Source: Spirochaetales bacterium (GTDB lineage Bacteria; Spirochaetota; Spirochaetia; JABEVK01). Taken from it: a stretch of DNA of 64,000 bases. The DNA lies in the NCBI GenBank assembly GCA_037142615.1, contig JBAXAI010000007.1, positions 32,001 to 96,000 of the forward strand, read 5' to 3'. The position numbers were made by a program, and so were the translations under genes. This document shows positions 1-64,000 of the stretch, piece by piece; the first letter of the stretch is position 1, and each line of letters starts with the position of its first letter. The notes under the pieces are model-generated. The model was given only the letters and a program-made list of their open reading frames with translations, ran no database searches and was not told the origin of the DNA.

Positions 1-266
1 CCGGCGAGGACGCCGACCACTCGTTGGTGGCCCGGTTGTACGAAGCCGAGGGCAGCTGGACCAAAACGGAGGTTCGGTGGGGCTTCAAACCGGTGAGGGT
101 GGCCGTGACCAACCTGCTCGAAGAGGTCGAAACCGAGCTTCCGCTGGACCAGGTTACCGAGCTCGAGTTCCGCCCCTTCGAGCTCAAAACCCTCAGAGTG
201 TGGTACTCGTCAGCGCCTTCCCGTCCCAGTGGAAGTGCACCACCGGTCCCACCCGGCCGGGCTTGA
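1..266 (+). CDS. Alpha-mannosidase (GH38) C-terminal end, 5' partial
   Basis: Frame is open from the window start. 'LVARLYEAEG...TNLLEE...FRPFELKTLRV' resembles the typical GH38 C-terminus. Overlaps the 3' end of the convergent nagA-like gene. Confidence 0.7.
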   Translation, partial: GEDADHSLVARLYEAEGSWTKTEVRWGFKPVRVAVTNLLEEVETELPLDQVTELEFRPFELKTLRVWYSSAPSRPSGSAPPVPPGRA

Positions 267-1302
267 GCTCGGCCCAGGCCCGCTGGCCGAGGGCTTGAGC
301 CGGCCGCACGCTGGCCATCAGCAGCGCCTCTTCCCAGCCCGGCTCGATCTGGGCCGCAAGCAGCGCCAGGTCTTCGTCGAGGGCACGGGCCGCCCCCGAG
401 AGCAGCGAGCTTCCCGGCACGCGCAAGCCTCCGTCCGCGAGGACCACGGGGTTCCCTTCCATCTCGTACGTGCCCTCGGGGAGTCCTCCCAGCGGCGCCA
501 GGTCACTCACCAGCAGCGAGCGGTGCCCCTTGGCGCGCAGGCCCACCTTGAGGGCGGGCCACGGCACGTGATGGCCGTCGGCGATGAAGCAGGCTGCCAG
601 GCCGTCGTGGGCCAGTTGGGCGAGGATGGGATTCTCGTGCCGGTCGACCTGCTGCACGCAGCCGTTGAACAGGTGCGTCGACAGGGTAGCACCGGCGGCG
701 ACCGCCCGGTCGATGACGTCGTACCCGGCGGCGGTATGCCCCAGCGACACCGTGATGCCCAGTGCCACGGCAGCCTCGATGAGCTCGAGGGCCCCGTCGA
801 GCTCGGGGGCAAGGGTCAACAGCGTCACCGTGCCTTCGGAAAGTTGGTGCAGACGTTCCAGTTCGCGCGGCGACGGGGGACGGACAAAGCGCGCCTGATG
901 GACCCCCCGGTAGCCGTCCCGTGGCGAAATCCAGGGTCCCTCGAGATGGATGCCGCGGAACCCCTTGAGGGTGTGGCGTCCCATCGAGGCCAGCCGGACC
1001 ACCGCGTCGGCGGTCGATTCGGGCGACGAGGTGATGATGGTGGGCAGGTAGGCGGTCACGCCGCGCGCCGAAAGGCCTTCGTCGATGGCGGCGGCGCCGC
1101 GCGTACTCAGGTCGGGGTCGCCGAACGAGTGGCCGAGGTAGCCGTTGACCTGCAGATCGAACAGGCCAGGCGACAACCAGTCGCCGCAGGGACCGGGCGG
1201 TACCGGACCCAACGAGGTGACCCCGTCGATAACGTGCCCGGTCATCTGCAGTTCGAACAAACCCACGCGGCCGGCGATGCGACCCTGCAGCACCCGCTTC
1301 AT
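193..1302 (-). CDS. nagA: N-acetylglucosamine-6-phosphate deacetylase
   Basis: Motifs PGLFDLQVNG, GIHLEGP, TLAPE, GHT, THLFN, IADGHH. Start MKRVLQ at 1302 overlaps the upstream stop (ATGA). Confidence 0.85.
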   Translation of the reverse strand: MKRVLQGRIAGRVGLFELQMTGHVIDGVTSLGPVPPGPCGDWLSPGLFDLQVNGYLGHSFGDPDLSTRGAAAIDEGLSARGVTAYLPTIITSSPESTADAVVRLASMGRHTLKGFRGIHLEGPWISPRDGYRGVHQARFVRPPSPRELERLHQLSEGTVTLLTLAPELDGALELIEAAVALGITVSLGHTAAGYDVIDRAVAAGATLSTHLFNGCVQQVDRHENPILAQLAHDGLAACFIADGHHVPWPALKVGLRAKGHRSLLVSDLAPLGGLPEGTYEMEGNPVVLADGGLRVPGSSLLSGAARALDEDLALLAAQIEPGWEEALLMASVRPAQALGQRAWAELKPGRVGPVVHFHWDGKALTSTTL

Positions 1303-2531
1303 GGGCGCCTCTGGGCGACAGGGCTCACACGGGGGCTCGCGCCGTACTCGACGCGCCACGGCAGGCCGTCTTGCGTGAGCGAGCCGCGCGCGGCCTCGAC
1401 CACCAGCTCGTTGAAGGCGCTGTTGCTCGGGGTGGCCAGCAGACCCGAAGCGTCGAGAGCTCTCAGCTCGGCCTGCCGGTCACTCGAGGCCTCGACCCGG
1501 GCCGCCGCGGCAACCAGGGCTTCGACCGACTCGAAACCGTAGCCCAGGGGTCGACGCCCCCCCCCGTCGCGTTCCACCAAGCGGAAGAAATCGGGGCTGA
1601 CGTAGTTGAAGTGCGAGCCCCCGGGACCGATGCCGTCGAGGTAGGCCAAGCTGACCCCGCGGTTGTGGTCGTCGTGACGGATCATGCCGGTGCGGCCTTC
1701 GCCCTCGCAGTACATCACCAGGCCCTGATCGTTGCTGCCGGCGGCGAGGTCGGGGTAACCCAGCCCGTTGAGCAGGTTGAGCAGGGCGCCGTTTTCCCAG
1801 CGAACCCGGGCTCCGGTCCACATCAGGCCGGGCTTGCCGTTGGGAAACTTGCGCTCCACCGCCGCCACCGAAACCTCGACGGGCTTGAGGCCGGTGATGA
1901 AGTGCACCAGATCGACGTAGTGGCACCCGATGTAGGTGAACGGGTCGGCCGTTGCGGGTTGGAACCAGTTCTGAAAGTTGGAACGCCGGTAGAACCACGG
2001 CTCGATGAGGCAGGCCTCACCCATTGCGAACTCGCCGAAGCGGCCGGCCCGGTAGTCGCCGCGGGCCACGAGCGAGCGGCGGTCGAAGCGCTTGTGGTAC
2101 TCGACCCCGACGAACAGACCCCGCTGGCGCGCCAGGGCCTCAATTTCGAGGGCGTGGGCGTGCGTCTGCACCAAAGGTTTGACGCAGAGCACGTGTTGGT
2201 CGGCCCGCAACGCCATCATCACGACCTCGTGATGGGCCTCGTCAGGGACGGCCACGACGACCAGTTGGCGCGGCTTGAGCGCCTCGATGCACCGGCGCGA
2301 GGCGTCGGGTTCAAAGGTCGCGTCGGGCGCGTTGAGGGCCGGGTACGCGGCAAAGGTCTGCCCCGGGAAGGCGGCCTTCAGCGTGGCATCGCCGGCCAGC
2401 GCCCGCAGCGGAACCGGTGAGCGGGCACAGATGGTCAGCTCACCGACGCGTCCCTGGCGCTGCAGTTCGTACAACGAGGGCAAAAACACATCGGCGGTGA
2501 TCATGCCGCCGCCAACGATCAGAACGTCCAT
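1299..2531 (-). CDS. Gfo/Idh/MocA family NAD(P)-dependent oxidoreductase
   Basis: N-terminal Rossmann motif IVGGGMI, HVLCVKP, EYHKRFD, GCHYVD. Confidence 0.85.
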   Translation of the reverse strand: MDVLIVGGGMITADVFLPSLYELQRQGRVGELTICARSPVPLRALAGDATLKAAFPGQTFAAYPALNAPDATFEPDASRRCIEALKPRQLVVVAVPDEAHHEVVMMALRADQHVLCVKPLVQTHAHALEIEALARQRGLFVGVEYHKRFDRRSLVARGDYRAGRFGEFAMGEACLIEPWFYRRSNFQNWFQPATADPFTYIGCHYVDLVHFITGLKPVEVSVAAVERKFPNGKPGLMWTGARVRWENGALLNLLNGLGYPDLAAGSNDQGLVMYCEGEGRTGMIRHDDHNRGVSLAYLDGIGPGGSHFNYVSPDFFRLVERDGGGRRPLGYGFESVEALVAAAARVEASSDRQAELRALDASGLLATPSNSAFNELVVEAARGSLTQDGLPWRVEYGASPRVSPVAQRRP

Positions 2532-2541
2532 GACGACCTCC

Positions 2542-3924
2542 TCAGGCGTGTCCCAACACCGCGTCCATGGCCTCGCCGAGCACAGCCAACCCCTCTTCGA
2601 GCGCCTCGAGGGGCATGTCGAGAGGCGGCGCGATCTTGATGCACTCGCCGCCGATGCCCACGGGCGCGAACATCAGCAGGCCCCGCTGAAAACAGGCCAC
2701 ATTGATGGCAAGAGCCGTGGCCGGGTCGGGCGTCTTGGTGCCGGGTTTGACCATCTGGATGCCGGCGACCAGGCCTCGGCTGTGGACGCAGCCGGCCTGC
2801 GTGGGGTGTCGGCGCGCGATGGCCTCGAGACCTTGACGAAGTGTCACATCCATCGCGGCGGCCTTGGCGGCGTAGTCACCCTCGCGCAGGACGCGGATGC
2901 TGGCCAGCGCCGAGGCGACGGGCAGCGGCGAACCGGAGTGCGTCGAGGTCATGGTACCGGGCGCGTAGGTGTCCATGACGTCGGCTCGACCGAGTACGGC
3001 CGCCAAGGCCAACGACGACGAGATACCCTTGCCCATGGCGATGAGGTCGGGGGTGATGCCGTAGTGCTCGTAGGCAAACCACTTGCCTGAGCGGCAGAAA
3101 CCCGACTGCACCTCGTCGCAGATCAACAGGACGCCGTGCTTGCGGCACCAGGCCTCGAGGGCCTGGGCGTACTCGACGGGCAGAAAGTCGGGGCCGACGC
3201 CCTGAAAGCTCTCGGTCATCACGGCGCACACCTGCTCGGGGCGGAGGCCCTTGGCGGCCAGCGTCTCGGTGAACAGCTCGAACCGGGTGTCGGGATTCTT
3301 GTACCCGTCGGGGAAGGGAACCTGCACAAAGGTCTCGTCGAGTTTGCCGATCCAGCGCTTGGCGCCCTGCATGCCGCCCGCCAACTGAGCCCCCATGGTG
3401 CGTCCGTGAAAGGCGTTCTGAAAGGTGACGATGACGTTGCGATCGGGTCCGCTGGTCTCGAGTCCCCAGGTCTTGGCGAGCTTGATGCAGTTTTCGGTGG
3501 CCTCGGACCCGGTCGACAGCAAGAAGGCCTTGTAGCCCGGAGCGGGAGCCATGCCCACCAGCAGTTCCGACAGGTCGGCGCGGGCCTCGTGGGGGAACAC
3601 GTAGGTAGAGAGCAGCGGCTTGTCGAGAACAGCTTTGAGCGCCTTCACGACTTCGGGGTGGGCGTTGCCGGCGTTGCTGATGAGCACGCCGCTGGACCAG
3701 TCGAGCCACTTGTTGCCCCACTTGTCCCACACCTGGATGCCCTCGGCGCGGTCGATGACGACGGGGGGCATGCCCTGCATCGAGATGGGCTCGAACTTTT
3801 CGAGCCGCTCGAACAGCGGCAGCGATTCGGGAACCGGCAGTTTGGTCACGATGTGACGGTACTTGGTGTGAACCGGGGCGACGGCCACCGGTTCGAGGGC
3901 ATATTTGCGGGTAAACTTGGCCAT
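2542..3924 (-). CDS. Class III PLP-dependent aminotransferase
   Basis: STGSEATE, AFHGRT, LICDEVQSGFCRSG, MGKG (PLP Lys). Start MAKFTR follows a TAAGGAG RBS. Confidence 0.9.
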   Translation of the reverse strand: MAKFTRKYALEPVAVAPVHTKYRHIVTKLPVPESLPLFERLEKFEPISMQGMPPVVIDRAEGIQVWDKWGNKWLDWSSGVLISNAGNAHPEVVKALKAVLDKPLLSTYVFPHEARADLSELLVGMAPAPGYKAFLLSTGSEATENCIKLAKTWGLETSGPDRNVIVTFQNAFHGRTMGAQLAGGMQGAKRWIGKLDETFVQVPFPDGYKNPDTRFELFTETLAAKGLRPEQVCAVMTESFQGVGPDFLPVEYAQALEAWCRKHGVLLICDEVQSGFCRSGKWFAYEHYGITPDLIAMGKGISSSLALAAVLGRADVMDTYAPGTMTSTHSGSPLPVASALASIRVLREGDYAAKAAAMDVTLRQGLEAIARRHPTQAGCVHSRGLVAGIQMVKPGTKTPDPATALAINVACFQRGLLMFAPVGIGGECIKIAPPLDMPLEALEEGLAVLGEAMDAVLGHA

Positions 3925-3953
3925 GAAACTCTCCTTATGATCTTGCGTAGGAA

Positions 3954-4583
3954 CTAGCCGAACAGCCGGACTTCGACCTCGGCGCACAGTGCGTGGTAAG
4001 CGGCCAAATGCCCCAGCTGGATTTCTGGGGTATTCGGCGCGTTGACCAGGACCGCCACATCGGCCAGTGGGGCGAGCGGACCGCCGGTGGGGCCCGAAAA
4101 CGCCACCACCCGCAGCCCCAGCGCCCGCGCCGTGCGCACGGCGGCCAGCACGTTGGCGGCCTTTCCCGAGGTGCTGATGGCGACCAGCACATCCCCCGCA
4201 CGGCCGTAGCCAACCACCTGCTGGGCAAACATCAGGTCGAACCCCTGGTCGTTGCCCGAGGCGCTGAGCAGCGCTGACTGTTCGGTAAGCGCGATGGTGC
4301 GGATGCCGCGCTGCAACCGGGCCGCCAGCGCGGCGCCGCCTTCGGGCCACGTCTCGGCGAACCGGGCCTGCACATCGGCGGGCAGCGGACGCGGCAGCAT
4401 GAACCCCTTCATCAGCTCGCCGGTGATGTGGCCGGCGTCGGCCGCGCTGCCCCCGTTGCCGCAGGTGAGGATGGTGCCGCCGCCGTGGTGGCAGGCCACC
4501 AGCAGGTCGGTGGCCCGCTCCAACGACGGGAGCAAGTTGGCGTACTCGGGCCGTCTTCGGGCCAGATCCTCGAGGTAGTTCAT
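3954..4583 (-). CDS. SIS-domain phosphosugar isomerase (GmhA-like)
   Basis: CGNGGSAADA, GND, AISTSG, IQ..H motifs. Confidence 0.85.
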   Translation of the reverse strand: MNYLEDLARRRPEYANLLPSLERATDLLVACHHGGGTILTCGNGGSAADAGHITGELMKGFMLPRPLPADVQARFAETWPEGGAALAARLQRGIRTIALTEQSALLSASGNDQGFDLMFAQQVVGYGRAGDVLVAISTSGKAANVLAAVRTARALGLRVVAFSGPTGGPLAPLADVAVLVNAPNTPEIQLGHLAAYHALCAEVEVRLFG

Positions 4584-5566
4584 CGCTGTCCTCCTTGCGT
4601 TTCCCAGCCCAACCGGGCCGCCCAGAGCGCCGCCCGGTCCCCCAGCTCTTCGCCCAGCCCGGCAGCCACCACGCGGCAGGCGCTGACCGAGCGGCCCAGC
4701 GCCTCGCGGCCCAGCTCAGCTTCGAGCGAGGGCCGCAGCCAACGCTCCAGCCGGACGAAAATCGAGCCCAGTACCACCACCTCGGGGTTGAGCAGGTCGA
4801 CCAGCAGCGCCAGCCCCCTACCGAGCCGCACGCCGGTGCGCTCGAGCAGGGCGCGGGCCCCGGGGTCGCCGGCTTCGGCCGCGGCGCCCAGGCCCTTGAC
4901 GTCGGTCAGGGTGGACCACGGCGAGGTCGGTGACCTGCCGGTGCCAAGTTCGCCGCGCTGGGTGAGCTCCACGCGGTGCGAGGCGATCTGCTGGGCCAAC
5001 CCGCCGCCCGAACACCAGCCCTCAAAGCTGCCGGCTTTGCCGTAGCCCACGGGCCCGTCTTCGGACAGGCGCCAGTGGCCGAGTTCGCCGGCCATGCCGT
5101 TGGCCCCGCGCCACAGGCGCCCGCCGAGCACGATACCGGCGCCCAGGCCGGTACCAAAGGTCAGGAACACCACCGAAGAGGCCCCCTTACCGGCCCCCTC
5201 GCGCCATTCGGCCACGGCGCAGGCGTTGGCGTCGTTCTCGAGAAAAGCCGGGGCGCCGAGGCCCTCGGTCAACCACCGGGTCACCGGCACCTCGCGCCAG
5301 GCGGGCAGGTTCGGCGGGCAGAGAACCACGCCCGCCGCCTCGTCGAGGGGACCACCGCACGACACCCCGGTGGCGGTGACGACGGGCTCACGGCGGCGCA
5401 CTTCGGCCAACACGGCGTCGAGGAGCTCGCGCGGCTCCCGGGGTCCTGTGGGACCGACCGTGGGCAGCTCGACGCGCCAACGGGCACCCCCTTGGGGTCC
5501 GCCGGCAACCACCGCGGTCTTGGTACCGCCGATGTCGACACCAACAAACACGGGCTCAGAAGTCAT
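4580..5566 (-). CDS. ROK family sugar kinase
   Basis: GVDIGGTK, ENDANA, GTGLGAG, GELGH. Start MTSEPV at 5566. Confidence 0.9.
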   Translation of the reverse strand: MTSEPVFVGVDIGGTKTAVVAGGPQGGARWRVELPTVGPTGPREPRELLDAVLAEVRRREPVVTATGVSCGGPLDEAAGVVLCPPNLPAWREVPVTRWLTEGLGAPAFLENDANACAVAEWREGAGKGASSVVFLTFGTGLGAGIVLGGRLWRGANGMAGELGHWRLSEDGPVGYGKAGSFEGWCSGGGLAQQIASHRVELTQRGELGTGRSPTSPWSTLTDVKGLGAAAEAGDPGARALLERTGVRLGRGLALLVDLLNPEVVVLGSIFVRLERWLRPSLEAELGREALGRSVSACRVVAAGLGEELGDRAALWAARLGWETQGGQR

Positions 5567-6362
5567 AGGTAGCCGTCCATTCCGTGGTCTCACCGCGAGG
5601 CAGTTCACGGTGGAGGTAGGGTTCAAAGCTGAAGGTGCGGTCGTTGCCCCACAGCACCACCTTCTGCGGCGCGTAGTCGAAGCGGGCGGCGACCATTCCG
5701 AGCTTGGGATGCCGCTGCAAGAAGGTCTGAGTCGCCGGGGCTTCGGCGCCGTACTCCACCCGTACCAGCGAAGCCTCGGTCCAAGGAACCGCGCGGCGGA
5801 ACACCCAACCGGTGCTGTCGAGCCCAAAGCCGCGGTGTTCGGGCAGCGGGAAGCCGACGTCGGGCCGGAACAGCTGGTCGCGCGTGGGCGGGTAGAACGG
5901 ATGGGGAAACCACGTCAGGTCGGCCGGGCGGTTGCCCCGGTTGGTCATCCGTGTCAGGCTGTGGAGCGTACGGCCGCTGAGGGTCAGCGTTCGTTCGAGC
6001 TCGAGGTCCCAACCCTCCCACGTGTGGCGGGTGAGAAAGCGCAGGCGGCCCGGGTCACGGTTCACGTCCCAACGGCAGGGTTCCACGACGACTTTGCGTT
6101 CGACGTCCACCAGCCCGACGCCCAGACCCAGCGCCAGCGGACCGCCCGCCGACAAGCGTTCGGGGAAGCTGTCGGGAAGGCCCTGACCGTCGTAGGTGTT
6201 GTAGTCGTGGGGGTACGTGGGCCCCGAAAGGAGCTCGCCTACCCGGGTGTCAGTCACCTGAAAAACCGAACCGCCGGTGTTGTACCGGTGCCCCAACCGG
6301 GCGGTGTCGGTATCGGGATCGAGAATCGACACGAAGAGCGCATCGTTGCTGAGCACGAGCAT
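5556..6362 (-). CDS. Aldose epimerase/mutarotase-like protein
   Basis: Beta-rich, with WFPHPFY and FSFEPY motifs reminiscent of the mutarotase fold. Translationally coupled in the sugar operon. Confidence 0.55.
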   Translation of the reverse strand: MLVLSNDALFVSILDPDTDTARLGHRYNTGGSVFQVTDTRVGELLSGPTYPHDYNTYDGQGLPDSFPERLSAGGPLALGLGVGLVDVERKVVVEPCRWDVNRDPGRLRFLTRHTWEGWDLELERTLTLSGRTLHSLTRMTNRGNRPADLTWFPHPFYPPTRDQLFRPDVGFPLPEHRGFGLDSTGWVFRRAVPWTEASLVRVEYGAEAPATQTFLQRHPKLGMVAARFDYAPQKVVLWGNDRTFSFEPYLHRELPRGETTEWTATYDF

Positions 6363-8488
6363 CAGGTCACCTCCTGGGCCGGCGACCACGCCTGCCACGC
6401 CTCGACGAAGAACGCCAGCCCGCGCCCGAGCTCACGGCCGGCCAGTGCATTCAACCACGGTGAGGCTGCCGCGACGCGTGCGGCGGGCCTTCCACCCTCG
6501 CGAACCAGCACGCGGCCTCGGGCCTCGTCTTCCAAGAAAGCCGAGTACGCAGGGTAAAACCGGTCCAGCACGCCGGTCAGGCGGGCCAGCGCGAGCACGA
6601 GCTCGTCGGCGGCCCAGTCTGGCAGGTTCCCGGCGACGAGCGGCTCAAGGAGGGCCGGCACCGACGACACCTGACCGCCGATTTCGACGGCGTAGGCGGC
6701 TGCCAGCGTCAAGCGCAAGTTGCCGCCCGCCCCGGTGCCGTGGCGCTTCAACTCGGCCTCGAAGCGTGGCAGCAGCTCGTGGTCGCCCAACCGCGCCAGG
6801 GCCACCAGCGCGGCGCCGGCCAACAAGTCGTCGTCGGAGTCGAGGCACGAGCGGAGCAACGACACCGCGTTGCGGTCACCCCGGAGGCCCAGGATACGCG
6901 CGGCCACCCACGCGGTGGTCAGGGGGCGTCGCTCCACTTCGCGTTCCAGGGCCAACAGAGTTTCGGGCGCCAACTGCTCAAGGTTTTCGAGTGCCAGCAG
7001 GGCTTCAAGCCGCACCTCGATGCGCGGCGAGGCCAGGTGCTCGACCAGCGCCGCCTGGCTGCGCACCACGCCGGTTTCGCCGATCTCGCGGATGAGCTTG
7101 ATTTCTTCGTCGGGGTCGTCCGAGCGGTCCAGCCGCGACAGCAGGTCGAAGGCCCTCAGGTCGCGCGCCGAGAACAGCGAGGCCAAGGACTCGCGAACTG
7201 TGGCCGCCCCCTGGCGCACCAAGCGCCCCAAGCCGGGGAGCGACACGAGCAGCAGCACGACGACCACGCCGTAGAACACCTGGTAGCTGAACCCCACCGC
7301 GAGTCCAGCGGCCTTCAGTCCGTCGAGGAGGAGACCTCCACTGGCGGCCCCGGCGGTACCGCCCACGGCGTACGCGACGAAGTAGACGATGGCCAGGTCG
7401 AGGGTACGCTCCTTGGGTACCAGCGCGAAGTGGTAGGTTTGCGCCGCGGCGTCGCTTCCGTTGAGGCCGAACGAGCTGACCAGAAAGATGCCGGCCAGCA
7501 GCGCTACGGGCGCCCAAGGCGCGGCAAACAACGGTGAGTGCGGCACCAGCAGAACCATTGGCAACAGGCCGGCCAGACCGATCACGGTGAAGATGATGTA
7601 CAGCGGTTTGGGCCCCAGTCGGTCCACGACACGCTTCTGCAACAGGCCCATGGCGACGTTTCCCAGGCCCGCGGTAAACGAAAACAGCATGACCAGGTCG
7701 TCGGTGAGACCCCAGGCGTCCTTGGCGTAAACCGGCAGGAACGCGCGCCCCATCGAGGCGACAAACGCCAGAAAGGTGTACACGACGAGAAACCGTCGGT
7801 ACGGCGACTCCTTCCAGGCCTCGGCAAGCACCCGGAACAGGCCTATCCCCGGCGGCGGGCGAAAGTCGTGCGGTTCGGGGAGCCGGAACATCCACCAGCA
7901 CCCCGCGGCGCCCAGGGCCACACCGGTGCCGAGCAGGACGGCGTAGAAGGCCAGGTTCTCGCTGAGGCGCAGAAGAACCACCAAGACCATGGTCGTCAGC
8001 AGGTTGGCGACGGCGGCCGTAACCGTCACGCCCGACAGGAACGAGCCCCGGTCGCGGCCCCCTTCGCTGCCCTCGGCCAGGTTGGCCAGGATGGGATTGG
8101 TGCCGATCATGCCCACGCCGCGGGCCGCGTTGAACCCAAGAAAACTCAGCAGGATGAAAGACAAACCGAGCTGAGCCTGCCCGGCGAGCGCCAGAAAAGG
8201 CGCGATCAGCACGGGGATAAAGGCAAGGTAGCGCAGGAGCCAGCCCCATGACGAAACGCCGACGATGCTGTACTTGCGCACGAGGCGCTTGCCGAGGGCC
8301 ATGAAGAAGTACGAGGCGTACCCCAGCGACGACAACAAACCGATGTAGAGGTTGCTGGCCCCCAGCTTGAGCGCGAGCAGCGTCAGCAGGTTGCCCGACA
8401 CGATGGCAAAGCTGATCGAGTTGAGCAGGTTGTAGGCGAAGTAGTCCCGGCGGGCGCGGGCCAGCAGGGGCGGCGTGAGCGCGGCCAA
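6362..8488 (-). CDS. MFS transporter with C-terminal HEAT-repeat domain
   Basis: About 12 hydrophobic helices (VDRLGPKP loop), then HEAT-like repeats (VRLEALLALE, AARILG, ALVALARLG). TTG start follows GGAGG. Confidence 0.8.
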   Translation of the reverse strand: MAALTPPLLARARRDYFAYNLLNSISFAIVSGNLLTLLALKLGASNLYIGLLSSLGYASYFFMALGKRLVRKYSIVGVSSWGWLLRYLAFIPVLIAPFLALAGQAQLGLSFILLSFLGFNAARGVGMIGTNPILANLAEGSEGGRDRGSFLSGVTVTAAVANLLTTMVLVVLLRLSENLAFYAVLLGTGVALGAAGCWWMFRLPEPHDFRPPPGIGLFRVLAEAWKESPYRRFLVVYTFLAFVASMGRAFLPVYAKDAWGLTDDLVMLFSFTAGLGNVAMGLLQKRVVDRLGPKPLYIIFTVIGLAGLLPMVLLVPHSPLFAAPWAPVALLAGIFLVSSFGLNGSDAAAQTYHFALVPKERTLDLAIVYFVAYAVGGTAGAASGGLLLDGLKAAGLAVGFSYQVFYGVVVVLLLVSLPGLGRLVRQGAATVRESLASLFSARDLRAFDLLSRLDRSDDPDEEIKLIREIGETGVVRSQAALVEHLASPRIEVRLEALLALENLEQLAPETLLALEREVERRPLTTAWVAARILGLRGDRNAVSLLRSCLDSDDDLLAGAALVALARLGDHELLPRFEAELKRHGTGAGGNLRLTLAAAYAVEIGGQVSSVPALLEPLVAGNLPDWAADELVLALARLTGVLDRFYPAYSAFLEDEARGRVLVREGGRPAARVAAASPWLNALAGRELGRGLAFFVEAWQAWSPAQEVT

Positions 8489-8490
8489 CC

Positions 8491-10428
8491 CTACACCTCC
8501 ACCTGATGGTCGGCGCCGACGGGCCACGAATCGCTGCGAAACGGTTCGGCCGGCAGACCGTCGGCGTTCTCAAGCGTGCACACCGGATCGTCTTCCCAGC
8601 CGTAGCGCACGGCGACCGGCCTCGCCACGCGAGGGCTCGCGACCCGTACCCGAGCGCCTTCGATCGACGCGGTGGCCTCGTGGAACACGCGGTCGGCCCC
8701 TGCCACGGCAAACCCCTGCACGTCGGCCGTTCGCGACCTCAGGCCTTGTGCCTGGTCGAGCGTCACAACGAGGGCCGAACCGGCGATCTCAAGACCCGAG
8801 AACGACGGGCCGCGGTAGGCCACGTTCTGGCCGTAGACCGTGGCGAGCGCCGCCCGGGCAAGACGTTGGCCGACGGCCTCCTTGTTCTTGGGGTGGATGT
8901 CGAGGCTCTCGCCCACGTCGAGGGCCACGGCCATCGCGGTGGCCGGCAGCGTGCGGGCACGGCTCTGCGCCTCGCGGATTTCGGCCCAGCGGCTGTCGTC
9001 GGCCACGCGCTGCGGGCGTCCCCGCTGGTAGTTGGCCAGCTGGACGAACAAGAAAGGCAGCTGCTGCCCCCACACCCGCCGCCAGTCGCGGATCAGCAGC
9101 GGAAACAGGGTGTAGTAACGGGCCGTGTCGCCGTCGTTGGACTCGCCCTGGTACCAAATCACCCCGCGCAGCGCCATGGGCACCAGCGGCGCGATCATCT
9201 GGTTGTAGAGCATCGACGGAATGTTGGGGCCGATGGGTGGCGCCGGCTCACCGGGACCCCGGACGCGGCCGAAGTCCTGCTCGATGGCGAAGCGCCATGG
9301 CCCCGTGAGCGCGAGCCCGGGCTCGTCGGAGCCCCACGGCCGCACGAACATTGCCTTGGCAGGACCACCGGTTCCGCCCCCGGTGTACTGGCTCATGATG
9401 CGCAGCGCCACCACCAGCCGCCCCGTGGCCAACGGGCCGGCCACCCGGTACACCCGGGGCGCCTTCCACGAATCGGGGTTCTCGGCCCAGGTCATGCCGC
9501 CCACGCGCGCACCGTTCACGTAGGTGTCGTCGTTCTTGTCGAGGGCCCCCAGGCTGAGCTCGAGGTCGCGGCCCTGCCACGCGGCGGGCAGCGTCACCTC
9601 GCGCCGGAACCAAAACACGCCGTTGGTCTCGTAGCCTGCGTCGAACCAGATGCGCGGGAGCTCCATGGACTTCCAGGCGGAGTCGTCGAACGCGGCGTCG
9701 GCCCAACCTTCGGCCAGGCCCCGGTTGCCCGCGTCCTGGGGAAGGGCGGCAAGGAACCGTTTGCGGGCGGCCTGGTAGTCAGCCTCGGCACGCTCGGGAA
9801 TCTGCTCCAAAAACGCCGCAAGTTCACGGCTGTCGGCCTCGGCACCGGCTTCGGAGGCCAGGCCCTCGCCGCTTGTCCAGGCCTGCGCCGTGGTACCGCC
9901 CCACGAGCTGACCACCAGCCCGAGCGGCACCCCCAGTTCGCGGTGCAACCGCCGGCCAAAGTGGTAGGCCACCGCCGAGAAGGCCGGGGCATTGCGGGGC
10001 GTGCCTACCTGCCAGCTTCCTTCGACTTCGGCGGCAAGGCCACGCCCTGTCTTTTGGGCGACCGTGAACAGCCGGAGCGACGGGAGGTCTGCCGCGCGCG
10101 CATGGGCCTCGGCGTCGAGCGACTTTTCGAGCGTCCAGTCCATGTTCGACTGCCCCGAGCACAACCACACCTCGCCGACGAGCACCTTCGACGCTGCTTC
10201 TCCCGCGCCTGGGGCCTTTCCCTCGGCGCGAAGCTCGTAGGGGCCCCCGGCGGCCAGAGGTTCGAAGGTTACCGACCAGCGTCCATCGGCCGCGGCGACC
10301 GTTTCGAGGCGTTGGCCGGCAAGCGTCACACGCACGGCGTCTTCGGGGGCGGACCAGCCCCACACCGGCACGGGCCGGTCGCGCTGCAGCACGGCATTGT
10401 CAGAAAAGATGGTCGCCAGACGAATCAT
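8491..10428 (-). CDS. Sialate O-acetylesterase family protein
   Basis: IFSDNAVLQR, GEVWLCSGQSNM, WGGT, WYQGESN, DIHPKNK. Confidence 0.9.
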   Translation of the reverse strand: MIRLATIFSDNAVLQRDRPVPVWGWSAPEDAVRVTLAGQRLETVAAADGRWSVTFEPLAAGGPYELRAEGKAPGAGEAASKVLVGEVWLCSGQSNMDWTLEKSLDAEAHARAADLPSLRLFTVAQKTGRGLAAEVEGSWQVGTPRNAPAFSAVAYHFGRRLHRELGVPLGLVVSSWGGTTAQAWTSGEGLASEAGAEADSRELAAFLEQIPERAEADYQAARKRFLAALPQDAGNRGLAEGWADAAFDDSAWKSMELPRIWFDAGYETNGVFWFRREVTLPAAWQGRDLELSLGALDKNDDTYVNGARVGGMTWAENPDSWKAPRVYRVAGPLATGRLVVALRIMSQYTGGGTGGPAKAMFVRPWGSDEPGLALTGPWRFAIEQDFGRVRGPGEPAPPIGPNIPSMLYNQMIAPLVPMALRGVIWYQGESNDGDTARYYTLFPLLIRDWRRVWGQQLPFLFVQLANYQRGRPQRVADDSRWAEIREAQSRARTLPATAMAVALDVGESLDIHPKNKEAVGQRLARAALATVYGQNVAYRGPSFSGLEIAGSALVVTLDQAQGLRSRTADVQGFAVAGADRVFHEATASIEGARVRVASPRVARPVAVRYGWEDDPVCTLENADGLPAEPFRSDSWPVGADHQVEV

Positions 10429-10482
10429 CGAGGGCAGTCTCCTGTGACGATTATCATAGGCATCATTGCGGGAATCTGGCAA

Positions 10483-10549
10483 TAGATAACGTCATCTATG
10501 CCGAAAATTCGTCAAAGTTTGCGAATCTTGTTCTAGATAACGCTCTAGA
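10483..10549. promoter_or_regulatory. Putative LacI-family operators in the divergent promoter
   Basis: TAGATAACGTCATCTA (10483-10498) is a palindrome with one mismatch and a central CG. TAGATAACGCTCTAGA (10534-10549) shares the left half-site. Confidence 0.55.
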
Positions 10550-10627
10550 AAACAAAGTTCTGAAAAAAACGTTTCCACCGGGGATTTCGCTTCTTCCCAA
10601 AAGAAAAGTTTCGTCCCATGCTGGGCT

Positions 10628-11392
10628 ATGCGTAAGGAAACCTGCGGTCTGATGACCGTCATTCGGGGTCAATCCACCCCCGACATGGCCCGCTTGGCGG
10701 CCGAAGCTTTTGCCCGTTCGGTGAGCGAACTTCTCGTGGACCACGACTCGCTGCCCGTCGTCTTTTCGGGCGCCCAGTCCCAAATGGAGTTTCATGCGGC
10801 CCTGCGCCAGCGCTCCGATATTCCCTGGAACCGCCTCGACGCCTTCGCGGTCGACGAATTCTATGCGCCGGGAATCCCGAGGCACTTGCGGGTGTGTGCG
10901 CAGCCGGAGCGCGACCTGTACTCCCAGCTCCCCTTCCGGAGCGTCAACGTGCTCGAGGCCGACCCGCCCGACCTCGAGGCCGAGCGTCGGCGGTACGAAG
11001 CCCTCATCCGCGCGAACCCACCCCGCCTGGCCTGCCTGGGCATCGGTCTTTCGGGCCACCTTGCGCTCAACGAGCCTGGCGCTGACCCGCACGACCGGCA
11101 AGCCGTCCGGCTGGTCGAGGTGTGCGAGGCCAGCAAGCGGCAACTCGAGCAGGACCCGAACTTCGCCGCGTTGGGCAGCATTCCCAGCCAGGGCCTCACC
11201 CTCACGCTTCCGGTGCTCCTCGCGGCGAAGACCCTGCTGGTCGTGGTGCCGTACGCGCTCAAGCGTCCTGTTGTCGAGCAGCTGTTCGCTACCGAGGTCA
11301 CGCCCGAGCTTCCCGCCACGCTGCTGCGAACCCACCCCGACGCGACGCTGTTCCTCGACCCGGACTCGGCCCCCTTGGGGAGTCCGCTATGA
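10628..11392 (+). CDS. Glucosamine-6-phosphate deaminase/isomerase family (NagB-like)
   Basis: FAVDEF, LGIGLSGHLALNEP, LLRTHPDATLFLD. Confidence 0.8.
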   Translation: MRKETCGLMTVIRGQSTPDMARLAAEAFARSVSELLVDHDSLPVVFSGAQSQMEFHAALRQRSDIPWNRLDAFAVDEFYAPGIPRHLRVCAQPERDLYSQLPFRSVNVLEADPPDLEAERRRYEALIRANPPRLACLGIGLSGHLALNEPGADPHDRQAVRLVEVCEASKRQLEQDPNFAALGSIPSQGLTLTLPVLLAAKTLLVVVPYALKRPVVEQLFATEVTPELPATLLRTHPDATLFLDPDSAPLGSPL

Positions 11393-13521
11393 GCGCCTCA
11401 CTGCTCTTTGTCTCGGCGCATCGCAAGGCGCGCGCCTGCGACCTCGCCGTCTTGGCCCAGGAGCTGGGCTTCGAGGTCCGCCATGCCGCCTGGGACGAGT
11501 TTCTGACGGGTGACCCGGCCGCGGGGGCGCAGGGAATCGTTCTGCTGGCGTCGTCGTTCCCGTTGCCGACGCTGCCTCCTCACCCGGTTCTGAGGGCTGT
11601 CCGTCGGCGGCTTTCGCAGGGTGTTCGGGGCTTTGTCGAGGCCTCGGTGGTCTTCTCGCGGCCCGATGGAGTGCGCATGACCCCGCTCGACAACCAGAGG
11701 CTCGTTGTGACGGCTCCAGGGCCGCTTTCCCAGGGGCTGGCGACCGGGAGCCTTCTCGACCCGCACCAGACGCTGGTTTGCAGCGCGCCCTTGCCCGCCT
11801 CGACAACGGTGGCGCCCGCCTGGGGCGAAGGCATGGAACGCGCCGACGACAATGGGCTGACGACCGAGGCCGCCTTCGGGCTGGGGGTGCTGGTCGGTAC
11901 CCACGCCGTGCTCGATCCGGCCGACCCCGCGCTGGCAGGGGCAACACCGGTCGTCGGTCTGGTGCGCGAGGGCACGCGCCACTGGGCGGTCTCGCGGCTG
12001 AGACTCTCGCAGTTCCAGGCCGATTTGTACGCCCCCGCCAACCGCTGGCAGACCCTGGCGGTCAACCTGCTGCGTTGGGTCGCGCAACAAGAAGTGGCGC
12101 CCGGAGCACACCCCGCGGGCGAACCTGCCCCGACCCAGACCGTGCGCCTTCCCCGCCGAGGGTGGGCAAATCCAACGGCTTGGAACGGATTGTCCCCCCG
12201 ACGCCCTTCGGAGGTCTCGGCCAGGCGGGCGGTTCGTCGCGTCGGCCAATGGTTTCGAGACTCGGGCATCCTGCCCGCCGCCGACGGCAGCCAAGGCGTC
12301 GCCGAACGCTTCATGACCGACGTGCACCCCGGCGGCCACCGCGCTCTCGACTGGGCTGTCCGCACGGATTGCACCATGCACACCGTTCTTCTGTTCGACA
12401 GGCTGGCCCGAATCGGCGAGCTCGTTCCCGGTCTCGAACCTCGGCTGGGAACCAACCTCGTGACCTTCCTGCTTGAGCAGGGCTACCAAGACACCAACGT
12501 CGGCCGCGCCACCGAGGGCTTCTGGCAGTGGGGCCGAGGTCAAGGCGGGCGCGCCTACGACGCCGCAGAGTTTCCCGAAGACATCTACGCCAACGATCAG
12601 GCCTGGGTTCTGCTCACGCTGTGCTCGGTCGCGGCCACCGCTCAGATCCCCGGCCTGGAACGGCGCCTCGAGCGAACGGCGCGGGCCCTGCTCGAAACCC
12701 AGGGCAGCGACGGCCTGCGGGAGCGCTGCCTGCGCGGCAGCGAGCTCAACCGGGTGGGCCGAAAGGCCTACCACGAGCAGCCGGGAGCCACGCCCAGCGG
12801 CCACTTCGACGGGATGGCCCTCGCCGCGCTTTTGGCCTACGGGCTGCGCAGCGGCGACGAGGCCTACCTGGCCGTGGCCAAGAAGGGCCTCGAGGCGCTG
12901 GCGGCGGCCCTTTTGTCGGGGCACCGGCCCGAACTTCCGCTCAGCCTGACCTCCGACACGGCCTACTGCCTTCCCGGCCTTTCGTTGGCGGTGATGCACC
13001 TCGACAGCCCCCTTTGCCGCAGGGCCCTCACGCGCCTTACGAACGATCTGCTGAAGGCCCAGCATCCGTGCGGGGCTTTCCTCGAGCGCGGCAACCCTGT
13101 CGAGGACCTTGCCCGGCGTTCCGGCGACGTCGGAGTCTTCACCAGCGACGCCGACCAGATCGCCGACCTGCTCTACACCCAACCGCCGCTGGCACTCTAC
13201 CTTCCCTTGGCAGCCCAAGCTCTGGACTCGTCGCGTCTCAAGCGCTCGGCAGGGCGTCTGCTGGCGTTCCTGGCACAGGTGCAGCTGCGGTCCTCACGCA
13301 AGGAACTCGACGGGGCCTGGATGCGGGCGTTCTCGATCGCGGAGTGGGACTACTTCGGGTACAACGCCGACTTCAAGTGGGGGCCCACAGTCACCGAGTC
13401 GGGCTGGACCGTCGCCCTTTTGGGAACGGCGTTCTGCCAGGATCTGCTGGGTACGCCGTTCCTGGGCGACCTTAGCCGGGCAAGTCCTCCGACTCGATCG
13501 TCGACAGCAACTCCGCGCTGA
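11389..13521 (+). CDS. Hypothetical 710-aa protein, possible (alpha/alpha) toroid carbohydrate-active C-terminal domain
   Basis: ATGA overlap with the nagB-like gene. Helical C-terminal half with aromatic/acidic motifs (DGAWMRAF, ESGW). Fold is inference. Confidence 0.6.
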   Translation: MSASLLFVSAHRKARACDLAVLAQELGFEVRHAAWDEFLTGDPAAGAQGIVLLASSFPLPTLPPHPVLRAVRRRLSQGVRGFVEASVVFSRPDGVRMTPLDNQRLVVTAPGPLSQGLATGSLLDPHQTLVCSAPLPASTTVAPAWGEGMERADDNGLTTEAAFGLGVLVGTHAVLDPADPALAGATPVVGLVREGTRHWAVSRLRLSQFQADLYAPANRWQTLAVNLLRWVAQQEVAPGAHPAGEPAPTQTVRLPRRGWANPTAWNGLSPRRPSEVSARRAVRRVGQWFRDSGILPAADGSQGVAERFMTDVHPGGHRALDWAVRTDCTMHTVLLFDRLARIGELVPGLEPRLGTNLVTFLLEQGYQDTNVGRATEGFWQWGRGQGGRAYDAAEFPEDIYANDQAWVLLTLCSVAATAQIPGLERRLERTARALLETQGSDGLRERCLRGSELNRVGRKAYHEQPGATPSGHFDGMALAALLAYGLRSGDEAYLAVAKKGLEALAAALLSGHRPELPLSLTSDTAYCLPGLSLAVMHLDSPLCRRALTRLTNDLLKAQHPCGAFLERGNPVEDLARRSGDVGVFTSDADQIADLLYTQPPLALYLPLAAQALDSSRLKRSAGRLLAFLAQVQLRSSRKELDGAWMRAFSIAEWDYFGYNADFKWGPTVTESGWTVALLGTAFCQDLLGTPFLGDLSRASPPTRSSTATPR

Positions 13522-15214
13522 GTTCGGCCAGGGGAGCAAGCCGGTTGGCCTGCTTCTCGAGGGTCTGCTCAAAGAGGTTGCGGACCAGACGGCCGTTGCC
13601 GAAGTGGGTGTCGCGGTTCTGGTAGACGGCCGTCAGGTACACCCGCAGCCGCCCGAGCGCTGAGTCCGTTAGCGTCATGCCCGTCTCGCCGGTGAAGCGC
13701 AGAAAGATCTGTTCGAGCTCGGCAGGCGTGAAGTCGTCGAAGGCGAAGCGTCGGCCAAAGCGGCTGGCCAAGCCGGGGTTGGAGTCGAGGAAGCGCAGCA
13801 TGTCTTCGGGGTAGCCGGCGACCACCACCACCAGGCGGTCGCGGTAGTCTTCCATGCGCTTGAGCAGGGTGTCGACGGCCTCGCTGCCGAAGTCGTTGCC
13901 GCCGTCCTCGGGGATGAGCGCGTAGGCCTCATCGATGAACAGCACGCCGTCGAGGGCGCGCGACACGGCCTCGTCGACCTTGCCGGCCGTCTGGCCCACG
14001 TACCCCGCCACAAGGCTGGCCCTGTCGGTTTCGACCAGATGACCCTTCTTCAGAAAGCCTTGTGCCGCAAAGATTTCCCCGAGCAGACGCGCCACGGTGG
14101 TCTTGCCGGTTCCGGGGCCGCCGGTGAACACGGCGTGCAGGCTGATGCGGGGCACCTTCATGCCCAACTCCTCGCGGCGCTCGTGAATGCGCATCAGGTT
14201 CGAAAGGCTTTTCACCTGATCCTTGATGGGCGCCATGCCGGTGAGGGCCTCGAGTTTGGCCAACGCGGCCTTGAGAGCCGCCTCGCCACTGGCGATGCCC
14301 TCAGACGCGGTCGCGGTGGCCGGTACGCTGGTCGCCCCCGTCGCTGGCACCGCCTCGGGTTCGAGGATGCGGCGGTTGAGGCCTTTGAGGAACTCGGTGG
14401 CGTCGGCCCCGACAAACACGTCGGCCCACTGCAAAAAGGCCTCGGCGGCGCGGACGAAACGCAGGCTGCCGGCGCTTTTGTCGGCGGCTTTCAGCGAAGC
14501 CAGGCCGTGGCCCCAACTCCGGGTCCGCAGGCCCGCCAAATGACTCTCGAGTGGCGCCATCCAACCCTCGAGGGCCTGGCGCTCGTCGGCGGTGAGCACC
14601 TCGTCGCGGTAAAAAGGCTTCATTCCGTCGGGGCCCGGCCCGGCACCCGTGAGGAACGGCAGAAGCGTAAGGGCCGCCTGGGCGCGACGGTCGGGTGTGG
14701 TCAGTCCCAGCTGGTCGGCACAGGTCGAAGCCAGCCCCCAGAGGTCGGCCTGCAGGGTTTCGAACTCCGCCACGACGATCTCGACCAGCTGGCGGCTCAC
14801 GGCCACGACCGGAAACGGACCGGCCCCGCGCACCTTGGTGCGGATGGGAGGGACCGCGTTGGAGGGTACCGGTTCCGGTGCGGTCACGGCGTTCAAGAGC
14901 CAGGTCTTGCCTTCGCCGGCCCAAGTACAACCGGGGGCCAACGGCAGCGCGGGCACCGAGCTCAGGCTGCGCAGCGACCAGACCCGGAGGGGGCCGGGAG
15001 CCGGGGCCACGAAGCACAGGTTGCCCTCCACCTGGACCAGCAAGCCGCTCTCCGACCAGACGGGGCTTCCCAGGCCGCCCCAGCAGGCCGAGTCGAGCGT
15101 GGCGCCGTCGGGGATGGCCAATTGCTCCAAGCGTGCCAACACGGCTTCGCGGCGGTCACCGCCCCAGCGGGGGTCGAGTGCGGCCAGTTTCTTCTTCCAG
15201 AGGTCGAGCTTCAT
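13472..15214 (-). CDS. CbxX/CfxQ/SpoVK-like AAA+ ATPase with uncharacterised N-terminal region
   Basis: HAVFTGGPGTGKTTVAR, LVAGYVGQTA, LFIDEAY, SNPGLASRF, FGNGRLVRN. Confidence 0.85.
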   Translation of the reverse strand: MKLDLWKKKLAALDPRWGGDRREAVLARLEQLAIPDGATLDSACWGGLGSPVWSESGLLVQVEGNLCFVAPAPGPLRVWSLRSLSSVPALPLAPGCTWAGEGKTWLLNAVTAPEPVPSNAVPPIRTKVRGAGPFPVVAVSRQLVEIVVAEFETLQADLWGLASTCADQLGLTTPDRRAQAALTLLPFLTGAGPGPDGMKPFYRDEVLTADERQALEGWMAPLESHLAGLRTRSWGHGLASLKAADKSAGSLRFVRAAEAFLQWADVFVGADATEFLKGLNRRILEPEAVPATGATSVPATATASEGIASGEAALKAALAKLEALTGMAPIKDQVKSLSNLMRIHERREELGMKVPRISLHAVFTGGPGTGKTTVARLLGEIFAAQGFLKKGHLVETDRASLVAGYVGQTAGKVDEAVSRALDGVLFIDEAYALIPEDGGNDFGSEAVDTLLKRMEDYRDRLVVVVAGYPEDMLRFLDSNPGLASRFGRRFAFDDFTPAELEQIFLRFTGETGMTLTDSALGRLRVYLTAVYQNRDTHFGNGRLVRNLFEQTLEKQANRLAPLAELSAELLSTIESEDLPG

Positions 15215-15305
15215 TCCCGAAGAATAGCCGGGCGGGCCTCAAGGGACTAGAGGTCGGTCGATGGGCCACGCAACCTGTGCTAGAATCGGCGCAGGAGTAC
15301 TTTCC

Positions 15306-16490
15306 ATGGTCGTCGAGTCACGCTTTCGAAGTTTGTTCTGGTCCCTGTTCGGGGTTTTTGTTCTGTATGGCACGTCGATGACCATCATCGGGGCCACCCT
15401 GCCCCGCATCCTTGCCGACTTTCACTGGGACTACGTGACGGCCGGAGCGGTGATGGCCGCCGGAGCCGTGGCCTACTTTCTGTCGACGTTCGGGGCCGGC
15501 TACCTGATCAGCAGCGTGGGCGGCAAGTTCACGGTGGTGCTGGGCGTGGTGCTCGACCTCGTCGGCCTGACGTTTTTCGGGGCCACCAGCGATCCGCTGA
15601 CCAACTTTCTTCTCAACTTCCTCATCGGACTGGGACAGGGTTGCATCGAAGTTTCGATCACGTGGGCCGTGGTGCGGCTCGACACGCAAAAGACGGGCGC
15701 GCCGATGACCTTCATCCAGGGAGCCTTTGCCATCGGTGCCATTGTCGGGCCGGTGATCCTGGGCGTCCTGCTGGGGGCCGGTGGGGCGTGGACGCTCGTG
15801 TACCGGGGTCTGGCGGCGGTGTTCCTGGCGCTCGGGCTGGTGCTGGTGTTTCTGCGTTTTGACCTGCCGCCGGCCGAAAAGGCCACCGAAGGCGAGGCCA
15901 AACCGGCCCGGTTGTACTCGCATCCGGCCTACTGGCTGGCTTTTGCTGTGCTCTTCCTGTACGTCGGCGTCGAACTGGGGGTTTCCAGCTGGGTGTCCGA
16001 GTACTTCATCCGCAGCTTCGGGCTGGTGGCGGCCACCGGTTCCATCCTCGTGTCGCTGTTCTGGTTCGGCATTCTGGTGGGCCGCTTCGGCGTGCCGGTC
16101 GTCTTGAAAAGCTGGACCCCGGGCCGAACCCTGATCGTGTTCACGGCCATCGCGGCGCTGTTCATCGCCGCTCTTTCGGGGCTAAGCCTGGCCGCCGGGC
16201 AGGACTGGGCCCGCTGGATTGGGTTTGTCGCCGTCTTCGGCGCGGGCCTCGGATGCTCCATCGTCTACCCGATCGTCATCACGCTGGTGGGAGCCACGTT
16301 CCCCCAGGCGCAGAGCCAGGCCATCGGCTTCGCGGCCACCGGGGGCGGCGTCGGCGCGTTTCTGTTCCCCTTCGTGATGTCGCTCATGTCGCAGGCGTGG
16401 GGCATCCAGTGGGGCTTTGCCGCCTACGCCGCCTTCGCGTTTGTGATGACGGGCTCGGCGCTGGTTCTGGTGCGCGTGTCACGCCATTGA
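15306..16490 (+). CDS. MFS transporter (fucose permease/TsgA-like)
   Basis: About 12 hydrophobic segments, FLYVGVE motif. ATG follows AGGAG. Confidence 0.85.
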   Translation: MVVESRFRSLFWSLFGVFVLYGTSMTIIGATLPRILADFHWDYVTAGAVMAAGAVAYFLSTFGAGYLISSVGGKFTVVLGVVLDLVGLTFFGATSDPLTNFLLNFLIGLGQGCIEVSITWAVVRLDTQKTGAPMTFIQGAFAIGAIVGPVILGVLLGAGGAWTLVYRGLAAVFLALGLVLVFLRFDLPPAEKATEGEAKPARLYSHPAYWLAFAVLFLYVGVELGVSSWVSEYFIRSFGLVAATGSILVSLFWFGILVGRFGVPVVLKSWTPGRTLIVFTAIAALFIAALSGLSLAAGQDWARWIGFVAVFGAGLGCSIVYPIVITLVGATFPQAQSQAIGFAATGGGVGAFLFPFVMSLMSQAWGIQWGFAAYAAFAFVMTGSALVLVRVSRH

Positions 16491-16508
16491 GCGCTGGCGC
16501 CCCCAGGT

Positions 16509-17840
16509 TCACTTGAGTTCGGCGAACTTCGCGGCCATCGTCGGGTTGTCCCTGGTGAGCTTTTTGAGCGTCACGTCCTGGGCCTTTTCGTTGGCCAGGC
16601 GGAGGTTGTTCTCAGAGCCTAAAAGGGCTTCCTTGGTTTTCTGCAGGTGGTCGATGGTCTTGTCGATCTCTTCGATGGCGATCTTGAACTTGCGCGACGC
16701 GAGGTCGTAGTTGCGGTCGAAGCCCGACTTGAACGAGTCGAGCTCGTTTTCGAAGTTGGTGATGTCGATGTTCTGCGCCTTGACGATGGCGAGCTCCGTT
16801 TTGTACTTCAGCGAGTTCATCGCGGCGTTGCGCAGCAGCGTGATGAGAGGCAGAAAGAACTGGGGCCGCACCACGTACATTTTCGGAAAGCGGTGGAACA
16901 CATCGACAATGCCCGTGTTGTAGAGCTCACTTTCGGGCTCGAGCAGCGAGACCAGCACCGCGTATTCACACCCCTTTTCGGTGCGGTCGCGGTCGAGTTC
17001 GCGCAGGAAGTCCTCGTTCTTCTTCTTGGTGGCGGTTTCGTCGGCCTCGTTTTTCATCTCGAACATGATTGAGACAATTTCGGTGCCGCTCTGGTCGAGG
17101 TCGCGGAAGATGTAGTCGCCCTTGCTCCCGGTGCGCGCGTCGTTGTCCTTTTCGAAATACGCCAGCGGAAAGGCCGTCGCCCGGATCCGGTTGAACTCGG
17201 TCTCGCAGTGCTGCTCGAGGGTTTCGCCCACCATCTTGGTCGACAGGCGGGCCTTCAGGTCGCGCAGGCGCTCGATGGCATCGTCGCGATCCTTGATCTG
17301 GGTTTCGTACTTCTCTTTGAGCACATCGCGCTCTTTCGCGACCGCACCGACGGCTTCGCTGATCGCCAGCTTCTGTTCCAGCGCGAGGGAGTCGAGTTTG
17401 GACTTCAGGGCCTGAACCTCGGCCTCTTTGGTCGCGGCCGTTTTTTGAAGTTCATGGGCCAGCCTGGCTTCGGCCAGCTCACCGACGGCTTTCTTGTCGT
17501 GCTTCGCCTGCGCCAGCTCGTTGGCGAGCGCATCGCGTTGTTTTTCGACCGCGCCCAGAGCCTCGGTCACGGCCAGTTTACGGGCCACCTCGCCGGCGTC
17601 GAGCTTGGCCTTGAGTCCTTGGATCTCGGAATCCTTGGCAGCGGCGGCCCTCTGCAACTCGGCGGCAACCTTGGCTTTGGCCAGTTCGACGGCGTTCTGC
17701 TTGTCCTGCTCAGCCAGCTCGAGCCTTTCGTGAAGCTGCTGCGCGAAATCGCTGTCGCGGACCTGCTTCAGAATGTCCGCGTAGCCGGCCTCATCGACCT
17801 TGAACGCCTTGCCGCAGTGCGGGCAGTTGATTTCGTGCAT
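16509..17840 (-). CDS. DUF2130 domain protein (Zn-knuckle, coiled coil, nuclease-like C-terminus)
   Basis: [13 protein letters not shown] start, long coiled coil, [23 protein letters not shown]. Confidence 0.8.
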
Positions 17841-17910
17841 AAGTTGTTTCCTCCAAGCTTGGACAGGTAAACAAATACTACCTGCGAGTGTGGAGGTCAA
17901 TCGTTGGCTC

Positions 17911-18636
17911 CTAGATCGGGATGACCGGCTTGTCCTGCGGACGTCTGGCCGGACCTTCCAGCGTAAGGCTATCGGTCACCACGATGGCCTGCTCATAGTT
18001 CCGGGTTCGGCTCAGGGCCTCGAAGTAGAGCTTGAGGCGCGCCGTCTGCCCCAAATCGAGGAACCAGAAGAGAGACGTCAGCGGTGAGACCCAGACCGGA
18101 TGCAACATCGTGCGGGTGGTCACAGCCACATCACCGAACTCGCCCCGGTAGGACGCGCGGATCGAACCCACCATGTTGCTGCGGTGAATCGCTTCCGTGT
18201 TGGCATACATTGAGGTGAGAGCCCTCTCGAACTCCTGGGTCACGGGATCGTTTTTCACCAGCGCGTCGAGCCCGATTTCGAGCTGCAGCTGGACGAACAC
18301 ATCGCGCAGTTCGAGCACTCCGATGCGGGACCAGCAGAATAGCTCGGGCGAGATCCCGGTTAGGGCGTCGGGCCGCGAGACCAGCCAATGCGCCAGGTGA
18401 ACCTCGGGGCAATAGCCGTCGCCCGAGCTTTCGGGACCGACGACGGTCACCCCAGTCCCACGCTTGCGCGTCCCTCTCAATTTACCCAAGTCAGTGAAGC
18501 TGGCGCTGGCCAAGTGCACCCGGTTACCCTGCGCGGCCAGTTCGAGCGCCACGGGCAACGCGCACACCACGTCGTACCCACCGCCACAGCCAGCGATCAG
18601 TATGGTCTTGCCGCGAAGATTCAGAGGAAGATTCAT
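17911..18636 (-). CDS. DUF1152-like protein, apparently with an in-frame internal deletion
   Basis: [19 protein letters not shown] and SPLTSLFWF match the family. The central VDGG-containing block expected after 'LDALV' is missing, and the protein is only 241 aa. Confidence 0.6.
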
Positions 18637-18692
18637 CGCAGGACCACGTCTCCGAGGCGGGAAGGCCGAACCAAAACATCTGCCGTAGTCAT
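18633..18692 (-). pseudogene. 19-aa remnant resembling the N-terminus of the vWA protein
   Basis: AGGAG RBS, then [19 protein letters not shown], compared with MTTPELSIRPIRQG of the vWA gene. The stop overlaps the DUF1152 ATG. Confidence 0.45.
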
Positions 18693-18720
18693 GTCTTCTC
18701 CTTGATCTCTAAACTCTTCA

Positions 18721-18739
18721 TAGTGTATATACTACACCT
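18721..18739. promoter_or_regulatory. NrtR box 1
   Basis: TAGTGT-atatact-ACACCT over the -10 region of a leftward promoter (TTGACG on the minus strand at 18749-18754). Confidence 0.75.
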
Positions 18740-18771
18740 ATAGGAAGTCGTCAAGAACTCTTGATGAAAAA

Positions 18772-18790
18772 TCGTGTAAAAACTACACTT
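18772..18790. promoter_or_regulatory. NrtR box 2
   Basis: TCGTGT-aaaaact-ACACTT overlapping TTGATG-N17-TACACT upstream of the phosphatase gene. Confidence 0.65.
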
Positions 18791-18798
18791 TCTTGGAA

Positions 18799-19440
18799 AT
18801 GAACACCAGATCGCCCTTTGTCCAGGTTTTCGGACAGCAGGAACTCGTGGCCCGGGTGGCCCGCGCTGAGCCGGTCGGCAGCCACCTCATTTCGATCGGG
18901 AACCCCCTCATCCCGGGCCAGACGCCGCACGAGGACGAAACCCTCCCCCCCGAGTTCGCGGGGAAGTTCCAGGCCGTGTTGCGCCTGGAGTTCTTCGACG
19001 TGCCCAGTTTGGCCAACCTGAGGCCTGAGCAACCCCAGCGCATCCCCGAGCGCCGCGACGTCGAGGCGGTCCTGAAGTTCTTCCGCGAGTCCAGAGGCGA
19101 GGCTACCGGCTACACCGTGCATTGCTGGGCTGGGGTTTCCCGCTCGACGGCCGTGGCGCTGGGGATTCTCTATCTGATTCATGGCACGGAAGAAGCGGCG
19201 GCTCGCGAGCTCATGGCCATCCGAAGGGTCGCAGGACCTCACTCGGGTCTCGTCCAGTTTTGGGATGACGTTCTGGGCAGTCACCTAGCCGAGGCCAACG
19301 ACGTGTTGCGGCGGGAACGGTTGTTGTCGATGAAGCGGGAGATCCTGGCGTCACTGCGAAAGAGTGGGGTTGAGGTGCCCGAGGACTTGGAAGAACTGGA
19401 GGAGCTGGAGGAGTTGGAGGACCTAGGGGAGTTGAAGTGA
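18799..19440 (+). CDS. Protein-tyrosine-phosphatase-like (CX5R) protein
   Basis: VHCWAGVSRS P-loop, LRLEFFDV, and an acidic tail from 9-nt repeats (EDL EEL EEL EEL EDL). Confidence 0.8.
   Translation: MNTRSPFVQVFGQQELVARVARAEPVGSHLISIGNPLIPGQTPHEDETLPPEFAGKFQAVLRLEFFDVPSLANLRPEQPQRIPERRDVEAVLKFFRESRGEATGYTVHCWAGVSRSTAVALGILYLIHGTEEAAARELMAIRRVAGPHSGLVQFWDDVLGSHLAEANDVLRRERLLSMKREILASLRKSGVEVPEDLEELEELEELEDLGELK
19293..19400 (+). repeat. 108-bp direct repeat, copy 1 (3' end of the phosphatase gene)
   Basis: Matches 25946-26053 with 4 mismatches by manual alignment. Confidence 0.9.
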
Positions 19441-19500
19441 GGGGGACCTAACAAGACTGGGAAGTTTCGGTAGCATCCCCCGAGCGAGAACAAACCTAAA

Positions 19501-21624
19501 ATGTTTAGAAATCGATTGTACCAGCTATTCTTCCGCATAACCCTCGTGACTATGGTCTTGACTGGTCTATTGGGGTGTTCGCTGTTAAGTATGATGACGA
19601 CTCCCGAAAATGTGCTCCTGAAGAGCCTGTCGGTTGATGGGCTGACCCTCACACCGGCATTTGATCCGGCAATTTCGGACTACACGGTTTCGTCGTCGTT
19701 TGGCTGGACGGCAACGCTGAATGCCGAGGCCCAGATTGCCGGTGTCACAGTGACGGGTACGGGCGAACAGAATCTCACAGGGCACGTTTCCGATCTGGTT
19801 GTCAGCGGAACGGGAACCAAGGGCGACAAGAGCGCCTACCACGTCAAGGTGACCTTGGCGGATGTCCCCGAAGGCGATGACCTTTCGACCTACCTGAAAA
19901 CCCTGGTGGTGACTGGGGGAACACTGGTCCCCGAGTTTAACCCGACGGTAAAGGAATACCAGCTCATCATGCCTGGAACAACCTACGCTGCCGTTGACGT
20001 CGCCTCAACCGCCGCGTGGACCAGTAGCCAAGCCACCAACTTGGCCAATACCTACCTCTCTTCTGGCGACACTTTGGCGGTGACTTGCACTAGTAGCAGC
20101 GGTGCCAAGAGAGTCTACAGTTTGAAGCGAACCACGGGGATCACGCTGGACTACAATGCGAATGGTGGCGATCTAGGCTCGGCGCCAACTACACAGGCGG
20201 GTCAGACAGGAACTTCGCTGACTGTGGCGACATTGCCCTCGGGTTTTGGCCGAACCGGCTACAACTTTGCGTCTTGGAACACGCAGGCAGACGGGAACGG
20301 AACGAACTTTGCGCCAGGGTCGACCTATTCCTTGGGGGCTTCCTCGGCGACCCTCTACGCCCGCTGGACTCTGGGTCAGTACTCGGTCACCTACGATGGA
20401 AACGGGAACTCCAGCGGCAGTGTTCCGACTGATGGAACACTGCATGTTTTTGGCTCGACGGTTTACTTTTCCGCGAACGTAGGTAGCCTTTCGAAAACAG
20501 GGAGTCTCTTTGCAGGCTGGAACACGAAGGCCGACGGGTCCGGAACAGGCTATGCGGCCGGAAACACCACAATGGTAGCCGGGGACCTCATCCTGTACGC
20601 GCGCTGGAGCCACGAGGTGAAATCCATCTCCGCCGGAGCTGACCATGTCTTGGTCGTCGCTACCGACGGGTCGCTCTTCGCCAGCGGACGCAATGACCAT
20701 GGAGAATTGGGTGACGGTGGAACGACGGACAGCCTAGTTCCCAAGAAGGTCATGGACTCCGTCGCTTCTGCAGTCGCGGGTGGCGGTTTCTCTTTGATCC
20801 TGAAGTCTGACGGGACTGTCTGGTCCTGCGGCCTCAACTCACACGGACAACTTGGAGACGGCACGACGAGTGACCGCTTTGTCCCGGTCCAGGTCCTGAG
20901 TTCGGTCTCCGCCGTTGCGGCTGGCTATAGCCACTCAATGTTCCTGAAGAACGACGGCACGTTATGGGCCTGCGGACAAGATACCTATGGTCAACTCGCC
21001 GATGGCTCCACGAGTGACCGCTTGACGCCCGTGCAGGTGATGAGTTCTGTCTCGGCGGTGTCGGCTGGCTACTCCCACACCCTGATCCTGAAATTGAATG
21101 GCACCCTGTGGTCAGTCGGGGGAAATGGAGGCCAGTTGGGCGATGGGAGCACAACGAACCGTTCAGCCCCGGTACAGGTTCTCGCCTCTGTTTCGACTCT
21201 TTCTGCCGGGTGGTTTCACTCGCTGGCCGTGAAGACGGATGGCACCCTGTGGGTGACTGGAATCAACACGACCGGTGAGCTAGGGATAGGTACGACGACC
21301 ACGATTTTGACGTTCGGGCAGACTTCTGACTCCTCGGTTTCGGCTGTTGCCGGAGGGAGATCCCACAGCGTGTTCCTAAAAGCCGATGGTACGCTTTGGG
21401 CGGCAGGTTCCAATACCAAGGGGCAATTGGCAAACGGAACCACCGCTGGCAATTGGTCCAGAATCCAGGTGGCTGCGTCTGTGACAAGCGTCGCCTGCGG
21501 TCAGTATGACACGCTCTATGTGAAATCCGACAAGTCCGTTTGGGCTGCGGGTGCCAATACCTATGGCCAACTCGGCGACGGCAGCACGACAGATCGCTCC
21601 GACCCCGTCCAAATCCTCTTCTAG
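19501..21624 (+). CDS. Surface lipoprotein with cadherin-like beta-sandwich, InlB B-repeats and RCC1 repeats
   Basis: Lipobox LLGC, LTPAFDP/LVPEFNP beta-sandwich, two YNANGG...WNT.ADG.G...LYARW repeats, and multiple G.N..GQLGDG.T RCC1 repeats. Confidence 0.85.
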   Translation: MFRNRLYQLFFRITLVTMVLTGLLGCSLLSMMTTPENVLLKSLSVDGLTLTPAFDPAISDYTVSSSFGWTATLNAEAQIAGVTVTGTGEQNLTGHVSDLVVSGTGTKGDKSAYHVKVTLADVPEGDDLSTYLKTLVVTGGTLVPEFNPTVKEYQLIMPGTTYAAVDVASTAAWTSSQATNLANTYLSSGDTLAVTCTSSSGAKRVYSLKRTTGITLDYNANGGDLGSAPTTQAGQTGTSLTVATLPSGFGRTGYNFASWNTQADGNGTNFAPGSTYSLGASSATLYARWTLGQYSVTYDGNGNSSGSVPTDGTLHVFGSTVYFSANVGSLSKTGSLFAGWNTKADGSGTGYAAGNTTMVAGDLILYARWSHEVKSISAGADHVLVVATDGSLFASGRNDHGELGDGGTTDSLVPKKVMDSVASAVAGGGFSLILKSDGTVWSCGLNSHGQLGDGTTSDRFVPVQVLSSVSAVAAGYSHSMFLKNDGTLWACGQDTYGQLADGSTSDRLTPVQVMSSVSAVSAGYSHTLILKLNGTLWSVGGNGGQLGDGSTTNRSAPVQVLASVSTLSAGWFHSLAVKTDGTLWVTGINTTGELGIGTTTTILTFGQTSDSSVSAVAGGRSHSVFLKADGTLWAAGSNTKGQLANGTTAGNWSRIQVAASVTSVACGQYDTLYVKSDKSVWAAGANTYGQLGDGSTTDRSDPVQILF

Positions 21625-21635
21625 GAACCCACACT

Positions 21636-23969
21636 ATGAACAAACCCTACCCGTTCGCGATGCTCCTGGGCCTTTTCCTCCTTTCCCCTCTCCTCCCCGC
21701 CGAGACACCTGGCAACCTCTTCCAAATGGCCTCGCCTGGCACGGTCCAGCTCAAGACAGGCCTGCAACTGGAAGGCAAGAACGCCAAGAACCCGGAGCAG
21801 GTCAACCTGTTCCTGAAAACCCTCGGATTGAAGCCCCTGGGGAGCACAATTGCGCTCTCGAGCGGTACAGGGATCGCGCTGTCGTCCGACGGGATGATTC
21901 TCACGAACGCCCATGTTGTGCTCATGTCGGGGAAGGAGCGCTCGGATGCACGCCAGGGCCTGATCAAGGTGTTCCAGCAGCAATTTGATCTGATCAACGG
22001 CTACACCGCCTACCAGCGGCAACAGAAGAAGATCCCGACCTTCACCAATCTAGACCAACTGGCCCAGGACCTTTCGCACGTCATCCTTGAGAGCCCGATC
22101 TTGCTCCAGCTTCAGGTGAACAATACCGAGACCCGGGCCGTGCGCATTCTGGCGGCCGACGAAGACCGCGACTTGGCCTTGGTACAGTCGGACTTCATCG
22201 ACCTCAAGCCGTTGCGTTTGGCCGACTCGGCCGCTGTCAATGTCGGCGACGATGTGATCGCGCTGGGCTATCCTCTGGGAAGCACGCTCGAAGACATGTT
22301 CTCGCAGGTGGTGACGACCATGACCAAGGGCTCCATCACTGCCATCCGAAAGGCCAACCTTGCCTTGCAGCACTCGGCCAACATCACCCACGGCAACTCG
22401 GGCGGACCGCTGATCAATGCCGCTGGCGATGTGGTGGGCATCAACTCGGCGGGAATCACCGAGGGTAACAACCTGAACCTGGCAATTGCGTCAAGCACGG
22501 CAAAACAATTTCTGGTCGACACCGGTCATCGGGACGTGATGCTTGCCAATGCGGGACTGCCCATACCGGTCTTCGCGCCCAAGCCCACAGAGGCTTTCAA
22601 CCCCACTCGCGGCAAGGGAATGGTAACCATCACAGGCCTGCTTGCGGGAACCAAAGTGTCGGTGCTTTCGAACGACGAGGTGAAGAAGCGCGAGTTCACC
22701 GCCCCGAGCGACGGCAAACTGGTGTTGATCGACCTGCCTTTCGGCACGTTGCAGATCGAGGCGGATGTCCAAGTCTACAATAAGCTGTACTACCCCCGCT
22801 ATTTCGATACCGGAAAGTCGGTCATCGTCGTCGGCTACCCTGCGGGACTCATGCTTCGCCTGGACAGCAGCAAGGACTGCAAGGTGCCTGAAAACGGGTT
22901 CTTGGAGCTGACTTTGGATGACAAGCAGCACACGCTCGACCCCGTCGCCGCGTGGGGTCGAGGGGTTCAATCCCAGGTCGAAGTGATGGATGAATCCAAC
23001 TACACGGTCACCTTCGGTTCCGGCGCACTTGAAGTGTCGGGAGTTCCGGCAGGGGCCGAAGTGACACTCAATGGTGTGTTGGCCGGACCCGCGGACTCCG
23101 GTGGCCTGTGGTCTTCGGTTCATGCGCCACTGGGGCCCCTCAAAGTAGGTCTCAAGGCGCCGACTTGGGTTGCTCCGGCAGAATCGGTCACCATCGGTTC
23201 CCAGGGGGTCGCCAGGGTCACGCTGACGCCAACGCCTTCGGCTCAACTTCTGATCAAGACAACCCAAAAGTGGCAAGACCTGAAGATCGCACTCCTCGAC
23301 GGGGCCGCCAAGGCGATCGAACTACCGTTCTTGGAAGACGCCAACGTCATCGAGCTCCAGTTGCCCGAAGACACATACCAACTGCGGGTCAGATTGCCCG
23401 ACGACTCAGCCGACTTCTATGACCAGCCCTTCGCGCTCGCGGTAGGCAAGGCGACCGAGATTGCACTTCCCTCCATCGGCCACTCGGAAGCCTGGGTCGC
23501 CGAGCAAGCCCGGCTTGCCGCCGAAAAGAAGGCACAGTTCGAAGCGTTCCTGGGCAAGTTGTTCTTTCTGGGAGCTCAGGCCGGAGATCCCGTGCCCTAC
23601 GCCCTGATGGCGGGGGTGAACCTCGCGCCGTTTGAGCTGAAAGCCGGCGTCAGTTGGTCTCCAGTACCAGTCCTGCTGGGTGCAACGGCAACCGCATCGT
23701 TTTGGTTCGTCAAGATCGGCGACTTGGCGGTGGGGGCCGGAGTGACGGCAGACTATATGTCGATCCAGTCCAGCTGGGACTATGGCGGAAAAGCGCCGGC
23801 AACCCTGACGTCCACCCTGCTGCTGGCGGGACCGAGCGTTTTGGCCAAGTGGAACGGCTTCGTTATCGATGCCGGTGCGGGTTGGGCGTTGCGCCACCGC
23901 AACCTCGTGGCAGCACCAGCCGATGGCATCGGCACGCATGTGCTCGCGGGCTGGTATTGGAACTACTAA
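21636..23969 (+). CDS. Secreted trypsin-like serine protease with PEGA-like repeats and beta-rich C-terminus
   Basis: Signal peptide and catalytic triad motifs ILTNAHV, DRDLAL, GNSGGPL. Confidence 0.8.
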   Translation: MNKPYPFAMLLGLFLLSPLLPAETPGNLFQMASPGTVQLKTGLQLEGKNAKNPEQVNLFLKTLGLKPLGSTIALSSGTGIALSSDGMILTNAHVVLMSGKERSDARQGLIKVFQQQFDLINGYTAYQRQQKKIPTFTNLDQLAQDLSHVILESPILLQLQVNNTETRAVRILAADEDRDLALVQSDFIDLKPLRLADSAAVNVGDDVIALGYPLGSTLEDMFSQVVTTMTKGSITAIRKANLALQHSANITHGNSGGPLINAAGDVVGINSAGITEGNNLNLAIASSTAKQFLVDTGHRDVMLANAGLPIPVFAPKPTEAFNPTRGKGMVTITGLLAGTKVSVLSNDEVKKREFTAPSDGKLVLIDLPFGTLQIEADVQVYNKLYYPRYFDTGKSVIVVGYPAGLMLRLDSSKDCKVPENGFLELTLDDKQHTLDPVAAWGRGVQSQVEVMDESNYTVTFGSGALEVSGVPAGAEVTLNGVLAGPADSGGLWSSVHAPLGPLKVGLKAPTWVAPAESVTIGSQGVARVTLTPTPSAQLLIKTTQKWQDLKIALLDGAAKAIELPFLEDANVIELQLPEDTYQLRVRLPDDSADFYDQPFALAVGKATEIALPSIGHSEAWVAEQARLAAEKKAQFEAFLGKLFFLGAQAGDPVPYALMAGVNLAPFELKAGVSWSPVPVLLGATATASFWFVKIGDLAVGAGVTADYMSIQSSWDYGGKAPATLTSTLLLAGPSVLAKWNGFVIDAGAGWALRHRNLVAAPADGIGTHVLAGWYWNY

Positions 23970-23970
23970 G

Positions 23971-25140
23971 CTAGAACACCATCCGGCCCTTCCCGCGCGA
24001 CGCATCCAGAGCCGCCAAGGCGGCTTCCGGTTCCGCAAACCTGTCAAACATGGAGCGGTTTGGGGAGCCGACGAGGGCGACCAAGCCCCGCCGAACCCGG
24101 CAACTCTTGCGCAGAAACTCCAGCTTGGACCAGTCGGCCTCGCTGAACCGGCGGACCTCGCGCGTGTCGAGCAGCAGCCGGGTCCATCCCGCTCGGACGA
24201 GATCGGTAAGGCGTCCCAGGGTATTGCTGCCTTTGGGAAACAACACCGGGCCGGAAAAGCTCACGAAAACCGCGTCGCTGAACGGTAACTGTGCCAGTGC
24301 CACGTCGCAGGCGCTCGTCAGCAGCGTGTGCACCGCGTCCCGACGGGCACGGGCCTGCGCCGCCGAGCCGGGAAGGCCGAAGCGCCCTAGGAAGGGCACG
24401 CTGCGGTCCAGCAGCCACGGCGTCACACGACCGAGGGCGAACTCTGAGGTCACGTCAGGTACGCCGCCGTAGAAGGCTTCGGCGACGGCGCCCGCGATGC
24501 AAGCCTGGGTGTCGGCGTCGCCCCCGAGCGAAATGGCATTGCGCAGGGCATCGTCGAAGTCTGTCGACTCCAGAAAGGCGATCAGTGCCTCGGGAACACT
24601 CCGCTGGCAGTCGACGTGGAACTCGTAGTCGGGACGCAAATCCTCGAGCCGCCGCGACAGGTCGTATCCCGTTTGTTCGGTGACACGGCGTGCGATCTCG
24701 GCCTTGCTGGCCCCGCGCCGGGCCAGGAACACGGCCATCGCCACGGCCTGGGCGCCCTTGATGCCCTCGGGGTGGTTGTGGCTGACGGCGGCCTGTGCTC
24801 CGGCGGCAGCGAGCACCTCGGCCTCGGTGTCGAACGCCCAACCGACCGGGCTGACCCGCATGGCCGAGCCGTTACCCCACGAATTGTACGGACCTTCGGT
24901 GGGATCGTGCAGCCAGCGGATGAAATGGCCCCCGTAGCCCGCCGTGGGGTACTCGAGGCCCACCTCGCGCATCACCTCGGCCCAAGGTCGGCCAGCCTCG
25001 AGCGCGTGTGCCACGGCTATGGTCATCACCGAGTCGTCGGTACACTGCGACCAGGGGTTGAGGAACTCGAAGTCCTTGGTCTTCTGGCTCAGCGACTCGT
25101 ACGTCGAGCCGATCACGTCACCGACAATGGCACCCAGCAT
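23971..25140 (-). CDS. ADP-ribosylglycohydrolase with C-terminal STAS-like domain
   Basis: GAIVGDVIGS, TDDS, SWGNGSAMR, SHNHPEG, GGDADT, plus about 110 extra C-terminal residues with STAS-like pattern (RLLLDTREVRRF). Confidence 0.85.
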   Translation of the reverse strand: MLGAIVGDVIGSTYESLSQKTKDFEFLNPWSQCTDDSVMTIAVAHALEAGRPWAEVMREVGLEYPTAGYGGHFIRWLHDPTEGPYNSWGNGSAMRVSPVGWAFDTEAEVLAAAGAQAAVSHNHPEGIKGAQAVAMAVFLARRGASKAEIARRVTEQTGYDLSRRLEDLRPDYEFHVDCQRSVPEALIAFLESTDFDDALRNAISLGGDADTQACIAGAVAEAFYGGVPDVTSEFALGRVTPWLLDRSVPFLGRFGLPGSAAQARARRDAVHTLLTSACDVALAQLPFSDAVFVSFSGPVLFPKGSNTLGRLTDLVRAGWTRLLLDTREVRRFSEADWSKLEFLRKSCRVRRGLVALVGSPNRSMFDRFAEPEAALAALDASRGKGRMVF

Positions 25141-25155
25141 AGATGGCCTCCTCGT

Positions 25156-25174
25156 TAGTGTTAACTATACACTA
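25156..25174. promoter_or_regulatory. NrtR box 3
   Basis: Perfect TAGTGT-taactat-ACACTA over TATAGT (-10). TTGACA is on the minus strand at 25186-25191. Confidence 0.85.
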
Positions 25175-25603
25175 TATCAAAGAATTGTCAAGAATCCGGT
25201 GTTGTTCCCCGAACACCCGCCCTACCAACCCCGCCAACTCCTCGACAAGTGCCGTTCCAGCCAGCGCCGGATCGGCTTGGTACTGTTGCAGCAGCGACGT
25301 GTAGAACCACCGCTGCTCGCTCCGCAGGGCGCGGAAATGCTTCCAGAAATCGGAACCGAGCCGAGTCTCCCCTCATAGAATGCAGGTTGTGCAGCTTGTC
25401 GGCCGCGAAAGCAGCCGAGCCTCAGTACTGTTGCACCGCAGGCTGTCGATGTACAGGGTCTTGCGCTGCCGCCAGTCGCGGATGCTCTTGTCTTCCGATA
25501 CGGCGAGTGGATAGGCGATGTAGGGAGTGTGGTCGACTTTGCGGGTTTGGTGTTTGTGGGCCTCGGTCGCCACCTGGATGGCCTCGAAATAGTCCTTCAT
25601 CAT
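25172..25603 (-). pseudogene. HD-domain (Mesh1/small alarmone hydrolase-like) pseudogene
   Basis: AHKHQTRK..TPYIAYPLAV is joined directly to SEDKS..WRQRK, so the HD core is deleted. AADKLHN and FWKHF...QRWFY lie in shifted frames. Confidence 0.7.
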
Positions 25604-25945
25604 CGGCGTTCCTCCACGATTCTCTCGGTCGGAACCCGCCCGTCGAAGGCCTTGTGCACTTGCGCGGCCGTGAGTTCCGACCCGGTATGCACCACGCCCT
25701 CTCAGGCCAACCAGAGGTGTAGGCCAGTTGGTTGGTCTCTCAGGCCGTCATGTACGGCTGGCGCAGGCTTCTCAGGTCTGTCTTGGCGCTTCCCGCGCGC
25801 AACGCCGTGCGCAGATCCTTAAGTGCGTTCCCCGCAGGTTCACGTCGAAGCGAGTAGCTTTCTCCAGTTACCAGCGCAGGTGGGCGTACCTGTCCTCGGT
25901 ATAGACACGGATCGTGTCGTTTATCCAGAAGGATTCGGTTCCGTT

Positions 25946-26053
25946 GGCCAACGACGTGTTGCGGAGTGAACGCTTGTTGGCGATGAAGCGGGAGATCCTG
26001 GCGTCACTGCGAAAGAGTGGGGTTGAGGTGCCCGAGGACTTGGAAGAACTGGA
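25946..26053 (+). repeat. 108-bp direct repeat, copy 2 (orphan copy of the phosphatase 3' end)
   Basis: Matches 19293-19400 and abuts the nrtR stop codon. Confidence 0.9.
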
Positions 26054-26056
26054 CTC

Positions 26057-26743
26057 CTAGAGCTCGAACCCGTAGCCTTGGGCCTGCAACTTCCGGTAGG
26101 CCTCGGCGTCGAACCGGAACAGCTGGGCAGCCCGGTGGGGCACGCCCTCCTCCACCTTGTCGAGGGGAATCAGCAAGTTGGTCGACAGCAGTTTCTTGCG
26201 GAAGTTCCGTTTGTCCAGCTCCTCGCGAAGAATCGTTTCGTAGAGGCGCTGCAGCTGGGTCAGGGTGAACTCCTGGGGCAGGAACTCGAAACCCAGCGGT
26301 TGGGTGCGCAGCTTGTGCTGCAACTGCCGCAGCGCGTCGGCCAGAATGGTCGCGTGGTCAAAAGCCAGGCTGGGCAAGTCGTCAACGGCAAACCACAAGG
26401 CGTCCGCGGCGTCGGTGGCAGGGCGGACCTTGTGCTCAAACAAATTGACGATGGCGAACCACGCCACGGTGATCACGCGCTCGCGGGGGTCGCGGCCCGG
26501 GGTCCCATAGGCTGCCAACTGCTCCAGGTAGAGTTGAGTGACCCCAGTCTCCTCCTCGAGCTCGCGGCGAGCGGCCGCCTCCAGGTCCTCGTCCATCTTG
26601 ATGAACCCGCCGGGCAGAGCCCACGCCCCCTGAAACGGCTCGAGCGCCCGCTGGATGAGCAGGACCTTGAGAGCCCCATCATCGAGGCCGAACACCACGC
26701 AGTCGACGGTGACTGCCGGATGCGGATACTGATACGTGTACAT
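26057..26743 (-). CDS. nrtR: NrtR, Nudix-related transcriptional regulator
   Basis: Nudix box [32 protein letters not shown], and C-terminal wHTH ([20 protein letters not shown]). Confidence 0.9.
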
Positions 26744-26761
26744 GGTGTTAGAATAACACTT
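26743..26761. promoter_or_regulatory. NrtR box 4 (autoregulatory), on a probable leaderless promoter
   Basis: TGGTGT-tagaata-ACACTT touches the nrtR ATG. Minus strand has TTGACA (26772-26777) and TATTCT (26750-26755). Confidence 0.8.
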
Positions 26762-26832
26762 TCCTGTCAGTTGTCAAGAAGGCACCCCCAGTAGGCCAGC
26801 TGCTGGGCAGTTCATCGCCAACGACGAGCAAG

Positions 26833-28632
26833 CTAGACCCCGACATACCCGAAACTCAACATCGACTCGAGGGCCGCCACAGCCTTCGGGTCCTGGCAGA
26901 TAAAGCTCACTTTGGGCTTCAGCCCTTCCTGGAAGAGGTAGGTCGCCGCACAGACCACGGCCACCTGGGCAGCGACCTCCAGCGGATAGCCTCGGCCACC
27001 GGCACCCAACAGAGGAACGGCCAGATGCAGGAGTCCACGGTCTTTGGCCAGACGGAAGCAGTTCCGGTACACGGCCGCGAGTTGATCCCCGTCGTTCTTC
27101 CGGTTTCCCGTGCCATTGGGAACATTGGCGTGCAGCACCGCCGCCGCCGCCAGCGCGCCGCCCCCCGTCGCCGACACCTGGCCGGGAGTCAAAGATCCCA
27201 GAGCCTCACATTCCGCGCGGTAGGCGACGCCTCCCTCGGCGCGCAGGTGCCCGTCCAAGCCGGTTCCCGCCGACCAAGAACTGACGATCGCATCGGCGGA
27301 AATCCGGGCCAAATCGCCGGTGGTCACGACCATCGACCGCGCCGCGATCATGATGACCTTGCGGTTGATGTGCCCATCAAACCGACCCTCGTCCATCGCT
27401 TGGCTGCGCGAGTAGGCCTCAAAATGCGCGTTCTTGCGCAAGCGGGCGAGGCGGCCCTCCACGAGGTCCTTTTCCAGCGAGTCGAGGGAGGCGTTTTCCT
27501 TTTCCAAGGCAGGCGAGTCGGCGAGCCCCCCGAGGAAACCGCGGGCCCGTGCGAGAGCGGCCCTTATGGCTGCCTCGTCCTGAGCGTCCACGCTCGTCAT
27601 GGCCTCGCGCTTGGCCCGTGCGGACCGGAGCAAGGCAAGGGCCTCGGCGGCAACCGGATCCGCTGGCAGTGCGTCGAACGACGCCACGCTGACGACCGGC
27701 AGCCGGACCGACAGCCTGGCCTCGCGGCGCTCGCCGGATTCCGGATCGCTCCACGCCAGTTGAAACACACAGGCTTCCAGGTCATCGCCCGGTTTTCCCG
27801 CGAACGACGACAAGGCCCGCAGCGAGAAGCCGATCGTCTGGCGTGCCCCGGCCACCAGATTGGGAAGGACAGGTGTGCCCGCCTGGGAAACAGGAAAGTC
27901 GTTCAGGATGCCAACCAACTCGATCCCAGGACTCGGGAAGATCGACAGCGTGACCTGCCTGCCGACGACGGCCTTGAAACCCCGAAGCTCGGCCTCGAAC
28001 AGCCCGGGAAGCTGGTCGGCCTCTTCCACGTAATAGTAGGAACCGTCGCCCGCTCGCGAGATGGTCTCGAGCAGGTCCTCGTTGTAGTCCTCGCCGATGC
28101 CCATGGCGCTGGTCGCAACCCCCCTGTGCGCCGCCTCGGCGACCGCCGCCGCGATGGCGCCGGAGTCTGTGACACCTTCGTTGGCCAGCCCGTCGGTCAG
28201 CAGGACGACCCGGCGGGGACGATTGGCTTCGCTCGATCCCGCAAGGGTTGCGGCACCCGCGGCCCAGCCTCCCTGCAGGTCGGTATTGGCGCGGGCCTCG
28301 ATCAAGGCGATCTTCGCGTGAAGAGCAGAGGCGTCCTTGGCGGCGATGAGATCCTGAAGAACTTCCACCTGGTTGTCGAAGATGGTGAGGCTCACCCGGT
28401 CGTCTTTGCCGAGTTGCCCGATAGCCGCGCTGGCCCCCGCCCTGGCGAAGGCGATCTTGTTGCCTTGCATCGACCCCGACCGGTCGAGAACGAGAGCCAG
28501 GCTGACCGGAGACCTCTCCTCGGGGTGGTCGGGCTTGGCAACCTGGACGGTTGCCAGCAGGTCGAGGGTCCGAACGCCCTCCAGGGCGAACCCCTGCCTG
28601 ATCGGTCGGATGGACAGTTCCGGTGTAGTCAT
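26833..28632 (-). CDS. vWA domain protein fused to a C-terminal Macro domain
   Basis: MIDAS DRSGSM, LLTDGLAN, IGEDYNEDLL. C-terminal TTGDL..DAIV, TGGGALAA, Y.NCF.LA and PLLGAGGRGYP are macrodomain-like. Confidence 0.85.
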   Translation of the reverse strand: MTTPELSIRPIRQGFALEGVRTLDLLATVQVAKPDHPEERSPVSLALVLDRSGSMQGNKIAFARAGASAAIGQLGKDDRVSLTIFDNQVEVLQDLIAAKDASALHAKIALIEARANTDLQGGWAAGAATLAGSSEANRPRRVVLLTDGLANEGVTDSGAIAAAVAEAAHRGVATSAMGIGEDYNEDLLETISRAGDGSYYYVEEADQLPGLFEAELRGFKAVVGRQVTLSIFPSPGIELVGILNDFPVSQAGTPVLPNLVAGARQTIGFSLRALSSFAGKPGDDLEACVFQLAWSDPESGERREARLSVRLPVVSVASFDALPADPVAAEALALLRSARAKREAMTSVDAQDEAAIRAALARARGFLGGLADSPALEKENASLDSLEKDLVEGRLARLRKNAHFEAYSRSQAMDEGRFDGHINRKVIMIAARSMVVTTGDLARISADAIVSSWSAGTGLDGHLRAEGGVAYRAECEALGSLTPGQVSATGGGALAAAAVLHANVPNGTGNRKNDGDQLAAVYRNCFRLAKDRGLLHLAVPLLGAGGRGYPLEVAAQVAVVCAATYLFQEGLKPKVSFICQDPKAVAALESMLSFGYVGV

Positions 28633-28652
28633 TTGGGTCTCCTTGTTCTTCT

Positions 28653-28671
28653 TGGTGTATACACTACACTA
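28653..28671. promoter_or_regulatory. NrtR box 5
   Basis: TGGTGT-atacact-ACACTA upstream of vWA-Macro. TTGACA is on the minus strand at 28684-28689. Confidence 0.8.
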
Positions 28672-28797
28672 TTAAAGGAGATGTGTCAACAGGCCCCTGG
28701 TTTCTAGACCGGCCATCGTCCCGGCGCCGCTAAACACGGTATGGCCGAAAGGCTAGTCCACTTCGGAAGGGACAACAACCTTGACAGCACAAGAATA

Positions 28798-28816
28798 TGG
28801 TGTATATTCAACACTA
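28798..28816. promoter_or_regulatory. NrtR box 6, on a probable leaderless promoter
   Basis: TGGTGT-atattca-ACACTA ends on the A of ATG 28816. TTGACA is at 28781-28786 and TATATT at 28803-28808. Confidence 0.8.
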
Positions 28817-29754
28817 TGAAGTCAATCCCTCCTCGCCTTGCCGATGTCATGCTGGGCCTTGCCACCGGCGATGCGCTCGGCGTGCCCTTTGAGTTCCGAT
28901 CCCGAGCCCTGCTTGACCGCGCTCCCTGCACCGGCATGGTCGGGTTTGGCTCGCATAACCAGCCCCCGGGCACGTGGTCCGATGACACCTCGATGGCGCT
29001 CATCCTGCTCGAGACTCTGCAAACAGGCGGGAGCTTGGACGACGAACTCGCGGGTTATCGCCGCTGGTGGCGCGAGGGGTACCGAACCCCACACGGGGTC
29101 TGCTTCGACGTCGGTGGGACAACGGCGCAGGCCTTGGGAAGCGGCAAAGGTCAAACCGGTGAGTCCTCGAACGGCAACGGAAGCCTGATGCGGATCGCTC
29201 CGCTGGCGTTCTTTGTTTCGCACTTGCCTGCTGAGGTGCGTCGGGTACGCTGCTTCGCCGAGTCGGCGGTGACGCACGCGCATCTGCGGTCGCAACTGGG
29301 GTGCTGGCTGTTTGTCGAGGTGCTCCTCGAAGTTCTGGGGGGGCTGCCGGTTTCCGAGGCGCTGGAGGAGGCTTGGGCACGGGTAGACAGCTGGGCCACC
29401 CGCGGCGGCGCAGCCAAGGAGTGGACCCACTACACCCGCTGTCGTTCCCCGATCGCGCTGGCCCCACGCGCCGAGATCTCCTCCAGCGGCTATGTGGTGC
29501 ACACGCTCGAGGCGGCCTTGTGGTGCGTCTTGACGACGAGCGACTATCGCGACGCCACGCTGGCCGCCGTCAATCTGGGCAGCGACACCGACACCACCGG
29601 CGCTGTCACGGGGGCGCTGGCTGGTTTGATGTACGGGCGCGAGGCGATTCCAATTGACTGGTTGGAGAAGTTGAAGGGCCAGGAACAACTTGACGAGGTT
29701 CTGTGCGCCGAAGACGGGGGCCTTCTCGTTTGGAGTTTGGCTGCCAAGGGGTAG
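28816..29754 (+). CDS. ADP-ribosylglycohydrolase (DraG/ARH family)
   Basis: GDALGVPFEF, GTWSDDT, SNGNGSLMR, VTH, SSGYV, NLGSDTDT. Confidence 0.9.
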   Translation: MKSIPPRLADVMLGLATGDALGVPFEFRSRALLDRAPCTGMVGFGSHNQPPGTWSDDTSMALILLETLQTGGSLDDELAGYRRWWREGYRTPHGVCFDVGGTTAQALGSGKGQTGESSNGNGSLMRIAPLAFFVSHLPAEVRRVRCFAESAVTHAHLRSQLGCWLFVEVLLEVLGGLPVSEALEEAWARVDSWATRGGAAKEWTHYTRCRSPIALAPRAEISSSGYVVHTLEAALWCVLTTSDYRDATLAAVNLGSDTDTTGAVTGALAGLMYGREAIPIDWLEKLKGQEQLDEVLCAEDGGLLVWSLAAKG

Positions 29755-30089
29755 CAGGGAATGCTGGCCCATCCAAGCGCAGTTGCAAAGGCTGAAGCAG
29801 CAAATCAGTCGCCTTGCTCAGCAGCTTGAAGCGGCTCGCCGGGAATCCGAGTACCCGCACGGCGGCAACCTCGGTACTGACGGGAGCACCTCTGCCAATG
29901 GCTTCTGTCACCATCCACCCCAAAATGTCACCATGAGAACTCGACTAACGATCGACCTGGATCCGGCACAAAAGCAACGCCTGCTGCAACTGGCTCGACG
30001 ACCACCCGGAACTCTCGGAGCGCGCTCGAGGGGTGATTGACTCCGGCAAAAAACTATTCCTTAGGAACGAAATCCTGTGCGAGGTGGTC

Positions 30090-30372
30090 ACGTTGGACGA
30101 GACACTTGGCAAGTTGATTGCGGGCTGAGTGCGAAGGACTTTTCACAGCCTCAGCCTTCTGGGGAGCGCGATTGGGTCGATGCTCCCGCCGTTGGTGGTG
30201 AACTGGAACGTGGCAGTCGACCGGTGTTGGTGGTGTCACCTGCTGAGTTTAACGCAGCAACCAAGCTGCCAGTGATCTGTCCCATCGCGAGGGGTGGAGA
30301 TTATGCCGACGGCCATTTTGGAAGAGGTCCTGGCAAGACTCGCACCCATCTTCGAGGGAACGAACAATCCCT
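30090..30372 (+). pseudogene. Decayed MazE/MazF (PemI/PemK-ChpB-like) toxin-antitoxin remnant
   Basis: Antitoxin-like tail ERDWVDAPAVGGE is joined to toxin-like RPVLVVSPAEFNAATKLPVICPI..GG. The C-terminal ILEEVLARL lies in another frame. Confidence 0.65.
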
Positions 30373-30523
30373 TGGACTCAGACCATCACCTAAGTTTGAC
30401 ACCTTCTGCCAAGTTGATCACGCGCTGAAACGGACCAGCACGTAAGTCCAGACATAAGCAAAAGACCCTACCGAGACGGGGACGCCAAAACGTCTTGAGT
30501 TCTGCCTGCCGGCAGAACTCACA

Positions 30524-30572
30524 GATTCAAACGAAAAACCCCAGCGTCAAGCTGGGGTTTTTCGTTTGAATC
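30524..30572. terminator. Bidirectional intrinsic terminator (22-bp perfect stem), the original tRNA-Cys terminator
   Basis: GATTCAAACGAAAAACCCCAGC-gtcaa-GCTGGGGTTTTTCGTTTGAATC directly abuts the att core. Confidence 0.85.
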
Positions 30573-30594
30573 AGGCACCGAGCGGATTCGAACC
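30573..30594. repeat. att core, duplicate of the tRNA-Cys 3' end
   Basis: AGGCACCGAGCGGATTCGAACC, identical to 53965-53986. Confidence 0.95.
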
Positions 30595-30745
30595 TATAAA
30601 TAATAAAATATCGTATTTATCACACTTTGTTGTCATTTGCATTGACTTCTCTCAGTTTGTCTATCTCTATACATTCCAACAGTTTATCTTTGTTTATCAT
30701 CAAGCAATTCCTTTTCTGGTAGAAAGTTGCCTTGCGAAAATAGAT

Positions 30746-30765
30746 GTCACAGTAAAAGTCACAGT
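30746..30765 (+). promoter_or_regulatory. Putative integrase arm-type sites (left end)
   Basis: GTCACAGT-aaaa-GTCACAGT, 12-bp period, matching the pair at 53899-53918. Confidence 0.6.
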
Positions 30766-30774
30766 GCCCAAACG

Positions 30775-31065
30775 TTACCTGCGCTGGTGGGCGGACTTGT
30801 AAGCACGCAGTACAGCGTTGATCTTGGTTTGGTAGCCCTTGCCCATGGACTTGAACCACTCCAGGACATCGGCATCCATGCGAATGGTCGTTGACTGCTT
30901 GGCAACCTTGAACACCAATTCATCGGGCGCGGGCAGGAAGTCCGCGGGCATAGGAGTTCCATTCTTCATGGACTCGATCAGTTCGGCAGGAGCATCCTCC
31001 CACTCGTTGCCATCTGGCGCAAACAGATCGGGACGTTCCTGGTGGCGTTGTTCAGCGGTTCTCAT
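30775..31065 (-). CDS. brnA: BrnA-family antitoxin
   Basis: TTIRMDADVLEWFKSMGKGYQTKINAVLRAY. Overlaps brnT. Confidence 0.9.
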   Translation of the reverse strand: MRTAEQRHQERPDLFAPDGNEWEDAPAELIESMKNGTPMPADFLPAPDELVFKVAKQSTTIRMDADVLEWFKSMGKGYQTKINAVLRAYKSAHQRR

Positions 31066-31321
31066 AACGTTTCACTCCTTGTCGCCAGTGGGCGGCACCA
31101 AAGATTCGGATGGCATTCTCTCGTATGGTGAATCTGACCGTAAGGATAGATCCTTCAACCTTCCCGTAGCAGAAGTAGCGAACCTCAGAAGGCGTCGAGT
31201 GGTCGTCATCACGGACAATCAGTCGGTTGGTATCGGCAAAGGCTCGCTGCGCGGTCTCGAAGGTGACACCGTGCTTCTCCAGGTTGGATTGATTCTTTGA
31301 ATCGTCCCACTCAAAGTTCAT
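31052..31321 (-). CDS. brnT: BrnT-family ribonuclease toxin
   Basis: MNFEWDDSKNQSNLEKHGVTFE...EVRY...IRIFGA. Confidence 0.9.
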   Translation of the reverse strand: MNFEWDDSKNQSNLEKHGVTFETAQRAFADTNRLIVRDDDHSTPSEVRYFCYGKVEGSILTVRFTIRENAIRIFGAAHWRQGVKRYENR

Positions 31322-31481
31322 ACGGAAAAGTAGCCTTTGTTACTACAACTGTCAATACAAATGGTTTCGTGGTGTTCTGGCATGGTTTACTCCGACGTTT
31401 TCTCCGACAGTCGCGTAGGTACGATTCATGGTAGTCCCCCACCGGTGCACGAAAAGTGCAGAAGTGGGGGACCGGGGACTT

Positions 31482-33155
31482 TCACTCGGTCTTTGGCGGG
31501 TTCAGCAAAGTGTAGGCAATCAATCCGGCCGAGGGGAGATCGGGGTCAGCGAATCCATTGAACTGAATGTTGTGAAGACCCACCATGGTGTTGAGGTGCC
31601 CCTCCACCGCCTTGACGGCGTCGAGATCGGTCTTCATGCCATCGAGCTTGTCGATCAGTTCGTCCATGGGGCCGAAAATTGATTCTAGCCTGGGATCGTC
31701 CAGGTACATGACAACCATTTCCTTCAAGACAAACGTTGTCCAACGATAGCCCTTGTTGCTTCGGTCCAGCTCGTTGGCTTCGCCCATGATGCGGTCGACT
31801 AAGGTTTTGAACTCGCGATGGTCTTCGACGGGCAATTCCATCGTGATCTGGTGAAAGTCCATCGGCTCAGCATTCTCATCGAGATTGAACCCAACTCGTT
31901 CCAAGAGGGCACGGTAGAGGCGTTTGGAAAAACGAACGAAGTACTTGTGGATTTCCAACGTGTTGTAGTTCTGGGCGCCCATGGTGGCGTTCGACTCGGT
32001 AGCGCGCGTGCAATGCTCGAGGAACAAGGTGATGCGGTCCTGCCGTAGACGAGCAAGAAGATCCAAATCTTGCATCGCCCTGGGCTTGACCGGGAGGGGG
32101 TTCGACATCGCCCATGCAAAGTGATCATCAAGAAGGTTCGAAAAGAACGTGTCAAGGTTTTCGGGTGTCGTCAGTGTCTTCTCGAGGCCCCAAATGCGTT
32201 GGTCGCGTGGAATTGGTCTCCCGAAGGGCAGCAAGAAGAGTCGGTTCTGCAGGCTGCCGGCAGTAGTCTGGACCTGAATGATTTCGTTCGAGTCGATCAT
32301 CAACATGGCACGCACCTTGAACTGATCTTGGGCGGTCGAGTTGTACGAGTTGGGAAACAAGTCTCCCCCCGTGAGGCGCTTTAGAGAAGGCACCTCTGGT
32401 CGAAACGAGGGGTCGGTTTCGTCGATGATGAACAGAAGGAAGTCCTTGTGTACCCAGAAGAACTTGATGAGGCGATCAACGTTTTCGCGGTGGAAAAGCT
32501 GAGGTGCAATCTTCACAGCGTACTTGCCAAACAGAGCGAAGAGCACCGACATCGCCGTCGACTTACCGGTATTGAACCTGAAGTTGAGCAGCGTGAGAAT
32601 GGCTTTGACGGAAATCCTTCCCGTCAGGGCATGGCAAATGATGAATACGAGAAACTTCAGTCCATCGGGATCGGCAATCATTTCCCTCAAGTACGCCATG
32701 ATGGCATCGTTTGCCATCCTTTGGGCCTTCACAATGTAGTGTGCGCCAAACTTCATAGTGATCGTTTGGTCGAAGTAGTTAGCTGCCGGGTGAGTAAACG
32801 CCTCGATCTTGGCACCGGCTCCAGCCGCCAAGAACTCATCGAGGTCGATGACAGTTCCGTCTGACTGCAAGATTTTCGCCTGGGTTCCGTCGTTGATTTC
32901 ATCAACCACGAGATCGCCGAACTCATCGTCGATGTCGGCCGATCGTATTCTGCCAGCGAGTTCTGGATTTTCAACCTCCAAGATTGCCTTGGCGGCCTTC
33001 CGCCAGGCCGGTTGCGAAATAGCTTCCCAGTACTCGCCATTCCATTCATACGGCTGTAATTTGACTTTGCCGAGAGCGAAGAGTCGGTACTTGTCTCGGC
33101 CTTCCACTTCAAATGTCTTTTCTTCGTCGGTCCGGCCACTTTGATCGCGGTTCAT
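31482..33155 (-). CDS. D5/P4-primase-type SF3 helicase/ATPase (no recognisable primase domain)
   Basis: Walker A-like NTGKST, Walker B IIDE, LKRLTGGD, SN and NRLFLLPF motifs. Confidence 0.7.
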   Translation of the reverse strand: MNRDQSGRTDEEKTFEVEGRDKYRLFALGKVKLQPYEWNGEYWEAISQPAWRKAAKAILEVENPELAGRIRSADIDDEFGDLVVDEINDGTQAKILQSDGTVIDLDEFLAAGAGAKIEAFTHPAANYFDQTITMKFGAHYIVKAQRMANDAIMAYLREMIADPDGLKFLVFIICHALTGRISVKAILTLLNFRFNTGKSTAMSVLFALFGKYAVKIAPQLFHRENVDRLIKFFWVHKDFLLFIIDETDPSFRPEVPSLKRLTGGDLFPNSYNSTAQDQFKVRAMLMIDSNEIIQVQTTAGSLQNRLFLLPFGRPIPRDQRIWGLEKTLTTPENLDTFFSNLLDDHFAWAMSNPLPVKPRAMQDLDLLARLRQDRITLFLEHCTRATESNATMGAQNYNTLEIHKYFVRFSKRLYRALLERVGFNLDENAEPMDFHQITMELPVEDHREFKTLVDRIMGEANELDRSNKGYRWTTFVLKEMVVMYLDDPRLESIFGPMDELIDKLDGMKTDLDAVKAVEGHLNTMVGLHNIQFNGFADPDLPSAGLIAYTLLNPPKTE

Positions 33156-33207
33156 TCTGTCTCCTTTGATCGCTAAGGATCGCCAGGAGTCTCCTGCCGC
33201 GCTAGGA

Positions 33208-33226
33208 GGGTAAAGTTTACCCCCAA
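33208..33226. repeat. 19-bp palindromic repeat, copy 1
   Basis: GGGTAAAGTTTACCCCCAA, identical to 52668-52686. Confidence 0.85.
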
Positions 33227-34291
33227 CTACTTATCCGGAAGGTCACAGACATTTCTCACAAGCCACGTCGAAAGATTCTTGCCTGGAAGGCTATACGTAT
33301 GCTTCGGGTCAGATTTGCTGGCAACCCTAATTGCAGTTTCGTGGCCCTTCTCCTCGGGATTGAGTCGGCGTTTCTGGTTCTGGATGACAAAGTGAACCAT
33401 GACGTCTTGCTTGTCCGTGGTCACGATTTTCGGTTGGCCCGCACTCTCGATACGTCTTGTTGAGGTAAGAAAGCCAACGAGAGCAACGGCCTCCACCACA
33501 CCTTCTTGCCATTTGATCGGAGCCAATTCCTTCCGAAATGCATGTGTTGGCCTGAACTCCAACCGTCCGTTCAAGTCATTCAAGTGCAGTTCACAGCCGT
33601 CGCAGAACATGTGGTCAAGCACGGACTGGACAGAACCTTTCACCATGTTATTGTCGACGAGAAACCGGGCGAGAGGAAGGATCTTGTCCTTGTACTTCGG
33701 GTTCCATTCGATTCTTGTCAACGAGCGAACATCGTTCCCGACGAGCTCGTCGAAACTGAACTCGTCAAGTTCGAATCCGTTGGCCGCAAGGTCGATTTTG
33801 GGAATCGGCATTCCGAGTTCTACCATCAAGGCAACAACTCTGAAAATCTCCGCATCGAGGTGCCGTTTGATGCCAAGCTTCACTTTCTTGGCGGCTTCAC
33901 CCAGGGAAGATTCTCTGCAAGTCACGGGAGCCCCATTGAGGTCGATGTAGCGGTACAGCTTTTCCAGATACTTGACTTCGATACTGTTGTTGCCAACGAT
34001 GGTGATTTGATTTTCAGGTATTGCGGAGAACCGTGATCGCAAAGTTTCGAGCTCGTCTTCGTCTTGGTAGTTGTGTGTTTCTATTCCCACTTCGACCATA
34101 GCTTCTCCGTCCGCGTTCAAGGCAGGTTCCACTCGCACAATCAAACGATTATCACTCGTGGCGACTCCCTCACTTAATCCATTGAGAAACTTCCAGTAGT
34201 CAATGATTTCCCGAGGTTCTGACTGTGTACCAACTGAGCGTCGAAATGCGGCCTTTGAGAGCGCCACGATGTACGAATCTTCCGCTGGCAT
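33227..34291 (-). CDS. Hypothetical protein (354 aa)
   Basis: Long ORF with typical composition. Start MPAEDS inferred. No family recognised. Confidence 0.65.
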   Translation of the reverse strand: MPAEDSYIVALSKAAFRRSVGTQSEPREIIDYWKFLNGLSEGVATSDNRLIVRVEPALNADGEAMVEVGIETHNYQDEDELETLRSRFSAIPENQITIVGNNSIEVKYLEKLYRYIDLNGAPVTCRESSLGEAAKKVKLGIKRHLDAEIFRVVALMVELGMPIPKIDLAANGFELDEFSFDELVGNDVRSLTRIEWNPKYKDKILPLARFLVDNNMVKGSVQSVLDHMFCDGCELHLNDLNGRLEFRPTHAFRKELAPIKWQEGVVEAVALVGFLTSTRRIESAGQPKIVTTDKQDVMVHFVIQNQKRRLNPEEKGHETAIRVASKSDPKHTYSLPGKNLSTWLVRNVCDLPDK

Positions 34292-34445
34292 TGCTACACC
34301 CCCATCGGCAAGGCAAGATTGAGGCTCAGAGCCCAAAGTTTGTGGTCTCCTCGCCGCCTTCGCTGATCTCGCCGCCTTGTCCCTCAAGGGCCAGGGCGGC
34401 TCCAAGTCCACAAACTGTGGCCTCTTCGCCAGGACACTAACCTGG

Positions 34446-36500
34446 TCACAACAAGTCTGCCAAGAACTCCGAACCGCTTCCCCCGCTGGTTACCAGCAAC
34501 GTGTCTCGGGCCCGCGTACAGGCCACATACAGCAAGTTTCGCTCGGTATTGAAGATTTCCTCGAGCTCGGAGGCATCGCCAGCCGAGTTGATCCGCTCAT
34601 CGGAAGGAATGATCCCTTCATCACACGCCATGACGGCAACGCCGCGGAACTCCAGGCCTTTGGCAAGGTGCATGGTGACGATGGAAAGCTTCCCTGGAGT
34701 GGCTGCGACATGCTCATCGAGGACGACAAAGTTCAGTCCTGCATCGGCGGCGACTTCGTGGGCTCTGGGAAACTCATTGGTCGAGCGGACAATGAGGGCC
34801 AGCTCGTGAGGCTTGTAGCCTTGATGAAGAAGCTCGCCAAGCCAATTAACCACGGTCGAGCGTTCCTCTTGGCTAGAGGAACACTCCTTGACGGTTGGTA
34901 AAGGCCCGTTGAACACCGAGATAGTTCGGGTGCGATCCTCGACGTTTCCGTCGACATCACTGACTGCCTTGCCCAGTAGTCTGTCGGCTTGGCGTCGGAT
35001 TTGGTGGGAAGTTCGGTAGTTGACGCGCAGTGTCCTGCTGCGTCCCCTGAGATCGATCCCTGCCGACTTCCAGCTGAACGGCGTCCTGAAGATGCGTTGA
35101 GCAGTGTCTCCTGCAAAGAAAAGTCGATTCGGAACCGTGGCGCCAAATGCAGCCAGGAAACGGAGCTGCGGGAGACTGATGTCTTGGGCCTCATCGACGA
35201 CCACGAACTCGAATGGCGGACGTTTTCGATTGCCAATCTCTCGCACGAGGTGATTGAACAGGCCTGACTCAGTCACCTGGTGCTTGTTGCTCAGCTCCGT
35301 CCGAACGGCCTCGAAAATCGTCCAAAGGACCTTCCGCTGTGCCTCCGGCAATCTGGTCTTGCGTCCCAGTCTTGCGACATCGCGGTAGGCTTCCCACGAA
35401 ATTAGGTCTGAAGCTTCGACAACATCAGTCCATTCGGACACCAGAAAGGCAAGACCAAAGGTATGGCCCTGGACAGAATGCGATGCCCTTTCCATCAACT
35501 CGGTTAACGCATCATCGCCCAGAAGCTCAAGTGCATCGGCTGATTTGTCCACGAATCGAAGCGCAAATGATGTCATGGAGTGGACCGCAATCCGCTCCGA
35601 CAGCCGAGGCTCGGTTGAAATGAGGCGATTCAGTTTGTCTTTCAGTGAGTGGGCCAGGGCCTCCGTAAAGGTCGCCAAGAGGACGCGGGCTTCCGGGTGA
35701 ACCCTTGCCAAATGAACAGCCCGGTGAAGAGCAACGATCGTCTTGCCTGTTCCGGAACTTCCTGAGACTCGGAATGGTCCCGTCTGGTTCGCTTCAACGA
35801 GATCCCGTTGATCCGGGTGGAGAAACGTAATCCACTTCTCCCAGGGGGCATCGAGAGCCATCTGGAGGGCCTCAGAGTTGGCGAGGACTTGGAACCGACG
35901 TTGTGCGTCGGGATGCTCAAATGGATCGGTTGAGTCGGCCGGTTTGGCGGCGGGCCATCCACCGACGGCGACTTCGAGAAGTGCCTCGGACGCTTCAGCC
36001 GGCAAGTGATCGGTCAGCTGAAGAATCGAGTCCTCAGTGGCGTTCCGAACGTCACCCAGCCAGTCTTCGGGAACACCCCACGATAGCAAATCAGCATCCG
36101 TGCACCTCTGGAAGAGCCTTTGCTTGGGTGATTGCTCTTCCACGTACTTTGGGATGACGATCTCTTGAACTGTTTCCCGAACTTCGACCAGCTGCGCAGC
36201 TCGAGTCTGAGGATGGACTTCCAGCTTCCGCCTCTCGGCCCATTCATAGGCTTTGTCATGGTGGTCGACGTAACAGAGCATCAGACTTTGCTCCGTCCGG
36301 TGGACGATGATCCTCAGATCACTCGAAACACGCACTGACCAAAACGCTTTGTCTCGGGCACGTTCCAGCTTGTGGAACTGATGGCCCGGGTTGGCAGGAT
36401 TCACCTGGAGATCGAAGGCGGTGGTCTTCGACACCTTTTGTTCATCGGAGGTGAGCTTGGCGAGGCTGTCGGTGAAGGTAGAGGACAGGAGAAATGTCAG
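34446..36500 (-). CDS. UvrD-like SF1 helicase with N-terminal RelE-like domain, probable CTG start
   Basis: GSSGTGKT, VVDEAQD, NYRTS, TMHLAKGLEF, LYVACTRARD. The frame continues upstream of the GTG as (CTG)TFLLSSTFTDSLAKL, with GGAG 7 nt before the CTG. Confidence 0.85.
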   Translation of the reverse strand: MTFLLSSTFTDSLAKLTSDEQKVSKTTAFDLQVNPANPGHQFHKLERARDKAFWSVRVSSDLRIIVHRTEQSLMLCYVDHHDKAYEWAERRKLEVHPQTRAAQLVEVRETVQEIVIPKYVEEQSPKQRLFQRCTDADLLSWGVPEDWLGDVRNATEDSILQLTDHLPAEASEALLEVAVGGWPAAKPADSTDPFEHPDAQRRFQVLANSEALQMALDAPWEKWITFLHPDQRDLVEANQTGPFRVSGSSGTGKTIVALHRAVHLARVHPEARVLLATFTEALAHSLKDKLNRLISTEPRLSERIAVHSMTSFALRFVDKSADALELLGDDALTELMERASHSVQGHTFGLAFLVSEWTDVVEASDLISWEAYRDVARLGRKTRLPEAQRKVLWTIFEAVRTELSNKHQVTESGLFNHLVREIGNRKRPPFEFVVVDEAQDISLPQLRFLAAFGATVPNRLFFAGDTAQRIFRTPFSWKSAGIDLRGRSRTLRVNYRTSHQIRRQADRLLGKAVSDVDGNVEDRTRTISVFNGPLPTVKECSSSQEERSTVVNWLGELLHQGYKPHELALIVRSTNEFPRAHEVAADAGLNFVVLDEHVAATPGKLSIVTMHLAKGLEFRGVAVMACDEGIIPSDERINSAGDASELEEIFNTERNLLYVACTRARDTLLVTSGGSGSEFLADLL

Positions 36501-37642
36501 GACGCATCTCCATTGCTTTCCAGCAAGTCCGAGACTTTCGACGCCGTCGGCGACAGCTGAACTTCAAGTCCATTGGAATCTAGCCCAACAATTCGTCCAG
36601 AGACTTCGACGCTTCCCACACGAATCTGCGAAACCGTGAACTCGGCTCCCATTTCCTTGAGCGTTCTCGCGACACTTGGGTTGAGTCTGGAGGCCTTCTT
36701 TGGTGCCACATAGCTAGTAATGTAGGCATGGGGTGTGAGTGATGATATTCGAAGCAGGTCCTCTTTTGTGGGAATCATCCTTCGCCCGCGGACGAATGGG
36801 GTCAACACGCAAAGCGGTCCTTCCTTGAGTGCCTCACTCCAGATTCGTGAATTGTGCCCGGTCACAGAGCCATGGTGCGAAACCTTAAAAATATCCGACA
36901 TCGGTAGCGATACGTCACGCGAATCAAGTACGCTCAGCCAACCCTCTTCGGGATCGGCCGAGTTTTCCAAATCGGCCCCGAGAAGGACGCTGAAATCATC
37001 GATTGAAAGTACAAGTCCGATCGATGCCAGGTTCTTGCCCCTGGAAGCAATAGGGACCACTTTCGAACCCGGCGTCGGCATATGTCCTAGAAGATTTTCC
37101 ACCTCACGCTGGATTGACTTGTCCGATGGCGAGAGCGCCAGGAGTTGGACTTTGCAAGACCGGCCTTCGATTTCGATCATCCGCGAGAACAGCACCTTGT
37201 TTTGCATCGCCAACACCGGGCGGGGCCCCCTACGAGTGCGTAGTGTGTCCAGTATGCTCGAAAGCTCAAATAGCCCACTCCGCGAGATTCTCCCGGATGT
37301 CCGATAGATTGCCAATAACTGCTCAATACTCTTGTCAGTCAATAGCGTCGAACTCACAAATCTCGCCGAAGTACCTCGGCTAACCAACTGCGAGATTCCA
37401 CGAATATGGTCGTCATGCCAGTGCGTCGCAATGACGTACTCAAGGGATTTTCCGATGTCTACCCCGAGTTCTTCTAGAAACCCAAGCGCTGGGACGGTAT
37501 TGGTCCTGCTGTCAATGCAGGAGTCGACGGTGAACCAGAAGTCATCGCCCACTCCGACGACAATGCTCTCTCCGACTCCAGGACCAAATACCTTGATCCT
37601 GAGCATTTTGGCTTCCTGTTCAGGCATATCCGCTAATCCCAC
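36497..37642 (-). CDS. Metallo-beta-lactamase-fold hydrolase (ComEC/Rec2-like nuclease type)
   Basis: GPGVGESI, VDSC, THWHDDHIRG (HxHxDH), N.ASI, LLGAD, KVSHHGS. Confidence 0.85.
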   Translation of the reverse strand: MGLADMPEQEAKMLRIKVFGPGVGESIVVGVGDDFWFTVDSCIDSRTNTVPALGFLEELGVDIGKSLEYVIATHWHDDHIRGISQLVSRGTSARFVSSTLLTDKSIEQLLAIYRTSGRISRSGLFELSSILDTLRTRRGPRPVLAMQNKVLFSRMIEIEGRSCKVQLLALSPSDKSIQREVENLLGHMPTPGSKVVPIASRGKNLASIGLVLSIDDFSVLLGADLENSADPEEGWLSVLDSRDVSLPMSDIFKVSHHGSVTGHNSRIWSEALKEGPLCVLTPFVRGRRMIPTKEDLLRISSLTPHAYITSYVAPKKASRLNPSVARTLKEMGAEFTVSQIRVGSVEVSGRIVGLDSNGLEVQLSPTASKVSDLLESNGDAS

Positions 37643-38232
37643 TCCAGAGAAGTGAATAGTGTTGCTTCTGCCTTTTTGGCTTTTCGGAAATCACTCTTGG
37701 TCCACCGGGACATCCTCCGGAAACGAATCTCCGAAACACGAAAGGTCTGCCCATCGAGTTGCGTACGCATCCCGATGCTCCAGTAGAACACTGCTCCGAC
37801 TTCAAAAAGATTTTGATCATCGGCTGCGATTTCGGCTCGCGGGATTTCTGTCGTGTACTCAGGACGAACTTCCATGAGATCCCGAGCAACTGCAACGAAA
37901 CTGTCTTCTGAGATTTCAACAACACGGCATTCCCACCTTCCAAGGCACTTGAAGGTACTTAGGACAACCCTTCCGGTGGCGGGAATCACGAAACGACTCA
38001 GTTTCTGTTCAGTATTCAGCTGCACCGGAGCCAGAGTGCTGTTCTTCTGAACATCCCTTGGCTCGACACTAAGGTCCAATGGATTTTCGATGTTTGTCAG
38101 CTTCTTCTTGAACTCATTGAAATACTGCAGAACTGGGTGGACTTCAGACTGCTGAGGTTCGCGCCTGGAACCACTCCTTGGGCTTGAAAAGTCTAGCAGG
38201 GCCTCATATGTCACATCACTCATAAATTGCAT
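37633..38232 (-). CDS. Hypothetical protein with C-terminal OB-fold-like beta domain
   Basis: Polar N-terminus, then WECRVVEISEDSFVAVARDL...GAVFYWSIG...SEIRFRR. Overlaps both neighbours. Confidence 0.65.
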   Translation of the reverse strand: MQFMSDVTYEALLDFSSPRSGSRREPQQSEVHPVLQYFNEFKKKLTNIENPLDLSVEPRDVQKNSTLAPVQLNTEQKLSRFVIPATGRVVLSTFKCLGRWECRVVEISEDSFVAVARDLMEVRPEYTTEIPRAEIAADDQNLFEVGAVFYWSIGMRTQLDGQTFRVSEIRFRRMSRWTKSDFRKAKKAEATLFTSLEWD

Positions 38233-38878
38233 CCATCAGGCTCTTGCAGATCGATGCCGCCTTCTTCTGTGACTTCTCCCAACCATTTTCCAGCAAGGAG
38301 ACCAAATGCTCACCATTATAGCTGCCGCTAGGGGTCTTGGCGAACTCAAAGTGATCATTGATGAACACGTAGAGACCGTTCTCGATACGCACCGAAGGTT
38401 CAAGGCGAACCGAGATCTTTCCTGTGATTTCGAAACTGTCTCGGAGCACCTCAAAAGAAATATTCGTGAGCACGCGATCCGACAGTCCTTCCGGGAAGTT
38501 CTTCGAAGGCGCGTATTTCTCGGCAATTGAGTTCCATGTTGTTCCCTTGCGAAGTCGAAAATGGTACTCGGTATTCAGCCCTGCGAACTGTATCGGGGTC
38601 GAAATATGCGTCTCAAAAGTTGCACGGACGAGATCACGAAGAACCTCAAAAGAGGACTCATGCGCTGTGGACGCCGTAAACCTCTCCCTCGAAACAAAAA
38701 TCGAGAGCCAGTCAGTATTGAACTTCACAAAGTCGTTGTTGATGAACTCGACACTTGCAGCAGTGGCTTCGGATTGCCGCAATATTTCCTCGCCGGCAAA
38801 CCATAAAGGTTGATACACAATAGGATTAAATTGACCCACTACGACAATCGAATGACTAGTCAATTCAGGCGAAACCAT
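38216..38878 (-). CDS. Hypothetical protein, TIGR04255-like
   Basis: IVVVGQFNP..QP.W, TPIQFAGLN, RLEPS, FINDHFE. Family resemblance from memory, not searched. Confidence 0.6.
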   Translation of the reverse strand: MVSPELTSHSIVVVGQFNPIVYQPLWFAGEEILRQSEATAASVEFINNDFVKFNTDWLSIFVSRERFTASTAHESSFEVLRDLVRATFETHISTPIQFAGLNTEYHFRLRKGTTWNSIAEKYAPSKNFPEGLSDRVLTNISFEVLRDSFEITGKISVRLEPSVRIENGLYVFINDHFEFAKTPSGSYNGEHLVSLLENGWEKSQKKAASICKSLMDAIYE

Positions 38879-38942
38879 AATATTCCTCTCTTGAGCATAC
38901 TCAAACTACAAGTATGCGGTAGTAAGCTGAACCGGACAAGTC

Positions 38943-41708
38943 TCATACCCTAAACACCTTCATCACCTCATCGCCTAGGTGGTTGATCACTTTCACGGCA
39001 ATCCGACCGTTCTTGGGCTTGTCGAAGGGCCGCGAGACGGAACTGTGGAGGCTGTCCCAGGCGTCGGCGTTGATCTCGGCCTTCAGCGTCGTCTTGAGCG
39101 AGCCATAGGGATCGTTGGCTCCTAGGAAGTAGGCGTGGCGGACGAAGAACGACTCTTCGTTGTAGTCGGTGTCGATGAACCAGCAGGCAATGCCATCTGG
39201 GCCATCCGACCGAACGTCACCACTGCGCGGGTCGAACACATCGACGCCCTTCACCTCGATGGTCACCTGGTTATCGCCGACTTCCTGGACCTCGATGTCG
39301 GGCTCCCCAAAGATGACGAACAGGTTGCCCTGGCCGTTATTTCGCAAGTCTTCGGCCATGTGAAGATCGGCGTTCATCCGTGCCTTGAGGACGGGGATGC
39401 GGCCCAACTTGTGGAACTCGGTCGAGTGTGCGTCGTAGTTGAAAGCGCAAGCGATGAGGACGTCGAAATCCGCTTCGGCTGCCTCGCGAGCCGCTTCAAC
39501 CAAGTCCGGGCGGCTGACGGTTCCAAACTCGGGTCCCAAGAAGATGGCGGCCCGATTGTCGCCGTAGCGCCCTTCAGCGCAGATCATCCGGCCCGGCCAA
39601 GGCGTCAGTGAGGTGAAATGGATCTTGTCACCCTTGTCAGGCTGCTGGACGCCGGCCTTGAAAAGGTTGTCGAGGATAAGCCCGGCGAAGTCGTGCACAT
39701 CGTATGCCGCAGAAGGCTCGCGAAGTTCGTCGACCAGTTCATCGTTTTCATCGACCGAAAAAGTGCGATGGGGTGACAAGCTCTCAACCGTGAACGGCCC
39801 GGCGACTCGCACCTTTTTCTTGTCTTCGTAGGGCTTGTCGTAGAGGTACTCGTACTCAGCCTTGGCCGCGATGCTGGCGTCGAACTCCTTTTGGCGGGAG
39901 ATTCGGGCCTTCCAAAATTCAGAGTGTGCCCTATTGGCCACCTCGGACCACGAGGCATCGGTGCCGCGAGGGATTTCCCAATCCTCCCAGGAACTCGCGG
40001 TGGCGGAGTTGAGCTGGACTCGCAGAGGTTCGAGGATTGCCTGCCACTTGTCCCAGATCACGTCGATTTCGGCGTTGTTGGCGATGCTTTTTAGGGTGAT
40101 GTGAGGAACCCTTTCGTACACAAAACCGTGCCTCAGGTTGCCATAGGTAGGTTTGCTACTCAAGGGAGTCCGTGTGACCTCACTCTCTTTGGCTTGTCCT
40201 TCGGGGCTATCTGCCATTAGGTAATAGGGGTAGCGTGCGCCCATGATTCGAGCCCGGGCGAGAGCTAGAGCGACGCGACTGGTATCGACTGTGATCCACC
40301 GGCGGCCCCACTGTTCTGCTACGTACGCGCTGGTGCCAGAACCACATGTGGGGTCGAGGATGAGGTCACCAGGATCCGAGGCCATGAGGAAACAGCGCTG
40401 GATGGGCAACACGTCAGTTTGAACAACGTACTGGGCATCGTCCTCCCCGCGAGTGTCAGTCCAAATGTTTGTGATGGCCCGGAAAGGGAAATCGTCGAAG
40501 TATCGCTTATAGATTCTCAAACCGGGTTGACGAAGGAGTCGCCCAACTTTCCAAAGTTGCTTGATCCCCTTTACCCCTGGCTTCCAGTGTCGATTTGGTT
40601 TGCAGGACAGCCTGATCACACCCTTGCTGGACATGAACTCAACGTCGGGATCATCACCACCCTTTGATGAAATGTCTCCAGTTGCGAAGATTCGAGCACC
40701 CTCAGGCAAGTTGACCTTGTTGCGCTCTGTGTACTTGCTAATTGGTTCAAGAACCCCGGTCAGAGTTTCGACGCGCTTGTACTCTTTTGCTCCGTCCTCA
40801 CCAGGAAACTGAGGAAAGTAGAGTGGCCGCGCCTTCACCTGTTCACGATTCTTCGCGTACCAGACTATGGAGTCGAAGACCTGCGAGATGGTGTCGGATG
40901 TAGAACCGGTGGTCTTGGTGAATACTATCTGCGCCACACAGTTCCCCTCTCCAAACACCTCGTCCATCAGCGCACGCACCCGATGCACGTTCTCGTCGCC
41001 AATCTGGACGAAGATGCTACCGCTGTCAGTCAGCAAGTCCCTAGCCACGGTCAACCGATCCCTCAAGTAGGTCAAATAGCTGTGGATGCCATCACGCCAG
41101 GTGTCGCGGAAGGCTTTGACCTGCTCCGGCTCGCGAGTGATGTGCTCCAGGTTGCCATCCTTCACGTCGCGACTGGTAGTGCTCCACTGGAAGTTGCTAT
41201 TGAACTTGATGCCATACGGCGGGTCAAAGTAGATGCACTGGACTTTGCCCCTCAGTCCTTCACGCTCGGCCAGACTGGCCATCACCTGCAGGCTGTCGCC
41301 TAGAATCATCCGGTTGGTCCAGTGGGCGTCATGCTGGTAGAACTCGGTCTTGGCACCCTCGCTGGGAAGGCCGTTGAAGTCGGCGAATAGGTCAAACTGG
41401 TCTGCGGGTTTTTGCCCCTTCTGTGTCTGTTTCACCAAGTCGTCGATGAGCACCTTTGGGTGAACCTTTTCCTGGATGTAAAGCGGTGGCGCGTTGACCA
41501 CCAAGTCGCTCCAATCCTGTTCATCCTTTCCACGCCACACCAACTGCGGGTCAAGATCACGGTTACGGCGACCATAGGCCACACGGATGGGCGACTTGGT
41601 ATCCGACTCGACCATCGCCTGATACTCGGCAGTGGGAATGTTCTTGCGGGTCTCATCGACGTGGGTGAACGTTGCGATGGGTTTTGGTGTCGGGTCAGTC
41701 TTGGCCAT
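38943..41708 (-). CDS. Type III-like RM adenine DNA methyltransferase (Mod)
   Basis: ILGDSL, YFDPPYG (motif IV), LDPTCGSGT (motif I), long C-terminal extension. Confidence 0.9.
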   Translation of the reverse strand: MAKTDPTPKPIATFTHVDETRKNIPTAEYQAMVESDTKSPIRVAYGRRNRDLDPQLVWRGKDEQDWSDLVVNAPPLYIQEKVHPKVLIDDLVKQTQKGQKPADQFDLFADFNGLPSEGAKTEFYQHDAHWTNRMILGDSLQVMASLAEREGLRGKVQCIYFDPPYGIKFNSNFQWSTTSRDVKDGNLEHITREPEQVKAFRDTWRDGIHSYLTYLRDRLTVARDLLTDSGSIFVQIGDENVHRVRALMDEVFGEGNCVAQIVFTKTTGSTSDTISQVFDSIVWYAKNREQVKARPLYFPQFPGEDGAKEYKRVETLTGVLEPISKYTERNKVNLPEGARIFATGDISSKGGDDPDVEFMSSKGVIRLSCKPNRHWKPGVKGIKQLWKVGRLLRQPGLRIYKRYFDDFPFRAITNIWTDTRGEDDAQYVVQTDVLPIQRCFLMASDPGDLILDPTCGSGTSAYVAEQWGRRWITVDTSRVALALARARIMGARYPYYLMADSPEGQAKESEVTRTPLSSKPTYGNLRHGFVYERVPHITLKSIANNAEIDVIWDKWQAILEPLRVQLNSATASSWEDWEIPRGTDASWSEVANRAHSEFWKARISRQKEFDASIAAKAEYEYLYDKPYEDKKKVRVAGPFTVESLSPHRTFSVDENDELVDELREPSAAYDVHDFAGLILDNLFKAGVQQPDKGDKIHFTSLTPWPGRMICAEGRYGDNRAAIFLGPEFGTVSRPDLVEAAREAAEADFDVLIACAFNYDAHSTEFHKLGRIPVLKARMNADLHMAEDLRNNGQGNLFVIFGEPDIEVQEVGDNQVTIEVKGVDVFDPRSGDVRSDGPDGIACWFIDTDYNEESFFVRHAYFLGANDPYGSLKTTLKAEINADAWDSLHSSVSRPFDKPKNGRIAVKVINHLGDEVMKVFRV

Positions 41709-44700
41709 GGGCGTCCTTCTTGGTCACGGAGTCGAGCATCTGGTTCACTTGTGGGGACACGACGGCTTGGAAGTTGGAACCTATGTCAAAAAGGTCTCGC
41801 ATTTCCACGAAAGCCCAGCGACCAAACTTCTTGAGGTTGTTGACGCCAGGAATCCAGTAGGTGTCCATCGTTTGCCGCTTCACCACGGCGTCTTCGCCCC
41901 GGTAGCCCTTGATTTCGACCACCAAGTTAAGCAAGTCATCCTCGCCGTGCCCGTCTTCGACCAACACGATGAAGTCGGGCAAGTAGCGGTGCGCTTCACC
42001 GCCCATCACGTAGGGCACCTCGAACCCGAGGCTCTGGTTCTTCACGTAGGCCCGCACGTTGGGGTGTTGTTCCACCACACGGCAGAACTCGCCTTCCCAC
42101 TCGCTATCGAGCACTGCCCAATTGACGTGGCTTTTGCGGCTGTCGGTCTCCCATCGAAGCGTCTTGGATGTCGTGAAGTTCACATGCGCTGTGGTTCCTT
42201 CGGGGTTGTAAGGATCAATGACCGCCAGAACTGGCCGCTCCTTGCTCATTTCTGCCAGCGTGATGGCAGCGACGATTTTTTCCGCCGCCAAGTTGGCCAA
42301 GTACTTGTACTTCAGCTGGGCCGGATACGTGCCACCGCTACACTTCAGACAGGTGTCGATCCACTGGCGGACGACAGGCTTCAACTTGCCGAACAGGTTC
42401 ACTCTCGGGTTGTTGTCTCCGTCGCGCCAGTGCTGCTGAACAATGTAGGCGGTCAGTCCGAAGACCACCTGGGAAGGCCTAACATCGCCGGTGTGATCGA
42501 GTGTGAGACTGGCCATCTCACCGATGATGCCCGAGTTCTGGGTGCTGGTTGCCCCTACTTCGGTAGGAGTGAGGTGGAGAATCGATTCGTCGGTAAAGTG
42601 GTAGCGGAGTTCTTCTGCGGGCATTTCGACCCGGTAGCCTTTGACATTCGGAAACCGGATTTCCAGCGCCTGCCGTTCGGGGTTCACAGCTTTCACCTGG
42701 ATGGTCTCACGAGGTTTCACCGGCTTAGAGATGACCGGTTTGGCGGTGAAGTCGAAAGGAATGCCGAGCACGTCGGCATACTCGACGCCGAAGAGACCTT
42801 CTTCATTGAGTTCGTACGACTGACGGCGCAGAGCGCGGCCGATCACCTGCTCGCACAGCAACTGAGTACCGAAGGCCCGGACTCCCAAAACGTGAGTCAC
42901 GGTGTTGGTATCCCAACCTTCGGTCAGCATCGAAACCGAGACCACGCAGCGGATGGACTCTCCAAGCTTGCCCTTCTTCCCGACGGTGTTCATGACTTCG
43001 CGCAGGATGTCTGCATCGGTCAGCGAGTCCGCCTTCTGCACGTCGCCTGTGCGCTCGATGACGTCGCGCCGGAACTGCTCGATCTCGGGAGCCGCAAACT
43101 TGCGGAACTGGTCGTCGAGGGCTTCGCCTGACTCCAACTGCTCGCTGTCGATCAGCAGAGTTCGAGGTCGAGGGTACGGATTGCCGTATTCGTCGAAGTT
43201 GGAGAACAACGGCAAACGCCCAGGGATGAACTCTTCGGTGCCATTGCTTTGGGTTCGGGTATAGCCGGAGATGTAGTCGTAGACCAGCTTCGACGCCGAA
43301 GTGTTGTTGCAAACAACGATGAAGCAGGGATCGACGCCCATTCGGGCTTCTCGCCACACTTCAAACGACAGCTTGTAGTGGCCGTACAACGCCTCCAGGG
43401 CCGTCTGCAATTGCGGAGGCAAGTCGTCCGGGTTCAGGTCATTCGTCTGACCGCGGCCCTTCTTGGGCATCTTGTCGCGGATGTGTTCCCACAGATTGCG
43501 GAACATGGGCATCTCGTTGCCGACGATGTTGTCGGACACGGGAACCCGAGGCAGCTTGACGATGCCGCATTCAATGGCGTCCATCAGTGAGAAATCGGAC
43601 ATCGTCCAAGGGAACAGTGTTCCTTCCCGGTACCCCGAGCCTCGCAAAAAGAACGGCGTTGCCGACAGGTCGACGATGCGGTTGCAGCCGAGCTGACGTG
43701 TCACCACCTCGAGACCATGAATCCAGAGCCTGGCGGCCTCCAGGTTCTCCTCGATTTCCTTTCGGTCGTCGCCCTTCAGGGCCGCTTCTTCCTCGGTCAG
43801 CGGACGTTCTTTGTAGCAGTGATGGGCTTCGTCGTTGAGTACCATCACGTTCTTGATTCCCATCAGATCGGGAATCACCCGCTGGAGCATCTGTCCTTCG
43901 GTCTCCGTCGTCAGCAGATCGTCACCGCGTCCTTTCAGGAGCGATCGGGTGCCCTTGGAGACGTCCAGGGTTTCTCGCAGCTTGAAGGCGTGGTAATTGG
44001 TGATGACAATCTTGGCCTTGCCCAGATCGGAAAGGAGTTCGGTGGGAACCAGCTCCCGGCTGATGTAGTAGCTGTCAGGATCGTTCGGCTGCAGAACCCG
44101 GAGGCGATCCTTGATCGTTATGCCGGGTGTGACAATCAGGAAGCCGCGGGTGAACTTTCGGCTACCCTTGTACCGAACCGCATTGATCGTCTGCCAAGCA
44201 ATCACCATGGCCATGACCGTAGTCTTTCCGGCGCCGGTGGCGAGCTTCAGGGCAAGCCTGGACAATCCCGGGTTGGCCTGTTCATTGGCGGCTGTCAGGT
44301 GGTCGAGAAACGCCTCACCGCGTTTGCCGACTTGGGGAGCCACTTCCGTCAGCCAAATGAGAGTCTCAACGGCCTCGATCTGGCAGAAGAACGGCCGCTG
44401 GTTGTGGAAGGGATGCGTACGCCAGTGCTGGAGCAGCCTTGCCGTTTCAGGAGTGACTTTCCAGTCCGAGGGGTCTTTGAGAGCTCGCCATTCATCGACC
44501 TGATGGCGCAACGAGTTGATCGTCTGTGTCAGGTCGTAGTTCAGTTCCTCAGTAGAAATGTCAGCGCCCACGTCGTCGAAGAGCATTTCCTCGTTCGCGG
44601 GCCCATTCTTTTTCCCACCCCGCTTCTTTGGCTTGGGGATCGGAGTCACGAACTTTGCCGGCCGCCGGGTACCGACCACTTGCTGTGTCGGCTGGCCGGT

Positions 44701-44778
44701 CTCGTCCAGCTCCCAATGCTGGGCCGGTGGCTCATACGGGGAGTTCAAGATGGGATGGTCAAAAAAGGGGTTTGACAT
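41695..44778 (-). CDS. Type III-like restriction endonuclease/SF2 helicase (Res)
   Basis: LATGAGKT, NDEAHH, LSATP, MLTEGWD, QVIGRALRR, and C-terminal PD-(D/E)xK (YLPDF...VEIKG). Overlaps the mod start. Confidence 0.9.
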   Translation of the reverse strand: MSNPFFDHPILNSPYEPPAQHWELDETGQPTQQVVGTRRPAKFVTPIPKPKKRGGKKNGPANEEMLFDDVGADISTEELNYDLTQTINSLRHQVDEWRALKDPSDWKVTPETARLLQHWRTHPFHNQRPFFCQIEAVETLIWLTEVAPQVGKRGEAFLDHLTAANEQANPGLSRLALKLATGAGKTTVMAMVIAWQTINAVRYKGSRKFTRGFLIVTPGITIKDRLRVLQPNDPDSYYISRELVPTELLSDLGKAKIVITNYHAFKLRETLDVSKGTRSLLKGRGDDLLTTETEGQMLQRVIPDLMGIKNVMVLNDEAHHCYKERPLTEEEAALKGDDRKEIEENLEAARLWIHGLEVVTRQLGCNRIVDLSATPFFLRGSGYREGTLFPWTMSDFSLMDAIECGIVKLPRVPVSDNIVGNEMPMFRNLWEHIRDKMPKKGRGQTNDLNPDDLPPQLQTALEALYGHYKLSFEVWREARMGVDPCFIVVCNNTSASKLVYDYISGYTRTQSNGTEEFIPGRLPLFSNFDEYGNPYPRPRTLLIDSEQLESGEALDDQFRKFAAPEIEQFRRDVIERTGDVQKADSLTDADILREVMNTVGKKGKLGESIRCVVSVSMLTEGWDTNTVTHVLGVRAFGTQLLCEQVIGRALRRQSYELNEEGLFGVEYADVLGIPFDFTAKPVISKPVKPRETIQVKAVNPERQALEIRFPNVKGYRVEMPAEELRYHFTDESILHLTPTEVGATSTQNSGIIGEMASLTLDHTGDVRPSQVVFGLTAYIVQQHWRDGDNNPRVNLFGKLKPVVRQWIDTCLKCSGGTYPAQLKYKYLANLAAEKIVAAITLAEMSKERPVLAVIDPYNPEGTTAHVNFTTSKTLRWETDSRKSHVNWAVLDSEWEGEFCRVVEQHPNVRAYVKNQSLGFEVPYVMGGEAHRYLPDFIVLVEDGHGEDDLLNLVVEIKGYRGEDAVVKRQTMDTYWIPGVNNLKKFGRWAFVEMRDLFDIGSNFQAVVSPQVNQMLDSVTKKDAHGQD

Positions 44779-45042
44779 TGCTGTCAGTTCACCATGAAGG
44801 CCAGTTGAAGTCAAGTTTTCATCCATTACCGTGCAAGAAATAGTCGACCTCCATACGCTACGCGAGGTCCACGAGACAATCATCGCGCATTGGAATGCAC
44901 TAGCTGTGCGCAATCGACAGTATTTCACGGGCTAGGAAGCAGATACGTAACACTTGTATAGTAACTCTTGTCTCCGTTCACCTTTCTGTTTTGGCCCCAC
45001 TTGAAACGACATATTCCAACCCTGTCCTAGCAAGGAGGGAAC

Positions 45043-45933
45043 ATGGACAAAATCGTGATATGGACTTGTGCGCGGTTGCCGCTGGGTCTTGGACTCGCCC
45101 TGTGGTCGATCTCAGGAAGTATGACAATCGCGCTGTTCTGGTATTTCGCCGGGGATTCCTGGCCAAAGCAGGTGATTGCCGTCGGCTGGGCAGTTGCCTT
45201 GGAAGGGACCAAGATCTACTGCTGGAAGCGCGGAGGGTGGCTCAAACTCCTGTCGGGCGCTCTCGTGTGCCTGACGCTGTTCAGTGCATGGTCGATCGCG
45301 GTCGCCTCGGTCGATGCGGCTCACCAGGCGACTGATCAGCATCGGTCGTCACTTCAGGAGAGGGCCTTGTCCGAGCAAAAGGATCAGGCTTCGGTTCAGG
45401 CGCAGATCGACATTCTGGTCGAAAGGCTTCGGGTCCTACCACCGGATTTCGTGACCGGGGCGGCACAGCTGAACAGGGAGCTTCAATCGCTTCGTGATCG
45501 TCAGAGAAGCCTTCGCGCTCTGGATGGGGAGCCACCGGATTCCTTGCCAACGAACGAACCAAATGCGTTTCAGGTGCTTGCTTTGGCGACTGGGTGGACT
45601 CGGGAGAATTGGGTAATTCTCGTTGTTCTTGTGATCGCCGTCCTTACCGAAGCCTCTGCGCTCGCCCTGACGTCAGTGGTCCAGAAGAACACATCGCTAG
45701 CGGAACAGCCTCTTGGAACGCCCAAGATTGCGCCAACGGCTGAGGACTACCTTCGGGTGGCAACCGATCACCCCCGAGCCCCACGGCTCCTCGGGAGATT
45801 GGAAGTGGCCCGCAGATTGGGAATCGGTGAGAACCAGTCGCGACTCCTCCTCGAGGAACTCATCCGTATGGGGCGCATCAAGCGCGGCGGCAAGGCCTTT
45901 GAACTCAGTTCAGTGCGTCGAGGAGGCGCTTGA
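45043..45933 (+). CDS. Membrane protein with coiled coil and C-terminal winged-helix
   Basis: Three N-terminal hydrophobic helices, a coiled coil, one further TM, then VARRLGIGENQSRLLLEELIRMGRI. AAGGAGG RBS. Confidence 0.65.
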   Translation: MDKIVIWTCARLPLGLGLALWSISGSMTIALFWYFAGDSWPKQVIAVGWAVALEGTKIYCWKRGGWLKLLSGALVCLTLFSAWSIAVASVDAAHQATDQHRSSLQERALSEQKDQASVQAQIDILVERLRVLPPDFVTGAAQLNRELQSLRDRQRSLRALDGEPPDSLPTNEPNAFQVLALATGWTRENWVILVVLVIAVLTEASALALTSVVQKNTSLAEQPLGTPKIAPTAEDYLRVATDHPRAPRLLGRLEVARRLGIGENQSRLLLEELIRMGRIKRGGKAFELSSVRRGGA

Positions 45934-46168
45934 CGTAGGCATACCCAGCGTTGATCTTTCCCGACTCGAAACGCGAGAGCGAAGGCTGGTTTGAGCCCAC
46001 CAGGGCGGCAAGTTCAGCCTGACTGTAGCCCTTGGATCGCCGCAAGTCGCGGATCTGAGTGGCAACCGCCTCGAGACGCCGTTGCTCTTCCAGCTGCCTG
46101 ACAACTTGTGGGTCAACCCTCAACTTCCCTTCGCTTACCGACTGCATGAGCCAAGTCCATCGATCCAT
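45905..46168 (-). CDS. XRE-family HTH regulator
   Basis: IRDLRRSKGYSQAELAALVGSNQPSLSRFESG. AGGAGG RBS. Confidence 0.85.
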   Translation of the reverse strand: MDRWTWLMQSVSEGKLRVDPQVVRQLEEQRRLEAVATQIRDLRRSKGYSQAELAALVGSNQPSLSRFESGKINAGYAYVKRLLDALN

Positions 46169-46304
46169 GAAAGCCTCCTAAACCCGATTTATACCGGATT
46201 CCATATATCTATCCCCTACATCAACTTGTTGCCTTCGTTCTATTCCTGGATTGGCAGTCAAACGGCCTAGATATTGCTTGGAAGATCCCAGAAAAGGAGG
46301 TTTC

Positions 46305-46472
46305 ATGAGACTCGACGAATCGTCAAATGGGCTGCATCGGGCAGTCCGAATGTTGGATTTCCTGTCAGGACTGCTGGCAAGAAACGTGGAGGGCTTGGAC
46401 GAGCACGAAGCGGAAGGCTTGTGCTGGATCCTGTTGTACGTCGCGGGACAGCTTGCGGACGGCGAGCAATGA
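46305..46472 (+). CDS. Small hypothetical protein (55 aa)
   Basis: AAGGAGG RBS and ATGA coupling to the radC-like gene. Confidence 0.55.
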   Translation: MRLDESSNGLHRAVRMLDFLSGLLARNVEGLDEHEAEGLCWILLYVAGQLADGEQ

Positions 46473-46903
46473 CCTACGACATCGTTTCTGAGCGAACGGG
46501 GCCTTCAGTCAGAGTGACGGCACCGGCGGACGTCTACAAGCTGGTTGAACGGTACAAGTCCAAGAAGCAGGAGTTCTTTCTCCTGATCACTCTGCAAAGT
46601 GACAACTTGCCGATCCGAGTAAGGGTCGTGACAATTGGACTTTTGGACAGAACTCTGGTCCATCCCAGAGAAATCTTCTCCGCAGCACTCCAGGACAGGG
46701 CCAAGTGTGTGATCCTGGCCCATACCCATCCGAGCGGAAATCTCTCCCCATCAAGGGAAGACTCCGATGCCACTGCTCGATTGTGTCGGGCGGGTGAGCT
46801 TCTCGGAATCCCCGTGGTTGACCACGTCATCGTTGGTCGTCGTAACCCCAGCTACTTTAGTTTTCGCGAACAGGGCTTGTTGCCCTCGTCATCTCATTAT
46901 TAG
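46469..46903 (+). CDS. RadC-like JAB-domain protein
   Basis: QEFF, VHPREIF, LAHTHPSGNLSPSRED, VVDHVIVG. Confidence 0.9.
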   Translation: MTYDIVSERTGPSVRVTAPADVYKLVERYKSKKQEFFLLITLQSDNLPIRVRVVTIGLLDRTLVHPREIFSAALQDRAKCVILAHTHPSGNLSPSREDSDATARLCRAGELLGIPVVDHVIVGRRNPSYFSFREQGLLPSSSHY

Positions 46904-46912
46904 GAGGTCTCC

Positions 46913-47770
46913 ATGAACGAGACACCCGATTCACCCGTCTACCTCGAACCTGTCACCAGGAAGACCGTGGACGACTACATCAAGATCCAAGGATTGGCGG
47001 GACAAGCCACTCCGGAAGAGGTCGAGAGGTTCGCGGCCCTGGCGGTTCGGTACCAACTCAACCCGTTCCAGCGCGAACTGCATCTGGTCGGCAACTCCGA
47101 GCGCGGTCAGCGCAAGTTCGTTGCGGTAGTTGGCTACGAAGTTTACCTGCGAAAGGCGGAGCGGACTCACAAACTCGATGGCTGGAAAGCCTGGACCGAG
47201 GGCGAAGGCGAAAAGATGAAAGCCGTTCTCGAGGTCTATCGTGCCGACTGGGCTCACCCCTTCGTCCATGAAGTCCACTTCGAGGAAGCAGTGCAGAGGC
47301 AGCCGGATGGAAGTCCAACGGCCTTCTGGCAACGGATGCCCAAGTTCCAATTGAGGAAGGTGTGCATTTCTCAGGGCTTCCGGTTGTGCTTCGCCGAGGA
47401 GCTGGGCGGCATTCCGTACGAAGCCGTTGAGCTGAACGCGGAAGACGCAGTGGTTCAGCCAGCGACGTCGCCGGCTCGTCCGAAGGAACCGGTGGCTGCT
47501 CAGGCAACGTCGGAAACGGGCAGCTTTGGCACCGTGGGCGACGAGCTTATCCAGTTCCTGACGGCCAATGAGGGAATGTTCACGAAGAAGCACTTGCAGT
47601 GGATCCGAGATCGTATCGCTGCCGATCCATCGAACGAGACAAAGAAAAAAATGATCTCATACGCTCGCCGCGTGGTCAGCCAGGGGGGCGACGCCCCCGA
47701 ACAGCCCCGTGCGAGCCGTTCCTACGGCAACCGAACCCAGCGAAAGCCCGATTTGATGCCAACTTTCTAA
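46913..47770 (+). CDS. Bet/RecT-family single-strand annealing recombinase
   Basis: YQLNPFQRELH, VGYEVYL, W.RMP..QLRKV.ISQGFRLCF..ELGG.PY..E. Confidence 0.85.
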   Translation: MNETPDSPVYLEPVTRKTVDDYIKIQGLAGQATPEEVERFAALAVRYQLNPFQRELHLVGNSERGQRKFVAVVGYEVYLRKAERTHKLDGWKAWTEGEGEKMKAVLEVYRADWAHPFVHEVHFEEAVQRQPDGSPTAFWQRMPKFQLRKVCISQGFRLCFAEELGGIPYEAVELNAEDAVVQPATSPARPKEPVAAQATSETGSFGTVGDELIQFLTANEGMFTKKHLQWIRDRIAADPSNETKKKMISYARRVVSQGGDAPEQPRASRSYGNRTQRKPDLMPTF

Positions 47771-47780
47771 GGAGGAAAGC

Positions 47781-48314
47781 ATGACAGCACTGATGGAGAG
47801 GCAGGCCGTGAGCCTGCCTTCCTTTATTTATGGTGAGCCACCGGAAGCCACCGAGGACCACTTTATTGTCGATGACGAGCGAAAGGCGTCCTGGGCGGCG
47901 AACAAGGTTCTGACGATCCGGCGGCGAATGGAGGCCCGTTCGAAACTGGCTGAGTCGTACCAGATGAGGATTCTCGACTGGTTGCAGCAAACCAACGCCA
48001 CCGACGAGAAATCGGCCGAGTTTCTGGAAGGCTCGCTTCGCCCGTGGGTGGAGAAGGAAGTCGCGCAGCTGGGGAAAACTCGCCACATAAGCCTTCCCGG
48101 AGCCCGGGTGGGACTGCGGAAAAATCCAGCCAAAGTCGCCATAGTCGACCAGGTTCAGGCTCTCGGCTTCTGCATCGAAAACCTCGAAGAAGCCGTGGTA
48201 GTCAAACGCGAGCTGAGTAAGGCCGAGCTGAAAAAGCACCTGATCCAGGGTGCCAGAATTCCGGGGGCCGAGTTGGTTCCTGGGCAAGACGAACTGACCG
48301 TCACCGCCGAGTGA
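47781..48314 (+). CDS. Gam-like (Mu Gam/Gp157-type) host-nuclease inhibitor
   Basis: Helical N-terminus (F.VDD..KA.WA), SLPGARVGLRK, ELSKAELKK...IPGAEL. Adjacent to bet. Confidence 0.65.
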   Translation: MTALMERQAVSLPSFIYGEPPEATEDHFIVDDERKASWAANKVLTIRRRMEARSKLAESYQMRILDWLQQTNATDEKSAEFLEGSLRPWVEKEVAQLGKTRHISLPGARVGLRKNPAKVAIVDQVQALGFCIENLEEAVVVKRELSKAELKKHLIQGARIPGAELVPGQDELTVTAE

Positions 48315-48327
48315 CAAGGAGATTCAA

Positions 48328-48624
48328 GTGTATGACCTAAATAGTGTACTAGTTGAAGGACGCATCGAAAACATTAAGGCCAAGAAGGACCACACCGGCT
48401 TCTGGGTGGAAATCCGCAACCGACGCCCGAAGCAGATGGAAGACGAATCCATGTCGCACCGGTTCCGCATCGAAGTCGGGTCAAACCTTCGCGGCTGCCC
48501 GCCGGAACGCTTCCATGTCGGGCGTTCGGTCCGTGTGGTTGGCCACCTGAGACGGGAATCTCGGCTTGGCCCCTTTGTCAAAGCCGAGTGCGTCGAGTTC
48601 AAAGGCCCTGAGGTGTTGGTTTGA
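48328..48624 (+). CDS. SSB-like OB-fold protein
   Basis: LNSVLVEGRI, GRSVRVVGHL, AECVEFK pattern of short SSBs. AAGGAG RBS. Confidence 0.6.
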   Translation: MYDLNSVLVEGRIENIKAKKDHTGFWVEIRNRRPKQMEDESMSHRFRIEVGSNLRGCPPERFHVGRSVRVVGHLRRESRLGPFVKAECVEFKGPEVLV

Positions 48625-48740
48625 AACCTGAACCGCCCCAGTTGCCCGATCCCGTCGTCTGGGTGGTGGTCGCAGCCGTCGGCTCGGCCGTTTCCTGGCT
48701 GTTGGACAAGTTCTTCGGAGAGGAAGAAGGCAGGAACTAG
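48621..48740 (+). CDS. Putative 39-aa membrane peptide
   Basis: TTGA overlap with the SSB-like stop, GAGGTG RBS, hydrophobic VVWVVVAAVGSAVSWLL. Ends just before the terminator. Confidence 0.4.
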   Translation: MKPEPPQLPDPVVWVVVAAVGSAVSWLLDKFFGEEEGRN

Positions 48741-48744
48741 AGAA

Positions 48745-48768
48745 GCCTCCTCGCTTCGGCGAGGAGGC
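48745..48768. terminator. Intrinsic terminator between convergent genes
   Basis: GCCTCCTCGC-TTCG-GCGAGGAGGC. Confidence 0.75.
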
Positions 48769-49113
48769 CTATTTTGCCGACTTCTTGGCGTGGGCTTGCC
48801 GGTACTCATCAGTGAACTGACGAACTTTGGCAGCAAGCTGATCGAGAAAGTCCTCGGAAACGGCGGCCGAAACGAGTTCCTCCCGCTGTGAATCGACGAG
48901 GGGATCAAGAAACAGTTCGTAGGGACGAATACCAAGTCCAAGCGCCAGATCGGAGAGCTTCTGTTCCGAAGGGAACTTTTTGCCGGATTCCAGCAGGTTC
49001 AAGTAAGGCGTGGAAAGACCAACCTTCGCCGCCAGAGCTTCCTGGGTAATTCCCAAGGCTCGGCGAAAAGCCTTGATGTTGGCACCCAATAGTCTCGAAA
49101 GATCCGTTGCCAT
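48769..49113 (-). CDS. XRE-family HTH regulator
   Basis: NIKAFRRALGITQEALAAKVGLSTPYLNLLESGKKFPS. Confidence 0.85.
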   Translation of the reverse strand: MATDLSRLLGANIKAFRRALGITQEALAAKVGLSTPYLNLLESGKKFPSEQKLSDLALGLGIRPYELFLDPLVDSQREELVSAAVSEDFLDQLAAKVRQFTDEYRQAHAKKSAK

Positions 49114-49161
49114 GGGCGCCTCCTGTGACGCCATGATCCGATGGACAGGTTATTCGTTCAA

Positions 49162-49176
49162 TTATCCATTGGATAA
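49162..49176. promoter_or_regulatory. Palindromic operator candidate in the XRE/lipoprotein divergent region
   Basis: TTATCCA-T-TGGATAA. Confidence 0.45.
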
Positions 49177-49317
49177 CCTATTTACCATTGGAAATCTTTC
49201 CACTATTCTCTCTTGACCACATTCGTTTCCGCCAGGCGGATGACGAAGGGTCGCTTCACTTCCAATCCATGTTCGGATTGGTTCAATCAGAGCTTCCACG
49301 GGAAGCAAGGAGTATTC

Positions 49318-50385
49318 ATGAAGACTTTCGCCCTCGGGCTTCTCGCAATTCTCGCAACCCTGACGCTGAGTGGATGTGGAGGTAAGGCGGTGACCTTTGA
49401 TGTCGCACCTCTCGACGTTCTGGTCTTTCCCTCTGTTGGAGAAGGCGTTGTCACTTACAAGGGTACACAGGTCTATCTACCGGCTGTTGAGAACACCTAC
49501 CTACAGAAGGTGGCGAGTGTCGTGGTCCCGGCCTTCAACGACCGGAGGAAACTTTCCGTCGACGAAGTCACCAGCCTTGGCAAGGCACTTGAAGAATACC
49601 AGGCTGAGGTCACTGCGAACTCGAACAAAATCATCGGCGAACTGGCTGCGTTCTACGTTGGGTATGCCAACACCGACGCCGCTATCGATGCCCACATGAA
49701 GCAGGTGAATTATTTGCAGGCTGGGTTGAACGCGCTCAAATTGACCAAGACGCGAAAGGATTTTCAGTCGGACCGAGACTTCAACTTCTACCTCGGGACT
49801 CTTTTCACTCCCCAGGACTATGGAAGCGACCATACGGCCAACTATGAGGCTCGGTATCTCCTCGGGTACGCGAATCAGGTCCTCAAGATGGATATCAAGC
49901 ATCCCGACATGTCCGAGTGGCCGATCACCTACCTGAAAGGCTTCGAAATCCGCAACGACAAACACAAAGACGAGCGGTCTTCAAAACCAGTCCAGACGGT
50001 GACTTTGGCGATGCCGACGCCGGTTTGGCAGGCAATTCACGCGGTTGCAGTCAAGCTAGTCGCCCTCGGTGAGAATGGACTGACAGAAGAAAACTACGCC
50101 TCACCGTCCCTGAACCGCGGCGAGATTGTCGATTCCGTTTCAAGACTTGCTGACGATGCAAGACGAGTCCTCACGGACATGGGGTATACCATGACCGATG
50201 GCCAGGCCTACAACGCGGCCGTGAACATTTGGTCCTACCCGGAACTATCGGATCCGTCGGTCCTCTACATGTATGGCGATTCTGAGCAATTTCTTGCTCA
50301 ATTCATGCCTGTCGCAAATCAGCCATTCTTCGACGCGACCCAGAATGACATGTGGTATTCCGCCGCCCAGTTTGCAAAGTACTGA
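49318..50385 (+). CDS. Hypothetical lipoprotein
   Basis: MKTFALGLLAILATLTLSG-C lipobox after AAGGAG. Confidence 0.75.
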   Translation: MKTFALGLLAILATLTLSGCGGKAVTFDVAPLDVLVFPSVGEGVVTYKGTQVYLPAVENTYLQKVASVVVPAFNDRRKLSVDEVTSLGKALEEYQAEVTANSNKIIGELAAFYVGYANTDAAIDAHMKQVNYLQAGLNALKLTKTRKDFQSDRDFNFYLGTLFTPQDYGSDHTANYEARYLLGYANQVLKMDIKHPDMSEWPITYLKGFEIRNDKHKDERSSKPVQTVTLAMPTPVWQAIHAVAVKLVALGENGLTEENYASPSLNRGEIVDSVSRLADDARRVLTDMGYTMTDGQAYNAAVNIWSYPELSDPSVLYMYGDSEQFLAQFMPVANQPFFDATQNDMWYSAAQFAKY

Positions 50386-50417
50386 AGATCACTAGCTGGC
50401 AAACTACCGTTCGCGAC

Positions 50418-50444
50418 AGAGCCCCTCACGGGGTTCTTTTTTTT
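50418..50444 (+). terminator. Intrinsic terminator
   Basis: AGAGCCCC-tcac-GGGGTTCT followed by a T-run. Confidence 0.75.
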
Positions 50445-50529
50445 CAAGAGGGGGCGGGTCCAATGCCCGCCCCCTCAAATCCAACCCTAGACCGTCAAAT
50501 AGCGACCGAAGTGGAAATCCAGTTTCGGC

Positions 50530-50958
50530 TTAGTTCGTGTCGAGCACTTCAGCACCAAAGGCGGTAAAGATCACGTCCGAGAATATGAAGTCGTCATCAG
50601 ACAAATCATCCGTCTGTTCAGCCCAGAGCTGTTGGATTGCACTTTGAAGCAGTCCATACGAATCGATTGGCACACCCAAGTGCGGGCCGCCCGGTTCACG
50701 GCTTGCTTCTTTGCGATGCCGTGAGATTGTTCCTTGTAGGTTGAAAATGTAGATATCGATCAGAAGAAAAATCAGCGCTTCTTGGGATTTGAGTTGCCAG
50801 AGTGCTTCAGGGGCGACGCCCATCGCCTTTGGTGGTCCATGCTCGATAACGAAGGCGTAGGTGGTCTCAAGCTTCTTTCGAACCTTTGCTACCTGGCCAA
50901 GGAAATACTGGTCGCGATGAAAGTCGTGAAAGAGTTCGAACTTTTCCCTACTGTCCAT
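50530..50958 (-). CDS. Hypothetical protein (142 aa)
   Basis: AAGGAGG RBS before MDSREK. Overlaps the upstream stop. Confidence 0.6.
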   Translation of the reverse strand: MDSREKFELFHDFHRDQYFLGQVAKVRKKLETTYAFVIEHGPPKAMGVAPEALWQLKSQEALIFLLIDIYIFNLQGTISRHRKEASREPGGPHLGVPIDSYGLLQSAIQQLWAEQTDDLSDDDFIFSDVIFTAFGAEVLDTN

Positions 50959-51850
50959 AACGTCCTCCTTCCAAGGCAGTCGATGGCTTACGAACACCGA
51001 CTGCAGCCAGGTGTGGGACACCAGCGTCACGAAGGATACGAGCGAGCATAGGATGCGTGGAGTCGAGCAAGTCATAGTCGACCGCAAAAGTTCCTGGCGG
51101 CACTTGCCGTCGAATCGCGGCAGAGATTCGCGAGCGGTTTTTTTGGGTCCACAGTGTGAACGGGAGAAATAGATCAAGAAGGGAGAACGTCTTGAGGCGA
51201 GTTCGGTCAAGGCGGATCTCGAACCGTTGCATCGCACCGGTACCGAGCTTTTTCCCCCGAGCATACTCGACGAGTATGCTGTCAGTCCGCGACTTCGACT
51301 CCCGCCTTTCCCCCCACGATGTCTTGACGATTCGGTACCGTCGGCTCACCGGAGGCAAGTATACAGTGCCGTGGCAGTTGTAGGCCAAATCACGATCGAG
51401 TACCCGCACCAACTTTCGCTCCGAAGGAGTGTCGAAGGGGATTTCGATTCGAAAAAGCTTGAAGCTGTTGTTGTCCAGGAAGCTGAGGAAGGCAATTGCA
51501 GAAAGCGGATTGGTCCAATCCCAAGCTGGATGGAGCATGAGGACCAGTTGTTGGGCAACGTGTGTCACGAATAGGCCATCCATCGCCGCCAACGCCCAGG
51601 CAATTGCGACCTGCGGCAGGATCGGAAGAAGAGGATGAAAGAACTCAAGATGAACCGCAAGCTTTCGGCTCTCGCCCGCTTCGGTGACAGTAAGGAGTGC
51701 AGCGCGCTGGTATCGAGCTGCGACGTCTGCATTGAATACCGTGGCCTTGGTGATGAAGACAAACTGGTCCGGTACTGTGCCGTCCGCAGGTCGACTGGAT
51801 TGGATGAACCCCTCGGGTGCCAGAAAGGGGGTACTTGGAGTTGTGGACAT
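50948..51850 (-). CDS. Hypothetical protein, possible Rep_trans-like replication initiator/relaxase
   Basis: ILVEYARGKK...QRFEIRL resembles the Y.K...R.E.R motif of Rep_trans proteins. Located in the int-xis operon. Confidence 0.4.
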   Translation of the reverse strand: MSTTPSTPFLAPEGFIQSSRPADGTVPDQFVFITKATVFNADVAARYQRAALLTVTEAGESRKLAVHLEFFHPLLPILPQVAIAWALAAMDGLFVTHVAQQLVLMLHPAWDWTNPLSAIAFLSFLDNNSFKLFRIEIPFDTPSERKLVRVLDRDLAYNCHGTVYLPPVSRRYRIVKTSWGERRESKSRTDSILVEYARGKKLGTGAMQRFEIRLDRTRLKTFSLLDLFLPFTLWTQKNRSRISAAIRRQVPPGTFAVDYDLLDSTHPMLARILRDAGVPHLAAVGVRKPSTALEGGRYGQ

Positions 51851-52383
51851 TAGGAAGCCCCCCGCGAAGCACCAGATCCTGGGGATTTCTGTGCAAGAAA
51901 GGCCGCCCTTGCAGGGGCGGACAGAAGGTTTCTCGAAAAGAGAACCTCAATGATTTGATTGAGAAAGTTGGTTTGATCCGAGTCGAGCAGAATGGTATGG
52001 TTCCCGGAAGGAACTCCGTTTTGCAGGAAGAAGACCAGCGCCTCGCTGGCATCGGTCAAAGAGTTCGCGGACTTTCCGAAAGAGGCATCGCGTTTGGCAA
52101 TGAGAGCGGCTCGGTAGGCTGTGGCCATCGTCGTCTTGCCGGCACGGAGCATGTCCAGTACTTTGATAGGAGCATGTCGACGAATGGATCGGCAACGCTC
52201 GATTGTTCGGGCTGAGCACCCGATTTGCGGCGCAACTGCGGCTGAGGAGCGTCCGGAGGGCGCCAGGGAAGTGCCTTCGCCAGGCTTTTTGCCAAGCTCG
52301 GGGCCGCGCGAATACGTGAAGTCAATGGACTCCACGGCGCGAAAAATGAGACCGTCGCGTCGCGCTCGGTCTTTTTCGGTCAT
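51850..52383 (-). CDS. HTH-containing hypothetical protein (ParB C-terminal-like HTH)
   Basis: SAAVAPQIGCSARTIER...LRAGKTTMATAY. Start overlaps the xis stop. Confidence 0.5.
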   Translation of the reverse strand: MTEKDRARRDGLIFRAVESIDFTYSRGPELGKKPGEGTSLAPSGRSSAAVAPQIGCSARTIERCRSIRRHAPIKVLDMLRAGKTTMATAYRAALIAKRDASFGKSANSLTDASEALVFFLQNGVPSGNHTILLDSDQTNFLNQIIEVLFSRNLLSAPARAAFLAQKSPGSGASRGAS

Positions 52384-52616
52384 CACAGAATGACCTCGTT
52401 CGAAGTAGTTTCGAATGCCGCTGCCGATCGGTTCTGATACACGAATCGCTTGAGATCCGACAGTCGAAAATAGAGAGTACGCCCCGTGGGCTTGAAGAAC
52501 GCAATCCGCCCTGTCGAGGTGTAACGGTACAAAGTAGCGGCTGCGACTCGAAGAAATCTGCAGGCCTCTGGAAAAGTGAGTGGCTTGTCGTCGTCTGACG
52601 CACTTGGTTCCAACAT
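52383..52616 (-). CDS. Excisionase-like HTH_17 protein
   Basis: LTFPEACRFLRVAAATLYRYTSTGRIAFFKPTGRTLYF. AGGAGG RBS. Confidence 0.85.
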   Translation of the reverse strand: MLEPSASDDDKPLTFPEACRFLRVAAATLYRYTSTGRIAFFKPTGRTLYFRLSDLKRFVYQNRSAAAFETTSNEVIL

Positions 52617-52667
52617 GGGAAACCTCCTGCAAACGAAGGTACCCTGCTTCAACGAAAGAGCATATTT

Positions 52668-52686
52668 GGGTAAAGTTTACCCCCAA
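52668..52686. repeat. 19-bp palindromic repeat, copy 2
   Basis: GGGTAAAGTTTACCCCCAA between the integrase stop and xis. Confidence 0.85.
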
Positions 52687-52688
52687 AT

Positions 52689-53870
52689 CTATTTGGCTTG
52701 CATGGCACCGAGCGCAGCGAACACCTTGTCCTGTGCCGTTCGTACCTCGACCAAATGCTCCTCAAGCTGGTGGCTGTAGTTCTGAGTCATGGCTTCCGTC
52801 TGGTGGCCCGTCGTGGATCTGAGTGCAACGTCTGAGGCTTTGCCGCGGATCATCGTATTGTACCAGTGCCTCCAGGAATGAAAGTCGACGCCGCGGTCGA
52901 CCCGTTCCTTTTTGCTCATCATCCCGGCCTTTTCCAAAGCCTCCGAGATCGACTGGCTGGTGATGTAGAACGGCAGTTCACCAAAGACAAAGTCATCAGG
53001 TTTCTTGTCCTTGCAGAGCGTGGCAAGCGCAGTTGCCGTTGCCTTGGGTAGCGGGATGAATCGAAATCCGCGCTCGCCGGTCTTGGTGTCCTCGGCAAAG
53101 CCAACCTTGGCACGCTTGACGCCGCGAATCTCGATGCGGTCGTCGTGGACGTATTTCACCTTGAGGCCGAGAAGTTCGCCAGCCCTGGCCCCGGTGGTGG
53201 CAGCGGTCAAGTTGAGGGCCCATAGAACCGGAGTCTCGAAATGGGCCGGGTTGGCCAGAAGTTGAAAGGCCTCTTTGGGCGTCAGCATGCCCCTCGCCGT
53301 CTTCTTCAGCTGAACAGCCTGGACCTTTTCGAACGGACTCGAGTCGAGGTCACCCAGCCGTACTGCTTCAGCATAGACAGCCTTCATGGCCAGAATGATT
53401 TGGTTCGTCATCTTCGTCGACAGTGGCTTGGTACCGTCTGAGGGATCACCTTTGGACTTGAGGGTGATCAGGGCTTCAATGTCGCGAACAGTGAGCTCGT
53501 CCAGGCGCTTCTTGCCGTAGACGGGCCACCAGTGCAGTTCTAGGGTTCTGTGGTTGGCGTTGCAGTAAGCGGGAGTGAGCCTTTTTCGGAGCAGGGCACT
53601 CTGAACCCGTGGGCCATCGAACTTCCAGAACTCGGCACTGTAAGACTCGATGGTTGGAACTCGGCTCTTTGTCTCGGGCAGCAATTTGCCCAGTTTGTGA
53701 AGTTCCATCAGGTAGGCGGTGGCTTCGGTCTTGGTTGACTTGCCGGTGGCAATGGTCCGCAATTTGCCTGTCTCGTCCTTAATACGGTACGAGTACATCG
53801 TGATCACCTTGCCCGATTCCAAGGTGATTTTCCTCTTGAGCAGCGAATAGGGAAGTGCTCTTCGACCCAT
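52689..53870 (-). CDS. Tyrosine recombinase/integrase
   Basis: TGARAGELLGL (R), TKT (K), FHSWRH (HxxR), TGH, NYSH (Y). Confidence 0.95.
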   Translation of the reverse strand: MGRRALPYSLLKRKITLESGKVITMYSYRIKDETGKLRTIATGKSTKTEATAYLMELHKLGKLLPETKSRVPTIESYSAEFWKFDGPRVQSALLRKRLTPAYCNANHRTLELHWWPVYGKKRLDELTVRDIEALITLKSKGDPSDGTKPLSTKMTNQIILAMKAVYAEAVRLGDLDSSPFEKVQAVQLKKTARGMLTPKEAFQLLANPAHFETPVLWALNLTAATTGARAGELLGLKVKYVHDDRIEIRGVKRAKVGFAEDTKTGERGFRFIPLPKATATALATLCKDKKPDDFVFGELPFYITSQSISEALEKAGMMSKKERVDRGVDFHSWRHWYNTMIRGKASDVALRSTTGHQTEAMTQNYSHQLEEHLVEVRTAQDKVFAALGAMQAK

Positions 53871-53898
53871 ACCCCAATTCTACTGCGGCTGAATAAAA

Positions 53899-53918
53899 GT
53901 AACAATACAGGTAACAGT
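53899..53918 (+). promoter_or_regulatory. Putative integrase arm-type sites (right end)
   Basis: GTAACAAT-acag-GTAACAGT, 12-bp period. Confidence 0.6.
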
Positions 53919-53920
53919 GC

Positions 53921-53952
53921 AAAGAAAAGGCCCTGCAAATCCTTGCAGGGCC
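53921..53952 (-). terminator. Element-supplied terminator downstream of tRNA-Cys
   Basis: Minus strand GGCCCTGCAAGGATTTGCAGGGCC-TTTTCTTT. Confidence 0.7.
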
Positions 53953-53964
53953 AAGACTTAAGAA

Positions 53965-54036
53965 AGGCACCGAGCGGATTCGAACCGCTGAATGAAGCTT
54001 TTGCAGAGCTCTCCCTTACCACTTGGGTACGGCGCC
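53965..54036 (-). tRNA. tRNA-Cys(GCA)
   Basis: GGCGCCG...anticodon arm GAGCT-CTGCAAA-AGCTT, T-arm GGTTCGAATCC, acceptor CGGTGCC-T. Confidence 0.95.
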
Positions 54037-54274
54037 ATTGGTCGGCACCCGCTTTTCGGACTACTGCGGCGGTTCCGGCCGGCGCCCCCTCCTTCTTCGG
54101 TGCTCACGTACCAGCGTACGCTCCGCTCCTCAGCTCGTCGGGGTCTTGTCCGGATCCGTCCTCGCGACGTCCCAAAACCGGGTGTGGTGTTCAGGCCCTT
54201 TCCAAGGCCGTCTCACCAGCGAAAGTGAATATACAAAAAACCTCGGGGGGTGTCCAGCGGGATTGGGAAAATGC

Positions 54275-54898
54275 CTAGTGGACTTCCTTTTGGGTAGCGA
54301 TGACAAAGGCGATCAGGTCGTCGAGGGCGAGCCCGGCGGACTCGGCTCCTTCGGCGATGTCCTGGCGGTCCACCTGGGCGGCAAAGCCGACGTTCTTCAG
54401 CTTCTTCTTCACGGAGCTGACCTCCATGCCGTTGTAGCCTTCGGGCCGAACAAGGCTGCAAGCATGAACAAAACCGGACAGTTCATCGACGGCAAAGATC
54501 ATTCGGTCGAGGTTGGTCTTGGCGGCGACGCCAAAATGGCGCGGACCGTGCGCAGCGATGCCGTGGATCAACTCGGGGTCATAATGCCCTTCTTCCAAGT
54601 GCGAGATGACCTTTTGAGGGTGAGTTTCGGGCCACTTGTCACAGTCGGCATCGTGCAGCAGGCCCGCCAGGTACCATTTGTCAACTTCGGCAGGTGCCAA
54701 GGAGAGTTTGTCGCGGGCCCAAACCTCGAGCAGGGCGGCCACTTGGCGCATGTGCAGACGCAAGCGGTCGTTGGCCACCCAATTGCCTAGCAGCGCCAAA
54801 GCCTCGGTCCGTGAGGGCAACCGCCCCAGGTCTTCACTCCGGCCAAACTCATCACGGCCAATCAGCAGGGAATCGTCCATCGTTTCCTCCGCTGGCAT
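54275..54898 (-). CDS. HD/HDIG-domain predicted hydrolase
   Basis: LRLHM, AGLLHDAD, AVDELSG, SVKKKLK..FAA.VDR. Confidence 0.8.
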   Translation of the reverse strand: MPAEETMDDSLLIGRDEFGRSEDLGRLPSRTEALALLGNWVANDRLRLHMRQVAALLEVWARDKLSLAPAEVDKWYLAGLLHDADCDKWPETHPQKVISHLEEGHYDPELIHGIAAHGPRHFGVAAKTNLDRMIFAVDELSGFVHACSLVRPEGYNGMEVSSVKKKLKNVGFAAQVDRQDIAEGAESAGLALDDLIAFVIATQKEVH

Positions 54899-54960
54899 TA
54901 TAGCCGACAGCAGGCCGGTGGTTCTTGACCGGTGGGGGAAGCCCGGCTTAGGGTGGTGCG

Positions 54961-55548
54961 ATGAAAGGTTTCCAACGCCACCTGCTGGGCCTCGGTTTCG
55001 GCCTGCTCCTGTTTCCGCTGGGTGCCGAGTCCGTGCCTGTCATCGCCAACCTTCCCAACCAAGGCCTCGAGGTCATCCAGCGCTTTGGTGGACCGGCCAA
55101 GATGGAAGTCAGCTCGGCCATGGAATCTACCGAGCCGGCGCCGCTGCTGATTACCAATCAGGAAGACTTCCTGAACTTTCTCGCCTACCTGCCCACGGCC
55201 GACGTCACGCGCCCGACGAATCCTGGCCCCAGCCGTGACCCGCTTTTGGCAGGGCCGCGCTTCGAATGGAACCGCTACATGCTGCTGGTGGTGTTCGATT
55301 CGCAGTCACTCGCCTTCCCCCCCAACATCAACCGGGTCGAAGTGGCCAAGAGCGGCCTCACCGCCGTTGTGGAATACCCCGATACCTCTAACTTCATCGA
55401 GGCCAAGGCGCCCGAGCTCGGTTCCTACGGCGCGGCTTTGGTGACCCGCAGCAGCCTCGCCCTGCAATGGAGCAACCCGGGCCATCGGACCATCGCCCAG
55501 CACAAGGAGTCGATGATGATGTTCCTGCCGGAAAACCAGAAGAAGTGA
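54961..55548 (+). CDS. Secreted hypothetical protein
   Basis: N-terminal signal peptide. GTGA overlap with the next gene. Confidence 0.6.
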   Translation: MKGFQRHLLGLGFGLLLFPLGAESVPVIANLPNQGLEVIQRFGGPAKMEVSSAMESTEPAPLLITNQEDFLNFLAYLPTADVTRPTNPGPSRDPLLAGPRFEWNRYMLLVVFDSQSLAFPPNINRVEVAKSGLTAVVEYPDTSNFIEAKAPELGSYGAALVTRSSLALQWSNPGHRTIAQHKESMMMFLPENQKK

Positions 55549-56234
55549 GCCTCGCGTTTCGAGCTGGCGTGCTGGCGTTGGCCCTCGTGCTGCTTGTGGG
55601 AGGGCTCACCGGCGAAACGACCTACCTCCCACTCCCCGTGGCTGGAGCCGATGGCTTGGGCTTTGGTCCGGCGACGACCGCACTGGCAGGGGTGTTGGTG
55701 GGTTTCGTGGTTCCCCAGACCGGTCCCCTGACGTCGATGGCAGGGCTGACCGCCACCTTGGGAGCCGACGGCAAACTCTCGGCTTCGCAGGCCGAAGCGT
55801 GGAAAGGGAGCGTTCCGACCAGGCCCGTCCGGGTAGAAAAAGCCGGTTACGCCGTGGCGGGGCTCCGGGTGCTGCTCACGGTGACCGGGAGGACGGTCCG
55901 CACCCGGCAGCTGCAGGTGCTGTGGAAGCCATGGACCGACGGTGCCCTGGCCACGCCAGCCGTCTGGAGCAAGGTTTGGGGCCAAAGTGCTGGTGACAAA
56001 GACATCACCAAGATCGTGGATCTGCGGATTGCCGCCGGCGGCTGGGCTTCGGGCTGGTACGGCACCACCGAGGGCAAAGACCTGGCCCAGTTTTCGCTGG
56101 TTCAGCGTCTGGATGTGGCTCCGGTGACCCAGACGCCGCAGACGGTTCCAGCGTTGTCCCTGGAGGCTCCAGCTTTGGCGAAACCGACGGCTCCCGTGAC
56201 CCCCGAGGTACCAGCTGTCAATCTCAAACGATAG
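55545..56234 (+). CDS. Secreted hypothetical protein (beta-rich)
   Basis: GTG start overlapping the previous stop, signal peptide, Pro-rich tail. Confidence 0.55.
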   Translation: MSLAFRAGVLALALVLLVGGLTGETTYLPLPVAGADGLGFGPATTALAGVLVGFVVPQTGPLTSMAGLTATLGADGKLSASQAEAWKGSVPTRPVRVEKAGYAVAGLRVLLTVTGRTVRTRQLQVLWKPWTDGALATPAVWSKVWGQSAGDKDITKIVDLRIAAGGWASGWYGTTEGKDLAQFSLVQRLDVAPVTQTPQTVPALSLEAPALAKPTAPVTPEVPAVNLKR

Positions 56235-56279
56235 GCAAACGCGCGCCGTTTCCGGTAATCTAGCGCTCTAGAGGTGTTT

Positions 56280-57584
56280 ATGCTCGTTCCTGTTTCCCGT
56301 TGGCGCGATCTTTCGGCAGCCGACAAGGCCAAACTCCTGCGGCGCTCCGGTCAGGACATCACGGCGGTGTTGCCCGTGGTGCAGGCGATTTTGGACGACG
56401 TGCGCCAGCACGGTGACGCGGCCTTGTGTCGCTACGCGCTGCAGTTCGACAAGGCCCACCTCACCCCGGCTTCTTTGCGCGTCTCCGAGGAGGAATGGGA
56501 GGCGGCCGAGGACCTTCTCACCGAAGAGGTGAAACAGGCGCTCCGGTTCTGCGTCGAAAACGTGCGCAAGGTCCACCTGCCGCAAAAGCCCGAAGGGATG
56601 ACGTGGCAAGAGGTGCGACCGGGCCTGATGGCGGGCGAACGGCCCCTGTCCATCGAGTCGGTGGGCCTGTACGTGCCCCGTGGCCGGGGAAGCTTCCCAT
56701 CGATGGTGTACATGCAAGCGGTTCCGGCCCAAATCGCCGGTGTGCCCCGTATTGTCCTGGTCACCCCACCCCTGGCCGACGGCACCATCGACCCGGCTTG
56801 TCTTTACGCAGCAAGACTTTGCGGTGTCCATGAGGTCTACAAGACCGGGGGATCCCAGGCCATCGCGGCGTTGGCCTACGGCACCGAAGTCATCGCTCCG
56901 GTCGTCAAGGTCAACGGGCCCGGCAGCCAGTACATCGCGGCGGCCAAGCGACTGCTGGCCGGCGTCGTCGATGTCGGGTTGCCCGCGGGGCCTTCCGAAT
57001 CGATGTTGCTCGCCGATGACAGTGCCAAACCGTGGAAGGTCGCACTCGATCTGATGGTCGAGGCCGAGCACGGCAGCGATTCCAGCGTCATCCTGGTGAC
57101 CACCAGCGAGAACCTGGCCCGTCAGAGCGCCCAGTACATCGGCGCCCTGGCCGAAAGTCTACCCGAGCCGCGACGGACCTTCCTCAAGGACGTGTTTTCG
57201 GGCTACGGCGCCATTCTGGTGTGCGAAACCCTCGAGGAAGGCGCGGCCATCGTCAACCAGTTCGCGCCCGAGCACCTGTCGATCCAAACCGAAGAACCGT
57301 TTGAAACGCTCGGACTGATCACCAACGCCAGCGAAATCCTGTTGGGCGAAAACCTGCCGTTCTCGGGGGCCAACTACGCGGCCGGTCCCAACGCCATTCT
57401 GCCCACCGGCGGCGCGGCCAAGACCTTCGGCCCGGTCAGCGTGCGCGATTTCATCAAGTATAACTCCGTGATTTTCGCCACCGGCCGTGGCTACGACGCG
57501 CTCAAAGGTCCTGTGACAACCTTGGCCGACTACGAGGGTTTTCCGGCGCACGCCGACGCGTTCCGCAAGCGTGGAGACAACTAG
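56280..57584 (+). CDS. hisD: Histidinol dehydrogenase
   Basis: GLYVPRG, GGSQAIAALAYGTE, GPG, PAGPSE, EAEHG, FAPEHL. Confidence 0.9.
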   Translation: MLVPVSRWRDLSAADKAKLLRRSGQDITAVLPVVQAILDDVRQHGDAALCRYALQFDKAHLTPASLRVSEEEWEAAEDLLTEEVKQALRFCVENVRKVHLPQKPEGMTWQEVRPGLMAGERPLSIESVGLYVPRGRGSFPSMVYMQAVPAQIAGVPRIVLVTPPLADGTIDPACLYAARLCGVHEVYKTGGSQAIAALAYGTEVIAPVVKVNGPGSQYIAAAKRLLAGVVDVGLPAGPSESMLLADDSAKPWKVALDLMVEAEHGSDSSVILVTTSENLARQSAQYIGALAESLPEPRRTFLKDVFSGYGAILVCETLEEGAAIVNQFAPEHLSIQTEEPFETLGLITNASEILLGENLPFSGANYAAGPNAILPTGGAAKTFGPVSVRDFIKYNSVIFATGRGYDALKGPVTTLADYEGFPAHADAFRKRGDN

Positions 57585-57590
57585 GTCATC

Positions 57591-58940
57591 ATGACCCTCG
57601 CTGAATCGTGGCTGTGGCTGGAACACTTCACCAACCTCGAAAAACTGCCCTCGGCCACCAAGCGAACCTGGCGCTTGGACCGGATGCACGCGCTGTTGTC
57701 GGAACGCGGCCATCCTGAGCGGGCGATGATCGGCGTCCATTTGGCAGGTTCGAAGGGAAAAGGCTCGACGGCGGCCTTCTTGGCCTCGATTTTGACCCAG
57801 GGCGGCTGGTCGACAGGGCTGTATGCCTCGCCGCACGTGGCCGACTGGCGCGAGCGGATCACGCGCAACGGTGAGTTCTTTGCCGAACAAGCCTATACCG
57901 ACACGGTCGCCCGGCTGCGAACCTACTGGGAAACGATGGCGCCCGAGGTTCGCTCACGCTTCATCGACGACTGGGGCGGCGAACCGACCACGTTTGAGTG
58001 GCTGACCCTGGCAGCGTTCGAACTCTTTCGTCACGAGGGGCTCGACGCGCAAGTGCTCGAGACCGGCTTGGGGGGTCGCCTCGACGCCACCAACACGCAG
58101 GTGCCGCTGGCCAGCGTTCTCACCCTGATCGAGCGCGAACATACCGAGATCCTCGGCGACACCCTGCCCCTGATCGCTGCGGAAAAAGCCGGCATTATCA
58201 AGCCGGGGGTGCCGGTTTTCACGGCCCCACAGAGCCTCGAGGTTCTGAACGTGTTCCGCCAGAAGGCCAAGGAGTCGGGTTCGCGACTCTACAGTTTCGA
58301 CGAGGAAATCGACGACCTCGATGTCGGCCTGGAACCCACGGGCACGCGCCTGCTGGTCGAGTTTGCCGACGGGAGCGGAGTGCAGGCCCACCTCCAGGTG
58401 CTCGGGCTGGCGCAAGGGACCAACGCTGCCCTCGCCGCCCTCGTCATCAAAACGCTGGTTGCCGAGGGTTTGCTCCCGCTCAACACCCACCTGACGCTCG
58501 AGGAAGTCCTGAAGCGAGGCTTGGAGACCGTGACGCTGACCGGGCGCATGCAGGTGTTGCAGCACGACCCGTTGGTGGTGGTCGACGGCGCACACACCGC
58601 CCGCTCGGTCCAACTGCTGACCAAATCGTGGAAGCAGTTGTTCGGCGGTGGTACTTTGGTGTTCGGGGCCTTTGCCGGCAAAGACATAGAAGCCATGGTG
58701 GCTTGGCTCGCGCCGGTCTTTTCGCGGGTGGTGGTGACCAAGCCTGGCACTTTCCGGCCCAGCGACCCCGAAGCACTGGCGCAGGCGTTCACAAACGCGT
58801 CCCAGCGTCCCGAAGTGGTCGAAATCGCCGCCAGTCCCGCCGAGGCGCTCGCTTGGGCCCTGAATCTGCCCAACCCCGGCCCCGTGCTGGTCTGCGGGTC
58901 GTTTTACCTGGTGGGCGAGATTCTTAACTCGCGCAAGTAG
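57591..58940 (+). CDS. folC: Folylpolyglutamate synthase/dihydrofolate synthase
   Basis: HLAGSKGKGST, SPH, TTFE, ETGLGGRLDATN, DGAHT, CGSFYLVG. Confidence 0.92.
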   Translation: MTLAESWLWLEHFTNLEKLPSATKRTWRLDRMHALLSERGHPERAMIGVHLAGSKGKGSTAAFLASILTQGGWSTGLYASPHVADWRERITRNGEFFAEQAYTDTVARLRTYWETMAPEVRSRFIDDWGGEPTTFEWLTLAAFELFRHEGLDAQVLETGLGGRLDATNTQVPLASVLTLIEREHTEILGDTLPLIAAEKAGIIKPGVPVFTAPQSLEVLNVFRQKAKESGSRLYSFDEEIDDLDVGLEPTGTRLLVEFADGSGVQAHLQVLGLAQGTNAALAALVIKTLVAEGLLPLNTHLTLEEVLKRGLETVTLTGRMQVLQHDPLVVVDGAHTARSVQLLTKSWKQLFGGGTLVFGAFAGKDIEAMVAWLAPVFSRVVVTKPGTFRPSDPEALAQAFTNASQRPEVVEIAASPAEALAWALNLPNPGPVLVCGSFYLVGEILNSRK

Positions 58941-58952
58941 GCCCCCCGAAGT

Positions 58953-60374
58953 TCAGTTGGCCTTGGTGAACGCCAGCAACTCGGCCTCTTTGGCGCTGTC
59001 GATGAGCCCCATTGCCTTCGCCACGGTGAAGAACTCCTCGATCTGGGCAAACGCATGCAACCGGACGCCCTGAGCGTCCATGTCGCGGCGGCCCTGAACC
59101 CCTCGCTCGAGCAGCACCACCAGGTCCTTCACGACCAGGCCCTCGGCCCGCAGCACGTCGATGGCCTCGAGCTTGCTCTTGCCGGTGGTGATCAGGTCAT
59201 CGAGCAACAGCGCCTTGTCGCCCTTCTTGAACTCGCCTTCCACGTTGTTTCCGGTGCCGTGGGGTTTGGGAGGAATCCGCGGGTAAATCAGCGGAGTCCC
59301 CGTCTGGAGGCTGGCCGCCGTCGCCAAGGGCAAAGCCGCCAAGGGGATGCCCGCCACGCAGTGGAAGTCCAAATCGCGCATCAGTTGAGCGTAGGCCTTG
59401 CCGACCAGCTTGAGCACCTTGGGGTCGCTGGCCACGCGTCGCAGGTCCACGTAGAACGGGCTTTTGAGCCCGCTCTTGAGGATGAACTCGCCGAGTTGGA
59501 AGCACTCGGTGCGGATCAGGCCTTCGAGCACTTTGCGCTTGAGCTTGGTCATGGTGGCAGGATCGCGCAGACGGCGCCCGAGAACCGCAGCCCGTTCCAG
59601 ATTGATCTGATCGCGCAGTTCGGTGGCCTTTTGCGCCGGGTTCTCAGCCTGGGCAATTTCGCGCGACACGTTGACGAGCAGGCCCAGCCCGTCCGCACGG
59701 ATTCCGGCGCTGACAGCACCCTTCACCGTGCCCCCTTGAGCGCCGACGCCGGGCGCCAGAAACCAGGTCTGTGGTAAGGCCTCGCGCAGCAATTCCAAGG
59801 CAGCTTCGTCGTTGCCCGCCACCACCAAGCCGACCCGGCGGTCCCAGCCGGCCGCGATGCGGGCCGCCTTCCGATACAGCGGATCGCCCTTGTGCGGCAG
59901 GTCCTGCAACTCGCCCGCCGACGGATTCGAGGTCCGCGCCAGCACAAACACTCCCTTGCCCTCGTGCTTGAGGAATGGGTCGGCGCTGTCTCGGCCCATC
60001 CAGGGGGCAATGGTCACGCAGCCGACCTTGGGATTGCGAAAACTCGCGCGGGCGTAGGCTTCGGCCGTGGGGCCAATGTCGCCGCGCTTGGCGTCCAGGA
60101 TGACCGGAGTCCCTTCTGGGATGAGCGCCAAGGTTTCCTCGAGCGCCCAGAGGCCTTCCGGGCCCCAGGCTTCGTAAAACGCACTGTTAGGTTTGTACGC
60201 CGCCGCTACCGCTGTGGTGGCCTCAATCAGCGCGCGGTTGGCCGCCACGATGGCCTTGCGGGCCTCCTGCGGGGTCTTGGCTTCGACCCGGGGATCGAGC
60301 CCCACGCACAGCAGGCTGCTCTTCTGCAAGCAAGAAGCTTCCAGTTCGGAAAAGAAATCCGGGGCTGTTTTCAT
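58953..60374 (-). CDS. pyrF: Fused orotidine-5'-phosphate decarboxylase / orotate phosphoribosyltransferase
   Basis: N-terminal CVGLDP, YKPN, DAKRGDIG, LAPGVGAQGG. C-terminal F.LKSG..SPFYVDLR and LLDDLITTG (PRPP binding). Confidence 0.92.
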   Translation of the reverse strand: MKTAPDFFSELEASCLQKSSLLCVGLDPRVEAKTPQEARKAIVAANRALIEATTAVAAAYKPNSAFYEAWGPEGLWALEETLALIPEGTPVILDAKRGDIGPTAEAYARASFRNPKVGCVTIAPWMGRDSADPFLKHEGKGVFVLARTSNPSAGELQDLPHKGDPLYRKAARIAAGWDRRVGLVVAGNDEAALELLREALPQTWFLAPGVGAQGGTVKGAVSAGIRADGLGLLVNVSREIAQAENPAQKATELRDQINLERAAVLGRRLRDPATMTKLKRKVLEGLIRTECFQLGEFILKSGLKSPFYVDLRRVASDPKVLKLVGKAYAQLMRDLDFHCVAGIPLAALPLATAASLQTGTPLIYPRIPPKPHGTGNNVEGEFKKGDKALLLDDLITTGKSKLEAIDVLRAEGLVVKDLVVLLERGVQGRRDMDAQGVRLHAFAQIEEFFTVAKAMGLIDSAKEAELLAFTKAN

Positions 60375-60480
60375 GGCCCTGAGGATAGCGGGGCCGTTGC
60401 CGAGGTGTCAAGGTTGCAGAATTGCTCTTGCCAGTTGACACTCCCCCGGCGAGTCTGGTAGTTTCATCCTTCGTGAATAA

Positions 60481-60554
60481 CGGGCTATAGCGCAGGGGTT
60501 TAGCGCACTAGTCTGGGGGACTAGGGGTCGGCGGTTCAAATCCGCCTAGCCCGA
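60481..60554 (+). tRNA. tRNA-Pro(GGG)
   Basis: CGGGCTA...anticodon arm CTAGT-CTGGGGG-ACTAG, T-arm GGTTCAAATCC, acceptor TAGCCCG-A. TTGACA promoter upstream. Confidence 0.93.
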
Positions 60555-60615
60555 AACAAACACTTCGCGTTTGTTTCCTGGAGGAGCCGCTGTGCGGCCC
60601 CTCACCGATTCGGTG

Positions 60616-60646
60616 ACGCCAATCCGCAGGGGTTGGCGTTTTTTTT
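60616..60646 (+). terminator. Intrinsic terminator after tRNA-Pro
   Basis: GACGCCAATCC-gcag-GGGTTGGCGTT followed by a T-run. Confidence 0.75.
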
Positions 60647-60726
60647 GCAACAGTCAATAGCTTACAAAACTACTCCACATTAGCCGGGTGCTGCGTTATA
60701 CTGCGGGGACACAGGAGGTACGGTCC

Positions 60727-62862
60727 ATGACAACCCGCTTCCGTCTGGCCTTCTTGGCGTCAGCTTGGGCCATGGCTGTGACCCCGCTGCCGTCCCAGAC
60801 GTCACCTTGGGCCCTGACGTTCAACGTCGATCCTTACGTTGTGACGCCTATCGACAAAGCCAGCGACAACACCACCAGTTTGTTCCCCTACGGCCTCGGG
60901 ACGAAGGTCTCGGTCGACTACACGCCTGCCCGGCTCCCGCTGGTCTCGCTGGGCCTCGTGGGCGACTACGCCAAGCTCACCACGCCCGACCCGTCCTTGG
61001 CTGTCTACCTCGCGGGCGGCGGACTTCAACTGGGTCTTAACCTCAAGGTCCTGCCGGCTCTGAGCGTGATCGCGACCGGATCAGGCGGCGTCTTCACGGC
61101 TGGAGTGGCTCCGACGGCCTTTTCGGGCCTAGGTGGATGGATCTCGGCCGGTGCTGGCCTCGGCCTCAACATCGGTGACTTCTTTTCTTTGCACTTCGCT
61201 GCCAACTATCAGGATAACTTCGAGTCGCTGTCGAGATCTCTGTACAGCGGGGCTTCGTACAGCCTTTCGGCCCACTTCATGCCAGCGGGAAATGCTCCGT
61301 TCATTCTCGACACCACCGTTCCAGCGGGCTTTGCAGCCATCCAGCGCGAAAAAAAGGGCGTGAAGCTCGTTGGCCTAAAGACAGACCGCATCTTTCCGGT
61401 GTTCAAAAACTACTACGATGCCAGCCCGGTGGCGCAGGTCATTTTGCACAACTACGATCCTTCCGACGCCCAGAATGTCAGCGTTTCGGCTTTGGTGAAG
61501 GACTACATGAATGGCCCCCGCGACCTTACGGTTCCCGCGACAATTCCTGCCGGCGGCGATGCGAAAATCGACGTGTACACCCTCTTGAACGACCGAGTTC
61601 TGACGATTGCAGAGACGACCAAACTCACGTTGGGGTTCACCGTCAAGTACCGGCAGAACGGGCAAGAATACACGGAGTCGTACGATCCCACCATCGAATC
61701 GCTCTACCGCAACGCCATCACATGGGACGACGACCAGCACGTAGCGGCCTTCATCTCGGCGCGCGACCCAGCAGCCTACGGCTTTGTCCGCGCGCTCGTG
61801 GCAGCCACGCGCGACCAACGCAACCACGCGCTGAGCACCAACCTCCAAACGGCCATGGTGGTCCACGAGGCCCTCAAACAACACGGTTTGATCTACTCCA
61901 AGGTTCCCAGTTCGCCGTTCAATACCGGCGACAAAGTCACCGTCGATACCGTGCAGTTCCCGCAGGAAACGCTGGTCAGCAAGACCGGAGACTGCAGCGA
62001 CCTCACGGTGCTCTGGTGCTCTTTACTCGAGTCGGTGGGCATCGAGACGGCAGCCGTCACCACGCCCGGCCACATCTACATGGCCTTTGCGCTCGAAATC
62101 AGCCCCGAACAGGCCGTGGCGCTGTTGGGCAGCCGCGACCAGTTCCTTCTGCGCGGTGGCAAGGCCTGGGTTCCCGTCGAGACCACGCTGATTTCTGACT
62201 CGTTCATGAACGCCTGGAAGGAAGGGGCCCGTGAGTCCGACCCACTGGTTCAGCCCAGCCTGGGGTTCTACCCGATTCACGACGCGTGGAAGATCTACGC
62301 GCCAGTGGTGGTATCCGGTACAGCCGCGCCGCCCGCGATTCCCTCCGACGCTAAGCTGACCCAGTCCCTCGCCGCCGAACTCGATAGCCTGTACCGTAGC
62401 GAGTTGGAACCGCGCGCTGCCAAACTGAGGGCCGACCTCGCAGCCGGAGGAGCTAATGCCGCCAAGACGACGAGTTCGCTGGCCCTACTCTACGCCCGCT
62501 ACGGCGAGTACGAACAGGCGGCCCAACTTCTGACCGAGCTGACAGCCAAGCAAAGCTACGGACCTGCCTTTGTCAATCTGGGAAATATCTTGTTGCTGCA
62601 GAAGAAATACCCCGAGGCTCTGGCTAGGTTCGACTCGTGGTTGACCATCAACCCCGACGAGGCGCTTGCCGTGGCTGGCGAGGCATTGGCCTACGACGGA
62701 ATGGGCGACCGAGCCAATTCCCAGGCTGCCTTTACGCGCCTGTCGTCCCTCGACAAAAGGCTGGCTGCCAAGTACACCTACCTCGGAGCTGCGGCCAGCG
62801 ACGGTGGCGGGCGGGCCGCCGAGGCGGGCCAACTTGAAAGTGTCGTGGAGTGGAAGGAATGA
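60727..62862 (+). CDS. Exported protein: beta-barrel-like N-terminus, transglutaminase-like core, TPR C-terminus
   Basis: Signal peptide, amphipathic beta strands, GDCSDL...PGHIY (Cys-His), TPR-like helices. Confidence 0.75.
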   Translation: MTTRFRLAFLASAWAMAVTPLPSQTSPWALTFNVDPYVVTPIDKASDNTTSLFPYGLGTKVSVDYTPARLPLVSLGLVGDYAKLTTPDPSLAVYLAGGGLQLGLNLKVLPALSVIATGSGGVFTAGVAPTAFSGLGGWISAGAGLGLNIGDFFSLHFAANYQDNFESLSRSLYSGASYSLSAHFMPAGNAPFILDTTVPAGFAAIQREKKGVKLVGLKTDRIFPVFKNYYDASPVAQVILHNYDPSDAQNVSVSALVKDYMNGPRDLTVPATIPAGGDAKIDVYTLLNDRVLTIAETTKLTLGFTVKYRQNGQEYTESYDPTIESLYRNAITWDDDQHVAAFISARDPAAYGFVRALVAATRDQRNHALSTNLQTAMVVHEALKQHGLIYSKVPSSPFNTGDKVTVDTVQFPQETLVSKTGDCSDLTVLWCSLLESVGIETAAVTTPGHIYMAFALEISPEQAVALLGSRDQFLLRGGKAWVPVETTLISDSFMNAWKEGARESDPLVQPSLGFYPIHDAWKIYAPVVVSGTAAPPAIPSDAKLTQSLAAELDSLYRSELEPRAAKLRADLAAGGANAAKTTSSLALLYARYGEYEQAAQLLTELTAKQSYGPAFVNLGNILLLQKKYPEALARFDSWLTINPDEALAVAGEALAYDGMGDRANSQAAFTRLSSLDKRLAAKYTYLGAAASDGGGRAAEAGQLESVVEWKE

Positions 62863-62865
62863 ACG

Positions 62866-64000
62866 TCACCAGAAACGGGAAATCGAAAGGTCGTAGTTGA
62901 CGGAATAACCGGAGCCGGCCAGGATGTACCCGCGCTGTCCGGCGACGAGGGCTTCGCCGTTGGGTTGCAGGCAGACGGCATTCCACTGATCGAGGGCTCC
63001 CGCACCGGCCCGAAGGACGTACCCGGAGACGCCATTGTAACTGTTATCCAGATTGCCGCTGGGCGTGTAGCGGGTCAGGTTCAGTTGCGTTCCCAAGACA
63101 GAAGCGGCCCCGGAGCTCAGGATCCTCGTCGTACCAGCGACGAGGATCTTTCCTGTCGTAGAGATCGCGACGCTCCGCGGTTCATCCCACTGCACGTTGT
63201 TGGTTACGTTGAACCCAGCAGGAAACGGGTTGGCCAGCGGCAGCCTCTGACCCGTGTACCCAAAAGCAAAACCGCTGGCGCCAAAGTTCGTGTCGAGAGT
63301 GCCCGAAAGGGTCAGGCGACCCACAAGTTGAGGGTGGTCCTTATTCGAGTCGGCCGTCGGAGTTCCGACAAACACGATCTTTCCATCACTCTGGCCGGCG
63401 GCAGCCGTGATGGAAGCTGAGCCGGACTTGACTCCAGCGAAATTCGGCAGACTGACCGACGCGACTCCCGAGTTGCCGTACGTGGTGTCCAGAGTCCCGT
63501 CGGATCGGAATCTCACCGTGTCAACAAACCAGTTAGTTGTGTCGGTCGATGTCATGACGGCCGTCAAAGACCCGTCGGCGTTCAAGACAACGGCGACCGG
63601 GGTCCCGATAATCGCTGTTTCTGTATACCCAGCAGAGCCAAAACTTGCATCCAAGGTGCCATCCGGGGAGTACCTGGCGATGGTCAAGTAAGTGTTGCTG
63701 ACGCCGGCCACGACAATCCGGGCCGACGAGTCGACGACCAGCGAGGTAGCCCTGGAAGGGTCGACCGCGCCAAAACTGTCAAACTTGCGTTCGAGTGACA
63801 TCGCGTCGGCGGCGAAACGGAGCACCGTCCAAACCTGGGTAGTCGAGGTTTGACTTCCCACGTCGGCTGAGTTCATGGTGCCCTCCCAACCGGCCACCAG
63901 GAACTTGTTGTCGGTCTGGACGGCGACGGCGAAGGCATCCGAGGTCAACATGTCGTGTTTACCGCCGGTCAGGTCCTCTTGCGACTCGCGGTAGCGCAGG
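62866..64000 (-). CDS. Delta-60 (DUF5122-type) repeat beta-propeller protein, 5' partial
   Basis: Repeated Q.DGKI.V.G and RY..DGTLD.SFG..G units. Frame is open to the window end. Confidence 0.8.
   Translation of the reverse strand, partial: LRYRESQEDLTGGKHDMLTSDAFAVAVQTDNKFLVAGWEGTMNSADVGSQTSTTQVWTVLRFAADAMSLERKFDSFGAVDPSRATSLVVDSSARIVVAGVSNTYLTIARYSPDGTLDASFGSAGYTETAIIGTPVAVVLNADGSLTAVMTSTDTTNWFVDTVRFRSDGTLDTTYGNSGVASVSLPNFAGVKSGSASITAAAGQSDGKIVFVGTPTADSNKDHPQLVGRLTLSGTLDTNFGASGFAFGYTGQRLPLANPFPAGFNVTNNVQWDEPRSVAISTTGKILVAGTTRILSSGAASVLGTQLNLTRYTPSGNLDNSYNGVSGYVLRAGAGALDQWNAVCLQPNGEALVAGQRGYILAGSGYSVNYDLSISRFW

Follow-up and report, generated by a model that had tools for sequence, protein, structure and literature searches.

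A widespread, unnamed three-gene module carrying a ComEC-type metallo-beta-lactamase-fold hydrolase, probably a novel defence or toxin-like system of bacteria

Three overlapping genes, designated here as A, B and C, are located on the minus strand at 36497-38878 of a 64,000-nucleotide stretch of spirochaetal DNA (the window, by which the whole stretch analysed is meant). Their open reading frames encode proteins of 220, 199 and 381 aa, in agreement with a first-pass annotation made from the sequence alone. The trio and the features around it are as follows.

30573..30594, unstranded: distal, att-like copy of the island's direct repeat, 22 nt long and identical to 53965-53986
34446..36434, minus: UvrD/GajB-like helicase, third gene of the Res-Mod-helicase unit, context (Pfam UvrD domains; PADLOC GajB 1.9e-26)
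36497..37642, minus (alternative start ATG 37627): gene C, 381 aa, soluble ComEC-type metallo-beta-lactamase-fold hydrolase, predicted DNase effector
37633..38232, minus (alternative start 38223): gene B, 199 aa, disordered N-terminus followed by an OB-topology domain, predicted A-C bridge
38216..38878, minus: gene A, 220 aa, putative sensor or regulator; its model is two-lobed, alpha/beta and TBP-like, and it belongs to no named family
38943..41708, minus: Mod, type III-like DNA methyltransferase, context outside the module (type III MTase model PDLC03632, 1366 bits; PF01555)
41695..44928, minus: Res, BPTD_3080-family restriction endonuclease, context (NF046055, 1305.9 bits)
52689-53870: integrase gene, near tRNA-Cys
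53965..54036, minus: tRNA-Cys, island integration site; the proximal repeat (53965-53986) is made up of the 22 nt at its 3' end

With the first start of each reading frame, A and B overlap by 17 nt and B and C by 10 nt, while the alternative starts at ATG 38223 and ATG 37627 give an A/B overlap of 8 nt and a B/C gap of 5 nt; the ribosome-binding site GAGAGGA precedes the ATG of A. The trio lies between Mod and the helicase within an island whose tRNA-Cys, integrase gene and exact flanking 22-nt direct repeat bear out the earlier description of a mobile element. It is also more AT-rich than its neighbours, as had been noticed, with a G+C content in 500-nt windows of 0.466-0.534 against 0.528-0.598 for Mod and Res and 0.552-0.584 for the helicase. 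On p1NCPPB4222, a plasmid of Pseudomonas avellanae, the homologues of Res, Mod and the helicase directly adjoin one another, which supports the proposal that the trio was inserted as one unit.

The surroundings raise the explanation that the trio is an accessory of the Res-Mod-helicase unit, for instance a reserve nuclease or a guard set off by inhibition of the restriction-modification (RM) genes. It is placed within their operon, neither of its junctions in the window shows a terminator-like site on the strand of the trio, and a second trio (L029) is found between HsdR and HsdS of a type I RM operon; Rhizobium and Gemmobacter plasmids, moreover, carry other small cargo genes at the Mod-helicase junction. 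Against this stand the occurrence of the RM unit without the trio on the P. avellanae plasmid and the neighbourhoods of the trio elsewhere. In 80 loci, none of the window's neighbours (Res, Mod, the helicase, the 394-aa protein and the primase) has a counterpart next to the trio, the sole exception being one Res-like fragment of 102 aa in L035, and an RM gene within two genes of the trio is missing from most of the loci. The earlier suggestion that the trio guards the RM genes was thus not borne out, and the accessory role is considered very unlikely. The trio is a conserved unit that is independent of the RM genes.

These 80 loci were retrieved through B only, and the locus counts cover loci having B. 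The order A-B-C is kept in 73 of them, four being cut by contig ends and three lacking one part, so that the co-occurrence proposed earlier as a check on the unit was found; B is present and C absent in L013, L025 and L038. About 17 phylum-level groups, judged from record titles, are covered. Homologues of A stand directly upstream of B in 75 cases, and these A/B junctions overlap in 64 (30 by exactly 4 nt) and never leave a gap of more than 11 nt, while B/C junctions overlap in 60 of 72. The pairwise-identity matrices correlate at 0.53 for A-C, 0.37 for B-C and 0.26 for A-B, values reached by 0 of 300 label permutations. Judged from these sequence comparisons, A, B and C are co-inherited. No recurrent fourth gene accompanies them, since the 450 flanking ORFs of the 80 loci fall into 424 clusters. 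Credible PADLOC defence genes were located within two genes of the trio in about 12 of 72 loci, a fraction that carries no background control. C is broken while A and B are intact in 5 of 76 loci, the L034 case being an insertion; several of the broken genes come from long-read MAGs, in which frameshifts may be sequencing errors.

Protein C can be recognised from its sequence as a soluble ComEC/Rec2-type metallo-beta-lactamase (MBL) hydrolase with intact metal ligands, as the first reading had it. The motifs HWHDDH (74-79), GAD (222-224) and HHGS (256-259) are present, and across 62 homologues H74, D78, H79, D224 and H257 never vary, with H76, D77 and H256 kept in at least 90% of them. Pfam Lactamase_B is matched at 24.4 bits (cutoff 22.7), and the profile of C retrieves from the PDB the ComEC MBL domains 9ic4_A (E 1.2e-11) and 30bt_A (1.7e-9). 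No competence-domain Pfam match was obtained for C. The maximal Kyte-Doolittle 19-residue means of A, B and C are 1.07, 0.90 and 1.72, with no convincing membrane segment in any of them; the only hydropathy peak of C (1.72) coincides with a conserved core strand of the MBL fold, in line with the membrane-free protein described before. The profile alignment further revealed about 50 extra residues in C relative to ComEC, between the HxHxDH and motif-4 regions.

Protein B combines a variable N-terminus (1-90; AF2 pLDDT about 55), predicted to be disordered, with a conserved domain (91-199) that includes a C-terminal helix and is modelled at pLDDT above 95. Within the latter, residues 93-171 form five strands and a helix (E93-107, E111-118, E126-131, H137-142, E148-157, E163-171), which corresponds to the polar N-terminus and compact beta domain previously noted; an OB fold is a five-stranded barrel having its helix between strands 3 and 4. 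W100, D139, W151 and R173 are invariant, and the family comprises 2712 cluster representatives (50% identity) at E<=1e-3. The OB-fold matches found by Foldseek are weak (best E 1.6e-2), those to LysRS, eIF5A and Teb1 having probabilities of 0.92-0.99 at TM 0.2-0.35; in the ESM Atlas, the domain reaches TM 0.46-0.51 to CSD, eIF5A and SSB clusters, and its nearest look-alike cluster is 58% viral.

Protein A, for which no Pfam, NCBIfam or PADLOC match was obtained (P0001 against NCBIfam, E<=0.01), is confidently modelled (AF2 pLDDT 93.8, pTM 0.90) with two lobes and a possibly TBP-like fold. A TBP-like fold consists of two repeats, each running strand, helix, four strands, helix, which together make a saddle-like sheet; DSSP assigns to the model the order E6-15, H24-29, H35-40, E42-46, E50-54, E59-63, E66-71 and H74-90, followed by E96-108, H115-122, E140-145, E153-162, E168-178 and H189-219. 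TBP chains are retrieved by Foldseek at E 8e-4 and a probability of about 1.0, yet at a TM of just 0.35-0.41, and AdoMetDC scores slightly better (1.6e-4; TM 0.3-0.4). The label 'TIGR04255-like' that had been given to A may hold at the level of fold, where only an ESM Atlas cluster auto-named 'putative TIGR04255 family protein' is matched at TM 0.82 (an automatic name, given without alignment or E-value), and fails at the level of sequence. The two families are similar in length and may be similar in predicted fold, but none of 66 members of the A family matches the TIGR04255 HMM at E<=1. The comparison adds no function for A, since TIGR04255 is not mentioned in the literature searched.

When the three chains were modelled together, B was placed between A and C (ipSAE 0.80, 0.80 and 0.82), contacting A at 72-92 and C at 94-144, 189-201 and 317-339, with a contact agreement between runs of at least 65% and a partner pLDDT of at least 61. 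The replacement of B lowered ipSAE to 0.00 twice; with C replaced, the best control still reached 0.56, which implies that the B-A interface persists. The ipSAE, which is the model's own confidence score, was calibrated on pairs of single chains, of which 116 of 157 solved complexes attained the mark, as did 2 of 215 mismatched pairs; given the use of own alignments and of three chains, this calibration holds only roughly here. The model, for which the first-pass annotation had called, would fit a layout of regulator, adaptor and effector. The families also differ in charge, the median pI being 5.6 for A and 5.1 for B (acidic) and 8.3 for C (basic). Acidic proteins such as A and B are untypical of DNA binders, and these values agree better with an inhibitory protein acting on an enzyme that binds DNA than with A or B binding DNA themselves.

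Modelled contacts and invariant residues also bear on the possibility that C is a protease-gated pro-nuclease of the HamM/canu kind, with gating insertions that are cut by a cryptic protease in the form of A or B. In modules of that kind, the active site is blocked by two disordered insertions. C matches PADLOC MBL models in part (26-38 bits), namely LmuA of Lamassu (2.5e-10), the DRT partner RTasMBL (1.4e-8) and Avs1a (1.6e-6), and its extra residues could be read as such an insertion; canu, too, has three genes (PMC12799240). That extra region, however, is conserved in sequence and predicted to contact B, and C attains just 28.7 bits against the NCBIfam Avs1a equivalog cutoff of 420. Neither Pfam, NCBIfam, PADLOC nor the family members revealed a protease family in A or B; Ser, Cys and His are absent from the invariant residues of A (G15, P24, W26, D82), those of B are W100, D139, W151 and R173, and the fold of A resembles TBP and AdoMetDC rather than a caspase or trypsin. 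Nor is a protease gene a repeated neighbour of the trio across the 80 loci, and the earlier statement that the cassette holds no protease or ATPase partner was upheld by Pfam, NCBIfam and PADLOC. Cryptic proteolysis is accordingly regarded as highly improbable.

Another explanation is that the trio constitutes a DNA-processing or repair nuclease complex, that is, a soluble, split analogue of the OB and MBL parts of ComEC, which would degrade or trim DNA in the course of recombination, repair or the salvage of nucleotides, with no immune role. ComEC itself also has an OB domain, a parallel to the OB topology of B, and its MBL domains are the nearest solved relatives of C. Many trio loci are embedded among housekeeping genes (ThiC, MutS in L057, trigger factor, PEPCK, NAD synthase), and DprA-like genes stand directly upstream in L042 and L070. 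Both of these, however, score as PsyrA, a defence-associated antitoxin model, and none of 60 B members matches the ComEC OB Pfam families at E<=1. The acidity of A and B, the variable flanks and the presence of the trio on plasmids and islands also speak against it, as does a patchy distribution, with at least 123 confirmed matches among 185,579 species genomes (one peptide pattern). A housekeeping role in DNA processing is therefore thought unlikely.

The trio was found on plasmids and on one integrative island. The plasmid copy in Adhaeribacter shows about 30% identity for each protein, and that in Pantoea is a divergent trio (profile E-values 1.8e-23, 6e-14 and 1e-83). C matches phrog_28593 (6.1e-27) and B matches phrog_29493 (5e-6, and 1.4e-23 with the Pantoea B), which indicates that some copies reside in the genomes of phages or prophages and may play another role there; the jumbo Xanthomonas phage XbC2 carries a stand-alone B-domain gene, XbC2_402, of 105 aa. 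These occurrences would suit a role that serves the mobile elements or phages, for example in degradation of host or competitor DNA, entry exclusion or counter-defence, instead of host defence. Nevertheless, tblastn against 50,697 phage records retrieved nothing for the window proteins P0002 and P0003 or for the Pantoea C, and many copies lie on chromosomes at a distance from any recognisable mobile gene. Such a role is considered decidedly unlikely.

Collectively, the trio is an unnamed, widespread module that most likely represents a new bacterial defence or toxin-like system, and the earlier interpretation is partly supported. We give about an even chance to its being an autonomous, mobile conflict module in which the nuclease C is controlled by B and A. 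The nuclease activity of C, its inhibition by B, the sensing by A and the role in defence are inferred. A, B and C would form a hetero-oligomeric complex, with the acidic OB-topology domain of B bridging A and C. C would be the effector, a metal-dependent DNase; among relatives of its nuclease class, experiments have demonstrated effectors with DNase activity in the Hachiman, Avs, Lamassu, DRT and canu systems (PMC12799240). B would gate or hold C in trans by docking on the C-specific insertion and the C-terminal domain of C. The input would be received by A or by the variable, disordered N-terminus of B, and the complex may be altered upon infection or stress, with no part for a protease, unlike in the published MBL pro-nucleases. 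The output may be anti-phage or anti-plasmid defence, or the module may serve as a toxin-like addiction module. Only tentatively, and at well below even chances, do we extend this to a protease-independent control of a ComEC-type MBL death nuclease, in which the OB-fold adaptor B gates in trans, the TBP-like A senses, infection releases or re-targets the nuclease, and stand-alone B-domain copies in phages (candidate XbC2_402) act as decoys.

ComEC-type MBL nucleases have been shown only recently to be widespread death effectors, and the trio joins such a nuclease to two abundant families without a name in any library searched. If the proposal is true, it would provide a second control logic for an MBL effector, together with a compact three-gene system for studying a nuclease held inactive by partners and not by cleavage, and thousands of hypothetical proteins from many phyla would gain an annotation. 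The repeated insertion into RM operons would represent an added case of layered defence.

With regard to known systems, the earlier statement that the trio could not be matched to a named one was sustained for A and B by PADLOC-DB v2.0.0, which gave no match to either at E<=0.01 and none for 124 of 125 A/B family members at E<=1e-3, the remaining member hitting REase_II at 17 bits. The trio may be likened to tripartite toxin-antitoxin-chaperone (TAC) systems, the analogy drawn earlier, and to type II nuclease-inhibitor pairs in having three small genes that are translated together, one of them for a potentially toxic enzyme, and in an acidic partner that is predicted to bind a basic nuclease. 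TAC systems have a SecB-like chaperone and an antitoxin ending in a chaperone-addiction tail. The gene order and sizes of the trio differ from those of TAC, and no SecB-like fold (judged from the Foldseek lists of A and B), DNA-binding antitoxin domain or known toxin family was found. ComEC/Rec2 (9ic4, 30bt), the best solved sequence relative of C, shares the HxHxDH, bridging Asp and HHGS-type motifs and perhaps the company of an OB-type domain. ComEC, however, has a polytopic membrane competence domain that the 381-aa C lacks, whereas C has the insertion and an additional C-terminal region of about 90 residues, and B is a separate protein with no sequence match to ComEC. To our knowledge, every published ComEC-type MBL death effector is protease-switched. 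A close likeness is also seen to the protease-activated MBL pro-nucleases, namely HamM of Hachiman-MAB, the MBL partners of Avs1a, Lamassu and DRT, and CanC of canu, in which a stand-alone soluble ComEC-like effector is likewise encoded in a small operon, with the nuclease last in canu as in the trio (PMC12799240). C lies far under the Avs1a family cutoff, and its TBP-like and OB-topology partners, which belong to no named family, take the place of a trypsin-like or caspase protease; regulation by a bound partner is predicted for the trio, whereas these pro-nucleases are regulated by cleavage (PMC12799240).

The minus-strand cassette of three genes that the first-pass annotation had singled out at 36497-38878 of the window was recovered as described, and the genes, termed A, B and C (together the trio), are situated between the methyltransferase and the helicase genes of a restriction-modification (RM) set.

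38216-38878, minus strand: gene A, ORF of 220 aa
37633-38232, minus strand: gene B, ORF of 199 aa
36497-37642, minus strand: gene C, ORF of 381 aa
upstream of the trio: Res, BPTD_3080-family restriction endonuclease (NF046055, 1306 bits)
upstream of the trio: Mod, type III-like methyltransferase (PDLC03632, 1366 bits)
34446-36434, downstream of the trio: UvrD/GajB-like helicase

With first-start ORFs the genes overlap, as had been proposed, by 17 nt at A/B and 10 nt at B/C; the alternative starts ATG 38223 and ATG 37627 give an A/B overlap of 8 nt and a B/C spacing of 5 nt. Gene A is preceded by a clear ribosome-binding site, GAGAGGA, and the promoter scan returned a single promoter-like site, which overlaps the start codon of A, while the terminator scan found none on the gene strand at either trio junction. 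The greater AT richness attributed to the trio was reproduced as well, the G+C content being 0.466-0.534 across the trio against 0.528-0.598 in the two upstream genes and 0.552-0.584 in the downstream gene. The helicase carries a region of about 200 residues ahead of its UvrD core, in which a sub-threshold match to a HigB-like toxin (E 0.004, 18 bits against a cutoff of 27) is probably due to chance.

The trio is harbored by an integrative island of 23.4 kb at tRNA-Cys (window 30573-53986), which also contains RecT, RadC and a P4-type primase-like gene and is delimited by the following features.

53965-54036: tRNA-Cys, integration site of the island
52689-53870: integrase gene, inside the island
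30573-30594: direct repeat, an exact copy of the 3' 22 nt of tRNA-Cys, bounding the island

A gene of 394 aa with no known identity lies in the island at 33227-34411, and a MazF/PemK-like ORF (30077-30445), listed with the island cargo, sits just beyond the distal repeat. To the left of the island, a gene cluster with an ADP-ribose theme (19501-29754) comprises a VWA-Macro fusion protein (26833-28632), two ADP-ribosylglycohydrolases (23971-25140 and 28741-29754) and an NrtR-like Nudix regulator (26057-26743), adjoined by an RCC1-repeat protein and a large trypsin-like peptidase (19501-23969).

Res, Mod and helicase (window 34446-44928; plasmid sequences L085, L086 and L087) occur together as a conserved unit on many plasmids, with identities to the plasmid homologues of 44-55% for the helicase and 51-65% for Mod. 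The three genes directly abut one another on Pseudomonas avellanae p1NCPPB4222, where the slot between Mod and helicase is empty, and on Rhizobium and Gemmobacter plasmids this junction is filled by one or two small hypothetical genes, with one more small gene at the Res-Mod junction. The Mod-helicase junction, empty or differently filled on plasmids, is a variable cargo slot of which the trio is the content in the window, in agreement with the earlier view that the trio had been inserted there; in two plasmids the Res-Mod junction varies likewise. The Rhizobium and Gemmobacter cargo was ruled out as a relative of the trio, being unrelated to A, B and C, and a Methylibium plasmid match covers Res only and is uninformative on the slot.

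Conservation of the trio was traced through B. In a 50%-identity library, B by itself matches 2712 cluster representatives with E<=1e-3, of which 675 have E<=1e-10. Nearly all of these homologues measure 180-230 aa; their N-terminus is variable, and their C-terminal domain, some 110 residues long, is strongly conserved. Scanning genomes with the B alignment confirmed at least 123 loci, of which 80 were kept, all retrieved through B, so that A or C occurring without B lies outside these counts. Judged by record titles, the 80 loci fall into approximately 17 phylum-level groups, including Actinomycetota, several Desulfobacterota-type lineages, Nitrospirota, Verrucomicrobiota, Chloroflexota, Planctomycetota, Acidobacteriota, Gemmatimonadota, Bacteroidota/Ignavibacteria, Spirochaetota, Myxococcota and Pseudomonadota. 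When homologues of A and C were sought by phmmer over every ORF of these loci, A was found directly upstream of B in 75 of the 76 loci where the contig leaves room, and C directly downstream in 76 of 79 testable loci. The complete A-B-C set in the same order is present in 73/80 loci, which answers the question of co-occurrence elsewhere raised by the first-pass annotation. Contig ends account for four incomplete trios (L024, L046, L061 and L081), and part of the trio is missing from three further loci (L013, L025 and L038).

In L013, where both A and C are missing, the genes after B are those of an AMP-binding enzyme and a beta-CASP MBL RNase-like protein; in L025, where the contig is too short upstream to show A, a 145-aa ORF and an IetA-like ATPase (PADLOC 9.3e-75) come after B; in L038, A and B precede a FIST_C-like gene in place of the usual C. 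The missing C in these three loci could reflect effector swaps or decay. In L015, L034, L040, L070 and L074, A and B are whole and C is present only in split, truncated or interrupted form, and some of these broken genes may be assembly errors.

The gene junctions are tight throughout, with overlaps at 64 of 75 A/B junctions (30 of exactly 4 nt, the largest gap being <=11 nt) and at 60 of 72 B/C junctions (a single gap >20 nt). Pairwise identities across 55 loci are correlated for A-C (0.53), B-C (0.37) and A-B (0.26), values reached by none of 300 label permutations, and host relatedness also contributes to this signal. The trio is borne by two plasmids, that of Adhaeribacter swui (28-31% identity per protein) and Pantoea agglomerans pAR24_C, whose divergent trio gave profile E values of 1.8e-23, 6e-14 and 1e-83.

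The surroundings of the trio vary widely, as the 450 ORFs lying up to four genes away from a trio form 424 clusters, the largest of which spans four loci, and no recurrent fourth gene emerged from this clustering. That the trio might be an RM accessory is favored by its position in the window and by L029 (383-5878), a second, independent insertion in an RM operon, where the type I RM genes HsdR and HsdS flank it. Homologues of the Res, Mod, helicase, 394-aa protein and primase of the window are absent from the 80 loci, bar a Res-like fragment of 102 aa in L035; the tie to RM drawn in the first-pass annotation is thus lost, and we consider the accessory role very improbable. Within two genes of the trio (72 loci), 18 of 150 ORFs match PADLOC models at E<=1e-15. 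Four matches were set aside as generic, namely a sigma factor (MzaA), an ABC ATPase (mad3) and two methyltransferases (mad2), which leaves about 12/72 loci with a credible defence neighbour.

Defence neighbours of the trio matched by PADLOC
L017, L029: type I RM
L015: PglX-like MTase
L074: AbiEi
L025: IetA
L051: HEC-05
L058: HEC-01B
L042, L070: PsyrA
L070: PDC-S01
L026: LmuB fragment
L046: exonuclease effector

As a raw count, this fraction is only suggestive of trio function. Pfam additionally recognized HEPN/MNT, Mrr, baeRF, patatin, Bro-N and transposases among the neighbours, together with many housekeeping genes, and 69 of the 150 ORFs gave no match. The genes scoring as PsyrA are DprA-like (DNA_processg_A) and lie directly upstream of the trio (L042 902-1555; L070 5142-5789), and the flank clustering contained one cluster of three such upstream genes.

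The assignment of C to the ComEC-type MBL fold with intact metal motifs was upheld. Its profile (62 homologues) matches the ComEC MBL domain in two blocks (9ic4_A, 1.2e-11; 30bt_A, 1.7e-9) separated by about 50 extra residues, the metal ligands are conserved, and no convincing membrane segment was found, as had also been observed before. The expectation that PADLOC would recognize nothing in the trio held for A and B and failed in part for C, whose PADLOC matches, to the Lamassu, DRT and Avs1 MBL models, are no more than partial. Against the NCBIfam Avs1a equivalog, C scores 28.7 bits, the cutoff being 420. The family median pI is basic for C (8.3) and acidic for A (5.6) and B (5.1). A DNA-processing complex is a rival reading in keeping with the ComEC match, and we regard this reading as rather unlikely.

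Protein A matches nothing in Pfam, NCBIfam or PADLOC, retrieves only itself in a word-index search, and its profile found nothing at E<=1 among PDB sequences. Its model, built from a 66-row alignment (pLDDT 93.8, pTM 0.90), repeats a strand-helix-strands-helix order twice, and Foldseek returned AdoMetDC/prozyme (1.6e-4), TBP (8e-4) and rolling-circle Rep proteins at TM values of only 0.3-0.4, so that A is read, from the model, as a TBP-like two-lobed fold without membership of the AdoMetDC, TBP or Rep families. The earlier label "TIGR04255-like" failed by sequence (0/66 family members at E<=1) and survives only in an Atlas structural neighbour (TM 0.82); a literature search on TIGR04255 found no paper. 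The absence of a protease partner was borne out, the partners of C falling outside named families. A cryptic protease system would align the trio with published MBL effectors; the invariant residues of A (G15, P24, W26 and D82) include no Ser, Cys or His, and this option appears most improbable.

Residues 1-90 of B are variable and modelled with low confidence, and residues 93-171 form a beta1-beta2-beta3-helix-beta4-beta5 arrangement followed by a C-terminal helix (pLDDT >95), with weak structural matches to OB folds. The B profile found nothing at E<=1 among PDB sequences, and the cluster members of ten B homologues bear no informative names. Pfam DUF7239, matched weakly by 21 of 60 B members, was rejected because the matches are confined to about 28 residues in the C-terminal helix and score 14-16 bits, below the cutoff of 24.6; no paper was found in a literature search on this family. 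Searches for fused, longer forms of A or B, which constitute weak evidence, found none.

Stand-alone B domains were encountered on an Acetobacter plasmid (L002 5914-6315; 133 aa, profile E 1.2e-26), with neither A nor C adjoining, and in the jumbo Xanthomonas phage XbC2 (XbC2_402, L088 2504-2821; 105 aa), next to a cytosine methyltransferase. XbC2_402 matches B over the whole domain at E 1.7e-7. Such solitary copies could act as decoys or represent a separate use of the domain. The closest Atlas look-alike cluster of the B domain is 58% viral. A function of the trio for mobile elements or phages themselves is consistent with PHROG families that match B and C; searching the phage collection by tblastn with B, C or the C homologue from Pantoea gave no match, and we hold such a function to be quite unlikely.

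The multimer prediction proposed in the first-pass annotation was carried out by folding A, B and C together with their own alignments, B being scored as the partner. Three runs of the complex reached ipSAE values of 0.80, 0.80 and 0.82 (contact agreement >=65%, partner pLDDT >=61), against 0.00 and 0.00 when B was swapped for unrelated proteins and 0.56 when C was swapped. Among 157 solved complexes, 116 reach the ipSAE mark, compared with 2 among 215 mismatched pairs, a calibration that holds only roughly for three chains with their own alignments. The folded domain of B is predicted to touch A at 30-37 and 72-92, invariant D82 included, and C at 94-144, 189-201, 284-287 and 317-339, positions that belong to the insertion peculiar to C and to its C-terminal region. 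The ipSAE of 0.56 with C replaced indicates a B-A interface that does not depend on C. These models support the predicted mutual binding of A, B and C.

A reading to which we give about an even chance is that A, B and C would assemble into one complex, in which C would act as a metal-dependent DNase and the acidic OB-type domain of B, seated on this insertion and on the C-terminal part of C, would hold C inactive or untargeted, with the input arriving from A or from the variable tail of B, presumably in the service of defence. The initial interpretation of a tripartite defence or toxin system is supported in part, the conserved unit and the ComEC-type MBL having stood and the RM link and the sequence relationship to TIGR04255 having fallen.

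Outside bioRxiv supplements and tables of candidate systems, the literature search on the trio yielded nothing but studies of protease-MBL modules and papers on other subjects, a result that is no proof of unpublished status. The nearest published relatives are protease-gated MBL pro-nucleases, namely HamM, the Avs1a/Lamassu/DRT partners and CanC of the three-gene canu; their active site stays occluded by disordered insertions until these are cleaved by a trypsin-like or caspase protease (PMC12799240). HamMAB is confirmed by PMC13069673, and protease-MBL modules are the subject of a preprint (10.1101/2025.11.14.688446). The C protein of the trio belongs to the same effector class, whereas the trio contains no protease and its partners A and B are of no named family. 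The trio is a solid candidate for a widespread, undescribed system whose effector is of a kind already known.
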